A stretch of 60,223 nt of DNA, taken from a virus. Lineage: Duplodnaviria; Caudoviricetes. Positions within the stretch are counted from its first letter, which is position 1. Each line of letters opens with the position of its first letter. The stretch spans positions 1-60,223 of IMG/VR virus record IMGVR_UViG_3300027956_000009; one strand, 5' to 3'. Under the pieces are notes generated by a model. That model was not told the DNA's origin and ran no database searches. It saw nothing but the letters and a program-made list of their open reading frames with translations. Positions 1 through 60,223 of the stretch are shown piece by piece. A program made the translations under genes and the position numbers.

Positions 1-2
1 TT

Positions 3-179
3 GGAGTTACGTCAGTTGTATATTGGAGGGATGTTTCATCATCGCACCTACCAAGATACGCGTGGTCTAGTCATTATGATAATGAATATATGCACCACGT
101 TGAGGCTTTCCCTACCCACTGGATGCCTCTGCCATCTCTGCCACTAAGCAATCCATTACCCCAACCAACCGAACCATGA
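3..179 (+). CDS. Partial (5'-truncated) DUF551-like small phage protein
   Basis: Manual translation ends ...PTHWMPLPSLP..., the typical DUF551 C-terminal motif; stop overlaps the next ATG (ATGA). Confidence 0.65.
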   Translation, partial: GVTSVVYWRDVSSSHLPRYAWSSHYDNEYMHHVEAFPTHWMPLPSLPLSNPLPQPTEP

Positions 180-427
180 ACACACCGACACCGAGAACAA
201 ATAGATTTTACGCCTCATTTGCCGATGGCGAATGTATCCCAAATCAAGACGAATGGCTTGCCCTATGCGAAAGTCTTGAAAGCGAACTCACCGCCGCCTG
301 TCAGGAGATTGATATGCTTAAAAGCAAATATGCAGACCACCACGCAGAAGCCGAAAGACTCACATCTGAAATCAATGCATCGATAACGACGCGCAACCGA
401 AAGGCAAGCAATGAAAACATTATTTGA
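176..427 (+). CDS. Hypothetical protein, member of the modular coiled-coil ORF family also at 58.9-59.9 kb
   Basis: LESELTAACQEIDML matches LERELTAARAEIERL of 59202..59663; DNA gaactcaccgccgcc is shared. Confidence 0.65.
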   Translation: MNTPTPRTNRFYASFADGECIPNQDEWLALCESLESELTAACQEIDMLKSKYADHHAEAERLTSEINASITTRNRKASNENII

Positions 428-1724
428 TAAGCAACGGGAATCCGTTGACTTCCTTATCGCTGCGCTCAAGCAGCACAGAGGAGCACTTGACGGATCTCAT
501 ACGGGAGTTGGCAAGACAGTTATCGCATCCAGAGTTGCGTTAGAGCTGGGCGTGCCGGTCGCCGTCGTCTGTCCGAAGATCGTCATCCCATCATGGGAGC
601 GCGAGTTTAAGGAGGTCGGCATCACGCCGCTCTTTGTGACCAACTACGAGAAACTTAAAAGGGGTAATTCGTTTTTAGCCAAAGCAGGTAAGAAACTTTT
701 TCGTTGGCAGCTACCCCAAGAGACCTTGCTGATATGGGACGAGTGCCACAAGTGCAAATCACCTTTCAGCCAGAACGCCCAGATGCTGGTCGCAGCCAAA
801 CAAACGGGTCTTTACAACCTGCTGCTGTCAGCCACGGCGTGCCAAGATCCAACGGAGATGCGTGCGATCGGTTTTACTCTGGACTTGCACTCACTCAACA
901 AGCCCGTCGGAAAGAAGAAGAGCTGGTTCTCGTGGATGATGCAATACGGCTGTAGGCAAGACCATTGGAAGAACTGGGTGGCTGGTCCTCTCGCGAAGCT
1001 GTCCGAACTCAACAAGGAACTCTATGGCATAAATTGCGTTAAGATCACACCGTCTGATCTACCATCTGCATTCACAGATAATCATGTTATTACGGAGCCG
1101 CTTGCGTTTTCTGGCCTGAGCAACATCGCTAAATTTTACAAACAACACGGCGTTACACCTGAGATCGTAGAGCGGTTCGTGGAGGATGGTGGGGCGAGCC
1201 CCCATATTCTCGTAGAAATCCTTCGCGCTCGCCAACTTGCCGAAGCAGCGAAAGTGCCCGACATCATCGGCATGATCGAAGACGCAAACGAAGAAGGTTA
1301 CAGCGTAGCCGTGTTTGTCAGCTTCGTAGATACGGTCAAAGCACTAGCCGCAGCGTTTCCCGATGCGTCGTGCGTGGTCGGAGGTCAGTCGGCTACGGTT
1401 CGTGAAAATAACGTGCAGCGGTTCCAAACCAACCAAACACGCGTGATTCTATGCAACATAGCCGCTGGTGGGGTTGGCGTATCTCTCCACGATGAACACG
1501 GTGGACACCCGCGTATGAGCCTGATCTCACCTACATTTAACGAGAAAGAATACATCCAAACACTCGGACGCATCCACCGAGCAAACGCAAAGAGCCCTGC
1601 AATTCAAAGGGTTCTGGTTGCATCAAAAACTATTGAAGAAAAGATTATTGACAGCATGGAGAAAAAAAGACACTCTCTGGAAACACTGCACACACAACAC
1701 GCCACAACAAACGTAGCCCACTAA
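411..1724 (+). CDS. Superfamily 2 (SNF2/DExH-like) helicase
   Basis: Walker A HTGVGKT, DECH, SAT motif III, QTLGRIHR motif VI. Confidence 0.9.
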   Translation: MKTLFDKQRESVDFLIAALKQHRGALDGSHTGVGKTVIASRVALELGVPVAVVCPKIVIPSWEREFKEVGITPLFVTNYEKLKRGNSFLAKAGKKLFRWQLPQETLLIWDECHKCKSPFSQNAQMLVAAKQTGLYNLLLSATACQDPTEMRAIGFTLDLHSLNKPVGKKKSWFSWMMQYGCRQDHWKNWVAGPLAKLSELNKELYGINCVKITPSDLPSAFTDNHVITEPLAFSGLSNIAKFYKQHGVTPEIVERFVEDGGASPHILVEILRARQLAEAAKVPDIIGMIEDANEEGYSVAVFVSFVDTVKALAAAFPDASCVVGGQSATVRENNVQRFQTNQTRVILCNIAAGGVGVSLHDEHGGHPRMSLISPTFNEKEYIQTLGRIHRANAKSPAIQRVLVASKTIEEKIIDSMEKKRHSLETLHTQHATTNVAH

Positions 1725-1725
1725 A

Positions 1726-1938
1726 ATGTCAGACAAAATTAAATCTAAAATCGAAGAAATAAAAAACCTCCACGAAGAAGCCAAGAAGCGTTTTCAGGAG
1801 CGCCATCAAGAACTACTCAGTAGTCACAAAGAGCGTGTGGGTTCCATCCGTGAGAACTTTCAAGCTATTCGCGAGGCGCACGAGGTCGAGACGCCGGAGA
1901 CTAAAGAGATTAACGAATCAAGTTCTACGCAGAACTAG
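1726..1938 (+). CDS. Small charged helical hypothetical protein
   Basis: 70-aa ORF closely coupled to the helicase stop; Glu/Lys/His-rich. Confidence 0.6.
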   Translation: MSDKIKSKIEEIKNLHEEAKKRFQERHQELLSSHKERVGSIRENFQAIREAHEVETPETKEINESSSTQN

Positions 1939-1965
1939 CCCTTTAGTTTTAAGCAGAACTCTATA

Positions 1966-2601
1966 ATGCCAACAGGAGACGACATTACCCAGATCCACCA
2001 AGAGAATCTGGATGGTTTTTACACTACCTACGGAGCCACATTACAGGCTTATGCGGACGCAAAAGCGGAGGCTCTTAGTTCATTCGATCAAATCCGCCAA
2101 GAGATACTGGAAACGATCAGTGACGCTACGTCCGAAAAACTTATTGAACTCGACCAAAAGATTAGTGAGATAGCGGCGGCATATGAAGAATCAAAATCTG
2201 ACACTAACTCACAGGTTATAGCACAAACTCAAGCAATAACTGCACTACATGACGCAGCACGTATAGAGGCTCAAAACCTTTACCAAACCACAAACAATAT
2301 CCTTACAAAGGAACGCCAAGATGCCATTGCCGAATTTGAAGCGGATGAGGTAAAAGTAAAAAGTTTAGTAGACGAGCGCAAAGCTGATCTACAAAAAGAA
2401 ATAGAAGAACTGACTGAGCAGTTTAATGTAACCATCAACGGTATACATGCAGAATATCTAAATGAAGTCGAACAACACACACTTAGCTATAAAATAGCTT
2501 TAGGAAATTACAATGCTAGTGGTATATCAACCTATCTATTGGAGACCGCAACGCGAGGATACATAGAAGCAAGAATAAAGGCGAAAAAAGAAAAAAAGTG
2601 A
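1966..2601 (+). CDS. Coiled-coil/helical-bundle hypothetical protein
   Basis: 211-aa acidic all-helical ORF; visibly more AT-rich than neighbours. Confidence 0.65.
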   Translation: MPTGDDITQIHQENLDGFYTTYGATLQAYADAKAEALSSFDQIRQEILETISDATSEKLIELDQKISEIAAAYEESKSDTNSQVIAQTQAITALHDAARIEAQNLYQTTNNILTKERQDAIAEFEADEVKVKSLVDERKADLQKEIEELTEQFNVTINGIHAEYLNEVEQHTLSYKIALGNYNASGISTYLLETATRGYIEARIKAKKEKK

Positions 2602-2624
2602 AGCGTAACTATAAAACAAGAATC

Positions 2625-3122
2625 ATGAACCAAGAAACCAAACAAACTGTAGACCTAGCACCAGCGGGATTCCGCTGCGGCGATGGGGTGTACCAAGTCC
2701 GATATGGGCTGCTCGATATGTACTACCACGACCACCACGACCCAATAACAGAGGTCACCTACCCCAATCTTGAACCGAACACTCTCTTTAAGATTCACGC
2801 CAGCTTAATGAAGTGGCATGAAGATCCGAATAAAAGGATTCGGAAGGTCGTCGTATCCCCCGCGTTTGATGTGAAATACCCGCTGCAGCATAAGTTTGCA
2901 ACAAGGGTATTAGGAGACTGCGTAGCTTGGGCATTACAGTCTCAGGCAGAACCACGATTAGTGGGTAAATATTGTGTCGAGAACGGACGGTCAGCCCCTA
3001 ACCCCGAGTGGGGGCACTGCGAAGAACCTGAGCTGATCCGCGATGACTCTGTATTGGAGATGTTTGATTACAGGAAAAACCAAACAAGAACCATGAATCA
3101 AGAAACCAACACACCGCTCTAA
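2625..3122 (+). CDS. Hypothetical protein flanked by 28-bp direct repeats
   Basis: ORF track 2598..3122; ATG at 2625 after an A-rich leader is the more likely start. Confidence 0.6.
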   Translation: MNQETKQTVDLAPAGFRCGDGVYQVRYGLLDMYYHDHHDPITEVTYPNLEPNTLFKIHASLMKWHEDPNKRIRKVVVSPAFDVKYPLQHKFATRVLGDCVAWALQSQAEPRLVGKYCVENGRSAPNPEWGHCEEPELIRDDSVLEMFDYRKNQTRTMNQETNTPL

Positions 3123-3126
3123 TATT

Positions 3127-3210
3127 ATGGACTACTCATCTACCCTTGGTTTTGTGTTAGGATCTCTAGCCGCCCTACTCCTACTCTTCCTTTATTGTAA
3201 ATACTCATGA
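3127..3210 (+). CDS. Small single-TM protein (27 aa)
   Basis: Manual translation MDYSSTLGFVLGSLAALLLLFLYCKYS; ATGA overlap with the next gene. Confidence 0.4.
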   Translation: MDYSSTLGFVLGSLAALLLLFLYCKYS

Positions 3211-4352
3211 ATCCTGAAAACACTACCCCCGATCATTCTGAACGCGCTCATGCTGAGTTCGGACCATCATCCCTCAAGTATGTCGCCACCTGTGCCGGAT
3301 ACCACGGCAAGGAAGGAACGTCAGGCGCTGCCGAAAAAGGAACGCGCATCCACGAGGCTCTTGAAGTCCGTGATCCGTCCGCTCTGCACGACGAGGAAGA
3401 AGTCAAACTCTACGAGGCTATCATTGCAGATGAGGAGGAGATACTCAACGGAGTCTTTGGTGATCTCCCTAAGATCACTGAACGCGAAATCCGGCTGCAC
3501 CTCGAACTCGATGCAGCGACACCGACCTTCGGCACATGTGACCTGCTGGTACATACCGCAGAAGGGGTTGCCGTAATGATCGACTACAAGACAGGCATCA
3601 GCAAGATCGACGAGCCTGAGAAGAACTGGCAATCTAAGGCCTACGCGTTGGCGGTATTGCAGATGTTCCCCCACATACACACGATTAAGTTCGCCTTCAT
3701 CGTGCCACTGAACGGTGGTATCCTCAGCGGGGTCTTCGAGCGCGAGCAGATAGCTGATCTGCGTAATCAGATTTCTGAGATAATCAGAAGAGCAGAGATC
3801 ACACGACCCAAGTGGGAGACGGGCTCGATTGAAATCGACGACGTTAAACCCTCGGTAAACTGTCGTTTCTGCCGATACGAAGAAAGTTGCCCCGCGTTAG
3901 GCGCAGTCTGCGTAGAGATCGCAAAGAGGGTTAGTCCTGAACTATTACCTACAGGCCCCATTAGGCCGTCCGATGTGGATGATCCAGAGGTTCTTGAGCG
4001 GCTCTTTATTGTCGCTAAGATTGTTGAGAATTGGGCGCAGTCCATCAAGCACAAGACTACTGGTCTGGCGTTAGCCGGACACGAATTTGAGAACCATAAG
4101 CTGCGGTCAATGGGCTCTCTCAAGAAGACGACTGAGAAAAACTACCTCGCCCAACTCGCTGTTAAGCACGGCTTGGGTCTCGATGAGGTTATCGAGGCTG
4201 CTGACCTAACAATGGGTCAGCTCTCAAAAGCCCTCCACGAAAAAACGCCTAGAGGAAAAAAATCTTTTGTTGTTGACAGTTTCGAAACCGAAGCTATTGA
4301 TCTCGGCATCGTCGAGGTCGGACCGACACGATACACACTTTCCTCACGATGA
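3207..4352 (+). CDS. Cas4/RecB-like PD-(D/E)XK exonuclease (DUF2800-like)
   Basis: HAEFGPSS, GTRIHE, FGTCD, IDYKTG, QxxxYA; one N-terminal Cys plus CRFCRYEESC (Fe-S type). Confidence 0.85.
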   Translation: MNPENTTPDHSERAHAEFGPSSLKYVATCAGYHGKEGTSGAAEKGTRIHEALEVRDPSALHDEEEVKLYEAIIADEEEILNGVFGDLPKITEREIRLHLELDAATPTFGTCDLLVHTAEGVAVMIDYKTGISKIDEPEKNWQSKAYALAVLQMFPHIHTIKFAFIVPLNGGILSGVFEREQIADLRNQISEIIRRAEITRPKWETGSIEIDDVKPSVNCRFCRYEESCPALGAVCVEIAKRVSPELLPTGPIRPSDVDDPEVLERLFIVAKIVENWAQSIKHKTTGLALAGHEFENHKLRSMGSLKKTTEKNYLAQLAVKHGLGLDEVIEAADLTMGQLSKALHEKTPRGKKSFVVDSFETEAIDLGIVEVGPTRYTLSSR

Positions 4353-4425
4353 GGAGAAAAGGGAGTTACGGATGTCCCCTTCAGTAAGCGAATGCAACAA
4401 CCGATCAGAAACAGAAAACAGTAAT

Positions 4426-5052
4426 ATGAGCACAGAAGCACTAAGCACAAATACAGCAACCGGACTTGCCTTCTCAGCGCAAGACATCGACATCCCCCGC
4501 CTTAACGTCATCCAAAAGATGTCGGAAATCGAAGGGCCTATCGGTTCGGTTGTAATTGACAAGGACTCCGTCCTCCTCGAAGCCGAACAAAAAACTCCGG
4601 TCGTTGTGATCGGAGCAATCAAGCGGTGGAAAGAAGACGTTCCTTTTGGTGAGGACTACATGCCGAAGATTGCTTCTAACGAAGCCGACGCAAAAAGCCT
4701 TGCCCTAGAGAGCAGCTACGACGTAACGGAGTTTGCTGAAATCATCCTACTTATCCCACAGGTCGGCGATGATGACACAATGTTCCCTTACCCAATCGGT
4801 GACACCAATTATCAGATTGGTCGCATCACCGTCCAGAAGGATGCCTACCGCATGACATACAAGCGTCTGTTCACCTTCTCGACGTTCAACCCTGACGTTC
4901 CGGTCTCTTCCCGATTCTGGAACTTCGGAACTGAACTGATGTCCAAAGGAAAGTATAGCTGGTATGTGCCAATGCTTGCTGCCACTAAGGAGAGTGTTCC
5001 GGTTGAAGTCGCAGAGTTTGCAACGCGCCTAACAAAAGGAGGCGGCCAGTGA
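4426..5052 (+). CDS. Putative single-stranded DNA-binding/annealing protein
   Basis: Lies between the exonuclease and the polymerase; DIDIPRLNVIQKMS N-terminal motif and aromatic C-terminal strand (YSWYVP); ATG at 4426 after an A-rich leader. Confidence 0.55.
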   Translation: MSTEALSTNTATGLAFSAQDIDIPRLNVIQKMSEIEGPIGSVVIDKDSVLLEAEQKTPVVVIGAIKRWKEDVPFGEDYMPKIASNEADAKSLALESSYDVTEFAEIILLIPQVGDDDTMFPYPIGDTNYQIGRITVQKDAYRMTYKRLFTFSTFNPDVPVSSRFWNFGTELMSKGKYSWYVPMLAATKESVPVEVAEFATRLTKGGGQ

Positions 5053-5288
5053 GCGCAGTCGTAATCGATAACCCACTCGCTATCCTCAAGCGGGAGGCAG
5101 ACACCATCCGCGCCGTGCTCGGTAAGATCGACGGCGACATACGCCAAATCGACGACCAGATCACTGAGTTGATGGTACAGAAGGCATCTCTAAATCTTGT
5201 GGCAACCGCCATTGATAACGAGATGGATCGTATCCGCACAGCCCCACGACAACTTGAACAACTTGAGTTGGATCTGGGAATAGAGTAA
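5049..5288 (+). CDS. Small coiled-coil protein
   Basis: GTGA overlap with the upstream gene; heptad pattern. Confidence 0.6.
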   Translation: MSAVVIDNPLAILKREADTIRAVLGKIDGDIRQIDDQITELMVQKASLNLVATAIDNEMDRIRTAPRQLEQLELDLGIE

Positions 5289-5300
5289 CAACACACCATA

Positions 5301-5345
5301 CCGCGCACGATACGCTCGACCAGTGTATCGTGCGCGGCTTTTTAT
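5301..5345 (+). terminator. Intrinsic terminator just upstream of the DNA polymerase
   Basis: ccgcgcacgatac / gtatcgtgcgcgg stem followed by cttttta. Confidence 0.7.
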
Positions 5346-5358
5346 GCACATAAAACAA

Positions 5359-7131
5359 ATGATAACATACGCGATTGACTTTGAGTCGTATTACGACAGT
5401 GAGTGTTCCATCACAACATTGGGACCGAGGGGTTACTTTTCACACCCTCAATTTGACGCCTACATGGTAACAGTAGTAGGCGATGACGGATTCCTCTACG
5501 CCGGATGTCCGAGACAATTTGACTGGTCTATGCTGGACGACCAGATAGCATTAAGCCACAACGCTTCGTTCGACGAAAGCCTGTATCTATACGGGGTTGA
5601 GGTCGGTTGGTTCAGCCCGTGCACGCCCGCTGAGTGGCACTGCACAGCGGACATGACAGCCTTCCTAGGTCTCCCACGATCCCTGAAGAACGCATCAGCA
5701 GCGGTATTCGGTTTAGAGATTAGCAAGACTACACGCGACAACATGAAGGGTAGGCAGTGGAACTTGATGACCGACGACTTCAAGAAAGAAGTCACCGAGT
5801 ATGCCATCAAGGACTCCGAGCTCTGCTTACGCTTGTGGCAGGAGCTGTCCGACGGGTGGCCCCAAACAGAACGAGACATCAGTGAGCTTAACCGAAAGGT
5901 TGGGCAGCGGGGCATCCCCATTGATACGACGTTACTCAAGAAGAACCTCGAACAGATCCGAACTGAACTGTTCAACGCAGAGCAGTCCATCCCTTGGGTT
6001 GGAGACAGCACCCCACTGTCACGCAAAGCGTTCAACAACCAGTGCCGAGCCCAAGGTATTGTACCTCCGGCTTCGCTCGCTGCCGGTAATGAAGAAGCAG
6101 ACAAATGGTTTGCCACATTCCAAGAAGCATGCCCTTGGGCACGCGCTGTGCAGAACTATCGGCGTATCAATGCGCTCCTCCGCAAGCTGGAAGCGTTTGA
6201 TAACGGAACGATGCCTGACGGCAGATACTACGGCGGCTTGATGTATTGCGGTGCCAACCCGACGGCGCGTTTCAGCGGGTCTGGCGGGAACCTCAATCTT
6301 CAGAACCTTCCGAGGGAGGAGATGTTCGGCGTAAACTTCCGCCACATGATTAGACCGAGGGACGGATATAAGCTGATTGTTGCCGACTTATCGCAGATCG
6401 AAGTCCGTACCTTGTGCTGGCTTACCGAAGACAGGAAAGCCCTCGATCTTATTCGCGAGTCGGACGACATCTACCATGCGTTCGGTGTGTTGTTAGGTTT
6501 GCACGATCCGGCCAACGGGTCACTGCGGGACTACGATAAGCAGCTACGGCACAAGGTGAAATCAATCGTTTTGGGCTGCGGTTACGGGATGGGAGCGACC
6601 AAGTTCTCCGCATTCAGTGGCCTATCTATGGAGGAGGCTGAGAAAGCAGTCAAGTTATACCGCGAGCGCATGCCCACAGTGCCAAAGTTCTGGCGTTCAC
6701 TCGACCAGAACATGGCAACTGCCTGTGCTGTCAGCGAGCCTTTCGAGCTGAAACTCCCATCCGGTAGATCACTCCGCTATGGGAAGATCAAGCGGATGAA
6801 GGAGGCCGGTTCGGTCAGTCGGTTCCGCCATATTGGAAAGATCGTAAGGAATGGTCAGCTTCGCGACTTCCAGCTGTGGGGTGGTATTCTTACCGAAAAC
6901 ATGTCACAAGGATTAGCGCGAGACATCTTCTCAGACATGATGCTGCGGGTAGATGCCGCTGGTTTCCCAGTCATCCTACATGTGCACGACGAAATGGTCT
7001 GTGAGGTGCCAGAGGCGCGAGCCGAAGAAGCTCTTGCAAAGATCCTCGAAATTATGCACACACCACCGACGTGGATTCCTGACATTCCGGTCGCCGCTGA
7101 AGGGCACATATGCGACCTCTACTCCAAATAA
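5359..7131 (+). CDS. polA: Family A DNA polymerase with 3'-5' exonuclease
   Basis: ExoI IDFES, ExoII HNASFD, motif A ADLSQIE, motif B RHKVKSIVLGCGYG, motif C HVHDE; ATG at 5359 lies just after the terminator. Confidence 0.93.
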   Translation: MITYAIDFESYYDSECSITTLGPRGYFSHPQFDAYMVTVVGDDGFLYAGCPRQFDWSMLDDQIALSHNASFDESLYLYGVEVGWFSPCTPAEWHCTADMTAFLGLPRSLKNASAAVFGLEISKTTRDNMKGRQWNLMTDDFKKEVTEYAIKDSELCLRLWQELSDGWPQTERDISELNRKVGQRGIPIDTTLLKKNLEQIRTELFNAEQSIPWVGDSTPLSRKAFNNQCRAQGIVPPASLAAGNEEADKWFATFQEACPWARAVQNYRRINALLRKLEAFDNGTMPDGRYYGGLMYCGANPTARFSGSGGNLNLQNLPREEMFGVNFRHMIRPRDGYKLIVADLSQIEVRTLCWLTEDRKALDLIRESDDIYHAFGVLLGLHDPANGSLRDYDKQLRHKVKSIVLGCGYGMGATKFSAFSGLSMEEAEKAVKLYRERMPTVPKFWRSLDQNMATACAVSEPFELKLPSGRSLRYGKIKRMKEAGSVSRFRHIGKIVRNGQLRDFQLWGGILTENMSQGLARDIFSDMMLRVDAAGFPVILHVHDEMVCEVPEARAEEALAKILEIMHTPPTWIPDIPVAAEGHICDLYSK

Positions 7132-7144
7132 TACAACACACTAC

Positions 7145-9301
7145 ATGAAATATAGATACCTTAAAAACCATCGCGCTTCCACCGTAACCTCAGTCGAGGA
7201 CCCATCAGCCCTATCGTTCCCCAAGCCGTCGTTCGCTACGAAAGCGGAGTATCGAGCGTGGTGTGCCGACGCCAGCACCGACCACTGTTTCTATTCAATG
7301 GCGGAAGGCGACAGCCCGAACGGACGAATCAGCGAGGACAACCCCATCAACAAGCTACACGGTTTTGTGGCGGACTTTGACGCTCCAGTTGATTGGTCGA
7401 ATATCGACAACATAATCAAAATCAGATGCGACGGTGGGCACATGCCAACGTGGCGGACGCGAACCCAGTCGGGCTACATACGGCTGATCTGGGAGTTCGA
7501 TAGTGTCTTGCCGATTGCCCCCACCCTAGCTGATTCATTTATGAAACGCCTGTCCGACGGACTCAAGGCTTCGATGCTTCTTGCGGGCTTTGATAAGACT
7601 AGCCTGAAATCATCTCAGTACTTTGAGTTAGGTGAGGACTGGACTAGAATCGGCGACCCAATACCCATATCCTTCGTCAGAACCATACTCCTGAAAGCGG
7701 CAAACGATACCCCTATCCGCACCGAGGATACGAGTATTCCGCTCGACGAGATTGCTGTTGAAGTAGCCCGTCGGTTCCCGAACCGCTGGAAGGGTGATTT
7801 CGTTGTCGGTGCTCGCGGTCCGTTGTTCTGGATTGACGACGGCATCGACCGTGACGGATGTCAGGTTCGGGAAGACGGAGTGGTCTGCTACTCTGACCGC
7901 GCTGGTACTGGCTTTAAATCGTGGGCTTCGATATTGAGTAAACAGTTTGTAGCGAAGCACGAAGAGAAAAAGCTATCCACTCTTCTCGACCAGTATTGGT
8001 TCAATGGCAAGGCATACTATAAACTCCTTAACGGAGGACCTGTCATAATCCCCAAAGAGCAGCTTGTGCTGGAGCTTCGCAAGGCGGGTTTTTGCCCCAA
8101 GCTCAAGAAGAACCAGACTATCTCTGAAGTGGAGCAAGCGGTGCTCACGATCTCCAATGATTGTCGAGTCGAAGAAGTTGCTCCGGTCGTCTTCTCGAAG
8201 GAGCGTGTGGTGGGCTTCAACGGCAGGAAGATTCTGAACAACTGCCGCACCACTGCCGTAGCCTTTGCCGACAACGGCGACCCAGCTAACTGGCCGTGGA
8301 TTGAGGCTTTCATTACTCCCTTCTTTGCGAAAAGTGCTGAGGGCCATGAGACACTACCCTACTTCCTCGCTTGGTTTCAGCGCCTATACAAAGCTGTGCT
8401 GGAGTATCGGTTGGATCAAGGGCAACTGATGATCCTACTAGGACCAGCCGGACACGGGAAGACGCTACTCACCAACAAGATCGTAGGCACATCAGTCGGT
8501 GGCTTTAGTGACGCTTCGGATTACCTGTCCGGTAAGACTAGCTTTAACCGCGACCTCTGCGGATCGGCGGCGTGGGTCGTGGATGACCAGACGGCGGCAG
8601 CTACCTATGCCGACCAGCGCAAGTTCGTTGAGCTCACCAAGCGTTGTGTAGCGAACCCAAGACTGGAGTATCATGCTAAGTACGCCGACGCCATCCCACT
8701 CCCGTGGTCAGGTCGGGTTATGATGTCGCTCAACCTCGATGCCAACTCGCTCGCAGCGTTACCGTCCTTGGACAGTAGTAACCGAGACAAGATCATTGCG
8801 CTCCGAATCAACAGTGGGCACAAGGTTAAGTTTGGCTCAAATGAGTTTGTCGAGAGCACCATTAACTCGGAGCTACCGTTCTTCCTTAGATGGCTCTACG
8901 ACTGGCAACCACCGATTGAAGTCAAGGATGCCAGCCGTTTCGGTGTCAAAACCTACATCGACTCGTTCATCGAAGCGGCGGCCTACGATAATAGTTCGCG
9001 TTCAGCAATCGCTGAAATGGTCGAATTCTTTGCTAAGAAAGTTCGCGAAACCGTAGCTCTGACCAAGTGGCGCGGCACTCTTACTGAGTTCACCGTCGTG
9101 CTGCACGAATGTAACGGCGGTAGATCCGTGGGCAATAGCAACAACCTTGAGTTCGTGCGTCGAGGTATGACAGTGCTCGAAGAAGTTAGCCAACATAACA
9201 AAGGCATTAGGCCCGTTCGCAGCAAGGGTCAAGGTGGCGGTAAGATCTGGGAGATTGATCTCTCAGAGGCTTTTGACATCGACCAAGGCGGCGATTTCTA
9301 A
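7145..9301 (+). CDS. Primase-helicase (AEP-like N-terminus, SF3/DUF5906-like NTPase C-terminus)
   Basis: VADFD acidic motif, TQSG motif, Walker A GPAGHGKT, Walker B WVVDD; follows the polymerase. Confidence 0.8.
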   Translation: MKYRYLKNHRASTVTSVEDPSALSFPKPSFATKAEYRAWCADASTDHCFYSMAEGDSPNGRISEDNPINKLHGFVADFDAPVDWSNIDNIIKIRCDGGHMPTWRTRTQSGYIRLIWEFDSVLPIAPTLADSFMKRLSDGLKASMLLAGFDKTSLKSSQYFELGEDWTRIGDPIPISFVRTILLKAANDTPIRTEDTSIPLDEIAVEVARRFPNRWKGDFVVGARGPLFWIDDGIDRDGCQVREDGVVCYSDRAGTGFKSWASILSKQFVAKHEEKKLSTLLDQYWFNGKAYYKLLNGGPVIIPKEQLVLELRKAGFCPKLKKNQTISEVEQAVLTISNDCRVEEVAPVVFSKERVVGFNGRKILNNCRTTAVAFADNGDPANWPWIEAFITPFFAKSAEGHETLPYFLAWFQRLYKAVLEYRLDQGQLMILLGPAGHGKTLLTNKIVGTSVGGFSDASDYLSGKTSFNRDLCGSAAWVVDDQTAAATYADQRKFVELTKRCVANPRLEYHAKYADAIPLPWSGRVMMSLNLDANSLAALPSLDSSNRDKIIALRINSGHKVKFGSNEFVESTINSELPFFLRWLYDWQPPIEVKDASRFGVKTYIDSFIEAAAYDNSSRSAIAEMVEFFAKKVRETVALTKWRGTLTEFTVVLHECNGGRSVGNSNNLEFVRRGMTVLEEVSQHNKGIRPVRSKGQGGGKIWEIDLSEAFDIDQGGDF

Positions 9302-9302
9302 G

Positions 9303-9833
9303 TCAGGCTATCAGACCCCGCCCTTTTGTGATCTTCACGGAGGGCGGGTTAAGCTCTGATATAGGCAGAACATACTCGTCGGAGAACGACAGTTTACCGT
9401 CGTTGGGGTCTACGTTTCCTTTTGGGAGGAACAGGGCTTTCTCCATAAGCTGTTCTGCTGGCAACCAGCCCACAAGCGTGGCTAGAGTCATCTGCTGGTT
9501 ACACCTAACGAAATAGTAGACATTACATTTGCTACTGAGCTTTTCCTTACAGGCCTCGCTACCGTACACGCGAGCGACATAATGGGGTTCTGGCACGCTC
9601 GCAGCCTTTGTGGTCTTCACATCAACCGTGATACCGTTTTCTAAGACAATGTCGTAGGCGAAATTAACGTCACCGACACGGGCACCTCCGATCTCACGGT
9701 GAGTAAGTATCTCGCCCATCATCCCGATCTCGTTGCCGCGCCCGCGTGAGATAGACCCCCTTAGCACGCCCATTGCTTTTGCCTCGGCACGCGCTTGTCT
9801 CCGATCTTCGCCAGACGGCTTGGTAACTTTCAT
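9303..9833 (-). CDS. Putative PD-(D/E)XK (restriction-endonuclease-fold) nuclease
   Basis: GxxGE helix, YDIV and VDVKT motifs. Confidence 0.5.
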   Translation of the reverse strand: MKVTKPSGEDRRQARAEAKAMGVLRGSISRGRGNEIGMMGEILTHREIGGARVGDVNFAYDIVLENGITVDVKTTKAASVPEPHYVARVYGSEACKEKLSSKCNVYYFVRCNQQMTLATLVGWLPAEQLMEKALFLPKGNVDPNDGKLSFSDEYVLPISELNPPSVKITKGRGLIA

Positions 9834-10777
9834 TAGTATAATTGTATGATTCGGTTAAGGTTGCCTGTCCCGTAAGGATCGACATTCAACCTCGGAACGG
9901 CAGCACCGCGAGATGAAGCAGCTTCCTCTTCCATGAGCTGCATGCACTTGTTCCAGTGATATTCAGCACGCTCAATGTCAGCGTTGTCTTCCATTAGGCG
10001 ACCTAGTAACCCCTGTTTTAAAGCTCCAACGTTGCTTACATACACGATGTCGTTGTCAGTGCGGAGGGGTTGGAAGGCGCGTTTACAAAGAACATGCACA
10101 ACGGTCTGGCCATCGGTAGAGTTATTGAGGCGGAATCTTCGATAGCGAGTAACGCCAGAGTTCGGTCCGACTGTGGCAATGGTGGTGTCCGCATCGGCAG
10201 CAGTTATCCGAATGTCGTATAAGTCAGCTAGGAGATCAAACTGAATACTTATTACTGAACTAATCGGCTGTGAGAACGTAAGGGGGACGTCGCTGTCTGA
10301 GACAGAGTCAGTTGTGGACGTGTAGATTTTATCTCCGTCAGTCGCTATAATGGAGATAGTGCTGCCGTCGGTTGTATTAAAATTACTGCGTGTCGGTGAG
10401 TGGTCTGACGGCACGATGTGTAAAGTGTTTGTTGCAGTTTCGATAAGCCGCTTGATGGGGTGATATCCCGCATCAATCAGACCAAACGACAAGTCAGTCG
10501 TACCAGCGTTCATGCCGACAGACTTAAAGTCGTGCCACAAAGATCGAACTGGAACTGGTTGGTTATCAACGATCGTATGTAGGACAGCGTCGGCTTCGTC
10601 CGGTAGGGTAATGCAGTTGTCAACTACCGGTAAACTATACTGGATGGTTAAGTCACGATACGTACCCATGTTGTAAATACGAGACAATACCTGACTCAGG
10701 CTCGATTTGAAATCACCACTCGGCTCGATGTAACTACCGAGCATGGGGACAAGCTGATTGACGGTGATGGCTGGCAT
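9833..10777 (-). CDS. Putative structural protein (head-tail adaptor / tail tubular-like)
   Basis: In the late operon; helical N- and C-termini around a beta-rich core, as in podovirus adaptors; no diagnostic motif. Confidence 0.4.
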   Translation of the reverse strand: MPAITVNQLVPMLGSYIEPSGDFKSSLSQVLSRIYNMGTYRDLTIQYSLPVVDNCITLPDEADAVLHTIVDNQPVPVRSLWHDFKSVGMNAGTTDLSFGLIDAGYHPIKRLIETATNTLHIVPSDHSPTRSNFNTTDGSTISIIATDGDKIYTSTTDSVSDSDVPLTFSQPISSVISIQFDLLADLYDIRITAADADTTIATVGPNSGVTRYRRFRLNNSTDGQTVVHVLCKRAFQPLRTDNDIVYVSNVGALKQGLLGRLMEDNADIERAEYHWNKCMQLMEEEAASSRGAAVPRLNVDPYGTGNLNRIIQLY

Positions 10778-10852
10778 TACTTCTTTAGGGTTTTACAAGT
10801 CAAAATATATACAGGAAGAAACTAAGGGTCAAGGGTAAAGGTTAGGGTTGGA

Positions 10853-11746
10853 CTAGAGCTTCGCGCCGTTGTCAGTATCCCATACCGGCACGGCTGGATT
10901 GTCCTTGGCATATGGCCACCACACCTGCGGTTCATGGATGAAATCGGTGCCTGTCTCGTTGGTTGTTGATGGGTCGGTAGCAAAATAGACTTGGCAAGTC
11001 GCGTCGCCGCTTTCGAGCCGCAGGATGTATTGGCAAATAGCCACTGCGTATGCGCTCCAATCACCAAATCCGCCTTCAGAGTTGTAAATGTTGGTGCCGC
11101 CTCCAAACGGAACTGGGTAGTAATCGCCCCAATACATCTCGATCTCTAGAAAGAACTGATTAGTTGGAGCATATAGCCCATCTGCCGGATCTGCTTTGAC
11201 GACTGCCACGCGTTTTCCTCGAAAGACTTTTGCATAGACGCCAAAGCCAATGTCAGGCGTCCCCCACCATTGCGAATTGCTAGACTGGGTGCCGTTAAAG
11301 TCATCCTGCTCGAAGGAGAAAGCGTCGATGTGATCCGGATCATTCCACGCGTCGCGCCACATGCCATTCTCGTTGTCTGCAATGTCGCTGTAATAGCTGC
11401 CGATACCGGAGTTGTATGTCGCTCCGTTGTAATCGTCGCCGCCGAGCTTGCAATAACCGCGCTGCTGGTAGGTTGACGCGCTTACATCAAGCCGCCGGTT
11501 TGTTGGTGCGGCGGTAGGGGCACTAATCGTTGACGTCGATCCGTAAGCTTTCCACGACGCGCTCCCTCCTGTGAACCAAGCATCTTTGACGCGATAAAAT
11601 ATCTCTGCAACTTGATCCAGCGTCACCTCCATCGGGAATGCCGTGCCGTCGCCACAAGCCACAAAGCCCTCATCAGGGGTTCCGCTAGTAACTTGACCAT
11701 CGACCCATGTAAACCTTTTATTTCGAGTGAAAACTCCGTTACTCAT
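10853..11746 (-). CDS. Hypothetical virion/tail protein
   Basis: 297-aa Trp/Tyr/Asp/Gly-rich ORF in the tail region. Confidence 0.5.
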   Translation of the reverse strand: MSNGVFTRNKRFTWVDGQVTSGTPDEGFVACGDGTAFPMEVTLDQVAEIFYRVKDAWFTGGSASWKAYGSTSTISAPTAAPTNRRLDVSASTYQQRGYCKLGGDDYNGATYNSGIGSYYSDIADNENGMWRDAWNDPDHIDAFSFEQDDFNGTQSSNSQWWGTPDIGFGVYAKVFRGKRVAVVKADPADGLYAPTNQFFLEIEMYWGDYYPVPFGGGTNIYNSEGGFGDWSAYAVAICQYILRLESGDATCQVYFATDPSTTNETGTDFIHEPQVWWPYAKDNPAVPVWDTDNGAKL

Positions 11747-13017
11747 AACGGTAGATCGTAGTAGTTGCGGTGACTCATCTCCAACCCAATTAGCTGAAAC
11801 TCTCCATTCACCACAGCTAAATCCTCAAAGATGCGGATCTCCTCAAACTGATACTGTGTAACTGGATTGTCGTAATCGCTATTGACTTTTGCTAATACGC
11901 GATATTGAGTAGTATAATCTGAATCAGGAACTGTTTCTTCTAGGGTAACAGCTGCACTATCTGCAACTATCTCACGTGTGCTTGGATCTCTATCAAAAGC
12001 CAGTACAATAAAACCAGCTCCTATTGCATCACCATCTGATACAATACCGTCAACTACGGTTTGCTTTGTGCCCTGAGTGTATATCTCACCACCCACATAA
12101 TTCCATTGTTGGACTGGCTCGGCTCCTTCTTCGCCTCCTTCTTCGCCTCCTTCTTCGCCTCCTTCTGGCGCAACTAAACCCCCATTAGTAACCTTCCACG
12201 GGTGGTGGATGCTATCCCCTTCTCCTCCCGCTCCTGTGTAGTAATTAGCCGGATCAGGGTATGTAGTTGTGTGGTCGTCGCCATCAGCTCCTTCAACTAC
12301 ATAAGCGGTGTTGGCTTGTATGTAAAATAAACCAGTTTTTGCGTTGTCCCCCCGTTTTAATAATACGGGAATTATGCTCTTCTGTTCGGGATCTAACGCA
12401 CCATACCCCTCTTTGGGGGTAAATATGTTTGCCGCACTATCAACAAAATCCCTATTGCTTAGCTCGTCTAGCTTCAAGATACCACCGTTCTGTCTGACAA
12501 GGTCCAAGGGTGGTGTTGTATTGTATCGGCCCCCAAAAATTTCCGAGTCGGGGGTCACGTCCCCAATAACTGCGTTACCATAAATTGGTAGAGTAACGGG
12601 TGGAACGTTACCCGAATTGGTGTCGGGCGTTGTCTGTGCCTGAATGCTCGGCTGGGGTTCGTTTAACGGAGTAGGAAAAAGAACAGGCGCAGGAGCCGGA
12701 GCTGGTATGGGAGGCTGGCTCTGAAAGGTAGTAACGCTACTTATGATAGGGGTAGCGCTTATCGTTGGGGGGTTTGGCAGATTAAAGTCAATGGAGCTAC
12801 CTTTAAATGTAGGACTTACTCCATTTATTTTAACTCTTTCGAGTATAGATTCAACCGTAGCTGTTATGCTCGGGGGGTTCATAAACCCACCTACGGGGGT
12901 GAGAGTGGGTAACGGTGGTGCTTTTGGGTTATCGGTTATGACTATGCTTGGATCTCTCGCAGATATTTTCTGGTTAAGATCGGCAATCGGATCTACGGTG
13001 TGCGCATCACTAGACAT
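11743..13017 (-). CDS. Hypothetical virion/tail protein with Pro-rich linker and EGGE repeats
   Basis: 424 aa; Pro-rich tract; 12-bp tandem repeat near 12121-12165. Confidence 0.55.
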   Translation of the reverse strand: MSSDAHTVDPIADLNQKISARDPSIVITDNPKAPPLPTLTPVGGFMNPPSITATVESILERVKINGVSPTFKGSSIDFNLPNPPTISATPIISSVTTFQSQPPIPAPAPAPVLFPTPLNEPQPSIQAQTTPDTNSGNVPPVTLPIYGNAVIGDVTPDSEIFGGRYNTTPPLDLVRQNGGILKLDELSNRDFVDSAANIFTPKEGYGALDPEQKSIIPVLLKRGDNAKTGLFYIQANTAYVVEGADGDDHTTTYPDPANYYTGAGGEGDSIHHPWKVTNGGLVAPEGGEEGGEEGGEEGAEPVQQWNYVGGEIYTQGTKQTVVDGIVSDGDAIGAGFIVLAFDRDPSTREIVADSAAVTLEETVPDSDYTTQYRVLAKVNSDYDNPVTQYQFEEIRIFEDLAVVNGEFQLIGLEMSHRNYYDLPL

Positions 13018-13023
13018 AATTTA

Positions 13024-15363
13024 TTAGAGGTTCCCAAGATACACTTCAACGACTTCAGTTACCCATATACCGTCCTGCCAATGGTTCGATGATATGTCTT
13101 CAATAACCCATTGCCCGTCCTCAAGAGAAACAGGCTCTGTAGCTGGAATATGTATAGCAGCCCCCGATATCGAAGATAAAGTCACTGCGATGGACCTTCT
13201 AAGGCAAGCAGGTATCTGCAAAGACAGAACACTCTTACCAAACGATATGGAATTAGATTCAGACGAGCTATCAGATAGAGAGTTACTAACGGAACTTCCA
13301 GAGTTCTCCGACGTAGAACTACCAGAACTCCTTGACGAAGAAACGCCTGAGTTTTCCGAAGTAGAATTACCACTGCTAAGAGACGTAGAAGAGCCTGAGC
13401 TTTGCGACGTAGAGCTACCAACGTTATTTGACGAAGAAATGCCTGAGTTGTCCGAAGTAGAGTTGCCCGAGCTATCAGACGTAGAGTCGCTTATACTTTG
13501 GGAAGTGGAACTACCAGAATTATTTGAGTCAGCGAAACCTGTGTTCGACGAAGTAGTGGTTCCTGAGCTGCTCGACGTAGCGTCGCTTATATTTTCCGAA
13601 GTCGAGCTGCCAGAACCTTGTGACGTAGAATAACCTTGGTTTTCCGTAGAGGAATTACCGGAGCTAGAAGAACCGCCCGAACTAGCTGTGACGCCTTGTG
13701 TGGTAGTTTCTCCTTGTTGATCCTCTGGTTCGTCAACCGGAGCACCCTTAAGGTTGCCTGATCTTAGAGTAAAGGAGTAAGAATCCGAGGTACCAGCAGA
13801 GCCGCTACTTGAAAAAGAGGACTGATTACCGTAACTATTAGATGAGGAAGATCCGGAGTTCGTAGATTCAGACGTTCCGGCATTGGAAGAACTAGACAAT
13901 CCGGAACTATTAGAGGAGGTCGATCCAGTGTTTGTAGAGTCAGACGTTCCAGAATTACTGGAAGTAGAAGTTCCAGAGCTATTGGAAGTAGAAGTTCCGG
14001 AGCCATTAGAGGTAGATGATCCACTATTCGTAGAATCGGATGATCCAGAACTGCTGGAAGAAGACGATCCAGTGTTTGTAGAGTCAGACGTCCCAGAACT
14101 ACTGGAAGTAGATGATCCGCTATTCGTAGATTCAGACGTTCCGGAATTATCGGAGGTAGATGATCCGAAGCTATTGGATGAAGATACTCCGGAGTTTTCG
14201 GAAACAGAGAGGCTGTTCGAAACAGACCGACTCTCCGACTCTCTTTCATACTCTAGGACGAAAACAAACTCTTCTGGCCTGTATACCCTACCATTAAAAT
14301 CAACTTCAGGGGGACCAAAAGTAAATTTCCTAGTCCAACGAGCGGGTAAGACTCCATCGTATTGGGGTTGAAATATCGGGATCAACGTCGGATTTTGTTT
14401 AGAATCCACTACTTCAATACGATCCAATACTCTAGGTAAATTGGAGGCTCTTCGAGAACCGTACCAGACTTGGTCATCGGGTAGCGTGTATAATCGAGTC
14501 TCTTGGCGTGCCTGTCTTATGGACTCTGGGTCTCGGCTAATGGCTCGCACAACCCCGTTATCTTCCACTGGATTTGAACCGATGATGTCTGACTCAGGAT
14601 CTACACGGGTTCTTTCAATGTCCACGCGGACACCGTAGCGTGGGTCAAAAAGAACGCCACGTAACTCGGAGAAACCTACGTCATATGTATTGTTGTCCTC
14701 ATCAAAATCTGTGATTGCAATCTTGGTCGTCTTCACGGCCTTCCCGTTTCCAATCGCCATCACGGAGGATTCGACCACACCAGTGGAGTCGTCAGGACGG
14801 TCTCCCTCTTCAACGTGGGACTCAATAATAACGTAGTTCTGATCCTCCGCAGACCGTGAAACCGTAGTGAGGGGCAGAATGTATATGTGCTCTTCCCGAA
14901 CAAATAGACTATCTAACTCAGTCTCAGCCCGAACCTGATTGACTTCATGCAGTATGTATCCAGCCTCAAACTTATCGAGAGGGGCATTCGGCATTTCGGA
15001 ACCCAACAGAGGTTCGGTTAAGTCAAACGACTCCCTTGGTGATAGGTAAGTCCTCTTTACCATCGGGACTGACAGAGTGCCTACGCGTAAGCGACCTACT
15101 TCAAAGTTGTAAAGATCTTGGTTCTCACGATCTGCCGCGTAGAAGAATTCAAATATCTCGTTGCGCTCGATGTCTACTGGCTTGACGTAGACAAGTTTAT
15201 GGTGGGGCCACTTTACCGCATCAGGATGCGGGGTTCCGTATTCAGGAATCAGGATGCGGTTGCAGTCACGGACCTCGCTGAACAAGACATCACCAGTCAG
15301 AGGAGTCGGGAATACTTTCCGATCCTGCCTAAACGGTGCTTGTGGTAGTTGTGATATTGGCAT
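13024..15363 (-). CDS. Putative tail protein with a ~340-aa Ser-rich octapeptide-repeat insert
   Basis: 779 aa; globular N- and C-parts flank two Ser/Thr/Asn/Gly arms. Confidence 0.7.
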   Translation of the reverse strand: MPISQLPQAPFRQDRKVFPTPLTGDVLFSEVRDCNRILIPEYGTPHPDAVKWPHHKLVYVKPVDIERNEIFEFFYAADRENQDLYNFEVGRLRVGTLSVPMVKRTYLSPRESFDLTEPLLGSEMPNAPLDKFEAGYILHEVNQVRAETELDSLFVREEHIYILPLTTVSRSAEDQNYVIIESHVEEGDRPDDSTGVVESSVMAIGNGKAVKTTKIAITDFDEDNNTYDVGFSELRGVLFDPRYGVRVDIERTRVDPESDIIGSNPVEDNGVVRAISRDPESIRQARQETRLYTLPDDQVWYGSRRASNLPRVLDRIEVVDSKQNPTLIPIFQPQYDGVLPARWTRKFTFGPPEVDFNGRVYRPEEFVFVLEYERESESRSVSNSLSVSENSGVSSSNSFGSSTSDNSGTSESTNSGSSTSSSSGTSDSTNTGSSSSSSSGSSDSTNSGSSTSNGSGTSTSNSSGTSTSSNSGTSDSTNTGSTSSNSSGLSSSSNAGTSESTNSGSSSSNSYGNQSSFSSSGSAGTSDSYSFTLRSGNLKGAPVDEPEDQQGETTTQGVTASSGGSSSSGNSSTENQGYSTSQGSGSSTSENISDATSSSSGTTTSSNTGFADSNNSGSSTSQSISDSTSDSSGNSTSDNSGISSSNNVGSSTSQSSGSSTSLSSGNSTSENSGVSSSRSSGSSTSENSGSSVSNSLSDSSSESNSISFGKSVLSLQIPACLRRSIAVTLSSISGAAIHIPATEPVSLEDGQWVIEDISSNHWQDGIWVTEVVEVYLGNL
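13235..14250 (-). repeat. Degenerate 24-bp (8-aa) coding repeats in two arms
   Basis: NSGTSEST/NSGSSTSS/SSGTSDST/NTGSSSSS..., interrupted by GNLKGAPVDEPEDQQGE at about 13700-13760. Confidence 0.85.
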
Positions 15364-15364
15364 A

Positions 15365-17416
15365 TTAGAATACGGGGGTTGCGACTAGGCGCATACGTTG
15401 CGGGGTTCCGGTTTCACTACCCCCCACAGAAGCCACAAAAAGCTCAACGTAGTCGTTTGTAGCGAACTCGATGATCCAATTAGTCACCAGCTTGGCAACG
15501 CCTACACCAGATTTAGTTGGGCACACCGCATTACACTGCGTGGCATCAATCACTGTTCCGTTTTTTGCAACCTTAATAGTGAACATCGCGCCGTCAGTAG
15601 CTGAAAACATATCCATGCTGGCGAACACCAAGAACCTACGGGTCGCGGAGCCTGTATAGCGTAGACGATTATCTACGCCGTTAGCATCGAATTGAGCCGC
15701 TGCGTCTAGACTCGTAGTGAGGACTAGCTTAGCATAAGTAGTAGTGTATCCCGTTGATGTTCCTGCGGTCTGGCTGCCCGTCTGGCCATATGCTGAGGCT
15801 GCGACACCCGTTCCACCATTGGTGACGGGTAGAGTTCCAGTAACACCAGTAGTTAGGGGCAAACCAGTGCAACTTGTAAGCGTGCCAGAAGTTGGTGTGC
15901 CCAATATAGGTGTGACTAAAGTTGGGGAAGTAGCCAGCGCATTGGCACCACTTCCAGTCGAAGTCGTTACGCCAGTGCCACCGTTCGCCACTGGTAAAGT
16001 GCCAGTTACGCCAGTGGTTAAAGGAAGTCCAGTGCAGCTTGTGAGCGTACCAGAAGTAGGTGTGCCCAAGATAGGCGTGACTAAAGTCGGAGAAGTAGCT
16101 AACGCATTGGCGCCACTTCCTGTCGAAGTCGTTACACCAGTGCCGCCGTTTGCCGCAGGTAAAGTGCCTGAGACGTGGGTTGTGAGCCCCACTTTTCCGT
16201 AGGCCGGATCTACACCTACACCACCTGACAAAAGAACATTGCCTGTAAGTGCATCAGCTAAACCTAAAGTAGAACGTGCAGAAGTCGCGCTAGACTGTCT
16301 GAGGAATCCAGTAGAGGCTTCCAGCATAAATGAGGAAGAAGTGATTTCCGAAACGTTACCAGACCCTGATGTCGGTTTACCTAAGATGGCGTAGCCTGAC
16401 ATGTCCTGCATCTTGGCATAGGTGACGGCGTCGTTAGCAATAGTGGTGGTTCCTTGGGTTCCAGTTACGTCACCTACAAGAGACCCAGTAAAACTTGCGG
16501 CACTTCCCGTTACGTTACCTGTTACGTTACCGGTGAGCGAACCGCTAAACGTGCCGCTCGCTGTTCCAGTAAAGGTCGGGTTGGCGATATTCGCTTTTAA
16601 ATTGAGTGCTGTTTGTTGTGCCGTCGAGACTGGCTTATTCGCGTCACTGGTGTTGTTCACGTTAGCTAAGCCTACCATCGACGCGGTAATGCCGCCCACC
16701 GTCCCAGTAAAGGTTGGGTTGGCGATGTTCGCTTTTAGATCAAGTGCTGTTTGCTGTGCCGTCGAGACTGGTTTGTTCGCGTCACTGGTGTTAGTCACAT
16801 TAGCCAAACCCACCATCGACGCGGTAATGCCCCCCACCGTTCCAGTAAAGGTCGGGTTGGCGATGTTCGCTTTCAGATCAAGTGCTGTTTGCTGTGCCGT
16901 CGAGACTGGCTTGTTCGCATCACTGGTGTTAGTCACGTTATCTAAGCTCAGGACAGTGCGCGTCTGCGCTGCCGTCAGATCTTCAGGATCACCTGTGCCT
17001 GCCGTAGCGCGTCCTTTGATAGTTGCTGTAGCAACGTTGGCGAGCTTGGCGTTTGTGACAGCGTCGTTGACAATCTCAGCGCTAGTGACAGCGTCATTAG
17101 CCAGCTTAGAGTTGGTAATAGCGTCATTGGCGATCTTGGCGCTAGTGACAGCGTCATTGGCGATCTTGGCGCTAGTGACAGCGTCGTTGGCGATAGTCGT
17201 TACGCCCGCATTGGATAACGTAACATTCCCGCTAAGAGCAACTGACGTAGCTACGTTTGAGCTGTTGCCTACAAGAACATTTCCGCTGGTCAAGGCTGCC
17301 AGTTTACTGAATGCGATAGCCGCGTTTGCTGCGACGGAAGCGTTTGTAACGGAGCCTGTAGCGGGCGTGCTAACGCCAACGTCGGAAATGGTTAAGGTGT
17401 AGGAATCGGATGGCAT
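15365..17416 (-). CDS. Tail fibre with several internal repeat families and a C-terminal beta-sandwich (C1q/BclA-like) head
   Basis: ANDAVTSAKI x5-6; 46-aa NVTNTSDANKPVSTAQQTAL... x3; 55-aa GTLPVANGGTG... x2; C-terminal ...NDYVELFV... strand pattern. Confidence 0.8.
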   Translation of the reverse strand: MPSDSYTLTISDVGVSTPATGSVTNASVAANAAIAFSKLAALTSGNVLVGNSSNVATSVALSGNVTLSNAGVTTIANDAVTSAKIANDAVTSAKIANDAITNSKLANDAVTSAEIVNDAVTNAKLANVATATIKGRATAGTGDPEDLTAAQTRTVLSLDNVTNTSDANKPVSTAQQTALDLKANIANPTFTGTVGGITASMVGLANVTNTSDANKPVSTAQQTALDLKANIANPTFTGTVGGITASMVGLANVNNTSDANKPVSTAQQTALNLKANIANPTFTGTASGTFSGSLTGNVTGNVTGSAASFTGSLVGDVTGTQGTTTIANDAVTYAKMQDMSGYAILGKPTSGSGNVSEITSSSFMLEASTGFLRQSSATSARSTLGLADALTGNVLLSGGVGVDPAYGKVGLTTHVSGTLPAANGGTGVTTSTGSGANALATSPTLVTPILGTPTSGTLTSCTGLPLTTGVTGTLPVANGGTGVTTSTGSGANALATSPTLVTPILGTPTSGTLTSCTGLPLTTGVTGTLPVTNGGTGVAASAYGQTGSQTAGTSTGYTTTYAKLVLTTSLDAAAQFDANGVDNRLRYTGSATRRFLVFASMDMFSATDGAMFTIKVAKNGTVIDATQCNAVCPTKSGVGVAKLVTNWIIEFATNDYVELFVASVGGSETGTPQRMRLVATPVF

Positions 17417-17420
17417 GGTT

Positions 17421-17783
17421 TTAGACGGTTGGTTCTATGGGAGAGCCTTTGGTTACGTTGTCGCGCACAGTCACAGAGCCTTCGATGAGTCGATCCGTCA
17501 CATTGCTGCGGCGCATGAAGATGTCGTAAACGTATCTTCCCGAAGAATTGAGTGACAGCGTATTTGCTTCTGTGAGATTAAACGATACCTGACCATTTAC
17601 TCCGCTATCCAAGATCGTCGGAGTGAACGACACAGCTTTTCTACGAGAAGTTACGTCACGAATGTCAGCATAGAACGCAGCACTACCGATGTTCACAGCA
17701 GTCCCTGCCTGATTCTGAACCGTAAGCACGAACGCGTATTCGGCTGCGCGATCAATGGTGATATCGTAGTTGGCGGCGAGCAT
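17421..17783 (-). CDS. Tail-fibre adaptor / BppU-N-like beta-sandwich protein
   Basis: YDITIDR...GQVSFNLTEANT...GRYVYDI...RLIEGSVTV pattern typical of small phage tail-attachment proteins. Confidence 0.6.
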   Translation of the reverse strand: MLAANYDITIDRAAEYAFVLTVQNQAGTAVNIGSAAFYADIRDVTSRRKAVSFTPTILDSGVNGQVSFNLTEANTLSLNSSGRYVYDIFMRRSNVTDRLIEGSVTVRDNVTKGSPIEPTV

Positions 17784-17788
17784 TGGTT

Positions 17789-17899
17789 CTAGTTGGTTAC
17801 GACAAGAAGAATAATAAACATGATCGCGGCTACGACCAGTGCGTGGAAGAGGCTACCGGTATCGTGCGGGCGTTGCGGGTATTGCGGTTGGGTGGTCAT
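17789..17899 (-). CDS. Small single-TM protein (36 aa)
   Basis: Manual translation MTTQPQYPQRPHDTGSLFHALVVAAIMFIILLVVTN fills an intergenic gap. Confidence 0.45.
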   Translation of the reverse strand: MTTQPQYPQRPHDTGSLFHALVVAAIMFIILLVVTN

Positions 17900-17935
17900 G
17901 GATTTAGTCCAGTGTTACAAAATCGCGAAGTTTCA

Positions 17936-18385
17936 TCATACAGGAAAGAGGGCTAGAAATAAGTCACGGTCTGCGGACATATCTGGATAAATGATCGGTA
18001 CAGTTTCGAGAATTTCCCTAGCTCCTGCCAAGTCACCAGCAAGTATAGCTGCATGCACAGCCAATCTGACTTGGTCCCACAAGGCTTGCTTGCCTTTGGG
18101 AAGGGAGTCATACACGGCAGAAGCGGCAGCGAGTGCTCCTTCAATAATCCGTGCTTGCAGCTCCTCTGCTGTTGGTTCTGGAACTGGAAACGTATGCACC
18201 TCCACGCGCTCCAATCCTATCGTCGGCAAGAAATCCTCTATAGAATCATAGGAGATCATTTCACCTTGTCTTCCGACAGGAATATAGACATCGGCAGAGT
18301 CAGTTTCTATGACACTGTATCTTGTGTGGTTGGCTGAGACGTAGTTTCCGTCAGCGTCCTCTTTAGCGTTGTAGTATTTTGGCAT
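17936..18385 (-). CDS. Hypothetical protein (possible fibre/LRR assembly chaperone)
   Basis: 149 aa; VPEPTAEELQA linker like tail-fibre-assembly proteins; directly after the LRR gene. Confidence 0.45.
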   Translation of the reverse strand: MPKYYNAKEDADGNYVSANHTRYSVIETDSADVYIPVGRQGEMISYDSIEDFLPTIGLERVEVHTFPVPEPTAEELQARIIEGALAAASAVYDSLPKGKQALWDQVRLAVHAAILAGDLAGAREILETVPIIYPDMSADRDLFLALFPV

Positions 18386-18426
18386 AGCGAGTTTTGGGTA
18401 TGAGGGTATGGTTATGGCACTTTATA

Positions 18427-19476
18427 TTAAACATTAGTCCAGATGTAATCTTTATCGTTCTCTGTTGTCAACCAAGCCGCAAAAGCAGTTGATCCGGGAT
18501 TTCCGCCATACTTTATCCTACCAGTGGTGGTAACTGCCAGCGAGTTCACGAAAGCCTGCAACGCCTCAAGCGACAAATCATTGTCGCCAATATCTGAGCC
18601 ACCGACAGAGCTGAAGGATAAATTCAAACCAGTAGCTAGGATACTGGTGAGGTTGTTGTTTTCGATGTAGAGTTTAGTCAAAGCTGACAAACCTGTTCCT
18701 GAAAAAGTGGTAAGTTGGTTGTTGGGGATTTCGAGGGCGGTCAAAGATGACAAACCTGTGCTTGAGAAAGTGGTAAGTTGGTTGTTGTCGAGGGTGAGGG
18801 ACGTCAACGATGACAAACCTGTGCCTGAGAAAGTGGTAAGTTGGTTATTGTAGAGATAGAGAGTCGTCAAAGCCGACAAACCTGTGCCTGAGAAAGTGGT
18901 AAGTTGGTTGCTGCCGAGGTTGAGGTTTGTCAACGATGACAAACCTGTGCCTGAAAAAGTGGTAAGTTGGTTATTGTAGAGATAGAGAGTCGTCAAAGCC
19001 GACAAACCTGCGCTTGAGAATGTGGTAAGTTGGTTGCTGTCGAGGCCGAGGCTGGTCAACGCTGACAAACCTGTGCCTGAAAAAGTGGTTAGTTGGTTGC
19101 TGGAGAGGTTGATGGCAGTAATGTCCCCCGATCTCGTAGTGCCACCGTTCGTCACTGAAATAATCCCATAAGCGCGATGCAAACCGCTGGCAAGAATGGT
19201 GAGCGTGATGTTGTTTCCCGCCACACCCGTTCCGACTTGTGCTCCAAGAGTGTTATCAGGATTAACTAGACGAGCATATCCAGTGGATGTTTTGACCGTA
19301 AAAGTACCTGACGTTGCGCGGGTGGTGGCGAAATAGCATGTTCCTGCATTGCTGGCTCCACGAACAGCTGCAAGTGAGGCAATCAGCCTGTCACCTGCCA
19401 GAGACATAACAACGGTTGCTGGATCTTCTCCAGCTAAGAAGGAATCCATTGCGGCTGATAGTATTAAGTTGGGCAT
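18427..19476 (-). CDS. Leucine-rich-repeat virion protein
   Basis: Eight 21-aa units LSxLTxLxLxxNQLTTFSGTG matching LxxLxLxxNxL. Confidence 0.85.
   Translation of the reverse strand: MPNLILSAAMDSFLAGEDPATVVMSLAGDRLIASLAAVRGASNAGTCYFATTRATSGTFTVKTSTGYARLVNPDNTLGAQVGTGVAGNNITLTILASGLHRAYGIISVTNGGTTRSGDITAINLSSNQLTTFSGTGLSALTSLGLDSNQLTTFSSAGLSALTTLYLYNNQLTTFSGTGLSSLTNLNLGSNQLTTFSGTGLSALTTLYLYNNQLTTFSGTGLSSLTSLTLDNNQLTTFSSTGLSSLTALEIPNNQLTTFSGTGLSALTKLYIENNNLTSILATGLNLSFSSVGGSDIGDNDLSLEALQAFVNSLAVTTTGRIKYGGNPGSTAFAAWLTTENDKDYIWTNV
18640..19123 (-). repeat. 63-bp tandem coding repeats (LRR units)
   Basis: Recurring aaagtggtaagttggtt / gacaaacctgtgcctga blocks at 63-bp spacing. Confidence 0.9.
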
Positions 19477-19479
19477 AAT

Positions 19480-19611
19480 TTAAGGTCGTATGTATGTTGA
19501 TGATCCGTCTGGGCGTTTGTATTTAGATACCCCGTCGGGGCGTAGGTATGTGACTAAACCAATGAGTAAAAAGGCCCCTTTATTAAGCGTAAGTCCAAGT
19601 CCTAAACGCAT
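19480..19611 (-). CDS. Small virion-associated peptide (43 aa)
   Basis: Manual translation MRLGLGLTLNKGAFLLIGLVTYLRPDGVSKYKRPDGSSTYIRP; TAATG coupling to the upstream gene; internal YxRPDG repeat. Confidence 0.6.
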   Translation of the reverse strand: MRLGLGLTLNKGAFLLIGLVTYLRPDGVSKYKRPDGSSTYIRP

Positions 19612-19889
19612 TAGAGTGCTTTGTAGAGGATGATTGGGCAGGCGATACGGGCTGAGGAACCGCTTGCGATGATGAGTGGCGTGAAGATTGTGTAGCCGTC
19701 GGCGAAGGTAATGCTGGTCTGCGTGCCACTGAGTAGCGGTGCTTCAGCCGCAGAGAGTGCTGTGGTGATAGCACCACCGCCGCCCACGAAGCTGAGGGCG
19801 CAGTATTGGCCAGCGGGAATCTCAGTATTAGCAGCAACAAGCTGGCTACCAGCTTCGCCGAAAGATTGTTTATCAATGTCGTTTGTCAT
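19611..19889 (-). CDS. Small beta-rich structural protein
   Basis: 92-aa ORF in the late operon. Confidence 0.6.
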   Translation of the reverse strand: MTNDIDKQSFGEAGSQLVAANTEIPAGQYCALSFVGGGGAITTALSAAEAPLLSGTQTSITFADGYTIFTPLIIASGSSARIACPIILYKAL

Positions 19890-19920
19890 GTGTGTAGGTT
19901 ACAGGGTTAAGGGTTCAGGG

Positions 19921-20214
19921 TCAACTACGTTTTGGAGATTTCATAGCCCGCTCAATAGCGACAAGGAAGCCACCACCATCGCCATGGCCACCGCCTCGTT
20001 TCTGGCAACCACACGGTTTTTCGTCGTAACCACCGCCCTCTTCTTCCTCTTCATCTCCCTCTTCCCCGCCCTCGTAGGATACGGTTTTGCTGCCTAGCTC
20101 CAATGCCATAAGTTTATCACCATGCTGAATAAAAAGTCCGGTAAGGCTAAAGGGTTTGGTTTCGGCATCGCTCGGTAGCGAAAGCCCAGTTGGTATAGGT
20201 ATCATTGCTTTCAT
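19921..20214 (-). CDS. Small acidic protein, paralogue of 21132..21383
   Basis: Shared IPIPxGLxxP...LxAL...acidic linker...FxxAxExAMKxP. Confidence 0.7.
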   Translation of the reverse strand: MKAMIPIPTGLSLPSDAETKPFSLTGLFIQHGDKLMALELGSKTVSYEGGEEGDEEEEEGGGYDEKPCGCQKRGGGHGDGGGFLVAIERAMKSPKRS

Positions 20215-20765
20215 GTCAGGTAATCAGTTAATGCCCTAGCGTAAGCTGATGCGAGGGCGGGTTTGTTTTGGGTGTATATCTTGGTCTCTTTTTTATTAGA
20301 CCCAAAGAATGGTTCAAGGATTATAGCCGGACAGCGTGTGGCACGGAGAAACAAACTACCGCGATCGTTCTTATACGCGGGTTTTATGCCGCGTGATTTA
20401 GCCTCTGGAAAGGTCTCTTTAAATACCTGATTAAAACAGCTCGCCAGTAATTGCCCCTTGGCACTTCGATGCCAATGTATCCACTCGTGGCCTTCCGCCT
20501 GCGGGCCAGCGGAGTTGAAATGCAACTCCACGGCTACGGTAGCGCCAAGTTTTGTCAGGTGATCGGACACCCAGTGGACTGCACCGGAATAGGAGCTTCC
20601 GTTGTAATCGTCGATGACGTGTACTGTGTGACCCTCTTCCCTCAATAGCTCGGCTGTACTGAAGCCGACCTCACGGTTAAAAGTGTGTTCACTGACACCA
20701 TCTGTGTTAACAGCGCCTTTGTCACCACTTCTGCTATGCCCGATACAGATTCCGATGACGCTCAT
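20211..20765 (-). CDS. Endolysin, N-acetylmuramoyl-L-alanine amidase (Amidase_3)
   Basis: Zn ligands GH...E...ELHFNS and catalytic ILEPFF. Confidence 0.9.
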   Translation of the reverse strand: MSVIGICIGHSRSGDKGAVNTDGVSEHTFNREVGFSTAELLREEGHTVHVIDDYNGSSYSGAVHWVSDHLTKLGATVAVELHFNSAGPQAEGHEWIHWHRSAKGQLLASCFNQVFKETFPEAKSRGIKPAYKNDRGSLFLRATRCPAIILEPFFGSNKKETKIYTQNKPALASAYARALTDYLT

Positions 20766-20804
20766 ATGTTTAGGTTACGTGCTATATGTCAAGCTAGGCT
20801 TGAC

Positions 20805-20975
20805 CTATTCCTTAAAAAGTAATCTCCAGAGGTGGATAAGTCCAATAATCAGTCCGATAGTGATGGAGCTGACCCTAATGCTATATTCAACTTGCTCCTG
20901 TAGACTGGTGATGACACCGAGCCACGGAGCGATTGAGCAAATAGGACTGTCCAGTAGCCTACCGAGCACGTTCAT
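20805..20975 (-). CDS. Holin-like small membrane protein (56 aa)
   Basis: Manual translation MNVLGRLLDSPICSIAPWLGVITSLQEQVEYSIRVSSITIGLIIGLIHLWRLLFKE; directly upstream of the amidase. Confidence 0.55.
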   Translation of the reverse strand: MNVLGRLLDSPICSIAPWLGVITSLQEQVEYSIRVSSITIGLIIGLIHLWRLLFKE

Positions 20976-21127
20976 TATTTGCTGTCGTGAGCTTTGATGA
21001 GGCCGACTCCAGCTGTTAAGGCCGCAAAGGCTGCCATTAGGTCTGGGGATTCCCCTTGGAGGAATTGCAAGCCGACGTTAGCGAGGGTGGCGACAATAGT
21101 CAGGACACCGAGTAGGGTAGTTTTCAT
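20975..21127 (-). CDS. Holin-like two-TM protein (50 aa)
   Basis: Manual translation MKTTLLGVLTIVATLANVGLQFLQGESPDLMAAFAALTAGVGLIKAHDSK; TAATG coupling. Confidence 0.6.
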   Translation of the reverse strand: MKTTLLGVLTIVATLANVGLQFLQGESPDLMAAFAALTAGVGLIKAHDSK

Positions 21128-21131
21128 AATG

Positions 21132-21383
21132 TTACTTAGGTTGTGGTTTCTTCATAGCAGATTCGACAGCAGACATAAAATCCATGTCTGCACCTTCGCC
21201 GCCTTCTTGTTCCATCTCCATCTGCATGTCCTCTTCAGGCTCCTCGCCTTCTTCAGGGATGGGCATGCCGCCAACGGCAAGAGCGTAGAGCATGTTGTCG
21301 CGGACCTCGAAGGTCACGGGCATTTCAAACTCAGGTTGGTCGGGGATCTGAAGACCCTCAGGGATTGGGATGGATGCGGGCAT
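21132..21383 (-). CDS. Small acidic protein, paralogue of 19921..20214
   Basis: Same architecture as the paralogue; ends FMSAVESAMKKPQPK. Confidence 0.7.
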   Translation of the reverse strand: MPASIPIPEGLQIPDQPEFEMPVTFEVRDNMLYALAVGGMPIPEEGEEPEEDMQMEMEQEGGEGADMDFMSAVESAMKKPQPK

Positions 21384-21462
21384 AGCGTTGTTTTTGGATT
21401 ACTATATCTAGAGGAAAGGGTAGCACCCTATAGTTTTTAGGCTACAGGGTGCAGGTTTGGGT

Positions 21463-21852
21463 TTAGGATACGCGATACCAACCAGTCCCGTTGCTGAGAA
21501 GGTGGGCAGATGTTCCAGTGGTGACTGCTTCGGTTCCAGCAGCAAGGGTAGGCAGTGTAGCCGTGCCCGAGCCGTCGTTAATAACGAACAGCTCACGAAG
21601 CGCGCCAGAAGCGGCGGGCAAGGTGAGGGTACTAGTAGAACCGCCAGAGATAACCAATGCACGTGAGCTGATGGTGATACTACCAGCATCAACGTCAGTT
21701 ACAACATCGTCCGAACCAAGACCATTGATCTGGTTCAGTGCAATCTTACGAACCTTTGACGAGCCATCGGCTGTAAGGTCATAGAGTGGAAGCAGGTCAT
21801 CACCAGTTGGTGTAACGGAAGCAAGAGTTGGGAGGTCGTCAAGAGTAGGCAT
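21463..21852 (-). CDS. Putative head decoration / head fibre protein
   Basis: First gene after the capsid; LPTLASVTPTGDDLLPLYD...KVRKI N-terminal motif common to phage fibre attachment domains. Confidence 0.5.
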   Translation of the reverse strand: MPTLDDLPTLASVTPTGDDLLPLYDLTADGSSKVRKIALNQINGLGSDDVVTDVDAGSITISSRALVISGGSTSTLTLPAASGALRELFVINDGSGTATLPTLAAGTEAVTTGTSAHLLSNGTGWYRVS

Positions 21853-21867
21853 AGTATTAAAGGAAGT

Positions 21868-21900
21868 GCTAAGGGGTTCCCGTTTTGGGAACCCCTTAGC
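21868..21900 (-). terminator. Terminator-like hairpin after the major capsid gene
   Basis: Perfect 14-bp stem gctaaggggttccc / gggaaccccttagc with a 5-nt loop; weak U tract suggests partial read-through. Confidence 0.7.
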
Positions 21901-21908
21901 GGGTTAGG

Positions 21909-23207
21909 TTAAGCAGCAGGGGTCGTGCTGGTGCGTTGGAAGAGAACCACAAAACCAAACTCGGTTTTGATGGGTTTCGTTGCACTAGCAAGAACACCAC
22001 GGAAGAAACCGATTGTGCCATCAGGGTTAAGGTCAACGGAAGCGATGTTCTTCCAGTTGAACTTACCACGATAGTTAACGGGATCGAAGGTAAGACCATT
22101 CGCGCCAGAGATTGGCTCAGGGATCTGCGACTCCATTACGTCTTGGTGAAGAACATAAGCAGCTTCGATCGGAGCGGTTTCGTAGGACGCGTTCGGGGTG
22201 ATGATACCGCTGGATGCAGTATACGGCTGAACGCGGGTGAGGTTGCCATCTCCGTCATCGGTGAAGCGCGGGGCGAGGTCGTCGATCAGGTGGTAGAAAC
22301 CACGGAAGGACTTCTCGACACCGAGCGGTGCGATGAGTTCGGAAACCTTAGCGTTGTTGTAGCGAATGTCGTCGCGGAAACCAGCTTCGGTTTGCAAGAA
22401 GTAGGACGCTTCGGACGAGCAAACGAGTGCGAAGACCGGACGGGCGTTCTCACGACCGTAGGCGTTCGTACCGGCTCCGGCACGCACCAAGCGGAAGTAG
22501 ATCGAATCGAGGATCTTGTTCGAGACGTTGGCGGAAGGGGTAGCAGTCGATGCACCGAAGTCGATGTCAGCGGACTGATTGCCCTCTTTACCGGACGAAA
22601 CGATGGTCGTACCAGTAGGTTCGCAGATAACGTAGTTACCGACGATACGGTCATACTCGTCACGATAACGCTCTTCCCACGAGTAGCGGGTAGCGTCGGT
22701 GAGAGCGTCCATGACAGCGCGAAGTTGCTCGGTGCGGTAAGCAGCGAAGCGAAGGTCTTCGACGTTGATCTTGGGGGACTCAACAGTAGCACGCTTCAGC
22801 GAGTACTGCTTGAGCTGACGACCGAACGAGATGAAGGACTTGCCGTTTGCAGTGTTGCTACCAGCACCGATGTTGGTGTCTTTAGCGCCAATGAGGATCT
22901 GATCGAGAGTGCTTGCAGTAGCAAGCGACGCAGCCTCAGACCCGCCGACGTCGATCCAGCTATTGCCGAGAGTCGATCCGTTAGCGGTGGTGGTTGGGAG
23001 TGCGCGGTCGTAGATCAGAGTTCCAAGGGTATAGCCCATTCCGTCAGGGAAGGAAGTCTGTTTGATAAGGTCCATCCAAGGTGACACGTGAAGCGTGCGG
23101 CGATGAATGTCCTGACCGATACGGTTAGCCTCTTGAGTGAGGATCGTGTCGATTGCGGTGTTCGAATCAGTAGGATTCGAGAAGGTTTGTCCAGCGTTAA
23201 TAGCCAT
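21909..23207 (-). CDS. Major capsid protein
   Basis: 432 aa after portal and scaffold; strongly biased codons; long leader; downstream hairpin. Confidence 0.8.
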   Translation of the reverse strand: MAINAGQTFSNPTDSNTAIDTILTQEANRIGQDIHRRTLHVSPWMDLIKQTSFPDGMGYTLGTLIYDRALPTTTANGSTLGNSWIDVGGSEAASLATASTLDQILIGAKDTNIGAGSNTANGKSFISFGRQLKQYSLKRATVESPKINVEDLRFAAYRTEQLRAVMDALTDATRYSWEERYRDEYDRIVGNYVICEPTGTTIVSSGKEGNQSADIDFGASTATPSANVSNKILDSIYFRLVRAGAGTNAYGRENARPVFALVCSSEASYFLQTEAGFRDDIRYNNAKVSELIAPLGVEKSFRGFYHLIDDLAPRFTDDGDGNLTRVQPYTASSGIITPNASYETAPIEAAYVLHQDVMESQIPEPISGANGLTFDPVNYRGKFNWKNIASVDLNPDGTIGFFRGVLASATKPIKTEFGFVVLFQRTSTTPAA

Positions 23208-23251
23208 AGTAGTAGGTGATTAGAAGTTAAAGGTTGTTGAAGTTGAAGAAT

Positions 23252-23392
23252 ACACGGTTGTCGTTGAAGCAAACGACGGGCGCATGGGCCTTAGCTTCGG
23301 ATTACCTTTCGAGCTGTCTCACCTACTAGAACCGTGTTTGCTTTTGGCTGGTACGGAGCGGACCTTCGATGTCGCAACTTTTTGGGTTGCGA
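23252..23392 (-). promoter_or_regulatory. Structured 5' leader of the capsid gene (candidate cis-regulatory RNA)
   Basis: 8-bp closing stem 23252-23259/23330-23337 enclosing inner stems; separate 7-bp hairpin 23372-23392. Confidence 0.45.
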
Positions 23393-23453
23393 AGAGCTTC
23401 GTACAAATCGTATTAGTTGTCAATACAAATTTGTACAAAGCTGTGATTTTTAA

Positions 23454-24563
23454 TTATCTGCCAAACGCAGCAGTAACCGCATCAAGGAAAGACTTGCCAT
23501 CAGCCGTTGTCGGCGTGCCAGAAGTGTTGAGGGAACCGCCTCCTGCCTTTGGGGCAGCGCGGTCATACTCAGCAAGCCTCTCGGTCAGCGTGTCGATCTC
23601 TTTCTGGAGACTCATGTATTGGATAGCCATCTTCGGCAACAGCTTCGCAGCCATAGCTTGATATGTTCCGGTTACAGGGTCGAGGGTAGAGGGTTCGAGT
23701 TCTGCTGCCTCTTTCGCGATAGCGGCCAGATCCACGCCATCCACGTTGGAAAGGAATGTGAGTTTACTCTTTAGCTTATCAGCAACTACACTAGCTGCCT
23801 CCTGACGCTGCTGTACACGCTGGGCGAGGGTTTGTTGCTGACGCTGGTTGTCAAGCTCCTCAGCTTCGCGCAGGGCTGCTTGAGCGTTCTGTCGAAGAAC
23901 GTTACGCTGCTCAAGGATAGGGTGGACTTCTTCAATGATTTTATATACTCGGAACTTGTCGCGATCGCTGACATTAACAAGCAGTTCGGTTAGCAGTTCT
24001 TCCTGTGTGGCTTCATCAGATTCGGAGATGGCGTCGATCAACGCGTTGGGGTCTAACGAATACTTTTGTGAGATGCCGTCCGCCTCGTTCACAAGATTGG
24101 CGAGCGGCTGATCGACGAGGGTTTTGTATGCGTGGCTGTTCTCCAGCTTGTTCACAAGCATCTGGCTCTCGTAATCAGAAACCCGCTTCTGTAGTTCCTG
24201 ATTCGACGTGTCATCAGCAAGGGCTTGTAGTTCTTGCAAACGAGAGTCCTTCTGGGTGACGGTCTGCTCCAGTTCTTCTGCGCGACTGCGATAGGTCTTG
24301 AGCTCAGACTTCAGTTCCTTGAAACGTCTGGCCGCTTCCGGTGTCCAGTTCTTGGGTTCCTCGATAGAGTCGAGATCTGCGAGGGGGTCAGCCTCGACAG
24401 ACGCGGACGTCGGTTCTTGGGGCGGTGCCTGTGTGGGCTCCGGTGTGGACTCTACTGGATTATCCATTGACGCGAAAAACGAATCAAGGGACTCGACGAA
24501 GCCGCCGTTATCTGGGGCTGAACTGGTTTCCGCAACTGCGGTTTCTGGTGCTGGTGTGCTCAT
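23454..24563 (-). CDS. Capsid scaffolding protein
   Basis: Acidic Pro-rich N-terminus, long coiled coil, short C-terminal helix; immediately upstream of the capsid gene. Confidence 0.7.
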   Translation of the reverse strand: MSTPAPETAVAETSSAPDNGGFVESLDSFFASMDNPVESTPEPTQAPPQEPTSASVEADPLADLDSIEEPKNWTPEAARRFKELKSELKTYRSRAEELEQTVTQKDSRLQELQALADDTSNQELQKRVSDYESQMLVNKLENSHAYKTLVDQPLANLVNEADGISQKYSLDPNALIDAISESDEATQEELLTELLVNVSDRDKFRVYKIIEEVHPILEQRNVLRQNAQAALREAEELDNQRQQQTLAQRVQQRQEAASVVADKLKSKLTFLSNVDGVDLAAIAKEAAELEPSTLDPVTGTYQAMAAKLLPKMAIQYMSLQKEIDTLTERLAEYDRAAPKAGGGSLNTSGTPTTADGKSFLDAVTAAFGR

Positions 24564-24566
24564 ATG

Positions 24567-24857
24567 TTAATCGTAGTGGCTCCATTCTTCAAGACTCTTG
24601 CTTTTGGTTAGTGGGGCTTTAGTCAACTTCAGGAGATCGTTTGCGAAGTCGTGGTATCCGGACAGCCATGCTTGTCGCTGGGCATTGCGTTCCATGTCGG
24701 TAAGACCTGAGAACGTAGGTCGTGCGGCGGATAGTAGGGTTGCCACAGCCGCTTCAAAGAAGGGACTCTCTAGGAGTTCCCGTAGTCTGGATGCTTGGGT
24801 CGGATCACTAAACCAGCGTTCAATGGTTTGTGGAATAATCGGTTTAGAGGAAAGCAT
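24567..24857 (-). CDS. Small protein between portal and scaffold
   Basis: Position typical of podovirus head modules; ATG at 24857. Confidence 0.55.
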   Translation of the reverse strand: MLSSKPIIPQTIERWFSDPTQASRLRELLESPFFEAAVATLLSAARPTFSGLTDMERNAQRQAWLSGYHDFANDLLKLTKAPLTKSKSLEEWSHYD

Positions 24858-24896
24858 GCGAAAGAAAACCACGGTCTTCGTGATTTGTCAAATTAT

Positions 24897-27143
24897 TTAT
24901 TGGGCTGTGTTACCAGAAAGTTTCAGAGCACGCTCCGCGTCTTTTAGCGCGAGGTCTTGATCGGCTTTAGCCTGCTTGATCTGCATCTCGATCTGTGCCT
25001 TCTGCTGTGCAATCTCCATCTTCATTTGATGTTCCTGCATCTTCAGATCAGTAGGTGTTGGACCTGCTTGTTGACCTTCTTGACCTTGGCCTTGACCAGC
25101 TTCCATCGCCTTGCGTTGCTCGGCCTGAATCTTACGGGTAAAGTTAGTGATGATTTCTTCACCAACCTGTAGTAGCTGTTTCATCTGCGCTACCTCCGCT
25201 TTGGCGGACGGATCAGCAGCGAGGTAGTTGGTGTGCTCGGCGCAATGTTGATAGACCATCTGCACGATAGGTAGAGCCTGCACTGGATCAACTTCACCAG
25301 TCTGAATGCCGCTGACCAACTGTTGCAAGAGCGGGGCGTGCATGCGTAGGTGCATGCCGTGTAGCTCGCTGTCAAGGACGGCAACAGGTAGACCAGACTG
25401 CATGGACTGGTTCTCTAACAGAGCGATCTTCGCATCAACAGTCGTACGTGGTTCTGGATTTGCTGGCGCGTAGCGGTCTACCAGATCACGACCAACCCGT
25501 TCTGAAGTAATATCGCGGAGTAGGTTGCGGCGACCTACTTCGTCGTAGCCGCCTGCAATACTGTTGAGCTCACGAAGCGCAAGCAAGCGGTTGGCAGCTG
25601 AACCAGCACCGATCGCACGGACAGCGACAGTCTTCTCATGATTGATTGACGCAATAACTCTGGCGTCGACGCCACGCTCGACACAACGTTTGTAGAATGC
25701 CGCAACGTATTCATCCCGTTTAGGGTTGGTAGTAGCTCGGCGAACGATCTCACGGAGTAAGCGTGACCAGCTCGAATAGAAAAGGTTGATGGTCGAACCA
25801 GTAAGACGGCTCGACACAGCGAGGTCGTGTTCGGTTTGTAGATTGTTACGATAGGGGCTGCTCTGGTTGCCGTATGTCGAAACAAGGTCAACGTTCATAG
25901 CCAACTGATTCTGCAAGTCAGTGAGAGCTGGCTGCATCGTGTTGGTTAGATTCGGTGCAGCCTTCTCAATGATCTTGACGTTGGGCGACAGGATTGAGTA
26001 GGGACCATACATCGTAAACGACAGGTCTTCGAGTGCGCGTTGTGTCTCCGGTTGGATCATCACCGCACCGCCCATCATCGCGGAGTCAATCATCTGACAG
26101 CGAATGCGATTGCTTGTCTGGATGTGGTTAAATATTCTGTTGCCGAGGCCTCTTACCGAATGGTAGGTGCCGTTGGTCCCAACACCATAAGCGAACATCA
26201 CGTAGGCATGTTCAGGTTTCTTGAACATCGAGTTCTTACGGAACAGAAACTCTTTCGGTGACTCCTCGGCGAACATCAGCAACGACACACTACCGTCAAA
26301 CTCACGAACCCACATGTGCACAACAGACACGGTGGTGTTCTCAAGACCGGTATATAGGTCGTTGTTCTTCATCTCGCGCTGGGTAACCTCCCAGTCAGCA
26401 TAGGTATTGCTGCCGTTGCGACCGCTAGTGCGTGCGTTCTTCGAGATTACGCGCTTTACTTCGTCAACGTCCCAGCCGATTTTTGCAGCGGCTTCTTCTT
26501 TTTTGATAAAACCATAGAGCTCGTGTAAAAGATATTGGCGGCGGGCACAGCCCACTTCGATAGACTCTTCGGATGCCGGAGTCTGGCGAGGAATAAGAAA
26601 GTCACCAAAACCACAGACCCGAAACTTCCAGTTGTGTGGGTCCTCAAAGTAGGATACGCCAACGCCGTGCTTCGTGAACTCGGTGCAGAGGCGTAGGTAG
26701 TTGGAATGGAACTCGGGCCACTCCCGCATCATCTCTGTCAACTCTTCAGCAATGATGTCTTCCGCGTCTTGTCGTTCTGCGGGCTCACCTACGGTAACGG
26801 ATACACGTACGAGCTTCTGCAAGCTAGTGTAGAGGTCAACGTAGGCGGACATCGAAACATCAAGCAGTCGTTGCGCCTCACCGAAGTTCAAGTTAGTGCG
26901 GTTGCCCTGTCCGGTGGAGAACAAAACCTTCTGATCGTATGGGGACGCTCCATCGAACATTGCGTCCAATCGTGCTCGGTTGCTCGCCGATTTCTCATCA
27001 GCCTTACGCAGAGTGTCATAGATTGATCGTGCTGCATTAACGTCACGCAGGCGGGATTCCGGCGGGGCAAGGGTCTGAGGATCGAGATTCAGTAAGTCGA
27101 ACTCGTTTAGGCCGGAGGGAATCGTGGGTGGATTTTGCGTCAC
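24897..27143 (-). CDS. Portal (head-to-tail connector) protein
   Basis: 748 aa; HGVG and GLG motifs; Gln-rich C-terminal coiled coil (P22-like barrel); synteny. Confidence 0.8.
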   Translation of the reverse strand: MTQNPPTIPSGLNEFDLLNLDPQTLAPPESRLRDVNAARSIYDTLRKADEKSASNRARLDAMFDGASPYDQKVLFSTGQGNRTNLNFGEAQRLLDVSMSAYVDLYTSLQKLVRVSVTVGEPAERQDAEDIIAEELTEMMREWPEFHSNYLRLCTEFTKHGVGVSYFEDPHNWKFRVCGFGDFLIPRQTPASEESIEVGCARRQYLLHELYGFIKKEEAAAKIGWDVDEVKRVISKNARTSGRNGSNTYADWEVTQREMKNNDLYTGLENTTVSVVHMWVREFDGSVSLLMFAEESPKEFLFRKNSMFKKPEHAYVMFAYGVGTNGTYHSVRGLGNRIFNHIQTSNRIRCQMIDSAMMGGAVMIQPETQRALEDLSFTMYGPYSILSPNVKIIEKAAPNLTNTMQPALTDLQNQLAMNVDLVSTYGNQSSPYRNNLQTEHDLAVSSRLTGSTINLFYSSWSRLLREIVRRATTNPKRDEYVAAFYKRCVERGVDARVIASINHEKTVAVRAIGAGSAANRLLALRELNSIAGGYDEVGRRNLLRDITSERVGRDLVDRYAPANPEPRTTVDAKIALLENQSMQSGLPVAVLDSELHGMHLRMHAPLLQQLVSGIQTGEVDPVQALPIVQMVYQHCAEHTNYLAADPSAKAEVAQMKQLLQVGEEIITNFTRKIQAEQRKAMEAGQGQGQEGQQAGPTPTDLKMQEHQMKMEIAQQKAQIEMQIKQAKADQDLALKDAERALKLSGNTAQ

Positions 27144-27175
27144 AGATGGTTATCGTAAAGGGCTTATTCGTCAAG

Positions 27176-27784
27176 TCAAGAAATTGTTTCGGAGTTACCG
27201 TACACCTCTTGCATCAGTTTCTTAATCGGCACCCGCTTGCGAGCACCTTCGTCGTTGGTGATCTGCACACACCACTGATGCCCCCTCGGGTGGATGACAG
27301 GCGTCACACGGTGGCGCTGTCCGGCGGTGCGCCCCCTACTAGCAGGCAGCACGCGGTAGACGAATCCGTCCGGCGTGATGCCATACTTTGAGTAGTTGGG
27401 GAGAATGGTCATGTTTTCGATAGTGGTCGTGTTTTCAATAGTAGTCATAGCAGGTGTAGTGTTGGGTCCAAATGGAAGGTTGTCAAATTCTTTCTGAGTT
27501 AATTTTCGTTTCTGCGAATTACATCTCGGTCTGTAGTCCCGTATCCGGAGGTGGGGGAAGTTCGTCAGGTTCACGGCTCTTGTATCCTGATTCCGGTTTC
27601 TTGTAGGGGATACAGGATTGGCTTGGGCGTGGCGGTTGGGTGAGACCCAATACTCGCCATCTTTGTAATTCGGGTGGTAGCGCACGAACACAAAACCGTC
27701 CTCGCGCACATCACCGCGCCGTCGCAATTTCGCGGTGTTGGCGTTCGGCGGCAGATCTCGGTTGTCGTCCATCGGTGACAGCAA
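27176..27784 (-). CDS. NUMOD4-like DNA-binding protein; the C-terminal part (27176..27448) is probably a gene of its own
   Basis: LPNYSKYGITPDGFVY...G...V.I...RKRVPIKKLM resembles NUMOD4; no HNH motif; internal TTGACA precedes ATG 27448. Confidence 0.5.
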   Translation of the reverse strand: MLSPMDDNRDLPPNANTAKLRRRGDVREDGFVFVRYHPNYKDGEYWVSPNRHAQANPVSPTRNRNQDTRAVNLTNFPHLRIRDYRPRCNSQKRKLTQKEFDNLPFGPNTTPAMTTIENTTTIENMTILPNYSKYGITPDGFVYRVLPASRGRTAGQRHRVTPVIHPRGHQWCVQITNDEGARKRVPIKKLMQEVYGNSETIS

Positions 27785-27853
27785 TATCGCCCCTGTCCGG
27801 ATTCGTCAAGTGCTTTCCTAAAAATTAACACTATTGAATTACGCTAAAGTATA

Positions 27854-27956
27854 CTATATAATCTTTCTCTTCTTTAGTAATTCATATTATCTCAATAATT
27901 CATATCTATACTGAATTACTGAATTTATTGAATTACCGTGTCTGCTAAAACTCTTT
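27854..27956. repeat. AT-rich ~100-bp element, copy 1
   Basis: Near-identical to 55458..55559 over the first ~54 bp; iterated TAATTCA/TGAATTA. Confidence 0.85.
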
Positions 27957-28041
27957 AAGCTATTTAGTCAGATCAGTAATGTTAATTTTATCCCCAAAAA
28001 CCCCCTCAAATTATTTCTGACTTACAGTTTAGCGACGGGAA

Positions 28042-28284
28042 TTACTTTCCGCTCCCCACAATTATCGCTCGGCGGTAAGACCAATCGCTGTGAAATTTCT
28101 GACCTCGCCCAATCAGATCCCCCTCGACAAATTTGTACGTCTTACCCTCAATTAAGGAGACGGTGGGCGGGTCATAGAGCGCCGATGCGTTCACGTTTGC
28201 GCGAGAGTCTCTTCGCGAGACGTTCCAGCCGCAGCTTTGAAACAGCGTCACCAACAGCAGCGAGGTTATCAATTTCATCTTCAA
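28042..28284 (-). CDS. Lipoprotein, o-spanin (Rz1)-like
   Basis: Signal peptide with lipobox-like ...LLLVTLFQSC; overlaps the upstream ORF in another frame. Confidence 0.55.
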   Translation of the reverse strand: MKMKLITSLLLVTLFQSCGWNVSRRDSRANVNASALYDPPTVSLIEGKTYKFVEGDLIGRGQKFHSDWSYRRAIIVGSGK

Positions 28285-28372
28285 TACGATCGACTTCGGT
28301 TTCCCGCTGCCACGCCACCCATGACGAGTATGCGTTGCACGCGGCGGTTATTGCCCCAAAAAGAGCGTTCAT
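28172..28372 (-). CDS. i-spanin (Rz)-like protein
   Basis: Weakly hydrophobic N-terminus plus coiled coil; overlaps the lipoprotein ORF. Confidence 0.45.
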   Translation of the reverse strand: MNALFGAITAACNAYSSWVAWQRETEVDRIEDEIDNLAAVGDAVSKLRLERLAKRLSRKRERIGAL

Positions 28373-28433
28373 TTTGCTTGCTAAAGTGGTTTTGCCCTGA
28401 ATCCGGTGTCCTTTTGCGGTTTCCGGTCGCCCG

Positions 28434-28667
28434 TTACGTGTTTTTTTCTTCCAAGTAGCGTAACCTCTTGCGTTCCAGTAGCTTCTGACGATTTGTCAAG
28501 TAGTAATTGTGCTGATAACCCTGCATTTTCTTCACTTTTTCTGGCTTCAGGGTCGCGTCAAGCTCCTTTTTACGCTTAATGGCCTCCTTGTTTTTCTCAT
28601 AGTATGTCTTTTGATATGCTTTTCGCTCATCCGCAAACCTCGCGTAGTATGATTCCTTGTCATTCAT
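28434..28667 (-). CDS. Small basic helical protein
   Basis: YYEKNKE/YYLTNRQ-type repeats; preceded by a sigma70-like promoter. Confidence 0.55.
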   Translation of the reverse strand: MNDKESYYARFADERKAYQKTYYEKNKEAIKRKKELDATLKPEKVKKMQGYQHNYYLTNRQKLLERKRLRYLEEKNT

Positions 28668-28674
28668 GTTGAAA

Positions 28675-28703
28675 AATGTGCTGCTGACTACCTGTATTGT
28701 CAA
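28675..28703 (-). promoter_or_regulatory. sigma70-like promoter heading the morphogenesis block
   Basis: TTGACA-17 bp-CACATT on the - strand. Confidence 0.45.
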
Positions 28704-28898
28704 GTAAAATTATTTTTCTCAAGGGTGTATCTATCGATACCCGTGCCGCACAAAAAACGCACACACCACCCGTAGCCTGTATCCTGAATCCTGCATCTTG
28801 TATGGGTATAGGGCACAGGATACAGGGTGCAGGGGGGTCTAGGGGGGAGGGGGCTGTGTGGGTCTATTCCCATATCTATGTAAGGGGATGGTATCCTT

Positions 28899-28920
28899 CT
28901 TATTCGGTCAACCGAATAAG
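28899..28920 (+). repeat. Palindrome copy A, CTTATTCGGTCAACCGAATAAG
   Basis: 10-bp inverted repeat within a larger imperfect hairpin (28882-28931), upstream of the first early gene. Confidence 0.85.
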
Positions 28921-28962
28921 AGCCTCCCCTTCTTAAAACAAAACATAGAAACAAAATAGAAT

Positions 28963-29310
28963 ATGAAGACAAATAAAACATACGCATCACTCCTTCCACT
29001 CATGGCTTCATGCCACAAGGCGGAGGTTACACTCATGGACGCATTGCTTGCGTTGTGGAATAAGCAGACAGACAAGAGCAAGCCAATGGAGTTCCGCAAG
29101 GGCTTCATAGAGTTCGCCGTGTCTAACAAGTATGATCGCCGTTGGGCAATGGAGATTGCGGTTGCCGCTGGCTTCCGTGCTCGTGCCGCTGGCGGTGGGC
29201 GTAAGTCAACCAAGCCTGCTAAGAACACGGCAGAAGCATTGATGGCACAAGCGAAAGCCTTGCCAGCGAAAGAGCTGAAACGCTTCATGAAGATGCTTGC
29301 CGCCCTGTAA
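28963..29310 (+). CDS. First early gene; basic Ala/Lys-rich protein
   Basis: 115 aa; A-rich leader. Confidence 0.7.
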   Translation: MKTNKTYASLLPLMASCHKAEVTLMDALLALWNKQTDKSKPMEFRKGFIEFAVSNKYDRRWAMEIAVAAGFRARAAGGGRKSTKPAKNTAEALMAQAKALPAKELKRFMKMLAAL

Positions 29311-29318
29311 CCTGTATC

Positions 29319-29340
29319 CTTATTCCGTCAACCGAATAAG
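29319..29340 (+). repeat. Palindrome copy B, CTTATTCCGTCAACCGAATAAG
   Basis: One difference from copy A; intergenic. Confidence 0.85.
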
Positions 29341-29403
29341 AACCCTGCATCCTGTAAGTCCAACCCTTACAGGCTACAGGAATCAATCTACCTACATACG
29401 AAA

Positions 29404-29520
29404 ATGATTAAGCTACAACTACCACCTGAACCGCCTACATGGTTAGGCGTTATCCTGTCCGCTCTCTTCGGACTGCTATCCATCCTCGCCATCGTGGCGT
29501 TGCACAACCTCACAAGGTGA
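29404..29520 (+). CDS. Small single-TM protein (38 aa)
   Basis: Manual translation MIKLQLPPEPPTWLGVILSALFGLLSILAIVALHNLTR. Confidence 0.55.
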   Translation: MIKLQLPPEPPTWLGVILSALFGLLSILAIVALHNLTR

Positions 29521-29580
29521 TTCGCTGTCTGCTCTTATTCGGTTAGCTGAATAAGAGTAGCAAGCGGTTCATAACCCGCA
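29517..29580 (+). repeat. 64-bp direct repeat containing palindrome copy C
   Basis: Identical to 30136..30199 except one base; core CTTATTCGGTTAGCTGAATAAG. Confidence 0.9.
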
Positions 29581-29589
29581 TCAATACAA

Positions 29590-29829
29590 ATGAAAACAAG
29601 AAGAACACAAGAACACGCGCAATTCTTTGCGCTCATGGAGAAGCCCAAACCAATCGCAAAGTCAAAGCCGAAAGGTATAAAGGACATGGGTTGGGTGAAC
29701 GGATGCTGGCAAGCGATTGCCGTCAACCATCAGAAAGACACAGTTGCGGTGAGCACGCCTCGCCATACGACGTTCGGCGTCTCCGTTGCAGACGCCATCG
29801 CCATCGCCAACATGGAGGTGCTGCCATGA
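29590..29829 (+). CDS. Early hypothetical protein
   Basis: 79 aa, starts 10 bp after the repeat. Confidence 0.6.
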   Translation: MKTRRTQEHAQFFALMEKPKPIAKSKPKGIKDMGWVNGCWQAIAVNHQKDTVAVSTPRHTTFGVSVADAIAIANMEVLP

Positions 29830-30014
29830 ACATTGACGCAACCACCAACACGGCATCAGTTGACGCCGCCCTCGCATACCTTGCATTGAAAGGTGCGCTC
29901 AAGAAGCTGGAGACTCCAACGCCTGTCCTGTATCGGGACGTCGTGATGTGGAGGAAGGTAGAGAAACCAACGAAGTCGTATGATCTCCCACCATTAACAG
30001 TGACTAGACTATGA
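29826..30014 (+). CDS. Early hypothetical protein
   Basis: ATGA-coupled start at 29826 (MNIDATTNT...). Confidence 0.55.
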   Translation: MNIDATTNTASVDAALAYLALKGALKKLETPTPVLYRDVVMWRKVEKPTKSYDLPPLTVTRL

Positions 30015-30139
30015 ACGCAATCGCCCTCGCCCTCGTTGTGGGTGGGTCGTTCCTGATCGCCCTCTATGTCTTCGGGCTTATACTCGAAGGAATCATCTAT
30101 GTCATCGAGGCATGGAATAACTCAACCAGAGACAAGTGA
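30011..30139 (+). CDS. Small single-TM protein (42 aa)
   Basis: Manual translation MNAIALALVVGGSFLIALYVFGLILEGIIYVIEAWNNSTRDK. Confidence 0.55.
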   Translation: MNAIALALVVGGSFLIALYVFGLILEGIIYVIEAWNNSTRDK

Positions 30140-30199
30140 TTCGCTGTCTGCTCTTATTCGGTTAGCTGAATAAGAGCAGCAAGCGGTTCATAACCCGCA
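30136..30199 (+). repeat. 64-bp direct repeat containing palindrome copy D
   Basis: Partner of 29517..29580. Confidence 0.9.
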
Positions 30200-30210
30200 C
30201 TAATAGAAAC

Positions 30211-31479
30211 ATGAATACAAATACAAATACAAATACAAATGACAATGTGTTCGCCCTCATTCTTGAGGAAGCGAGAAACCCACGCCTCACCCTAACCTAT
30301 GAAGACCCCGTCATCACGATAGACGGGACAACGGCGGAACAGACAGATTGCACCCGTGTAGGGAGCAGCATTGTATACGACACGTGGGAATACTACACGG
30401 ATGAGCAGCTGGAGGAAGCACAGAATGACTGTAGTGTCCTTTGGGTAGAGACACGTAATGAATACTACCATGCATCGCTGTGCCGGTATTGCGAGGATGG
30501 GGAGTATCACGCTAACGTAGACACTATCTACATCCACGGATACGGTCACCTCCATCACGAGGACGAGTCGATCCGCACGGATGGTAATGGCACAGACTTC
30601 ATCGAAGGTGATGACGACTATGTGTATTGTGAAGATGATGGCCACTACTGGCACCGCGATGAGTGCCACTTCTGTGGTGGATGTAGGGAATGGAGGCATG
30701 AGGAGGAAGACGAGTGCGAACTCTGCAACCCAACGCCAAACAAGGAGTCAATATGCAGATACCACGACTCGCCGGATGAGGTGAAGTATCGTGGGTTATC
30801 TCCATTCCTAATCGGGTTTGAGATTGAGAAGACTAATATCTTCGGCTACTGTAGTGAAGGTGATGAGATCGGGGGGTTTGATCTCATCGCTGGATGGGAA
30901 CTTGACGGCTCATGCGGAGTCGAAGGCGTTACAAACTGTTACGACTTGCTTGACCCCAGCATCATGGCAATGTTCAAGCGGCACGTGAATGAGGCGGAAG
31001 ACGTCCTTGCCGAGCCTTGCGACAGTAGTTGCGGTGGACACATCAACATCAGTTGGCAGAGCAAAACACCTCGCGAAACACTCGCCGCTTTCAGAGTGTA
31101 TGCCCCTCTGTGGTATGCACTCTTCCGTAAGCGGCTCAACAATACCTATTGCCGAGAGGACAAGAAGATTGAGGATAGGGGAGTCAAGTATAGTCCCGTG
31201 CGATGCAAGTCGTTCGGAATTGAATTGCGTTTACCTAGCCGCGTCCTTAATGCTAAGCATCTACTCCGCCGTGCCTATTTGATTACCATCACTTGCCGTG
31301 CTATGGAGGAGTGCTGGACTTTCAACCGCTTCATCCGCGAGAGCCGCAGCATCCTACTCAAGGAAGCATACAACGGCGACCGCAAGCGCTACGCCAAGGC
31401 GTTGCGACTGGCTCGCCACTTCCGCATCTGGATGCTGGATGGAATCGTTCATCCTGACATCAACGAATACACCCGATAG
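30211..31479 (+). CDS. Putative amidoligase (glutamine synthetase-like COOH-NH2 ligase) with a Cys/His-rich acidic N-terminus
   Basis: IGFEIE, DGS..GVE, SCGGHIN, KY and IELR motifs; adjacent to a GATase/GGCT gene. Confidence 0.75.
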   Translation: MNTNTNTNTNDNVFALILEEARNPRLTLTYEDPVITIDGTTAEQTDCTRVGSSIVYDTWEYYTDEQLEEAQNDCSVLWVETRNEYYHASLCRYCEDGEYHANVDTIYIHGYGHLHHEDESIRTDGNGTDFIEGDDDYVYCEDDGHYWHRDECHFCGGCREWRHEEEDECELCNPTPNKESICRYHDSPDEVKYRGLSPFLIGFEIEKTNIFGYCSEGDEIGGFDLIAGWELDGSCGVEGVTNCYDLLDPSIMAMFKRHVNEAEDVLAEPCDSSCGGHINISWQSKTPRETLAAFRVYAPLWYALFRKRLNNTYCREDKKIEDRGVKYSPVRCKSFGIELRLPSRVLNAKHLLRRAYLITITCRAMEECWTFNRFIRESRSILLKEAYNGDRKRYAKALRLARHFRIWMLDGIVHPDINEYTR

Positions 31480-31512
31480 TCTAACCTAAAACAATACAAA
31501 ACAAATAATACT

Positions 31513-32649
31513 ATGTGCTTAATCATACACAACCCGCTGTGCCGTGAAGTCTCCGACGAGATCATCGACAACGCCCTATACCAGAACCAAGACGGCTTCG
31601 GCATCTTCTACCATGACACTGGAGAGATCGTCCGCACCATGTCCGAGCGACGGGTATGGGACATAATGACCAACATCGACCGAGGCTACACGTGCCACTT
31701 CCGCTACTCGACTAGCGGCAAGGTCGGTAAGAAGCAGTGCCATCCATTCCACATTGACGAAACCTATTCGCTGATGATGAACGGCACGATCGAACGCCTC
31801 GTATCCTCCAAGTCGGTGGACACGCAGGAACTATGCAAGATACTCAAGGGACTGGACGAGGAACGCATCCTCTCCATCCTCCGCACCTACCCATGTCGCT
31901 TCTCACTACTCAATCGCAAGAGTGGTCAGGCTATCATGGTAAACCGCGACCTTTGGGTAGAGCACAAGGGCGTGCACTTCAGTAAGGGTAATGCACTACC
32001 CCAACCATCTAAGGTAGTGCGTGGGTTCTCGTCATACATCCCAGCTAAGGTATCACCTAAGCCGACAACTGTTAACCCTTGGCGTAGCTATTCACCCCCT
32101 ACAAAGCACGACTGGTCGGGCGTAGACGAACTGACCGAGTCGTGGAATGATCCGTGGGGTAACGGTAACGCCGACCCCTTCGACGGTAGTGGCATACCTG
32201 TTCAAGACTACGGGTCAGAGTGGGATGATTACTACGCCGAAATGGAGGAGGAGTATTTAGACGAGATGCCGACAGGCGATGACCATGTGGTCGCTGTCTA
32301 CGGTACACTCAAGAGTGGGCACGGCAATCACGACAGACTGATGAACAAAGCCAAGTTCTTAGGGACAGGCGAGACCTTCACGAAGTATCCGATGGTTGTA
32401 TCCGGTATCCCGTATCTGATTGATCGTGCTGGCAAGGGGCATCATGTCAAGGTAGAGGTCTATCGGGTGACGTCGAAGGAACTACGTGACCTTGACGGAC
32501 TGGAAGGACATCCCGATTGGTATGTTCGCACCGCCCTCACCATCAAGATGGATAAGGGATCAACACTCACCGCTTGGGTCTACACCATTCCTGATGAGCG
32601 TAGCTACACCCACATGGACGACACTGGAGTCTATCAAGATGAGTTTTAA
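31513..32649 (+). CDS. Class II glutamine amidotransferase fused to a gamma-glutamylcyclotransferase (AIG2-like) domain
   Basis: N-terminal MC, NQDGFG, HFRYST, HPF, NG; C-terminal VAVYGTLK, EVY, LDGLEGHPDWY, AWVY. Confidence 0.85.
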   Translation: MCLIIHNPLCREVSDEIIDNALYQNQDGFGIFYHDTGEIVRTMSERRVWDIMTNIDRGYTCHFRYSTSGKVGKKQCHPFHIDETYSLMMNGTIERLVSSKSVDTQELCKILKGLDEERILSILRTYPCRFSLLNRKSGQAIMVNRDLWVEHKGVHFSKGNALPQPSKVVRGFSSYIPAKVSPKPTTVNPWRSYSPPTKHDWSGVDELTESWNDPWGNGNADPFDGSGIPVQDYGSEWDDYYAEMEEEYLDEMPTGDDHVVAVYGTLKSGHGNHDRLMNKAKFLGTGETFTKYPMVVSGIPYLIDRAGKGHHVKVEVYRVTSKELRDLDGLEGHPDWYVRTALTIKMDKGSTLTAWVYTIPDERSYTHMDDTGVYQDEF

Positions 32650-32678
32650 CCTGAACCCTGAACCCTGAACCCTGAACA
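32648..32678 (+). repeat. (CCTGAAC)n heptamer array, copy 1
   Basis: aacctgaaccctgaaccctgaaccctgaaca between a stop codon and the next ATG. Confidence 0.9.
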
Positions 32679-33088
32679 TGAAAGCAATACTGAGAAGCTA
32701 CCATAACGAAACCAGCCACACCGATAAGGTCGTAGACATCCATGACGACCACGACTTCGGCGGTGGGCCATACCAAGACACCGTGCCGTTCGCGGTGGGC
32801 AGCAACCAAAGCATCCTCGATAGCGAGGATGCTTTCCACCGCCTGAAAGCTCACCCGCTCCACGATAGCTCTGCCACTGGCGGAGCCATCCGATTCATCC
32901 ACTCCGACGGCGAGGTCCATGAGTTTTACTCATGGGTCAACCGCATGACGGGCAGCCGCATGAGTGGATTTGACAACGACCCGCCGACGGTCGGGGACTC
33001 GCTCAAGTGGGCCCGCTCCGTCGCGCGGGACATCACCGCCCGCCGCACCGTCCTTGATCGGATCGGAAACCTGAACCCTGAACCCTGA
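32678..33088 (+). CDS. Hypothetical protein bracketed by identical heptamer arrays
   Basis: 136 aa; its stop codon is supplied by the repeat. Confidence 0.6.
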   Translation: MKAILRSYHNETSHTDKVVDIHDDHDFGGGPYQDTVPFAVGSNQSILDSEDAFHRLKAHPLHDSSATGGAIRFIHSDGEVHEFYSWVNRMTGSRMSGFDNDPPTVGDSLKWARSVARDITARRTVLDRIGNLNPEP

Positions 33089-33098
33089 ACCCTGAACA
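33068..33098 (+). repeat. (CCTGAAC)n heptamer array, copy 2
   Basis: Perfect 31-bp match to 32648..32678. Confidence 0.9.
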
Positions 33099-33100
33099 CC

Positions 33101-33295
33101 ATGAGACCAATAACATTTGAGGGAAACGTAAAGTTATTCCCAAAGAAACTTGTCGGATACAAATCATTTGAAGAGATCGCGAGGCTCAAAGGATTCTGGA
33201 ATGTCCACAAAACTACTGTCCCCGACACTCACGTTGTCGAGACCGATGGCATTTTGTGGAGTATCCGCCGCAAAGAAGAGCCTGACCAAGCCTGA
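33101..33295 (+). CDS. Early hypothetical protein
   Basis: 64 aa; ends in a third, degenerate heptamer array. Confidence 0.55.
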   Translation: MRPITFEGNVKLFPKKLVGYKSFEEIARLKGFWNVHKTTVPDTHVVETDGILWSIRRKEEPDQA

Positions 33296-33375
33296 ACCCT
33301 GAAGCCTGTATCCTGCACGATGGATACTGCGTAGCTTACCGCATGGTTGGAGCACAACACTAAACAAATAAACAT

Positions 33376-33558
33376 ATGACAACAATCATAATACCTGAAC
33401 ACATCCGTGAGGCACTGGACAAGAGTCCTAATGCCTCCCCTCATAACAACATCATCGTGTGCAAGCTGAATGAAAAACTCTATTCCGCACGGTGGAATCT
33501 ACAACCCCATGTAATGGAACTCGACCAGTTATGGGGAACCAACACAACTGAACCATGA
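33376..33558 (+). CDS. Early hypothetical protein
   Basis: 60 aa; A-rich leader; ATGA coupling to the next gene. Confidence 0.55.
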   Translation: MTTIIIPEHIREALDKSPNASPHNNIIVCKLNEKLYSARWNLQPHVMELDQLWGTNTTEP

Positions 33559-33761
33559 AAAGAAAATACAAGTGGAACGAAGACCGAAACCTTCACTCCG
33601 AGAACCTACTACTCTTAGCTAACGCCTTCGGGACAGACGAAGAGAAGCATGAAGCTGCGCGACAAGCAGCGTCTAAGAGAGACATCGACGCTGTGAACTA
33701 TCAGATGCCTGCACATGTCGCCGAATCTATTAACAACTATTACCACACACACCTACAATGA
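33555..33761 (+). CDS. Early hypothetical protein
   Basis: 68 aa; coupled on both sides. Confidence 0.55.
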   Translation: MKRKYKWNEDRNLHSENLLLLANAFGTDEEKHEAARQAASKRDIDAVNYQMPAHVAESINNYYHTHLQ

Positions 33762-33877
33762 AACTATTCGACAACATCATCATCGTCCTTACATACACAC
33801 TACCTGCCGCATTCATGCTGTGGCTTACTATCCAACTCGCCGTCCGGCTGACCAAAGGCTTCACAGAAAATAATTGA
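33758..33877 (+). CDS. Small single-TM protein (39 aa)
   Basis: Manual translation MKLFDNIIIVLTYTLPAAFMLWLTIQLAVRLTKGFTENN. Confidence 0.5.
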   Translation: MKLFDNIIIVLTYTLPAAFMLWLTIQLAVRLTKGFTENN

Positions 33878-33886
33878 GAATCCTTA

Positions 33887-33915
33887 TTGACCTCTTCAGG
33901 AAACTGAATTACAAC
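33887..33915 (+). promoter_or_regulatory. sigma70-like promoter for the AAA-VWA operon
   Basis: TTGACC-17 bp-TACAAC. Confidence 0.5.
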
Positions 33916-33984
33916 ACGATCGCAACGCCGACTGCGACAGCACAAATGGTCGGCAACAAAATAAAAAGAACACAAATAAATAGT

Positions 33985-35076
33985 ATGACAACCAACACAA
34001 GTAACTCCATCAACCCGACGAAACCATCTGAACTCCGTGACATCGCGGAGATCGCGGCGGCAACCGATCGGTTCCTCTTCATCGTGGGATCGGGCGGCGC
34101 TGGCAAGACCAGCATCGTCACCAAAGTCCTTGCCCCGCAGATGGGGCGCAAGGTATGGGAAGTTAACCTCAACGGGCAAGGACCACAAGAGGTGATCGGC
34201 TACGGCAAACCCAACGGCGACGACATGTCGTTCTACGCCCCTGACATCTGGCCAACTCAAGCACGAGTCGGCGACGAGCCGACGCTGCTATTCCTCGACG
34301 AGTGCAATGACTACGATCCTGCTGTCCGTGCCCTGCTCCGTTCCCTGTACCCTGCATCCGGTGACCGGAAGGTGGGGCCGCACAAGCTAGGCTCGAATGT
34401 CTTCGTGGTCTGCGCGTCCAACCGCAGACAGGACGGCACGCGCTCCGCCGTGGAGGACGCCCCATTCACCGAGCGTTGCGTCAAGGTAACGCTTGAGCCC
34501 AACGTTGCTGACTGGCTTGACTGGTACGACAGCCAGCCGAGACTAGCGGCAAGCGGTTCGCATGTGCCAGCGTTCCTCCGCTTCGGCACGACCAGCGGTG
34601 ACGGGCTCGATCACTTCAACCCGCCTGTCGTTATGCCCTACGATGGTGTGCCCCATCCGTGCCCTCGCACATGGGAGGCAGTGGCGTTGGCGCATCCGTT
34701 CCGCGATACCAAACCAGAAGCGTTCCGCAAGTTCGTTCGCGGTAGTGTCGGGGATCGTGCAGCTAGCACCTACTTCGCATTCCTCCAGCATGTGGACAAG
34801 CTGCCCGACATCGCCACACTCAAGGCTAACCCTGACCAGTTCGTTGTGCCGGAAGATCCCGCCGTGCAGTTCGCCCTCGTCTCAGCTTGCCTTGCCACCG
34901 CTACCCGTGGGGTCAAGGACATCGCCATCGCCGTGCACAGTGGCGGGTTCGACTGGCTCGTGTCCCTCCTGCTGCGTTGCCGTGGTGACATCCGTGAGTT
35001 CGGTGCTCGCTCCGCCACCCGCAGAGGTATCCCGCTCGACGAGCATCCGAAAAGCCGTGACCTCATTCTCGCATAA
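33985..35076 (+). CDS. MoxR/dynein-related AAA+ ATPase
   Basis: Walker A GSGGAGKT, Walker B LLFLDE, sensor ASNR, PCPRTWE; ATG at 33985 after an A-rich leader. Confidence 0.85.
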   Translation: MTTNTSNSINPTKPSELRDIAEIAAATDRFLFIVGSGGAGKTSIVTKVLAPQMGRKVWEVNLNGQGPQEVIGYGKPNGDDMSFYAPDIWPTQARVGDEPTLLFLDECNDYDPAVRALLRSLYPASGDRKVGPHKLGSNVFVVCASNRRQDGTRSAVEDAPFTERCVKVTLEPNVADWLDWYDSQPRLAASGSHVPAFLRFGTTSGDGLDHFNPPVVMPYDGVPHPCPRTWEAVALAHPFRDTKPEAFRKFVRGSVGDRAASTYFAFLQHVDKLPDIATLKANPDQFVVPEDPAVQFALVSACLATATRGVKDIAIAVHSGGFDWLVSLLLRCRGDIREFGARSATRRGIPLDEHPKSRDLILA

Positions 35077-35105
35077 CAAACAACAAACAATAGAAATAAA
35101 ATAAG

Positions 35106-35990
35106 ATGACAACACAAAATAATAACACAATGCAACTCAAGACATTCCAATCCATCGTGCTGTGCCACTTCAGCACAACAGCACCAGCAACCAACGCACT
35201 CAATCGCAGTGCATCAGCAAGGGCGGTGTCCGCTGCCGGAGCTGACCGCAATGCGGCTCGTGTATACAACACGATCCTCACGGCGCGGGGCACAGCAGTC
35301 GGTCGTGCCATCAGCCTACAGCAACAGACAGGCGTAGCCATACGCCGTTGCGGTTCGCTCTGCCCGACCGGAGGTATCTACCTACGCATCAAGGATGTGA
35401 CTGAAGTTCAGAACATCTTCGACGATGCACAAGCGGAGCTCGATACAATCCGTGAGGACATCCTTGCAACCTATCCTGACCTACTCGCCTCATTGAACGC
35501 ACGGCTCGGTTCGTTCGCCACCGAGGTGCAGATCCCCACTGCCACCGAGGTAGCGAGCAAGTTCACCATGAGCATGACCGTTATCAACCAGCCCGTTGCA
35601 GTTGACGGAGCCGTGCTTATTGGGCTCACCGAAGAGGTAGCCAACCGCGTGCGTGCTGACTCGCAGCGGCAAGTGACAGAGATGCTGCGTGCCTCACATG
35701 CTGGTCCGATCAACGACCTCAAGGCAGTGATCGCGGAGTTCTCCGATCGCTTACGCAACGCCGACCGCTTACACCTCTCGCAGTTCGACAAGCTGCGCGA
35801 CGAAGCACGGCGTGTGCAGAAGCTGAACTTCCTAGAGCTGCCGGAGATTGAAGAGGTGGTGCTTGCCATCGCTGACGTAGCCCGCATACCCGATGGCAAC
35901 CTGACGCAAGACGATCGGGTTCGCATTGCCCAGAAGGCAGAGGCCGCATCGGTCAAAGCCGACGAGACGCTCGCCGCATTGGGGCTATAA
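35106..35990 (+). CDS. Helical hypothetical protein between the AAA and VWA genes (possibly DUF3150-like)
   Basis: 294 aa; operonic position; family call tentative. Confidence 0.5.
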   Translation: MTTQNNNTMQLKTFQSIVLCHFSTTAPATNALNRSASARAVSAAGADRNAARVYNTILTARGTAVGRAISLQQQTGVAIRRCGSLCPTGGIYLRIKDVTEVQNIFDDAQAELDTIREDILATYPDLLASLNARLGSFATEVQIPTATEVASKFTMSMTVINQPVAVDGAVLIGLTEEVANRVRADSQRQVTEMLRASHAGPINDLKAVIAEFSDRLRNADRLHLSQFDKLRDEARRVQKLNFLELPEIEEVVLAIADVARIPDGNLTQDDRVRIAQKAEAASVKADETLAALGL

Positions 35991-36013
35991 CCCACAACAC
36001 AAATAAGAATACA

Positions 36014-37426
36014 ATGACAACAAACACAATAGACCCTACGCAGTTCAGCGCCAACCACCCTCTGTCCGTAGCCATGCGGACAACGAGTAGGTATTGGTTC
36101 CTCACCCACAGCAAGCTGATGTCCATGAAGTGGCAGTGGTCGGACGCTGTACCCTACGGTGCAACGGATGGCTCGACGCTACTCCTCAACCGAAGCGGCA
36201 TCGACAAGCTATCCCGCCAACCCAACGGGGCGGGGCTCATCGCCTTCCTGCTAGTGCATGAGGCGTTGCATGCCCTGCTCGGCCACGGATGGCGGCTCGC
36301 CAAGATGAGTGACCACAGAACGGCAAACATCGCAGCTGACTATGTCATCAACGCGATGATCGCCAACCGCAACCGTGAGATAGGCAAGGAGATATTCCCC
36401 TTCATCGACGGCGTGCTGCTTGACGAGGTGCTGTCCGGTGACAACTCAACCGAGCAACTATACAGGATATTGAGTAAGCCAATACAACAAGACCAGACCA
36501 ACCCCAAACCACAACAAGACAATGATACCAACGATGATACCACTAATGGCAATGACGACAATGATGATACGACGGACGACGGCGAGCCTCCTCAAGACGA
36601 TGAAGGTGACGATCAAGACAGTAGCCAAGACGATGAAGGTGACGATACTTCTGGTAGTGGTGGTAGTAATACCGATCCTAGCCTCGACGATAGTGGAGAT
36701 GATCTCTCAGACTTTGTCGGCACTGGCGCACCGGATACGTTCGAGCCGGAACCAGAAGACGGAGAGTCGCAACAGCAAACCATCAACCGACTCGAAGAAG
36801 CGAACGACTCGATCTTCATCGCCGATGAAATAGATCGACGCCAACAGTCTGATGGCAGCACAACTGCCAGCCGTCTGCAAGGGCAGCGCACCAGCTCCTC
36901 GCTGAGCTGGCCTGATCTGCTACGTGAATGGTTGTCTAAGAGATCACGCAATGGATGGGACTCGCCGTTCAACAACGCGATCTTCCAGACGACTGGACTC
37001 ATCGCAGCCGGACGCCGCACCCGCAACGCCGGAGAGATCGTGCTCGTGCTCGACACCTCCGGTTCAATCGGGCAGCGCACCTACGATCGCTTCCTCAGCG
37101 AAGCGCAAGCGGTGCTCGATGACCTCAAGCCAGACAAGGTGCACCTGCTATCCGTGTCCCATGTGGTTGCCGATGCCGTGTCCCTTGAGGCAGGCGACAT
37201 CGTGCCAGCCTCGCTGAAGGGCGGCGGCGGTACGAAGTTCAAGCCAGCCTTCGACTGGGTAGCGGAGCACGCGCAGGATGTGGATGTCATGGTCTATCTA
37301 ACTGATGGCTACTCGACTGACCTCAGCGAGATCACCTACGTGGGCTTCCCCCTGCTCTGGCTGTCAACTGGTGCCCCCACCCATGCCTTTAAAGCAGGAG
37401 AGGTTATCGAGATCACTGATGTATAA
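36014..37426 (+). CDS. DUF2201-type metallopeptidase (HExxH) plus VWA domain protein
   Basis: ATDG, HEALH, NIAADYVIN; Asp-rich linker; MIDAS DTSGS, GGGT, LTDG. Confidence 0.85.
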   Translation: MTTNTIDPTQFSANHPLSVAMRTTSRYWFLTHSKLMSMKWQWSDAVPYGATDGSTLLLNRSGIDKLSRQPNGAGLIAFLLVHEALHALLGHGWRLAKMSDHRTANIAADYVINAMIANRNREIGKEIFPFIDGVLLDEVLSGDNSTEQLYRILSKPIQQDQTNPKPQQDNDTNDDTTNGNDDNDDTTDDGEPPQDDEGDDQDSSQDDEGDDTSGSGGSNTDPSLDDSGDDLSDFVGTGAPDTFEPEPEDGESQQQTINRLEEANDSIFIADEIDRRQQSDGSTTASRLQGQRTSSSLSWPDLLREWLSKRSRNGWDSPFNNAIFQTTGLIAAGRRTRNAGEIVLVLDTSGSIGQRTYDRFLSEAQAVLDDLKPDKVHLLSVSHVVADAVSLEAGDIVPASLKGGGGTKFKPAFDWVAEHAQDVDVMVYLTDGYSTDLSEITYVGFPLLWLSTGAPTHAFKAGEVIEITDV

Positions 37427-37458
37427 TAAAATAAAACAAACAAAACTAAATAAGAAAT

Positions 37459-38073
37459 ATGAGAATGACTAAAGTAGAGTTCAGAAAGAGATACCAGAGA
37501 CCAGAGAAGTGGGTCAAAGGTCAAATTCACGAGTGGAGTCAAAGCATCCTGCACCGCAACCATGCGGAGATCATGCTGTCAGAGATACCTCACCTGTATG
37601 TAGAGTATGAGTCCCAATCCTATGCGTATGTTGTCACAGGATATAAGGTGAAGGTAGTGTGTAGGGTAGGAGACCCGTATGTTATCGCCGCATACTCACC
37701 ACTAGTTGGCGGGTTCATAGGTACTACGTTCCTCTCTCACTATAATGTGAAGGAACCCCTCTATTGTTCGATGACAATGACCCACCTACCCCCTACGCCA
37801 GACCCACTGGACGACGAGACGAGTAAGTTAACACTGATGGCTGACTGCATACCGTCACTATGTGCGATCCTTGCTAGAGACTCCCCACTATACAAGTGGC
37901 AGTTCCGTGACGCTGCGGTAGGCGACGACATGTTACTCAACCTTGTATCCTGCATCCGGCAACAGGAAAAAGAAAAGCGTGACAGACTGATGTATCTGTT
38001 CGATACATACGGGACGCCGAAGGGCATACTCGGTGAAGCACTAACACACATTGACAAGTTCCGTTCAATGTAA
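37459..38073 (+). CDS. Hypothetical protein
   Basis: 204-aa ORF with an A-rich leader. Confidence 0.6.
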   Translation: MRMTKVEFRKRYQRPEKWVKGQIHEWSQSILHRNHAEIMLSEIPHLYVEYESQSYAYVVTGYKVKVVCRVGDPYVIAAYSPLVGGFIGTTFLSHYNVKEPLYCSMTMTHLPPTPDPLDDETSKLTLMADCIPSLCAILARDSPLYKWQFRDAAVGDDMLLNLVSCIRQQEKEKRDRLMYLFDTYGTPKGILGEALTHIDKFRSM

Positions 38074-38104
38074 ACAACCAAACAAACAACCAAACAAACT
38101 AGAT

Positions 38105-38365
38105 ATGAATAACAACAAATTACAAATTGACGTCGGTCGTGGGATTCTCACGATCGAATCCTGTGCCGGACGCGACTCGACTATCGTGACAGCATACATC
38201 AACGGCATCTCCCTTCGGTGCAGCACGCTACATCTGGATAGGGTGCGCGACGCATTCGTGGACTCCGTCGTGAGTGCATGCCGAGTCGATGAAGACGACC
38301 CGAATGGCACGACCAACTACATCGAAGAACAAACCGAAGCGTTCATCGACTCAGCTCTACAATAA
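38105..38365 (+). CDS. Hypothetical protein
   Basis: ATG at 38105 after an aaacaacc-repeat leader. Confidence 0.55.
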   Translation: MNNNKLQIDVGRGILTIESCAGRDSTIVTAYINGISLRCSTLHLDRVRDAFVDSVVSACRVDEDDPNGTTNYIEEQTEAFIDSALQ

Positions 38366-38371
38366 AAACAT

Positions 38372-38587
38372 ATGAAGATAACAAATAAGCACCACAAGAA
38401 CAGTCAGATACACAGCATACCGAACAAGGATACAGGACACGAGCACGAGATCAATCTCAACTGCGCGTGCCAGCCTGAGATCAGCATCGACAACAGTCAC
38501 CTGATGGTCGAGCACAAGCAGGTCGGCAAAGGCGACAAGCTATGGCGTGTCCGGTTAGCTAACTTCGGAACCAAACTCAAACTGTAA
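38372..38587 (+). CDS. Small His/Cys-containing protein
   Basis: H..P..D..HEH....CxC.P...VEH pattern suggests metal binding. Confidence 0.5.
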   Translation: MKITNKHHKNSQIHSIPNKDTGHEHEINLNCACQPEISIDNSHLMVEHKQVGKGDKLWRVRLANFGTKLKL

Positions 38588-38591
38588 TCAT

Positions 38592-38759
38592 ATGGAACTA
38601 ATAAACAAAAAGAACGGTATGACCACACACCTTGAGTTCGCAGAGAAGAGCCAACTACTGCGTTGGTTTCACGAACGCAGCCTCAAAGAATTGAAAGCCA
38701 TGAAGAAAGGATTGCTCGCAATCCAAGCCGCTAAGGAAGGGAGGAAAGGATGCAAGTAA
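38592..38759 (+). CDS. Small basic protein (55 aa)
   Basis: Manual translation MELINKKNGMTTHLEFAEKSQLLRWF... Confidence 0.45.
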   Translation: MELINKKNGMTTHLEFAEKSQLLRWFHERSLKELKAMKKGLLAIQAAKEGRKGCK

Positions 38760-38831
38760 TCTGCTTCCTCTTCTTAGGCGGATGGTTCCTATGGTCCGCA
38801 ATATGTTTCTTCTGGCAGTTGTATGTAGTGC

Positions 38832-41800
38832 TTACTGAAGGAAGTTAGTGTTGTAGCCATCGGCCTTCTTGGACATGACCCTGTTGATTTCGCTGGCGAT
38901 CTCATCAGGGTTCTGTTCACCGACCCGTACCTTGTTATCATACATCTTACGGAACCACTGTTCGTTCGGCCCCCAAGGGATGTTATCTCCGGCAAGGGCA
39001 GCACCAAAGCGTTGCTTACTGAACTTCATCTGTTGTGCAGTAGCCGCGAGCGACGCCTCCGTAGAACCGATGGACTGCATGCCCATCAGGAAGTCATGCA
39101 ACTTCTGTTGGTTCTTGTTGGACGCCGACTGGTGGTCATCCATAATTCCCTCGACCTCACTCGGATCGAGAGCCCTGCCGGAAGACAGTGGGTAGAGGAG
39201 TGACACCACGGCGTCAGCCGACTCTTTCAAGTTCCGCATACCACGGTACTCGATGTCGGTTACCTTGTGGATTATCGGCCTCACACCTGTGAGCTCACCG
39301 ACGATCATCTCCTTGGCGTTCTGTTCGCCATACCTTCCGATCTTCATGGCTTTGTCAACTACGGACGGCACTACCGTACCCTTACCTAAGTGCATTAGCA
39401 TCTTGAAGGAAGCACCCAACGCGCCATCAGTATCCAGATAGATCGGTTGGTCGAAGTCGTCACGGTTCTGTGCGAGTTCGAATACAGTGCTGGCTGCGAT
39501 CTGGGTTCCGATCATCTCGGAGGTGATGTAGTCAGCGATGCCCTTGATGTTACCGCGAGAAGCTAGACCGACTATGTCAGTGATTGGGCTATACGGTAGG
39601 ATGTTGGACATGTCAATAACCTGCACGCTGCCGTCTTGCAACATCTGTGCGAAGATGCCGTGGTTGCGCTGCCAAACTGGCAGACCTTGACGAAGCGCGT
39701 CGAGCTCTTCGTCGGTGAGCTTACGCACGCCACCGCGTTCGTCATCTTCGTCATCAGTCAGGAGGCTAAACAGTGTGGCGAATATCGCACCGTAGGCAGC
39801 ACTGCCGCCTGCCATAGTGGTAGTGGAACCAATCAGGCGTTTGATACCACGATTACGCATGGTCGGGTTGCCTGATTTGATTTCCTCAACAGCAAGCGGG
39901 ATGGTGTTAAACATCGTACGGAGCACCTCGGTCTTCCACCGGACGAACGGAAGGGCGACCATCGAGAACGGCGATTTGTTAAACGCCTTTGCAAGACTAA
40001 GCTGCTCCGAGTGTGTTGGGAACGTCAGCTTAACTTTGCGTGCGGCTTCGACCTCCAGTTTGGACTCAGTCTCCGTGTCGCCGAATGCTCCTTTCAACAC
40101 ACTCAACTCGTAGAAGTAGGCGTTAAGTTTAAACGCGCTGTCGATTACGTTGTTGAGTGAGGCGAGGAACTCGACGGTAGAACCGCCAGCTTGTTTCGTG
40201 GCTTCCCATGTCCCTTTGAGTTTGAACTTCTTGATGATCTTCTCAATGTTGCCACTGCCTTGTGCCTCGACGATGTCGTTGAGCAGCTCTTCGAGTTGCT
40301 GATCTGTAGAGTTGACAAAGCCATTAAGCATGTCCATTGCGATGCGACCCCTCGTCTCGTCCTTCAGCACCTGCAATTCAACAAGCCTACGAATCTGATT
40401 ACGGGACTCCTCCGACTCAGCCTTAATCTTACCGTTGAGTGACATGTTAGCGATGATCGACAAGCGAAACGCATCTTTCAGGTAGACCGGATTAACGATA
40501 CCTTGTGAGGTGGTCAGGGCGATGCCGCCCAATACGTTACGGGGGTAGAAACCAACGGAGCCTAATGTCTTCGCGGTAATTGAGAGGCCGGAGAACTTAG
40601 CTATGAAGCGACCGAACAAATTGATCTGCTCCATTGCCTTGGACTGCTGCTTCATTCCGTTCATACCCAACTCCTCGCGGATGGTGGCGGCGATGTCCTT
40701 CCTTACGTATAGTCCGGCAAGGTCTCCGAGCTGTGCCGATTGAGTCGGTGGGAAGAGGAGCTCCATGTCCGGCTGGCGTGTCCGGCTGGCTACTCCGATC
40801 TCGATTGCCTGCCTTGCGAAGTTGCGTAGGAACCTCTCGTTGGCTGCAAGTCTGCCGACGTTATACACGGTGCGGACTGCGTTCTCAAACGGGTCAGTGA
40901 CTTCGCCTAATAGGATACGCAGCGGGGCGTCGAAGTCCTTCTTGTTCAGCAGGCGGTTCACATCCTTGCGGATGGTGTTCATCGCGCCTAACTCTTTGGC
41001 GTCAGCGGCTTGGAGTTCGAGGTTCTCAAGATACTTGTCGAGATACTCAACCAGTTTCTTATCGTGTTGTTCCGCAGTGAATGTTTGACCAGTCTGCTTC
41101 GCCTCGTTGTTTACCTCCCACTCAAAGTGTTTAGCAGCGGCAGCGCGGAGCTTGTTGAAGTCTACCTCTTTGCCGTCGAGCATTGCAATACCGCCAGTCT
41201 TGGCGAAGCTGGCCCAACCTTCCGAACCGAAGAACCTGAATGTTCTGGTGAGGTATACGTCGTTGGACTCGTCGAAGTTGATGACTGCCTTATACTTATT
41301 GATCTCACCCCTGAACTCAACGAGGTAGTCAACGAGGTCTCCAAAGCCAGCGCTCTTGAGTTTAGTTTCCATTGCCTTCTGCTCTTTACGGAATGCCGCA
41401 AAGAACTTGTCAGCTTCTGGCTGTGTCAACTTAGCCTCGTAGTCGTCGGCCTTACGCTCAAGGTCAGGGTCGGTTGCGTTATTCGTCTTGAACTCGCGAA
41501 CCTTCCTTTGGATCTCTTTGCGTGCTTCACCTTGTACAACAGGAGCAGTAGTTCCGAGGATCATACCGATGTCCTCGATGCTCGCGCCACCAGCAAGGGC
41601 TGCGTCGCGCATCTTCGGGAAGCGACGATCGAAGTCCTGAATCGTATACTCAATTTGTGAGATAGTGCCATCCCTCAAGTTCAGGAACTTGCGGAGTTCC
41701 ATCGGCAGATTGTACATCTTATCCTGTACCGTCTTCCAGAACCCGCTCACGGCAGCCTTGCTGTTACCGGTACCGGATACAGGGAGCATGAAGTATGTGC

Positions 41801-44800
41801 GGTCTTCCTGTCCTTCAGCGATGTCGCCGTTGATGGCGTTGAGGAAGGCAGTGGAATCACCATACTCGTTAGCTGCGGACGGCTCCGGTGTAGGGAGCAC
41901 GCCGCCGTTACGCAGTTTGCGGAACGAACGGGATGCTTGCGAGATGCGGGCGGCAGTGCCAGCGGTAGGCTCAGACTTAAACTGTTGCTTGAGTTTGTTG
42001 ATAAACGCTCTGAGTCCTTCAAGGAATCGCTCAAGCAGTGTCGGGTTCGTGTAGAAGAATGCGATGTCTGCTTCCCTCGTGCGGCCTGTAGCCAGACGAG
42101 TGATCTCCATACGCACCCATTCGGCGGCGGCGTCGATGTCTCCTGTCACACCTGCCTCACGATCGGCGGCAATGCGAGCCGCACGTTCGGTGGCGTCAGG
42201 CACTGAGTTAGAGTAGATCATATCAAGGATCTCGTTCACCTTATCAGAACCGAGCTCCGCTGCGATAGCGGCGAAGTCGTCGGTTGTAAACACGGAGAAC
42301 GATGCAAGGTGGGCGAGCTCTTCGTCCACTGCCGTACGCACTACCGCCCTAGCGTTAGCTGCCGACAGACCAGCTGCCATTGTCGCTACCAGATTCTCGT
42401 TGACGAGTATCGTATTAGGCTTAGTTGCATTAGCACCCATCGCACCGACCATCGTGTTGTTGATCTCAATGTTGATACCTTCGGGCATGATACGGCGGAT
42501 CTCACCGAGCACGTCGATTGCTGTGTCGCCTCCGAGTTCGGCGGTGCGGGTGTAGCGGATGTCATCAGATGTAGAACGGAACCGCTGTGAGAGCGGGATC
42601 ACGTTGCCGTCTGCGTCGTAGGTTATGGGGTCTGCTGATTTGATTTGGTTGGAGCGAAGAACGGTGAATACCCCACTGCTATCGAAGACCATGCCGTCTC
42701 TTCCAGTCAGCAGCCAGATAGTATTGAGTGTGGTTTCCCGCCCAAAATCCCCCCGTATAGCATTGTATATTGTGCGAATACCAGCCTGTGATTGGTTATT
42801 CAAAGATGAAAAGTTTGGGCTTCCTATAAACGACCGCAGGTGGTCCTGAAAATAAGCTGGATTAGAAAGCAGGTTGGGAGTGCCGCCTCCAGTTGTCGTT
42901 TCAAAACTGCTTAACATAGCCGCCCGTTCTGATGCCGAAAGTTTTGCGTTTCGAGCAATCCCTTCAAGTGTAGCTTTAAAGACTGCCTTGTTGTTAGCAG
43001 GCGAGCTAGGGTATTCAACATCAGTGATAAGCGGATTAGGCTGCCGCAGAAAAACTTGGTAGTTCTTACCGCCACTCTTATCCGCGTAGCCTTGAGCTAA
43101 CTCTTTATCGGTCGTAAAGTAAAATCCAACGCCTGCCTCTTGCGATTTAATTTTCGCAGGGTCAAATTGTGTGAGATTCAATTCACTTGAACCGTGATAA
43201 GCTCTCGTGGTGTATCCAGCCGCCTTCGCAGCTTCGTCCACCATCCGCTGTGCTGTCTCCATGTCGCCCGCTTCGACAGCGGCGAGGTAAGCGGCGTCAG
43301 CAGCGGAACCCTCTGCAAAGAAGATGTTGCCTTCACCGCCCTCGCTGTATCTGCTAATCACATTGTTGATTATCTCAGCAGATACCAGATCGGAGTAAGC
43401 CTGTGCGCGTTCGTTTCTACTGGCGACAGTTCCGACCAACGCTTTAAATCTGTTATCGACGCTGAACGTACCGCTATGTGACAGCGACATCTTGGTGAAG
43501 TCGAGTAGTTCTTGGATCGCATCAGCGGCAACTTCGTGCTTCTTAGGATCAAGACCAAAGACGTTAAGGATAGCGTCAACGAGACGGCGCAGGATCGAGC
43601 GTTGGTCGAGCGGTGCAAGACCAGCAAGAATGTTCTGGAACTCCGGCGCAGTGAGTGCGTAGGTCAGGAACTCAGCATTGCTGGACAAGCCGAGCCTTAC
43701 GGCCGGATCTGTGTCCAACCCAAGTTTGACTGCGTTAGCGAGGGCGAAGTTACGGATCGCTTCGATGCGTGCCACTGCCTTCCGTTGGGAATCGGTCTTA
43801 GGGTTGAGTAAGACCTTAGCTGTCGGTGCGTGGAGGTATTCGTGCAGGAGTACGTCCACTAAACCACGACCGTTGTGTTCGTTTAGGTTGACCAGAACCG
43901 AGTTGCTTGTCCGGTCGTACAGACCAGCGAAGCCCAAGTCCAACTCGACCATGACGAAGTTGATGTTCCTAATGAAGTCCGGCGCGGTCAGTAGCAGTTC
44001 GGCAATCAGTTGCTGCCTTGGCGTGCCAGTCTCCGTGATTTTGCGGAGGGCTCCAAGAACAGAGTTGGGGTCACCGGATACCAGACCGAGCTGGCTAACA
44101 ACGCGCAGGTTCTCTGCCTTTGCTTCGTCGCGGAGGGACGGGTCGATCTGTGACAACGAGAAGTTGTAGTTCGGATTGGGGCGCAGCTTGCCGAGTATCT
44201 TGACCTTACCACCGACTTCTCTGGTTGGGAGGTTTCCACTATCCGGTTCTTCGGTGCCTGCTATCTGTGCAGCTGCTTCGGAGAACGCTTTCGCTGTGGA
44301 CTGCTTGCGCTCAGCAGCTGAGAGATTCTCCTCGCTAAACGTTGCGACTGGTGTGTTGCTTGGGCGACCAACTGGACGAGCATTTGGATCTGTAACCTGA
44401 CCCTCAGAAGGTTCAAATCGGTTCTTTTTAACAACATCAACTGGATCGGTATACTTGGTAAGTAGACCGGACTTCGGTAGGTTGACGCCGTTTTTAATCA
44501 GCGCTTTATCTAGGTTTTCTTTTCGTCTCCGCACTTCTCCATCAAACTTGTTACGGAGATCCACGCTTGCCTCGATCTCATCGAGCCTACGCCTCATGGC
44601 CTCAGATGTATCTCTTCTGCTGCGTAGAATAGTGGGGGAGCCAGCAATGATCTCAACGTATTGCTTCCACTCCGGAAGTTTGAGGACACGCTCAATCCGC
44701 CGACTCTCCTCTTCAACACGTTTTCTAGCGGACTCAGAGAGCCCAGACAAGAACTCTCGGTTGTCCTTTATTTGAGCGTAAGCTGCTTCGATATCGTTGA

Positions 44801-47800
44801 TTAGTTTGTTGACTAGAATAGGTCCACTTAGTTCTCTTGCGGCCTTAGCCTTCTCAAGTTGTTTCTGCTTGGTGGCGATCGAAGCATCCAAATCAGCGAG
44901 GGTCTCGTCACCTCTGTAGTAGATGTCCGCATACGTTTTTTGTAGTCCCGCCAGTTCTTCTTTAAGCGCGGTCCTTTCCTTTTTAGACTTCGCCTGTTTT
45001 AGTAGAGCGGGTATTATCTCAACAGCTTTGCTCGACACGTCTCGCACAACGCGACCGTCAGCGATATCCACAATTCTCGCTCGAACATCGCTAATTCCGT
45101 TTATGAGATCCTCAGTTCCGCTGCGTGTATCCTGTAGCTTCTGGATTTCCGCCTCGATGTCACTAACGTTTTTGTCTTGGAACGCAGCAACGCTCTCGAC
45201 CGTAACTCCGACGCGACCAGCTTCGAGACCTTCAGCGATCTGCCTTTTAGTTTTGAGTCTGACTGGACCCATATCTTCGGCGTCCGTCTTCCCAATAAGC
45301 GTCCTTAGTAAACGGAACGAATCAAAAATATCTGCGCGAGCTTCTTCGATTGTGTTGAGTGCGATCCTTCGCTCACTGCCGAGCTTTAACAAATATGGCA
45401 GAGCTGCCTGAGCTGCCTCTAAATAGTTATTGGCGTAATCAATAGTATCTTGATCTGTCGCTTCCGCTTGACGAACGGCTTTGCCTGCCGCAATGGCTTT
45501 GTCCGGCGGCGTGGTTGCTTTCGCCGCAGGTGTTGCAGATTTCCGTTCAGCTGGTGCTCGTAGCGGTAGCGACATTGTAGGTGGCAACCAACCAAGGGCA
45601 ATCAGCAGACCAGCGGCCTGCTTACCTAAATCCGTTCCTGACAATGTGGATAGCACAACGCGAGCGTATCTTTTATTGGTGTGGAGAACATAATCAGTGC
45701 CAAGTTTACCAGCTAGTGTTTGGACAAGCACAGCATCAGACAAGTTGTCTGCCTGATATGGTGGTATTATTTCGGTCTGTACCGCGAGATCCCTGAAGAC
45801 TTGGGCTAGTTTACCAGTTTTGTCCTCTGCGATGGTGCGGTATAGCTCGCTCGCCAACAAAGCCGAACGGTTCATAAAGACAAGGTCAGGCGATTCCAGT
45901 GCGCTGGCATACGAATTACCTGTAAGTAGCATATCATACATTCCTGCGTCTGATCCACTCTCTTGTCTCCGCCTATCCATCTCATCTTGCAGCGCTTGAA
46001 CTCTGTCCGCGCCCTCCGGTCCGATTATCTCCTCTAAGAAGAACCCATCTCCATCTCGCTTAACGTAATCTAATGGTGTGAGTCCGTTGTTGGGGTCAGC
46101 TCGTTCGGCTTTCGCATTTCTATTTGCTACTACGTTAAGAGTCGAGGTCCCCACAACTGTCAAATTAGCCGGACGTTTTAAGTATGTATTCGGATCTGGT
46201 AGTGTGTAGAACCTGCCGCCAGCAACAGTAGCATTAACATAAAGCAATTTGGCGTATTGGATAATAACCGAATTGGGATCTTCGCCCTTGATGTTCTTGT
46301 ATATCTTTTTGATGTTGGCAGCTATTGAGTTAACATCGCCATCTACCATCTCGGTTACGAACTTAACAAGATCCGCTTGTTTAAGTTTATCTGTAATAGC
46401 TTCGTCCCTGACTTCCTGTGGGAGATCAGAAAACTCTATCGTATTACCTTCTTCGTCAATGTACCTAGATACTAACTCCTGCCCAATCCTAATCTTATCC
46501 TGAAATTCCAGAGACTTAAGGGCTTTTCGAACTACGTTTTGAGCCAAACGATATTCATTTAACTCGGCAGCAAACCCTCGGCTAAGATCCGTTATCGTGT
46601 TGTCGATATAAGTATCTGACCAAGGGAATCTTGAATCACTATTTCTTTTCGACGCGAGGAGGTTGCGGGTAATTTTATAGAGATTCAATAATGAGGTAGC
46701 GAAGTAAGATCCCATATCCCCCTTGATCTCAGACGTGCTCACCATGTTGTTTACAAACAACTCAATGCGTGCGCTCTCAAAGTTCGACCTATCGTCTAAT
46801 ATCTGCTCGCCGTTCTCATCAATCCTAGGATTCGATACGCGACCGAAACTACCTATGGTAAATGGTTCCGGATTGCGGGGTATATAATATCCTTCGATAA
46901 TACGCCCGTCCCGTGTATACTGAGACGGGTTCAACAGATCTCTATCAAACGTATCAGGTATGATTACACGATAACCCTCTGCGATCTGCGCTTTAGTTAT
47001 TTTAGGGTTGTTTGTAAATACACCAAACAGGCCGTCTTTATCCACCGGAAAGTAGATACTTTTGTCCGTTTTACTGTTACGAACTTCGTATTTTTCTCCG
47101 TCAATTTCGTAATATCTTTCGTCTTTTATTCTGACTTTGACGTCTTTCAACTGTTGCACTAACGCTTCGCGTTTGGCAATAAAGCCGGAGGGTACTTTTC
47201 TACCGAGTAGTGCATCTCTCTCAATAGCGCTATCCATCCGATTGATCTCTACCTCAATAGAGTCGAGCATAGCGTCATCCTCACCAATGGTTCCTTTGGT
47301 TCTGGATCTACCAGTAATGGTAACCAGCTCGCCAAATTGCGGGTATTTAGATAGAACTCTCTCGCTAAGCAGTTCGTGCTTGTCCTTGATATAAGCGTTG
47401 GTGTTAGCTACCTCTTGGCCTTCTTGCTCGACTACCTCAACTTGAGATTGCGAGAACGCTGGGAATTTATTCACACCAGACTCAGTAACAAACAGACCAG
47501 CTAGAGCTAAGGTCTTTCCAGTTTCTGGCAAGTTGACAATGAACCCGCCTTCGACCAGCTCATTAAGCATGTCTTCCTCTTGCGTGCCATTTCGGAACTG
47601 TTCTTTAGCATATTCTACTCTAGTAACCTTTATGTCCGGTGTTGGATTAAAGGCTTTGACTCTAGCTCTAGGAGCTACTTCTTCTCTAAAACCCCCTACA
47701 CCAAAAAGCGAGAGGCGGGCTTGAGTGACCATCGCCTGATTTTGTTCATCACTTAGGTCTTTATAGGAATCAAAATCAGACTGTAATACAGAACCAACAC

Positions 47801-50800
47801 TGTTGATGTATTTGGTAGCCTTAGCCCTCATATCCTTCATCTGTTCTTTGATGCGGGACACGGCGGCAGATCTTTTAGCCGCAGGTAGCTTATCGGTTTC
47901 TTTAAGGCGGGCGTCTAGTTCCTTACTCTTAACGACGTAGTTATTAACAGAAACAAGGAAGTCTCTCACACGGTCTTGTACTGGTCTTGCAGTTCTACGC
48001 CTAATGGCTGCCGCTTCTTTTTTGGCTTGCTGCGTAATATCAAAAACTTCTGTGCTCGCCGCATCAATGGCGGTGCGTAGAGCAGGAGCCTCGAAGTTGA
48101 CGGTGGAGAGCGGAGCTCGCATTGCCACGCCGAGCTTCTCATAAAGAATCTCTTTAGTCTCTTGATCGTAACCTGTAACCGCTACGGTTTCCACGCTGCC
48201 TCGACGTTGTTCGTCGATCTCAACACCCATGTTTTTTAGGGTAGCTAGAGTCTTTTTGTCAGCGAATGGTTTTACATCAATCGTGGTAAACGCTTCCGGT
48301 GTATTGGAAAGTAGGTAGTGTAGCGTGTCCTTGTCGTTCGCTTTCGCTTCGACCTCTTCTTCAGGTTCTGGTTCCGCTTGTAACGCTTTCAGATCCGACA
48401 CCGCTATACCGAAGATCTCTTCATACTCACGCTCGATGACGTAATTCTGTATGATATTTATCCGAGCAACCAAAGCCCTGTAGTCATCAATGATTAGTTG
48501 ACGTTGCTTGGGTGTCGCCTTGTTATTGGTGTCCTCGGCAAAACTAATGATGTCCTCCGCCATAGACTCGACGGTATCCAGTTCTTCAATCGAGACGTCA
48601 GAGAGGCCGATAGATACGCCTAGCTTGTTGCGTAGTGGCACTATACGTACAATGTTCTCGATACGATCCACATCAACAGGCACGTCCGAATCCACATAGC
48701 TCTGCCTAATTCCATTGACGGACTCAGCGAAATCGCGGTCTAACTGCTTCTGTGATTCATCCCAACTCCGATACACGCGTGGGCCTTGTGATGCAGCAGT
48801 TAGTGGTTCTTGCGTTGCTGCGGATTCGAGCTCGATTGCGTCCCCACTAAATCCTTTTTTGTTTTTTCTAAGCGCGGCAATTTCTTTTTTGATTGTTTTC
48901 TCAAGATCAACGCTTTGTTGTTTGAGGAGCTTCTGATCTGCGGTTAACTGCTTATCACTGAGATCTTTGAGTGGCGCAAGGGTATCGGTAACCTTCTTAA
49001 GGTTCTTCTGCTTGCTAGAAATTTGAGCGTCGAACCCCTCAAGTATTCTTCTAGTCCTGTTCTGTTTATCGGTAACAAGCTCCAGCTCACCTTCCGTAGC
49101 GGGAGCGAATGATCGACCGAGGATGTCCTCTGTCTCTGCTTGCAACTCTTCATCGGTCATCTCCGGTTCACTTGGAGCGACGAATCCGAATTCTTCTTTT
49201 GACTTGACGAGATCCTTGCGGTTAGCGAACCCAAACTCAAATTGACCTTCTGCGGTTTCCGACACTGGTGTTTCAGCTGTGAGGTCAATACCATACCACT
49301 CTGCTATAGCCTTGATCTGCAAAGAACTAGTAAGGGGGATATTCATAGTTGAAGACCCGTCCTTAAGTGAAAGCCCACCTTTAATAATAAGGCTACGTAC
49401 ATTCCCTTCGTCATCACGAAAAACTTCAAATGACTCGGGGGTTACTTTTTCTTTTGCAGGAAAAGCAAATTTGGTTTTCTTCTTACCACCCATTGATATG
49501 TAGGGGGTGCCAGCAGGCACGCCAAAAGTCTCCTGCCCGATGGTGAGGAGAGGGGCGGTAAATTTTGAGGCTCGCTGAAAGCGTGGCCCCAAGTTAATGA
49601 ACTCAACCGATCCACCTCCATCTGTGAGATATGGTTTATTGAGTCGAAGGTTAACGGAGCTGCCGTCTGGATCTAGTTCCAGAACGCCATCAAAGCCACT
49701 GTATTCGATCTCCTCTCCTAGGATGTCATCGAGCAGAGGGTCGAATGATTCGTCTTCAGGTGTCCACTGACCTGTCTCTTCGTTAAAGACAGGTTTACCC
49801 TTAAGGGGTCTTTCGTTGGGGTTAGCAACAACAGTACGCCCTTTGACTTCCTCCTGAGTTTTCTGCGCGGCAATATCTCTTTCGACAGAGAGTCGCGCTT
49901 GTTCCCGCGCCTCGTCGATACGGCGCTGCAATACATCGGCGGTAGAATTGCTGTTGTTCTTACGAAGCCGATTTGAAATATCTTCAAATGCGGATGCTCT
50001 GCCTTCAAACACCAGACTCTGTTCTGATTTACGAACTCTACCAAACTGGGTGCTGCCAGCGATACCTGCACCCAAGGCACCGCCAAGGAGTCCGGCGTCA
50101 AACACTTGTGCGACTTTCTCAGCAAGCGAAACATCCCGATCAAGAGCGGAGTTCTCAATAGCCATGCCGACCGCTTGGTCTAGGGACTCTTCAAACCACT
50201 CGCTAAGTCCACCCTTCAGTGTGGTCTTCAACCAGTTCTTGTAGGTGCTGGTGATTGCCGCACGGGCGGCGGTGTTGAACGCCTTGTCGCTAAGGACGCG
50301 GCCTTCGTTAGCTGCGTTCTGGTATGCCTGTTTGGCTTGTCGGTAATTCATCTTACTGACTGGAACAGCACGCTCGGCAGCTTCTTGGACGGAACGTGCG
50401 GTTAGTGTGTCAGCGCCGCGAATCTTACGAAGCACGTTTGTGCCGATGTCTTCAACAGCACCAAGTCCCAATCCCGATAGACCCACTGTGATGACAGACG
50501 TGGAGACGCCCATTGCAAGAGCGGCAGGAAGAGCATTCTTATATTTCTCCTCGTGACTCATGTCGTCCGGTAGCTGATTGTAGAGAGAACCGAATGCTGA
50601 GCCAGCTGATCTGGTGAACGTGACGGCGGCAAGTGGTGCCAGCCCCCCGAACTTGTCGCCGAAGCTCCTACCAACATCCGTGAGAGCCTTACCGAGGAAC
50701 TGTGAACCTCCGGCGTCCGCCGCCTTGCGGAAAGAAGCAGCCGCCACATCATCAATCTCAGAGAGTGCCATCTTGGCACCACCACGAATCATAGCACGCG

Positions 50801-52430
50801 ATGACATCGCACCTGTTTTCGCAAGTGCCTTGGCTCCGGCAAACGCGCCGCCTGTTCCGATGGTCAGACCGATGTCAGTGGCCACCTGCGGGAGTGTATT
50901 CAACAGCTGAAAACCGAAGCCGTATTCGTCTCCGTAGAGGCGGGAGAATTCTTGGCGTCTAGTCTGGTCATCCATCATGCTGCCCATCGTCGTAGCAGCC
51001 CACTCATTACCAGCGAGAGCGGCGATGCCCAAAGGGATCTCAGCTAAAGTCTTCCATGCGCTTTTTCCAAACTGTTCTAAGCGGATACCAAACGCATCGT
51101 AATTTTTGCCACTACCCACATATTGCTCAATGAACTCGGAAGGGGAGAGCCCGTCGGCTTTTGCTTTTGCGTAACTGCTAACCGCTTCAGGTTCCTCTTC
51201 AAGGATCATCTTAATAAGATCTGGAGCAGCGGATTTCAGTAGCAGCTTGCGTTGCACAGATGCTTGTTTCTGCTGATCCTTATTTAGCGGAGCGGTGGAA
51301 ACGGCCTGCTCGAACAGCTTCACATTAGCTAAAAGGCTTGGGGCGAGAATAACATTACCCATCGAGTCGGTAGCGATTCCGGTCTCAGGGCGGTCGGCTC
51401 TGTAAGGGGCTCCAGCAACTCTGTCCGTAAGCGCATCACTAAACTTTTCGATCTCAGCAGCGCTAAAGCGTTGGTTAAATGCGTTATTACCAGCGAGTGC
51501 ATCGGACAGCGTTGTGTCAGACGCATACTTCGGCTGCTTCTGTTCGCCGTCGAACAGGTCAATAAGAAGCTCGCCCCCCTTGATGAAGGGGTAACTGATA
51601 ACTGTCTTCGCGCCTTCTAGGATAGACTCTCCAGTGGTGCGAAGTTCAGCAGTTTTCTGCTCCATTTTATTGGAGGCATTTTTTTCGATTAACTTATTTA
51701 AGTCCTTATCCGCTTTTGCAAGATCACTAACCGTACGTGTGAACATCTCATATCGGGAGTCTTCAGCGCCATTGGTCAGACCACCGTTTAATGGTTTGAC
51801 AAAATCGTTGACTCGATATAGATCGGCGGACGACAAAGCACCAGTTGCAAGAAGCGATTTGACCTCACCTGCAATAGAGTCGGGCCGTGCGTTTGCGCCA
51901 GCATAGAGGCTGCGCGAGCCATCTTCTTCGTCTAGCGCTGTGATGCTATACTCTCCGCGATCGACAGCGGATATACGCGCACGTTTTATCAGTGACTTGT
52001 CGGCAAGGATCTCATCGACGTAAGGTTTGAAGCCCTCCGCTTCGGATGGGGATTTCTCTTGTAAGGTAAGGTAGTTCGCAAGATTGCTGGCTTTAGCCTC
52101 ATTCGCTACGATGTTTGCTGGTCCTTCGCTATTTGTGCGGAGGTAGTCCAACACAAAGCGGGCGTCAGTGTCTGTGTTACGCGTTGTGCCAATAACACTA
52201 GAGTAAACATTATTCTTGTCTTCATCGGACATGTCGTCGGTAAGCACGCCGTCACTCTTAAGACGGTCAGCAACTCCGGCGGAGATCTCCTGTTCGGTCT
52301 CTTGGTTTAGTTGTCCTGCGCTGTAGTAGCTAGACCTAACATAATCCGTGTAGTTTTTAATGTTTGTTATTGGTTCGGCAACCTCTTCTTGGTTTGCGAT
52401 CCAGTCGTCGTATTGTTTAATTTCCAGCAT
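38832..52430 (-). CDS. Giant (4532 aa) polyvalent internal virion/ejection protein with zincin metallopeptidase and ADP-ribosyltransferase-like domains
   Basis: Single ORF; hydrophobic Gly/Ala helices near the N-terminus; HEYLH at 43830-43844; YHGS...GFYFT...NQIKS at about 42550-43300; second degenerate zincin motif EELAH near 42310. Confidence 0.8.
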   Translation of the reverse strand: MLEIKQYDDWIANQEEVAEPITNIKNYTDYVRSSYYSAGQLNQETEQEISAGVADRLKSDGVLTDDMSDEDKNNVYSSVIGTTRNTDTDARFVLDYLRTNSEGPANIVANEAKASNLANYLTLQEKSPSEAEGFKPYVDEILADKSLIKRARISAVDRGEYSITALDEEDGSRSLYAGANARPDSIAGEVKSLLATGALSSADLYRVNDFVKPLNGGLTNGAEDSRYEMFTRTVSDLAKADKDLNKLIEKNASNKMEQKTAELRTTGESILEGAKTVISYPFIKGGELLIDLFDGEQKQPKYASDTTLSDALAGNNAFNQRFSAAEIEKFSDALTDRVAGAPYRADRPETGIATDSMGNVILAPSLLANVKLFEQAVSTAPLNKDQQKQASVQRKLLLKSAAPDLIKMILEEEPEAVSSYAKAKADGLSPSEFIEQYVGSGKNYDAFGIRLEQFGKSAWKTLAEIPLGIAALAGNEWAATTMGSMMDDQTRRQEFSRLYGDEYGFGFQLLNTLPQVATDIGLTIGTGGAFAGAKALAKTGAMSSRAMIRGGAKMALSEIDDVAAASFRKAADAGGSQFLGKALTDVGRSFGDKFGGLAPLAAVTFTRSAGSAFGSLYNQLPDDMSHEEKYKNALPAALAMGVSTSVITVGLSGLGLGAVEDIGTNVLRKIRGADTLTARSVQEAAERAVPVSKMNYRQAKQAYQNAANEGRVLSDKAFNTAARAAITSTYKNWLKTTLKGGLSEWFEESLDQAVGMAIENSALDRDVSLAEKVAQVFDAGLLGGALGAGIAGSTQFGRVRKSEQSLVFEGRASAFEDISNRLRKNNSNSTADVLQRRIDEAREQARLSVERDIAAQKTQEEVKGRTVVANPNERPLKGKPVFNEETGQWTPEDESFDPLLDDILGEEIEYSGFDGVLELDPDGSSVNLRLNKPYLTDGGGSVEFINLGPRFQRASKFTAPLLTIGQETFGVPAGTPYISMGGKKKTKFAFPAKEKVTPESFEVFRDDEGNVRSLIIKGGLSLKDGSSTMNIPLTSSLQIKAIAEWYGIDLTAETPVSETAEGQFEFGFANRKDLVKSKEEFGFVAPSEPEMTDEELQAETEDILGRSFAPATEGELELVTDKQNRTRRILEGFDAQISSKQKNLKKVTDTLAPLKDLSDKQLTADQKLLKQQSVDLEKTIKKEIAALRKNKKGFSGDAIELESAATQEPLTAASQGPRVYRSWDESQKQLDRDFAESVNGIRQSYVDSDVPVDVDRIENIVRIVPLRNKLGVSIGLSDVSIEELDTVESMAEDIISFAEDTNNKATPKQRQLIIDDYRALVARINIIQNYVIEREYEEIFGIAVSDLKALQAEPEPEEEVEAKANDKDTLHYLLSNTPEAFTTIDVKPFADKKTLATLKNMGVEIDEQRRGSVETVAVTGYDQETKEILYEKLGVAMRAPLSTVNFEAPALRTAIDAASTEVFDITQQAKKEAAAIRRRTARPVQDRVRDFLVSVNNYVVKSKELDARLKETDKLPAAKRSAAVSRIKEQMKDMRAKATKYINSVGSVLQSDFDSYKDLSDEQNQAMVTQARLSLFGVGGFREEVAPRARVKAFNPTPDIKVTRVEYAKEQFRNGTQEEDMLNELVEGGFIVNLPETGKTLALAGLFVTESGVNKFPAFSQSQVEVVEQEGQEVANTNAYIKDKHELLSERVLSKYPQFGELVTITGRSRTKGTIGEDDAMLDSIEVEINRMDSAIERDALLGRKVPSGFIAKREALVQQLKDVKVRIKDERYYEIDGEKYEVRNSKTDKSIYFPVDKDGLFGVFTNNPKITKAQIAEGYRVIIPDTFDRDLLNPSQYTRDGRIIEGYYIPRNPEPFTIGSFGRVSNPRIDENGEQILDDRSNFESARIELFVNNMVSTSEIKGDMGSYFATSLLNLYKITRNLLASKRNSDSRFPWSDTYIDNTITDLSRGFAAELNEYRLAQNVVRKALKSLEFQDKIRIGQELVSRYIDEEGNTIEFSDLPQEVRDEAITDKLKQADLVKFVTEMVDGDVNSIAANIKKIYKNIKGEDPNSVIIQYAKLLYVNATVAGGRFYTLPDPNTYLKRPANLTVVGTSTLNVVANRNAKAERADPNNGLTPLDYVKRDGDGFFLEEIIGPEGADRVQALQDEMDRRRQESGSDAGMYDMLLTGNSYASALESPDLVFMNRSALLASELYRTIAEDKTGKLAQVFRDLAVQTEIIPPYQADNLSDAVLVQTLAGKLGTDYVLHTNKRYARVVLSTLSGTDLGKQAAGLLIALGWLPPTMSLPLRAPAERKSATPAAKATTPPDKAIAAGKAVRQAEATDQDTIDYANNYLEAAQAALPYLLKLGSERRIALNTIEEARADIFDSFRLLRTLIGKTDAEDMGPVRLKTKRQIAEGLEAGRVGVTVESVAAFQDKNVSDIEAEIQKLQDTRSGTEDLINGISDVRARIVDIADGRVVRDVSSKAVEIIPALLKQAKSKKERTALKEELAGLQKTYADIYYRGDETLADLDASIATKQKQLEKAKAARELSGPILVNKLINDIEAAYAQIKDNREFLSGLSESARKRVEEESRRIERVLKLPEWKQYVEIIAGSPTILRSRRDTSEAMRRRLDEIEASVDLRNKFDGEVRRRKENLDKALIKNGVNLPKSGLLTKYTDPVDVVKKNRFEPSEGQVTDPNARPVGRPSNTPVATFSEENLSAAERKQSTAKAFSEAAAQIAGTEEPDSGNLPTREVGGKVKILGKLRPNPNYNFSLSQIDPSLRDEAKAENLRVVSQLGLVSGDPNSVLGALRKITETGTPRQQLIAELLLTAPDFIRNINFVMVELDLGFAGLYDRTSNSVLVNLNEHNGRGLVDVLLHEYLHAPTAKVLLNPKTDSQRKAVARIEAIRNFALANAVKLGLDTDPAVRLGLSSNAEFLTYALTAPEFQNILAGLAPLDQRSILRRLVDAILNVFGLDPKKHEVAADAIQELLDFTKMSLSHSGTFSVDNRFKALVGTVASRNERAQAYSDLVSAEIINNVISRYSEGGEGNIFFAEGSAADAAYLAAVEAGDMETAQRMVDEAAKAAGYTTRAYHGSSELNLTQFDPAKIKSQEAGVGFYFTTDKELAQGYADKSGGKNYQVFLRQPNPLITDVEYPSSPANNKAVFKATLEGIARNAKLSASERAAMLSSFETTTGGGTPNLLSNPAYFQDHLRSFIGSPNFSSLNNQSQAGIRTIYNAIRGDFGRETTLNTIWLLTGRDGMVFDSSGVFTVLRSNQIKSADPITYDADGNVIPLSQRFRSTSDDIRYTRTAELGGDTAIDVLGEIRRIMPEGINIEINNTMVGAMGANATKPNTILVNENLVATMAAGLSAANARAVVRTAVDEELAHLASFSVFTTDDFAAIAAELGSDKVNEILDMIYSNSVPDATERAARIAADREAGVTGDIDAAAEWVRMEITRLATGRTREADIAFFYTNPTLLERFLEGLRAFINKLKQQFKSEPTAGTAARISQASRSFRKLRNGGVLPTPEPSAANEYGDSTAFLNAINGDIAEGQEDRTYFMLPVSGTGNSKAAVSGFWKTVQDKMYNLPMELRKFLNLRDGTISQIEYTIQDFDRRFPKMRDAALAGGASIEDIGMILGTTAPVVQGEARKEIQRKVREFKTNNATDPDLERKADDYEAKLTQPEADKFFAAFRKEQKAMETKLKSAGFGDLVDYLVEFRGEINKYKAVINFDESNDVYLTRTFRFFGSEGWASFAKTGGIAMLDGKEVDFNKLRAAAAKHFEWEVNNEAKQTGQTFTAEQHDKKLVEYLDKYLENLELQAADAKELGAMNTIRKDVNRLLNKKDFDAPLRILLGEVTDPFENAVRTVYNVGRLAANERFLRNFARQAIEIGVASRTRQPDMELLFPPTQSAQLGDLAGLYVRKDIAATIREELGMNGMKQQSKAMEQINLFGRFIAKFSGLSITAKTLGSVGFYPRNVLGGIALTTSQGIVNPVYLKDAFRLSIIANMSLNGKIKAESEESRNQIRRLVELQVLKDETRGRIAMDMLNGFVNSTDQQLEELLNDIVEAQGSGNIEKIIKKFKLKGTWEATKQAGGSTVEFLASLNNVIDSAFKLNAYFYELSVLKGAFGDTETESKLEVEAARKVKLTFPTHSEQLSLAKAFNKSPFSMVALPFVRWKTEVLRTMFNTIPLAVEEIKSGNPTMRNRGIKRLIGSTTTMAGGSAAYGAIFATLFSLLTDDEDDERGGVRKLTDEELDALRQGLPVWQRNHGIFAQMLQDGSVQVIDMSNILPYSPITDIVGLASRGNIKGIADYITSEMIGTQIAASTVFELAQNRDDFDQPIYLDTDGALGASFKMLMHLGKGTVVPSVVDKAMKIGRYGEQNAKEMIVGELTGVRPIIHKVTDIEYRGMRNLKESADAVVSLLYPLSSGRALDPSEVEGIMDDHQSASNKNQQKLHDFLMGMQSIGSTEASLAATAQQMKFSKQRFGAALAGDNIPWGPNEQWFRKMYDNKVRVGEQNPDEIASEINRVMSKKADGYNTNFLQ

Positions 52431-52460
52431 GGTGGTAATTTTAGTTTGGTATTATGTTAT

Positions 52461-53219
52461 CTAAGGCGGTGTTGCCATTGGCGCAACTGTTTTACTTGAA
52501 AATAAAGATCGAGGGCTAGAGGTCGTAGCGGCTTTGCCACCACCAAGTATACTCGCGTCATAGCGCGACCTGATGTTTTTAGCGAGACCGTAAAGTTCGT
52601 CGGCGTTCATTTCGGCTGACTGCTGAATTTCTTCTGGTGTGCCGAGGGCGATAACGCGATCCACTGCGGCTTTCTCTCCAACGTCAGCAAAATTACTCGT
52701 CGATTTACCCGCGTAGTCCTTCTCGAATTTAATGCTGTCGAGACCTTTAAAGATGGTGTTCTGTAGCTCCGTGCCAGTATTACCAGCGGAAGTCACGCCC
52801 TTGAGTGCGCTGCCCATCATCGCCTTGGCTGCCTCATTCGAGCCGAGGAGTGCACCGTTGGCGATTCCGACTCTAGCAAAATAGTTAGGCCGCTGTTCTT
52901 CTGGTATCTCCGTCAAACCGTAATCCAATGTCTGTTGCAATGCGGCAAGTGACGTCATGTTCTCACGTGCGCTAAGGGACTTCCTCCTGTTTTCTTCCAA
53001 CCTTAGCTTGGCGTCCTCGAAAGCGAGTCCTTTTAGTTTAAGGTCCATAGCCTTTTCAGATTCCCCTTCAAGTCTTTGGCGCTGTCCTCGCAGGAACGAT
53101 ATCTGATCGTCACCACTCAAGTCACTGTTAGTAGCCACACTAAAATACTTATTCATCAGAGGTTGAATATCGCCCTCATAGGAAAAGTTTTTATCTTCAG
53201 TTTTTTCGTAATCAGCCAT
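52461..53219 (-). CDS. Putative internal virion protein
   Basis: Helical 252-aa ORF directly upstream of the giant gene, as in podovirus ejection triplets. Confidence 0.5.
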   Translation of the reverse strand: MADYEKTEDKNFSYEGDIQPLMNKYFSVATNSDLSGDDQISFLRGQRQRLEGESEKAMDLKLKGLAFEDAKLRLEENRRKSLSARENMTSLAALQQTLDYGLTEIPEEQRPNYFARVGIANGALLGSNEAAKAMMGSALKGVTSAGNTGTELQNTIFKGLDSIKFEKDYAGKSTSNFADVGEKAAVDRVIALGTPEEIQQSAEMNADELYGLAKNIRSRYDASILGGGKAATTSSPRSLFSSKTVAPMATPP

Positions 53220-53225
53220 AAGATC

Positions 53226-54902
53226 TTATTGATTTCGCCCGAATGTCTGTACACCTGCGTCGCTAAACTCTTTCCTAATTGCTTGCCTAATTTTTCTTTG
53301 TGTTTCTCGCGGTAGTTTCTCGAACTCTTCGTCAGGGTATAGCTCTTTCCGTCTATCATTTTGTGCCTTGATGACATTTTGTGCATTCTTAAGGGAGGCG
53401 TCGGCTTCCCGTGCGCCCCGTTGAGACTTCAGCATTTGCCTTACCGATTCAGTAGCGCCGAGTACGGTCTTAGGGATGCTCGCGGCATCACCGAGTCCTC
53501 CTGCGAATTCGCCCACTGACTTGGGTGCAAAAAACCGCTGGCCTAGTGTTTCGTAATCAGATTGGAAATCCGCTCTCACCTCCTCTTTGGATTTCCCTGT
53601 GATGGGGTTACCCTTGGAGTACTGAGCCACATCAATTATATCCAACAATGGACCCGCAGCCTTACCAACAAACCTAAGACTAGGCCCCGCGACTCCAGCA
53701 ACCTTACCGAGGATTCTACCCGTAGTTGAGTTGGCAGCACCTTCAATGAGTCGGGAGAGCCTACCCGTACCCTTTTCAGCAGCTGCGGCGGTCTTATCGG
53801 CAGCTCCGGCGGTCTTATTGGCAGCTCCGGCGGTCTTATTGGCAGCGCCAGCGGCTCCTTCAGCAGCTCTAGCAGCTCTAGCAGCTTCGTCAGCAGCGCC
53901 AACGACTTCATCAGCAGCGCCAGCAGGCTTTGCGAGATCATACTTCTGCTTGAGTGCCTCAGTTGAGGTCTTAGTCGCGTCGTCTACCATGTTAAAGGGT
54001 TTGGTGGCATCACCTACTGCACCAGCGGCTTTTGCAACATCGTCTAACATACTAAAAGGCTTGGTAGCATCGTCCGCAAGTTTTGAGAAATTATACTTCT
54101 GCTTGAGTCCTTCAGCTGCGATCTTGGTCGCATCGTCTACCATGTTAAAGGGTTTGGTGGCATCACCTACTGCACCACCAGCTTTGGCGGCGGCTTCAGC
54201 AGCGGCTTTAGCAGTTCGGGACTCCTCTATTCCTTTAAGGGCTAGAGATCCACCTTTTACGAGGGCACGCTCAGGACCACCACCCTCCAGAACATCACTA
54301 AAAAACTGCATGATAGGTCCTTTTTCTACTGGCACTTCAGGTGGTATAGTAGGTGAGGAAGGTGCCGATGGTAATGGTGTCGGGACTGGTGTCGGAGTTG
54401 GTGTGGTTGGCGTAGTTGGCGTAGTTGGCGTATCCTTATCGCCATATTTTTTCTTCAGGAAATCATAGGCTTTTGACACTGCGGCATCAGCCTCCTCGTA
54501 GCTTAGGCCAGCACCGATGCCGCCCTTCAGTGCTCTATCACGTCCCGCTTGGTCGAGTAGTGCACTCTTGTCACCAAAACCTACGGACTTGTTGATGTTC
54601 TCAGTAAACTCTTTAGGTGTGTTTGATATCGGCGGAAGGCCTTGCGCCACTCTTATGGCGTTTATCCCCTCACCTGCACCCTTGTCGCCGAAACTCTTGT
54701 AACCTTCCCGTTGCTTTTGGTCGAGTGCTCTACCCTCCGAAAAAGACTTTTCACTTTTGGACATACCAATAGTGGACTCAGGTACGCCGAGCGGACTTAA
54801 TCCGGTCAGTGGGACATTCCCAGCTTTCTGTAGTTCCTGTAGTTTAAGGGCAGCCTTGTTGGCTTGATCCATCTGATTCTCTTTATCCTTCTTAGTGGCC
54901 AT
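53226..54902 (-). CDS. Putative internal virion protein with Ala/Gly-rich repeats
   Basis: PTT repeats, GAVGDATKPFNMVDDATK duplication, TAGAANK tandem units. Confidence 0.55.
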   Translation of the reverse strand: MATKKDKENQMDQANKAALKLQELQKAGNVPLTGLSPLGVPESTIGMSKSEKSFSEGRALDQKQREGYKSFGDKGAGEGINAIRVAQGLPPISNTPKEFTENINKSVGFGDKSALLDQAGRDRALKGGIGAGLSYEEADAAVSKAYDFLKKKYGDKDTPTTPTTPTTPTPTPVPTPLPSAPSSPTIPPEVPVEKGPIMQFFSDVLEGGGPERALVKGGSLALKGIEESRTAKAAAEAAAKAGGAVGDATKPFNMVDDATKIAAEGLKQKYNFSKLADDATKPFSMLDDVAKAAGAVGDATKPFNMVDDATKTSTEALKQKYDLAKPAGAADEVVGAADEAARAARAAEGAAGAANKTAGAANKTAGAADKTAAAAEKGTGRLSRLIEGAANSTTGRILGKVAGVAGPSLRFVGKAAGPLLDIIDVAQYSKGNPITGKSKEEVRADFQSDYETLGQRFFAPKSVGEFAGGLGDAASIPKTVLGATESVRQMLKSQRGAREADASLKNAQNVIKAQNDRRKELYPDEEFEKLPRETQRKIRQAIRKEFSDAGVQTFGRNQ

Positions 54903-54909
54903 ATCTGTT

Positions 54910-55200
54910 TTACCAGTTGTAGTTACATGCCCACCATTTGGGCGTTAGTTTATTTTTTTCAGATGAACAGTTCATCCGAGACTTAAAATTAGAACGACGT
55001 TTTTCGTTCTTGTGTTGCAGGAAATCTTTATATCCACGCTGACCAAACTTCAATTTACGCACATCACTGCCGCTTTTTGCAAGCACGACATACTTCTTAG
55101 GGTCTCCAGCAGGAGCCTTCTTAGGTTTATTGAAACCAGAAAACAACTCACCACGGTATTGAATCTTACCGCTTGATGTTCTTTTAAATTGGGCTGGCAC
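54910..55200 (-). CDS. Small basic viral protein (DUF5754-like)
   Basis: KKY...FGQRGYKDF..HK...RR.NF..R...TPKWWA...W pattern, recalled from memory for this viral family. Confidence 0.55.
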   Translation of the reverse strand: MPAQFKRTSSGKIQYRGELFSGFNKPKKAPAGDPKKYVVLAKSGSDVRKLKFGQRGYKDFLQHKNEKRRSNFKSRMNCSSEKNKLTPKWWACNYNW

Positions 55201-55247
55201 ACCGCAGATACTGCATCTTCTTGTTAAGAAATCAAGACATTTTTTAG

Positions 55248-55308
55248 GTCATGTGACCTGTATCCTGTGACCTGTATCCTGTGTCATGTGACCTGTATCC
55301 TGTGTCAT
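55248..55308. repeat. Tandem TGTGACCTGTATCC units (7/14-bp periodic)
   Basis: Three copies, with TGTGTCA linkers. Confidence 0.85.
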
Positions 55309-55457
55309 TTAACCGGACTCCTAATTGACCAACACGTAGAATAAGCTCGATACTTAAAAGTGTTTCTATTACCGGACACAGGATACCAATACGGGTGAGA
55401 GCACTCGACGAACTGTTCTGGCCCGCATGAGGAAAAAGTGAGCGTAAAGATTTGACT

Positions 55458-55559
55458 CTATATAATCTTTCTCTCCTTTAGTAATTCATATTATCTCAGT
55501 AATTCATATCTTCTCATTTATTGAATTATTATGAATTACCGACATTCCAGAAACTCTTT
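55458..55559. repeat. AT-rich ~100-bp element, copy 2
   Basis: Direct repeat of 27854..27956. Confidence 0.85.
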
Positions 55560-55603
55560 GAACTTTTCTGACGTGTGGTTCTTGCAATACACTTGCATTA
55601 ACC

Positions 55604-57409
55604 TTAGTCCAAATACGCGTGTCTTGACCTGCTAACCACGTCGAGATCCCTCATCGTTCTCGGCGTTGACCGACCGAATACACCCATTTCCGTTTTGTTC
55701 GGAGCGTCCACCGCAACCAGCCCATGCCGCTGCCTTGCCAGATCCAACGCGATAAATGCGGCGTCGGCGATGTCCGGCGACTGCCCCATACGCTGCTTGA
55801 GTTCAGCTTTAGTTTCGACTTTGACGCGCAGGTTACCGGATTTAACCATCTCGTAGCGCCTGATGCACATCTCCTTCGCCAGCACGTCACTGATTCCCAT
55901 TATCTGTTTGGTGCGTAGAAACTCTTTGCCAACAAACCACAGCTCCGACACACGATTGGTGTAGAGTTCCTCTCCAGTTAGTTTGCTGTTCATACTAACC
56001 CGCCTATCTGAAGCCTTTCCTCCGAACTGCACGCGCAGGAATTGGTCTGACCACTCTCCCGCTAGAACGTCACAGAACGGTGAGCCTGCTCCAGTTGAGT
56101 CAATGGCGACGTTTTCTGGTTTGATCCCTAAGCGTATACAGGTGTCTCGTATTTGGTGAACGATCTGATACGTCCTCGGCACTGCCTTGTTAGTCGCATC
56201 ATCATTTAGACTTATGTATTCTTCGAACTGCATGCCATATTGCCCGTCCGCGAACTGACCGATCCTAGCGGTGTACATGATCGTCCTGTCTCCGCCGTTG
56301 GTAAACGCCGGATCGACCCCCGCTATTAACGCAGTAGGACCAACAAACTCGGATCTCTTCATACCATTCGCCTTGAGTATCTCGGACTCACCGTAGATAC
56401 CTTCCGCCTCATCGCTGTCAAAGAACACAGCACGGACCATTCGCATGTACGCACGGCTAGTCTCACCCAACAGCGCCTTATCCTCTGCAATCTTCTCAAT
56501 GGTGGGCAAGAACGGGTATACCGTGTAACCAGCCGCTACGTTGGGGCTGCGTTCGCCGTCCAGTCGGATGTACTTGCCGCCCCACTTCGTAACCCATTCG
56601 TCGTCTACGTCTGGCGTAATAGACTCCCATCCTTCTTTCGGTGTAGACCAAACGCCGAACGAGTCGAAGCGACTTGCAGGGTTGGACAGGCCTTTGAACT
56701 CAAAACGAGGGTTCTTACTCAAGTTGGCAAGTGCGGCCTGTTGAATGGCCTCACTGAGTTCTCCTAATTCGTCACCGATTAGGAGGACGTGCTTTTGTTT
56801 GAGACCAATGAATTTACCAATAGCCTCACGTGTGCGGCTTTTTTCCGCAGCGATAAGCGAAAGACCTGCTCTATCGAAGGTCTGACCATTCTCATCAATG
56901 TAGTTAGCACTGCCTATTGAATCCCGAATGTTGATCGGGGCTCCGTCGATAACGGACAGTAGGGAGATCACCGAACCCCAGATCCGCTTACGTGCCTCAC
57001 GTAAGGTGGTGCTTGTCATCAAGACTAGAGTATCACGCGGTCTCGCCAGCCATGTGATGATGCCGTAGCCAGCGAGGGTATGGCTCTTGCCGCTGGACGC
57101 CGCGCCCCCGATCGCCAAATATTTGTTGTCGATGCACTCACGGATAATCTGCTCCGCCCACGGATGCTTGAGGAACATGTGTTCAGGCAGGTCGTCCCTG
57201 TTCCAGAGCAAATCCGCCACGCGCCAGAAATAGAACTCCTTCGCCTTGTTGGACGGATGGTTGGCAAAACCCCACAACAGAGCGGTAAGGGTGTTGGTTA
57301 CAGGAATTAAGAAACCCCCAACGTCCATTTTGTTTGTAGCGGGGTCTATGCGTGGCTCCAGCACGGAGGTTGAGACCTTGTCGGGATCGTATTTTCTTGG
57401 TCGGCCCAT
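55604..57409 (-). CDS. terL: Terminase large subunit
   Basis: Walker A GAASSGKS, Walker B LLIGDE, coupling motif LSNP, nuclease GVDPA..GGD, IDSTG, SPDIADA. Confidence 0.9.
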   Translation of the reverse strand: MGRPRKYDPDKVSTSVLEPRIDPATNKMDVGGFLIPVTNTLTALLWGFANHPSNKAKEFYFWRVADLLWNRDDLPEHMFLKHPWAEQIIRECIDNKYLAIGGAASSGKSHTLAGYGIITWLARPRDTLVLMTSTTLREARKRIWGSVISLLSVIDGAPINIRDSIGSANYIDENGQTFDRAGLSLIAAEKSRTREAIGKFIGLKQKHVLLIGDELGELSEAIQQAALANLSKNPRFEFKGLSNPASRFDSFGVWSTPKEGWESITPDVDDEWVTKWGGKYIRLDGERSPNVAAGYTVYPFLPTIEKIAEDKALLGETSRAYMRMVRAVFFDSDEAEGIYGESEILKANGMKRSEFVGPTALIAGVDPAFTNGGDRTIMYTARIGQFADGQYGMQFEEYISLNDDATNKAVPRTYQIVHQIRDTCIRLGIKPENVAIDSTGAGSPFCDVLAGEWSDQFLRVQFGGKASDRRVSMNSKLTGEELYTNRVSELWFVGKEFLRTKQIMGISDVLAKEMCIRRYEMVKSGNLRVKVETKAELKQRMGQSPDIADAAFIALDLARQRHGLVAVDAPNKTEMGVFGRSTPRTMRDLDVVSRSRHAYLD

Positions 57410-57484
57410 AAGTAAAGTGAAGTGGAGGCTACGACATTAAAAAAGTTTGACAAGTAATAGTTTATACTCTTCTCTGGCTTATAT

Positions 57485-58090
57485 ATGCCCGCAAGAAAAA
57501 AAGAGCTAACGCCAACAGCGAAGCTACGCAAAGGACAAGCTGAACGTCGGCAAGCTAAAGCGTCGAGAACCCAACGTGCCATCGAGCTGTATCAGCAAGG
57601 CGTGATGAAGATTCGTATTGCCGAGCAACTTGGCGTCAGCACTGACACGGTTTGTCGGTGGCTTAAAAACGTAATAGTAGACAAACCAGACAGCGAAGCC
57701 GAACCATTTGCCAAAAACCTTGAGGACTCCACCACTGCCGTAGTTGCCGACGCTAAACTGGCGGCGCGAGACGTGGAGCAGCAAGCCTTGTTGGAAGTGG
57801 CCGAGAATCAATCCAGTCCGGCGGACAAGTATCAAGCCTACGTCGCGGCGAGTGCAATTAAAATGCTGCGCGACAACCTGATAAACGTACGTGGTCCGAG
57901 AACCGTCCGCGAGTTATCAGAACTTGACCAGTTGATCCGCCGCAACCTCGGCCTCAACCCTAAAGGTGGAAGCGGTGGGTCGGGATCACTCACTATTGAC
58001 GTCTCGATACTCAATAACAGCAGGGCAACCAACGGAGGCAGCGCTTCCGTAATCATAGACGCAGAAGAGTCCGATGGGTCAGATGAATGA
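57485..58090 (+). CDS. HTH DNA-binding protein, candidate terminase small subunit
   Basis: AIELYQQG...IAEQLGVSTDTVCRWL helix-turn-helix plus a helical region; head-to-head with terL. Confidence 0.6.
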   Translation: MPARKKELTPTAKLRKGQAERRQAKASRTQRAIELYQQGVMKIRIAEQLGVSTDTVCRWLKNVIVDKPDSEAEPFAKNLEDSTTAVVADAKLAARDVEQQALLEVAENQSSPADKYQAYVAASAIKMLRDNLINVRGPRTVRELSELDQLIRRNLGLNPKGGSGGSGSLTIDVSILNNSRATNGGSASVIIDAEESDGSDE

Positions 58091-58586
58091 TGACACTGTT
58101 ATCGTAGGTATTGACAACGGGATCAGTGGTGGTCTTTGCGCCGTGGCGGCGTTTGATGGCGCTGTGCTCACATACAGAGCCATGCCCATTAAAACGGAAG
58201 CAGGCAAATCCGAAGTAGATGTTAGAGCCCTACTCGACTGGTTAGAGCCCTACAGAAATAATATGGTTGTCTGCGTTGAGGAACCACTCAAGCATGCCAA
58301 ATCTTCGCAAGCGATGCGGTCCATGAGCATTTCGTTCGGTCTTATACTAGGCGCGTGCGAAGCTAAACAGTTTGAAGTAATCAGGACTCAAGTGAAAGAG
58401 TGGCAGGATGTGATGCTCGGCAAGAGACTTGCGAAGGGTATGACCAAGGTCGCCGCCCTAGCCTCCGCCAACAGACTGTGGCCTACAGAACAATGGCTGG
58501 CCACCACTAGAAGCAAAACGCCTCACGACGGAATGATTGACGCCGCTCTGATCGCACGCTACAATCGAGATCGCCAACTAACATGA
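58083..58586 (+). CDS. RuvC-like Holliday junction resolvase
   Basis: VGIDNG..GG, VEE, W, HDGMIDAALIA. Confidence 0.85.
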   Translation: MNDDTVIVGIDNGISGGLCAVAAFDGAVLTYRAMPIKTEAGKSEVDVRALLDWLEPYRNNMVVCVEEPLKHAKSSQAMRSMSISFGLILGACEAKQFEVIRTQVKEWQDVMLGKRLAKGMTKVAALASANRLWPTEQWLATTRSKTPHDGMIDAALIARYNRDRQLT

Positions 58587-58813
58587 ATCGAAGCTACATC
58601 ATAAACGCTCTTGAGGCTATTATCGAAGACGTCACAGGGTTTACCGTGAAACTTCCTTTTAGTAACGAGCTTGAAGCGTTCTTCGAGCCTGACGAGTTTG
58701 TCGCTTTTAGAGACATGGTAGCCGAAGAGTTTGACTTACCGGACTACTCTATCGTTGATACTGCCGAAACATTCCGAGAGCTGATTGTTCTTTTGGAAGA
58801 CGAACTTTTCTAA
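58583..58813 (+). CDS. Small acidic protein with an acyl-carrier-protein-like pattern
   Basis: 76 aa; ...VAEEFDL...AETFRELIVLLE mirrors ACP helices II-IV but lacks the DSL serine. Confidence 0.45.
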   Translation: MNRSYIINALEAIIEDVTGFTVKLPFSNELEAFFEPDEFVAFRDMVAEEFDLPDYSIVDTAETFRELIVLLEDELF

Positions 58814-58821
58814 AGAAATAA

Positions 58822-58850
58822 TTGACAGGTCGATGCGTTCAGAGTAGTTA
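58822..58850 (+). promoter_or_regulatory. sigma70-like promoter heading the modular ORF array
   Basis: TTGACA-17 bp-TAGTTA. Confidence 0.5.
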
Positions 58851-58881
58851 GGGGCTTCCAACCCCTAACCACGAAGGAACT

Positions 58882-59205
58882 ATGAACACTGAACAACAAC
58901 GCAAAGAGTTTGAGGAATGGCTGGCGACAGTCAAATATGACAATAGCAACATCTTATCTCCAAGCAATCTTGCATGGGAAGCATGGCAAGCTGCGAGAGA
59001 GCAAGTCACCGAGCAGCGGGACAGGCTGGCAGATCTCGTAAAACAATTCATATACATCCTAGACATCACTGAAGAAAGCGACAGTGGGCGATTGTTTCAT
59101 CCGACTAACATCACAAGTTGCAGAGCAGGTGACCTCCAGAAAATTGGAGAGCTTGTGGAAGCATTAAGAAGAGCTAGTAGAACAACCAACCCGAACGAAC
59201 TATGA
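58882..59205 (+). CDS. Modular hypothetical protein
   Basis: EFEEW...AWEAWQAA plus shared EQRDRLA module. Confidence 0.65.
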   Translation: MNTEQQRKEFEEWLATVKYDNSNILSPSNLAWEAWQAAREQVTEQRDRLADLVKQFIYILDITEESDSGRLFHPTNITSCRAGDLQKIGELVEALRRASRTTNPNEL

Positions 59206-59663
59206 ACAAGATTGAATCAGCATACAAAGAAATGATGGGGACTTGCAGCCCGTCGATGATTGCTTACTGCATGAAGGACAAAGCACTAGAACTAGAACGC
59301 GAACTCACCGCCGCCCGTGCCGAAATTGAACGCTTGGACACAGTTGGAATACACTCTTGCCACGATAACTGCCAGCGTTGGACTTGCGTGTTGCGTAGGG
59401 AACGGGATGAGTTGGCAACATGTCTAGCGTCCGAGAAAATCACCCGCAACCATATAGTTGAGCTAGCTTCTGAGACGGAACGTGAACTCGCCGCCGTCAC
59501 CTACCAGCGTGACAGGCTGGCGGAGGCTTGCAAAAAACTTATGGCTATAATTGGTGAGCCGAACTCCCTAATAGATGATTGCTGGGTATCTGAGGATGAG
59601 ATGGACGAAGCATGGAACATCGCTGACGAAGCCCTCCAATCCCTAACCAAGAAGGAACTATGA
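59202..59663 (+). CDS. Modular coiled-coil hypothetical protein
   Basis: ERELTAA, QRDRLAEA and EALQSLTKKEL modules. Confidence 0.65.
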   Translation: MNKIESAYKEMMGTCSPSMIAYCMKDKALELERELTAARAEIERLDTVGIHSCHDNCQRWTCVLRRERDELATCLASEKITRNHIVELASETERELAAVTYQRDRLAEACKKLMAIIGEPNSLIDDCWVSEDEMDEAWNIADEALQSLTKKEL

Positions 59664-59932
59664 ACACAATTACAGAGAATCGTTACAAATTAGCAATATA
59701 TGATATGCCTTATGATACAAATAACCGCATGAATTATAAGGCTTGGAAAACTATTAAATTATTAAAATTATTAGCCGAAGAACAAGAAACTAGAGCAACC
59801 ACAGCCGAGAAACAGCGCGACAGGCTGGCTGAGGCTCTACGGAACTGTCTACCGTTCATTACTGGTGACGGTTGCGGAGAATACAGCGATGCCCGCGAAG
59901 CCCTCCAATCCCTAACCACGAAGGAACTATGA
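59660..59932 (+). CDS. Modular hypothetical protein
   Basis: AT-rich unique N-terminus plus QRDRLAEAL and EALQSLTTKEL. Confidence 0.65.
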   Translation: MNTITENRYKLAIYDMPYDTNNRMNYKAWKTIKLLKLLAEEQETRATTAEKQRDRLAEALRNCLPFITGDGCGEYSDAREALQSLTTKEL

Positions 59933-60223
59933 ATGAAGAACAACAAAGAATCGCCATTGCTGAAGCGTGTGGGTTTATCAATGTCAGAATGTGGAGTGAA
60001 TCCTGTATTGCCTCGATGGGGGTAAGTGATGAAGGTAAATACTGGGGGAGTCTAGGAGTTCCCGACTACCTCAATGACCTGAACGCGATGCATGACGCGG
60101 AGAAAGTTATCGGACCAATTAAAGGCATCGAATTTTGTTACCACCTGAATGAAATGGGTATGTCTGGCGAATGGGAGATATTGACAGCGACCGCAGCTCA
60201 ACGTGCAGAGGCTTTTCTCCGCA
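59929..60223 (+). CDS. Partial (3'-truncated) hypothetical phage protein
   Basis: Manual translation MNEEQQRIAIAEACG...PDYLNDLNAMHDAEK...ATAAQRAEAFLR, open to the window end. Confidence 0.65.
   Translation, partial: MNEEQQRIAIAEACGFINVRMWSESCIASMGVSDEGKYWGSLGVPDYLNDLNAMHDAEKVIGPIKGIEFCYHLNEMGMSGEWEILTATAAQRAEAFLR

What the first reader, a model, noticed from the sequence alone, without database searches (positions are those of the whole stretch)
13235..14250. Symmetric Ser-rich octapeptide insert: candidate ~50-nm beta-hairpin forming an extensible beta-barrel conduit
Seen: about 340 aa of 8-residue units (S-x-S-x alternation with periodic Gly) are split into two nearly equal arms (about 160 and 150 aa) by a short Pro/acidic turn (KGAPVDEPEDQQGE). 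The arms are anchored by hydrophobic strands FVFVLEY and SVLSLQIPA. The outer ends share peptides (SVSNSLS, SENSGVSSS), so the arms appear to have lengthened in a matched way. Established: long Ser/Thr-alternating hairpins build the oligomeric beta-barrel stems of aerolysin-like and anthrax PA-like pores. Inference: a ring of this tail protein could make a long hydrophilic tube spanning a thick capsule or envelope for a short-tailed phage, with length set by repeat number. That would be a beta-barrel alternative to a tape measure. A disordered glycosylated stalk or a beta-solenoid are alternatives.
Basis: partly seen in the sequence, partly recalled or inferred. Interest (0 to 1): 0.8.

Follow-up and report, generated by a model that had tools for sequence, protein, structure and literature searches.

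The report
Length-matched fold-back phage fibre hairpin
A tail-region protein of an uncultured phage carries a 336-residue serine-rich insert whose two halves are exactly equal in length in many relatives, which points to one very long self-paired beta-hairpin fibre of adjustable length rather than to a DNA conduit.

Summary
ORF 13024-15363 (-), 779 aa, holds a 336-aa Ser/Thr/Gly/Asn insert with a strict 8-residue Gly period. A conserved turn (K539-G540|A541-P542) splits it into two halves of exactly 168 residues. Of 42 distinct homologous inserts, 24 have the turn exactly at the midpoint. They fall into 13 classes with arms of 124 to 340 residues, and some have different repeat units in the two arms. 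In the mirror register, Gly faces Gly in clades with periods 4, 6, 8 and 10. Charges are complementary only near that register. One face is Ser/Gly/Asn/Gln only; the other carries Thr and nearly all the charged and hydrophobic residues. Independent assemblies reproduce the arm lengths. I read this as an out-and-back antiparallel beta-hairpin whose length is set by paired repeat gain and loss. It is most likely a thin oligomeric fibre on a modular tail protein, and T4 gp37's needle is the nearest known design. The ring or conduit idea is not supported, though it is not excluded. Caveats: AlphaFold2 gives no confident structure for the arms, 13 of 42 inserts are mismatched, and oligomer state, virion position and host are unknown.

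The parts
13024..15363 (-). Whole gene, 779 aa (P0001), stop codon 13024-13026. It lies directly downstream of the tail-fibre gene, which ends at 15365.
   Evidence: 272 homologues at E<=1e-3. 389 representative clusters at E<=1e-3. No Pfam or PHROG family at E<=0.01.
14869..15363 (-). N-terminal module, aa 1-165. About 60% identical in proteins of 430-1177 aa whose remainder is unrelated. Replaced by another N-terminus in P0254, P0126 and P0044. Presumed particle-attachment module.
14269..14868 (-). Middle all-beta domain, aa 166-365. Conserved in the hairpin-bearing subfamily only.
   Evidence: pLDDT about 65-90
14248..14268 (-). N-side anchor strand FVFVLEY, aa 366-372.
   Evidence: AF2 strand E366-386, which runs 14 residues into arm 1. 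Conserved E371/Y372 column.
13744..14247 (-). Arm 1, aa 373-540 (168 aa). Octads of the type G-(T/S)-S-x-S-x-N-S. Ends in the turn residues K539-G540.
13708..13770 (-). Tip element, aa 532-552 (TLRSGNLKG|APVDEPEDQQGE). The family motif is roughly T..(D/K)(D/N/S)G|(A/V)(P/V)(L/V)..DP...R.
13240..13743 (-). Arm 2, aa 541-708 (168 aa). Same 8/16-residue period, running back to the base.
13027..13239 (-). C-side anchor strand plus the 71-aa C-terminal domain, aa 709-779 (GKSVLSLQIPACL...HWQDGIWVTEVVEVY). It returns to the base.
   Evidence: AF2 strand E697-717 and pLDDT 75-88 for residues 711-779. Invariant P718, C720, L721, H761, W762, G765, W767.
15365..17416 (-). Upstream neighbour: 683-aa tail fibre protein (PHROG tail-fibre families, Pfam DUF5907). 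Relatives keep only its N-terminal ~99 aa.

Best explanation
The insert is one very long antiparallel beta-hairpin. The chain leaves a folded base at Y372, runs out for 168 residues, reverses at a conserved Gly turn (K539-G540|A541-P542) and runs back 168 residues in register to G709. There the 71-aa C-terminal domain rejoins the base.

Every second residue lies on a Ser/Gly/Asn/Gln-only face that I infer is buried. The other face carries Thr and nearly all the charged and hydrophobic residues, and I infer it is exposed. A two-stranded ribbon is not stable alone. I therefore infer that several copies, most likely three as in tail fibres, pack their small polar faces together into a thin needle. 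Its length would be roughly 40-55 nm here. That range comes from 168 residues at 0.23 nm per residue (scaled from T4 gp37) up to 0.33 nm per residue (fully extended).

Length is set digitally. Repeat units of even length (4, 6, 8, 10 or 12 aa) are gained or lost in both arms, so relatives span 124 to 340 residues per arm. The protein is a modular tail protein: a swappable N-terminal attachment module, encoded next to the tail-fibre gene. The hairpin would project its conserved tip from the particle as a reach-setting fibre or whisker for host-surface contact.

Shown: periodicity, exact arm equality, mirror phasing, face segregation, modularity and synteny. Inferred: beta pairing, burial of the Gly face, oligomer number, physical length and function.
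For: (1) Exact symmetry. The turn position was located by a PSSM built from the MAFFT alignment A1, and the anchors were fixed beforehand. With these, the turn falls exactly at L/2 in 24 of 42 distinct inserts and within 1 residue in 2 more. The exact cases have L = 248, 256, 320, 322, 336, 352, 364 (two clades), 368, 384, 432, 568 and 680.

(2) The equality holds where the two arms are built from different units. L027 has S-rich 10-mers in one arm and T-rich 10-mers in the other, yet is 340|340. L032 is 284|284. So this is not gene conversion between arms. There is also no inverted DNA repeat between the arms.

(3) Mirror phasing. Gly-Gly cross-strand pairs summed over 13 clade representatives reach 176 at register offset 0. 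That is the global maximum among offsets -26 to +26. Offsets +-24 give 133 and 139, all other even offsets give <=100, and odd offsets give <=7. Of 21 representatives, 13 have their maximum at offset 0 (6 of them tied with another in-phase offset) and 3 more are in phase there.

(4) Charge complementarity. Opposite-charge minus like-charge pairs are +9, +17, +15 and +21 at offsets 0, 2, 4 and 6. The null over even offsets with |offset|>8 is -4.8 +- 4.2, with a maximum of 4. Without the two most charged proteins, offset +2 gives +6 against a null of -4.8 +- 2.5. The K-rich and E-rich blocks are visibly mirrored in P0058 and P0045.

(5) Two faces. In 14 of 15 representatives the Gly face is S 29-61% and G 14-33% plus N/Q, with 0-5% hydrophobic and 1-6% charged residues. 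The other face is T 20-58% and carries the charged residues (up to 44%) and hydrophobic residues (up to 16%).

(6) The dominant repeat period is the same in both arms of most of the 18 representatives and differs between proteins. It is clear in about 14; P0013, L037, P0041 and L018 are weak or mixed. Even lags exceed odd lags in all 18.

(7) Paired indels lie at similar distances from the turn in relatives. P0013 versus P0254: 22 aa at 128-150 against 22 aa at 112-134, and 4 aa against 4 aa near the base. P0044 versus P0041: 21 aa at 79-100 against 19 aa at 65-84 (alignment-dependent).

(8) AF2 extends the two anchor strands as 21-residue strands, E366-386 and E697-717, into the arm bases.

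(9) The arm lengths are reproduced in contigs of runs from other studies.

(10) Tail-protein context. The gene is adjacent to a tail-fibre gene, and the order fibre - this gene - variable genes - p314 - p176 - primase is kept in relatives. The N-terminal module is exchanged between proteins.

(11) Distant relatives carry only a short segment with a Gly turn at the same site. These are P0205, P0157 and P0149, with C-terminal-domain HMM E-values of 3e-8, 3e-6 and 0.02.
Against: Structure predictors give no support. AF2 pLDDT is about 25 over residues 382-702 of the full protein. A 120-aa tip fragment folded with 15 aligned relatives gives mean pLDDT 36.6 and no secondary structure. The ESM Atlas model of the whole protein has pLDDT 0.39. 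The composition is that of typical disordered linkers.

13 of 42 distinct inserts are mismatched by 12 to 211 residues. P0005 is one of them, a fairly close relative at 96|168. Some of the mismatched loci have long perfect tandem arrays (83-191 nt, against 9-83 nt in the symmetric loci), so assembly error is plausible there but not shown.

Gly phasing is not at offset 0 in 5 of 21 representatives: P0254, P0126, P0044, P0041 and L012. Face segregation is weak in P0041.

Charge complementarity peaks at +2 to +6 rather than at 0. The register is therefore known only to within a few residues, or these are diagonal or inter-subunit pairs.

Oligomer number, position on the virion, tail type and host are all unknown. 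There is no significant fold match for the flanking domains.
Confidence: 0.6

Rival explanations
1. Beta-barrel conduit. Six to twelve copies on the tail axis contribute their hairpins to a 12-24-stranded hollow tube lined with uncharged Ser/Gly/Asn. This tube would be a length-tunable channel or extensible nozzle across a thick envelope.
For: The hairpin itself and its repeat-set length are supported. Both faces are polar, and the Gly face is nearly free of charge, which would suit an inert lumen. Foldseek lists tail knob, tubular protein B and P22 gp10-type proteins, but only at E 0.2-0.9 and probability <=0.03, which is not evidence. Podophages that remodel tail proteins into a nozzle exist (phage SU10, PMC9509320; search listing and abstract start only).
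Against: Thr, charged and hydrophobic residues are all excluded from the Gly face. That points to steric packing, not a wide lumen. By standard barrel geometry, 12 strands would give a lumen too narrow for dsDNA (my calculation, not a tool result). The tip has no hydrophobic stripe and carries D, E and two Pro. The N-terminal module is swapped among unrelated proteins, and other N-termini carry the same hairpin module, which is unlike conserved nozzle proteins. Short-tail morphology is unverified.
Confidence: 0.08
2. Disordered, possibly modified Ser/Thr-rich stalk or loop. The arms would be flexible low-complexity linkers that merely tether a small central peptide. The repeats would reflect DNA slippage only.
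For: AF2 pLDDT is about 25 for the arms and 36.6 for the tip fragment. The Atlas model has pLDDT 0.39. The composition is S/T/G/N, and repeat copy number varies among relatives.
Against: A disordered linker needs no exact equality of its halves, which is seen in 24 of 42 inserts and 13 classes. It also needs no common Gly mirror phase across clades with different periods, no register-specific charge complementarity, no strict two-residue face segregation and no equal period in the two arms. No indel breaks the 8-residue phase over 17 units in each arm.
Confidence: 0.1
3. Another compact two-fold pseudo-symmetric fold. For example, each arm forms its own beta-solenoid (as in 8/16-residue ice-nucleation or antifreeze-type repeats) and the two solenoids pack side by side antiparallel. 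Alternatively, the hairpin ribbon itself coils into a superhelix. Either would give a much shorter object, about 5-15 nm.
For: There is hierarchical 8/16/32-residue periodicity with Gly at fixed positions, and Thr-rich faces. Block-level charge mirroring would also fit side-by-side packing.
Against: Residue-exact arm equality and residue-level Gly phasing are not needed for side-by-side solenoids. The repeat period differs among relatives (4, 6, 8, 10, 12) while the base and tip are conserved, so no single coil geometry is conserved. A period of 4 is too short for a solenoid side.
Confidence: 0.12

Closest known systems
[quoted passage not shown]
   Same: Out-and-back topology. D10 is made from residues 811-881 plus 1010-1026, and D11 from residues 882-1009, so the chain goes to a tip and returns (PMC6957217, passages). 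[quoted passage not shown] The needle measures about 150 x 25 A (PMC3004832, passage). Here too, the segments before and after the excursion form the base and the turn forms the tip.
   Different: gp37's arms are about 64 residues, non-repetitive, with a core of seven His-coordinated iron ions. Here the arms are 124-340 residues, built of even-length Ser/Thr/Gly/Asn repeats, with no His in P0001's arms and a Ser/Gly/Asn/Gln face instead. There is no sequence or fold similarity. Trimer state is not shown here.
Stem hairpins of beta-pore-forming toxins (aerolysin, alpha-haemolysin, anthrax protective antigen); recalled, not read here
   Same: Each protomer gives one Ser/Thr-rich hairpin with alternating faces to an oligomeric beta-barrel.
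   Different: Those hairpins have about 20-40 residues per arm and a hydrophobic membrane-facing belt near the turn. Here the arms are 4-10 times longer, there is no hydrophobic belt, the tip is acidic, and one face is restricted to very small polar residues. No Pfam match to any toxin family.
Ice-nucleation and antifreeze-type beta-solenoid repeats (8/16/48-residue hierarchy); recalled
   Same: Thr/Ser/Gly-rich repeats with nested 8- and 16-residue periods, and Thr-lined flat faces.
   Different: Solenoids do not need two mirror-equal arms around a turn. Here the period varies between relatives while the symmetry is kept.
Other length-matched fold-back fibre proteins noted earlier in this scan (AI notes e1-5741689, e1-6077256, e1-6018553, e1-5993105)
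   Same: Phage fibre-region proteins with two repeat arms that change length together around a tip. The same nearest analogue (gp37 needle) is named in two of them.
   Different: They are other genomes and other repeat chemistries (Pro/Tyr, Thr-rich, Cys-laddered). No sequence link to this family was found. Their claims were not tested here.

Membership tests
T4 gp37-type fold-back needle | Chain runs out to a tip and back; the flanking segments form one base domain | tested here: met
   Exact 168|168 halves about a conserved turn. The same holds in 24 of 42 distinct inserts. Mirror Gly phasing and charge complementarity are present. AF2 strands 366-386 and 697-717 lie at the base. The topology is inferred from sequence, not seen in a structure.
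T4 gp37-type fold-back needle | Homotrimer giving six strands | not testable with these tools
   No tool result here bears on the oligomeric state.
T4 gp37-type fold-back needle | His-x-His motifs coordinating iron along the core | tested here: not met
   No His among the 320 arm residues of P0001 (composition).
T4 gp37-type fold-back needle | Sequence or fold homology to gp37 or the gp12 collar | tested here: not met
   PDB phmmer best E = 0.097, to an unrelated cadherin. Foldseek against PDB gives 0 matches at E<=0.001.
Beta-pore-forming toxin stem (aerolysin / PA type) | Alternating-face Ser/Thr-rich hairpin | tested here: met
   Two-face segregation in 14 of 15 representatives.
Beta-pore-forming toxin stem (aerolysin / PA type) | Hydrophobic membrane-spanning belt at the hairpin tip | tested here: not met
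   The tip is SGNLKG|APVDEPEDQQGE. The outer face is at most 16% hydrophobic overall.
Beta-pore-forming toxin stem (aerolysin / PA type) | Membership of a known toxin domain family | tested here: not met
   No Pfam family at E<=0.01.
Beta-solenoid repeat protein (ice-nucleation-like) | Constant coil length across homologues; no need for a mirror partner arm | tested here: not met
   Periods of 4, 6/12, 8/16 and 10/20 occur in different relatives with the same base and tip. Exact mirror equality of the arms holds.
Intrinsically disordered Ser/Thr-rich linker | Low predicted order | tested here: met
   pLDDT about 25 for the arms and 36.6 for the tip fragment.
Intrinsically disordered Ser/Thr-rich linker | No constraint on length, register or residue phase | tested here: not met
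Phage tail fibre / receptor-binding protein (general) | Conserved N-terminal attachment module with exchangeable distal part, encoded in the tail-fibre gene cluster | tested here: met
   The first ~165 aa are about 60% identical in proteins of 430-1177 aa with a different remainder. P0254, P0126 and P0044 carry the same hairpin module on another N-terminus. The gene is adjacent to the DUF5907 tail-fibre gene. No named family match for the protein itself.

The most novel reading that the evidence does not exclude
The hairpins of a ring of subunits assemble into a hollow, uncharged, Ser/Gly/Asn-lined beta-nanotube tens of nanometres long. Its length would be set digitally by paired repeat number. 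It would be a beta-barrel conduit or extensible nozzle through which a phage without a tape measure reaches across a thick host envelope.
Probability: 0.08. Interest if true: 0.95.

Novelty: new variant of a known kind. Interest (0 to 1): 0.72.

Why it matters
If the reading holds, this is a way to build a protein rod that has not been described in print as far as my searches show. Three literature searches found no serine-rich or long-hairpin phage fibre of this kind; a fourth brought up only the SU10 nozzle paper.

The rod would be a single hairpin of up to 340 residues per arm, without metal ions or a hydrophobic core. It would be held by a Ser/Gly/Asn/Gln face, and its length would change in steps of one repeat unit, provided both arms change together.

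This gives a natural series of 13 length classes on which three things can be tested:
- how long polar beta-ribbons are stabilised;
- how two repeat arrays co-evolve under a register constraint;
- whether fibre reach is tuned to the host's surface layer.

It also shows that current structure predictors return 'disordered' for a region that sequence statistics say is strongly constrained. Four unverified notes of this scan describe similar length-matched fibres in other phage groups, so the design may be widespread among uncultured phages.

Tried and rejected
- Complex prediction on three copies of the C-terminal module of the short-armed homologue P0013 (residues 366-697, with alignment A2): verdict 'no answer', score 0.00, the partner's own fold uncertain. 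It says nothing either way.
- AF2 of the full protein and of a 120-aa tip fragment gave no confident arm structure.
- Foldseek of the full model found nothing significant in PDB. In BFVD it found only one uncharacterised phage protein. The weak hits to tail knob and tubular proteins were not used.
- Pfam and PHROGs gave nothing for this protein, for 3 of its 4 downstream neighbours (p424, p297, p314; p176 was checked in Pfam only, also nothing) or for ten N-module homologues.
- GenBank phage collection: no match for this gene (DNA or protein), the terminase or the 748-aa protein. No cultured relative and no tail type could therefore be assigned.
- PDB sequence search: nothing significant.
- The ESM Atlas gave only leads below 0.9.
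- A search with the C-terminal 80 aa found only 6 proteins.
- A first block-smoothed charge correlation about an approximate centre was uninformative. The signal appeared only with the exact register.
- Hydrophobic-hydrophobic mirror pairs show no peak: 35 at offset 0 against 16-32 at other offsets.
- DNA or RNA-level symmetry was rejected: there is no inverted repeat between the arms.
- The shared peptides were rejected as a sign of matched growth, because they are at chance level.
- Habitat: only the labels of the four laid runs are usable (X5 soil, X11 metagenome, X8 estuary, X12 freshwater sediment).
- The primary gp37 structure paper (PMC2996694) is not held. The gp37 facts come from passages in three other papers.
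- Supplementary files were not consulted.
Full report
**What is there**

The finding lies in one ORF, window 13024-15363 on the minus strand, 779 aa. The window is a complete 60,223-bp virus record. It carries a helicase, an exonuclease, a DNA polymerase and a terminase. It also carries an amidase and a 4532-aa protein with an ADP-ribosyltransferase domain. A 683-aa tail fibre gene ends two bases upstream of this ORF.

The protein has no Pfam, PHROG or PDB sequence match. Neither it, the terminase nor a 748-aa structural-block protein matches any GenBank phage. The tail type and the host are therefore unknown.

**The observation**

Between Y372 (end of FVFVLEY) and G709 (start of GKSVLSLQIPA) lie 336 residues made almost only of S, T, G and N.
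- Gly recurs every 8 residues. 14 of 19 spacings in the first arm are exactly 8. In the second arm 10 of 18 are 8 and two are 16.
- Self-identity is 0.40-0.54 at lags 8, 16, 24 and 32, against 0.15-0.33 at the other lags up to 33.
- The DNA shows 24/48/96-nt arrays.
- The turn peptide begins at K539.

They are no more than chance gives in such sequence: 25 of 500 and 55 of 500 shuffles produce a shared 9-mer. They are also not mirror partners.

Contigs from runs of two other studies cover the arms without any indel, so the arm lengths are not an assembly accident.

**The family**

The first ~165 residues are about 60% identical in hundreds of proteins of 430-1177 aa whose remainder differs. 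There are 272 hits and 389 representative clusters. A subfamily shares the middle domain, a two-armed Ser/Thr-rich insert, a semi-conserved 20-aa mid element and the 71-aa C-terminal domain. Three of its members carry a different N-terminus. I added 19 such genes from 20 viral-contig loci and 10 from 17 metagenome loci.

Gene order is kept in relatives: fibre, this gene, variable genes, p314, p176, primase. The neighbouring fibre also keeps only its N-terminal ~99 aa. Two adjacent genes with conserved N-termini and exchangeable distal parts is the usual pattern of receptor-binding proteins.

**The key result: exact symmetry**

I fixed the anchors at the conserved Y and G columns. I located the turn with a PSSM taken from the MAFFT alignment. 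With these, the turn's Gly is the last residue of the first half in 24 of 42 distinct inserts. It is one residue off in 2 more and 3-4 off in 3.

The exact cases fall into 13 classes with halves of 124, 128, 160, 161, 168, 176, 182 (twice), 184, 192, 216, 284 and 340 residues. Any other fixed choice of anchor columns would shift all of them by the same constant, so the constancy is the result.

In L027 the outgoing arm is built of S-rich 10-mers and the returning arm of T-rich 10-mers, yet they are 340|340. L032 behaves likewise at 284|284. There is no inverted DNA repeat between the arms. Equality is therefore kept by selection on the protein, not by a DNA mechanism.

**Residue-level register**

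If residue i of the insert pairs with residue L+1-i, Gly faces Gly.
- Summed over 13 clade representatives there are 176 Gly-Gly pairs at offset 0. Offsets +-24 give 133 and 139, all other even offsets give at most 100, and odd offsets give at most 7.
- Offset 0 is where clades with periods 4, 6, 8 and 10 all come into phase.
- Of 21 representatives, 13 have their maximum there (6 of them tied with another in-phase offset), 3 more are in phase, and 5 are not.
- Opposite-charge minus like-charge pairs are positive only at offsets 0 to +6 (9, 17, 15, 21). The null for more distant offsets is -4.8 +- 4.2 with a maximum of 4. A weaker but clear signal remains without the two most charged proteins.
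- In P0058 a K-rich block of one arm lies opposite an E-rich block of the other, and the next blocks are reversed.

**Two faces**

Under the same register, one face of both arms is S 29-61% and G 14-33% plus N/Q. It has 0-5% hydrophobic and 1-6% charged residues and little Thr. The other face holds Thr (20-58%), Ser and nearly all the charged and hydrophobic residues. This holds in 14 of 15 representatives, with P0041 weak.

Even lags beat odd lags in all 18 representatives. The dominant period is the same in both arms of most of them while differing between proteins. It is clear in about 14; P0013, L037, P0041 and L018 are weak or mixed. Indels between relatives come in pairs of similar size at similar distances from the turn (this depends on the alignment).

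**Interpretation**

These features together are what an in-register antiparallel beta-hairpin requires, and what a disordered linker or two independent solenoids do not require.

AF2 models the two anchors as 21-residue strands that continue into the arm bases. Beyond that, it and the Atlas model give only low confidence. I report that as evidence against, or at best neutral.

Because the Gly face excludes even Thr, I infer tight packing of several hairpins into a narrow rod. The modular tail-protein context makes a trimeric fibre the likeliest form.

Distant relatives have only a short segment with a Gly turn at the same site. This suggests that a short hairpin was expanded by repeats.

Scaling from T4 gp37 gives about 40 nm for 168 residues. 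The gp37 needle is about 150 A long for 64 residues per arm (passages in PMC3004832 and PMC6957217). A fully extended strand gives about 55 nm.

**Against, and open**

13 of 42 inserts are mismatched by 12 to 211 residues.
- Several differ by whole repeat units (12, 48, 72 residues).
- Five come from loci with perfect tandem arrays of 83-191 nt, against 9-83 nt in the symmetric loci.
- One lacks the mid element altogether.

Collapse during assembly is plausible but unproven, and P0005 is a fairly close relative with 96|168.

The charge optimum at +2 to +6 leaves the exact hydrogen-bond register open. Oligomer number, location on the virion and function are inferred.

**Comparison with the known**

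The nearest known design is the gp37 tip of T4. Its collar is made from the segments before and after the excursion, it has a six-stranded antiparallel needle, and the receptor site is at the turn.

This family fails gp37 membership on the iron-binding His motif and on homology. It differs in being repeat-built, metal-free and variable in length.

The pore-toxin analogy holds for the alternating hairpin. It fails on the hydrophobic belt and on family membership.

Nothing here supports that, and the small-residue face and the modularity argue against it.

Three literature searches found no description of such a fibre; a fourth gave only the SU10 nozzle paper as context for the conduit idea. Four earlier AI notes of this scan describe other length-matched fold-back fibres in other phage groups. 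I did not test them.

Noticed in passing
window 38832-52430 (-): A single 4532-aa ORF with an ART-PolyVal ADP-ribosyltransferase domain at residues 3074-3267. It looks like a giant polyvalent, probably virion-delivered protein, and takes up 23% of a 60-kb phage genome.
   Followed up: partly
window 15365-17416 (-): The tail fibre gene has three near-identical ~45-aa tandem repeats (NVTNTSDANKPVSTAQQTALDLKANIANPTFTGT...) and a duplicated ~50-aa block near residue 430. Relatives keep only its first ~99 residues.
   Followed up: partly
window 18427-19476 (-): A leucine-rich-repeat protein (LRR_4 and LRR_8, E about 1e-23) sits inside the phage structural and lysis block, between the amidase and the tail fibre.
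   Followed up: no
window 11743-13017 (-): The 424-aa downstream neighbour has a Pro-rich N-terminal half and a GGEEGGEEGGEEG acidic repeat. It is replaced or only 26-49% identical in relatives, while p314 and p176 further downstream are conserved. It could be a partner or chaperone of the fibre.
   Followed up: no
window 13742-13757: A 12-nt palindrome (containing CTTAAG) lies exactly on the codons of the hairpin turn (K539-G540). It is the only inverted repeat in the whole insert and is probably chance.
   Followed up: no
window 13094-13633 (+) and 13883-14371 (+): Long antisense ORFs (179 and 162 aa, ELPEL-type repeats) run opposite the two arms. They are a by-product of the Ser-codon repeats, not genes.
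   Followed up: no
window 31513-32649 (+): A 378-aa protein with a C-terminal gamma-glutamyl cyclotransferase-like domain (phrog_2520, E = 6e-25), in a plus-strand block inserted between the structural gene blocks.
   Followed up: no
P0205 residues ~779-799; P0157 ~470-500; P0149 ~397-432: Distant relatives with the same C-terminal domain have only a short segment with a Gly-rich turn (EGNG, KSGVG, NKNG) where this family has the 248-680-aa insert. This looks like the unexpanded form of the hairpin.
   Followed up: partly
L004-L006 (viral contigs), genes at about 6001-9700: Near-identical genes have the same 359-residue first arm of TSTN units but second arms of 188, 344 and 380 residues of TSTG units. 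This is either unresolved repeat copy number in assembly or live length variation in one arm.
   Followed up: partly
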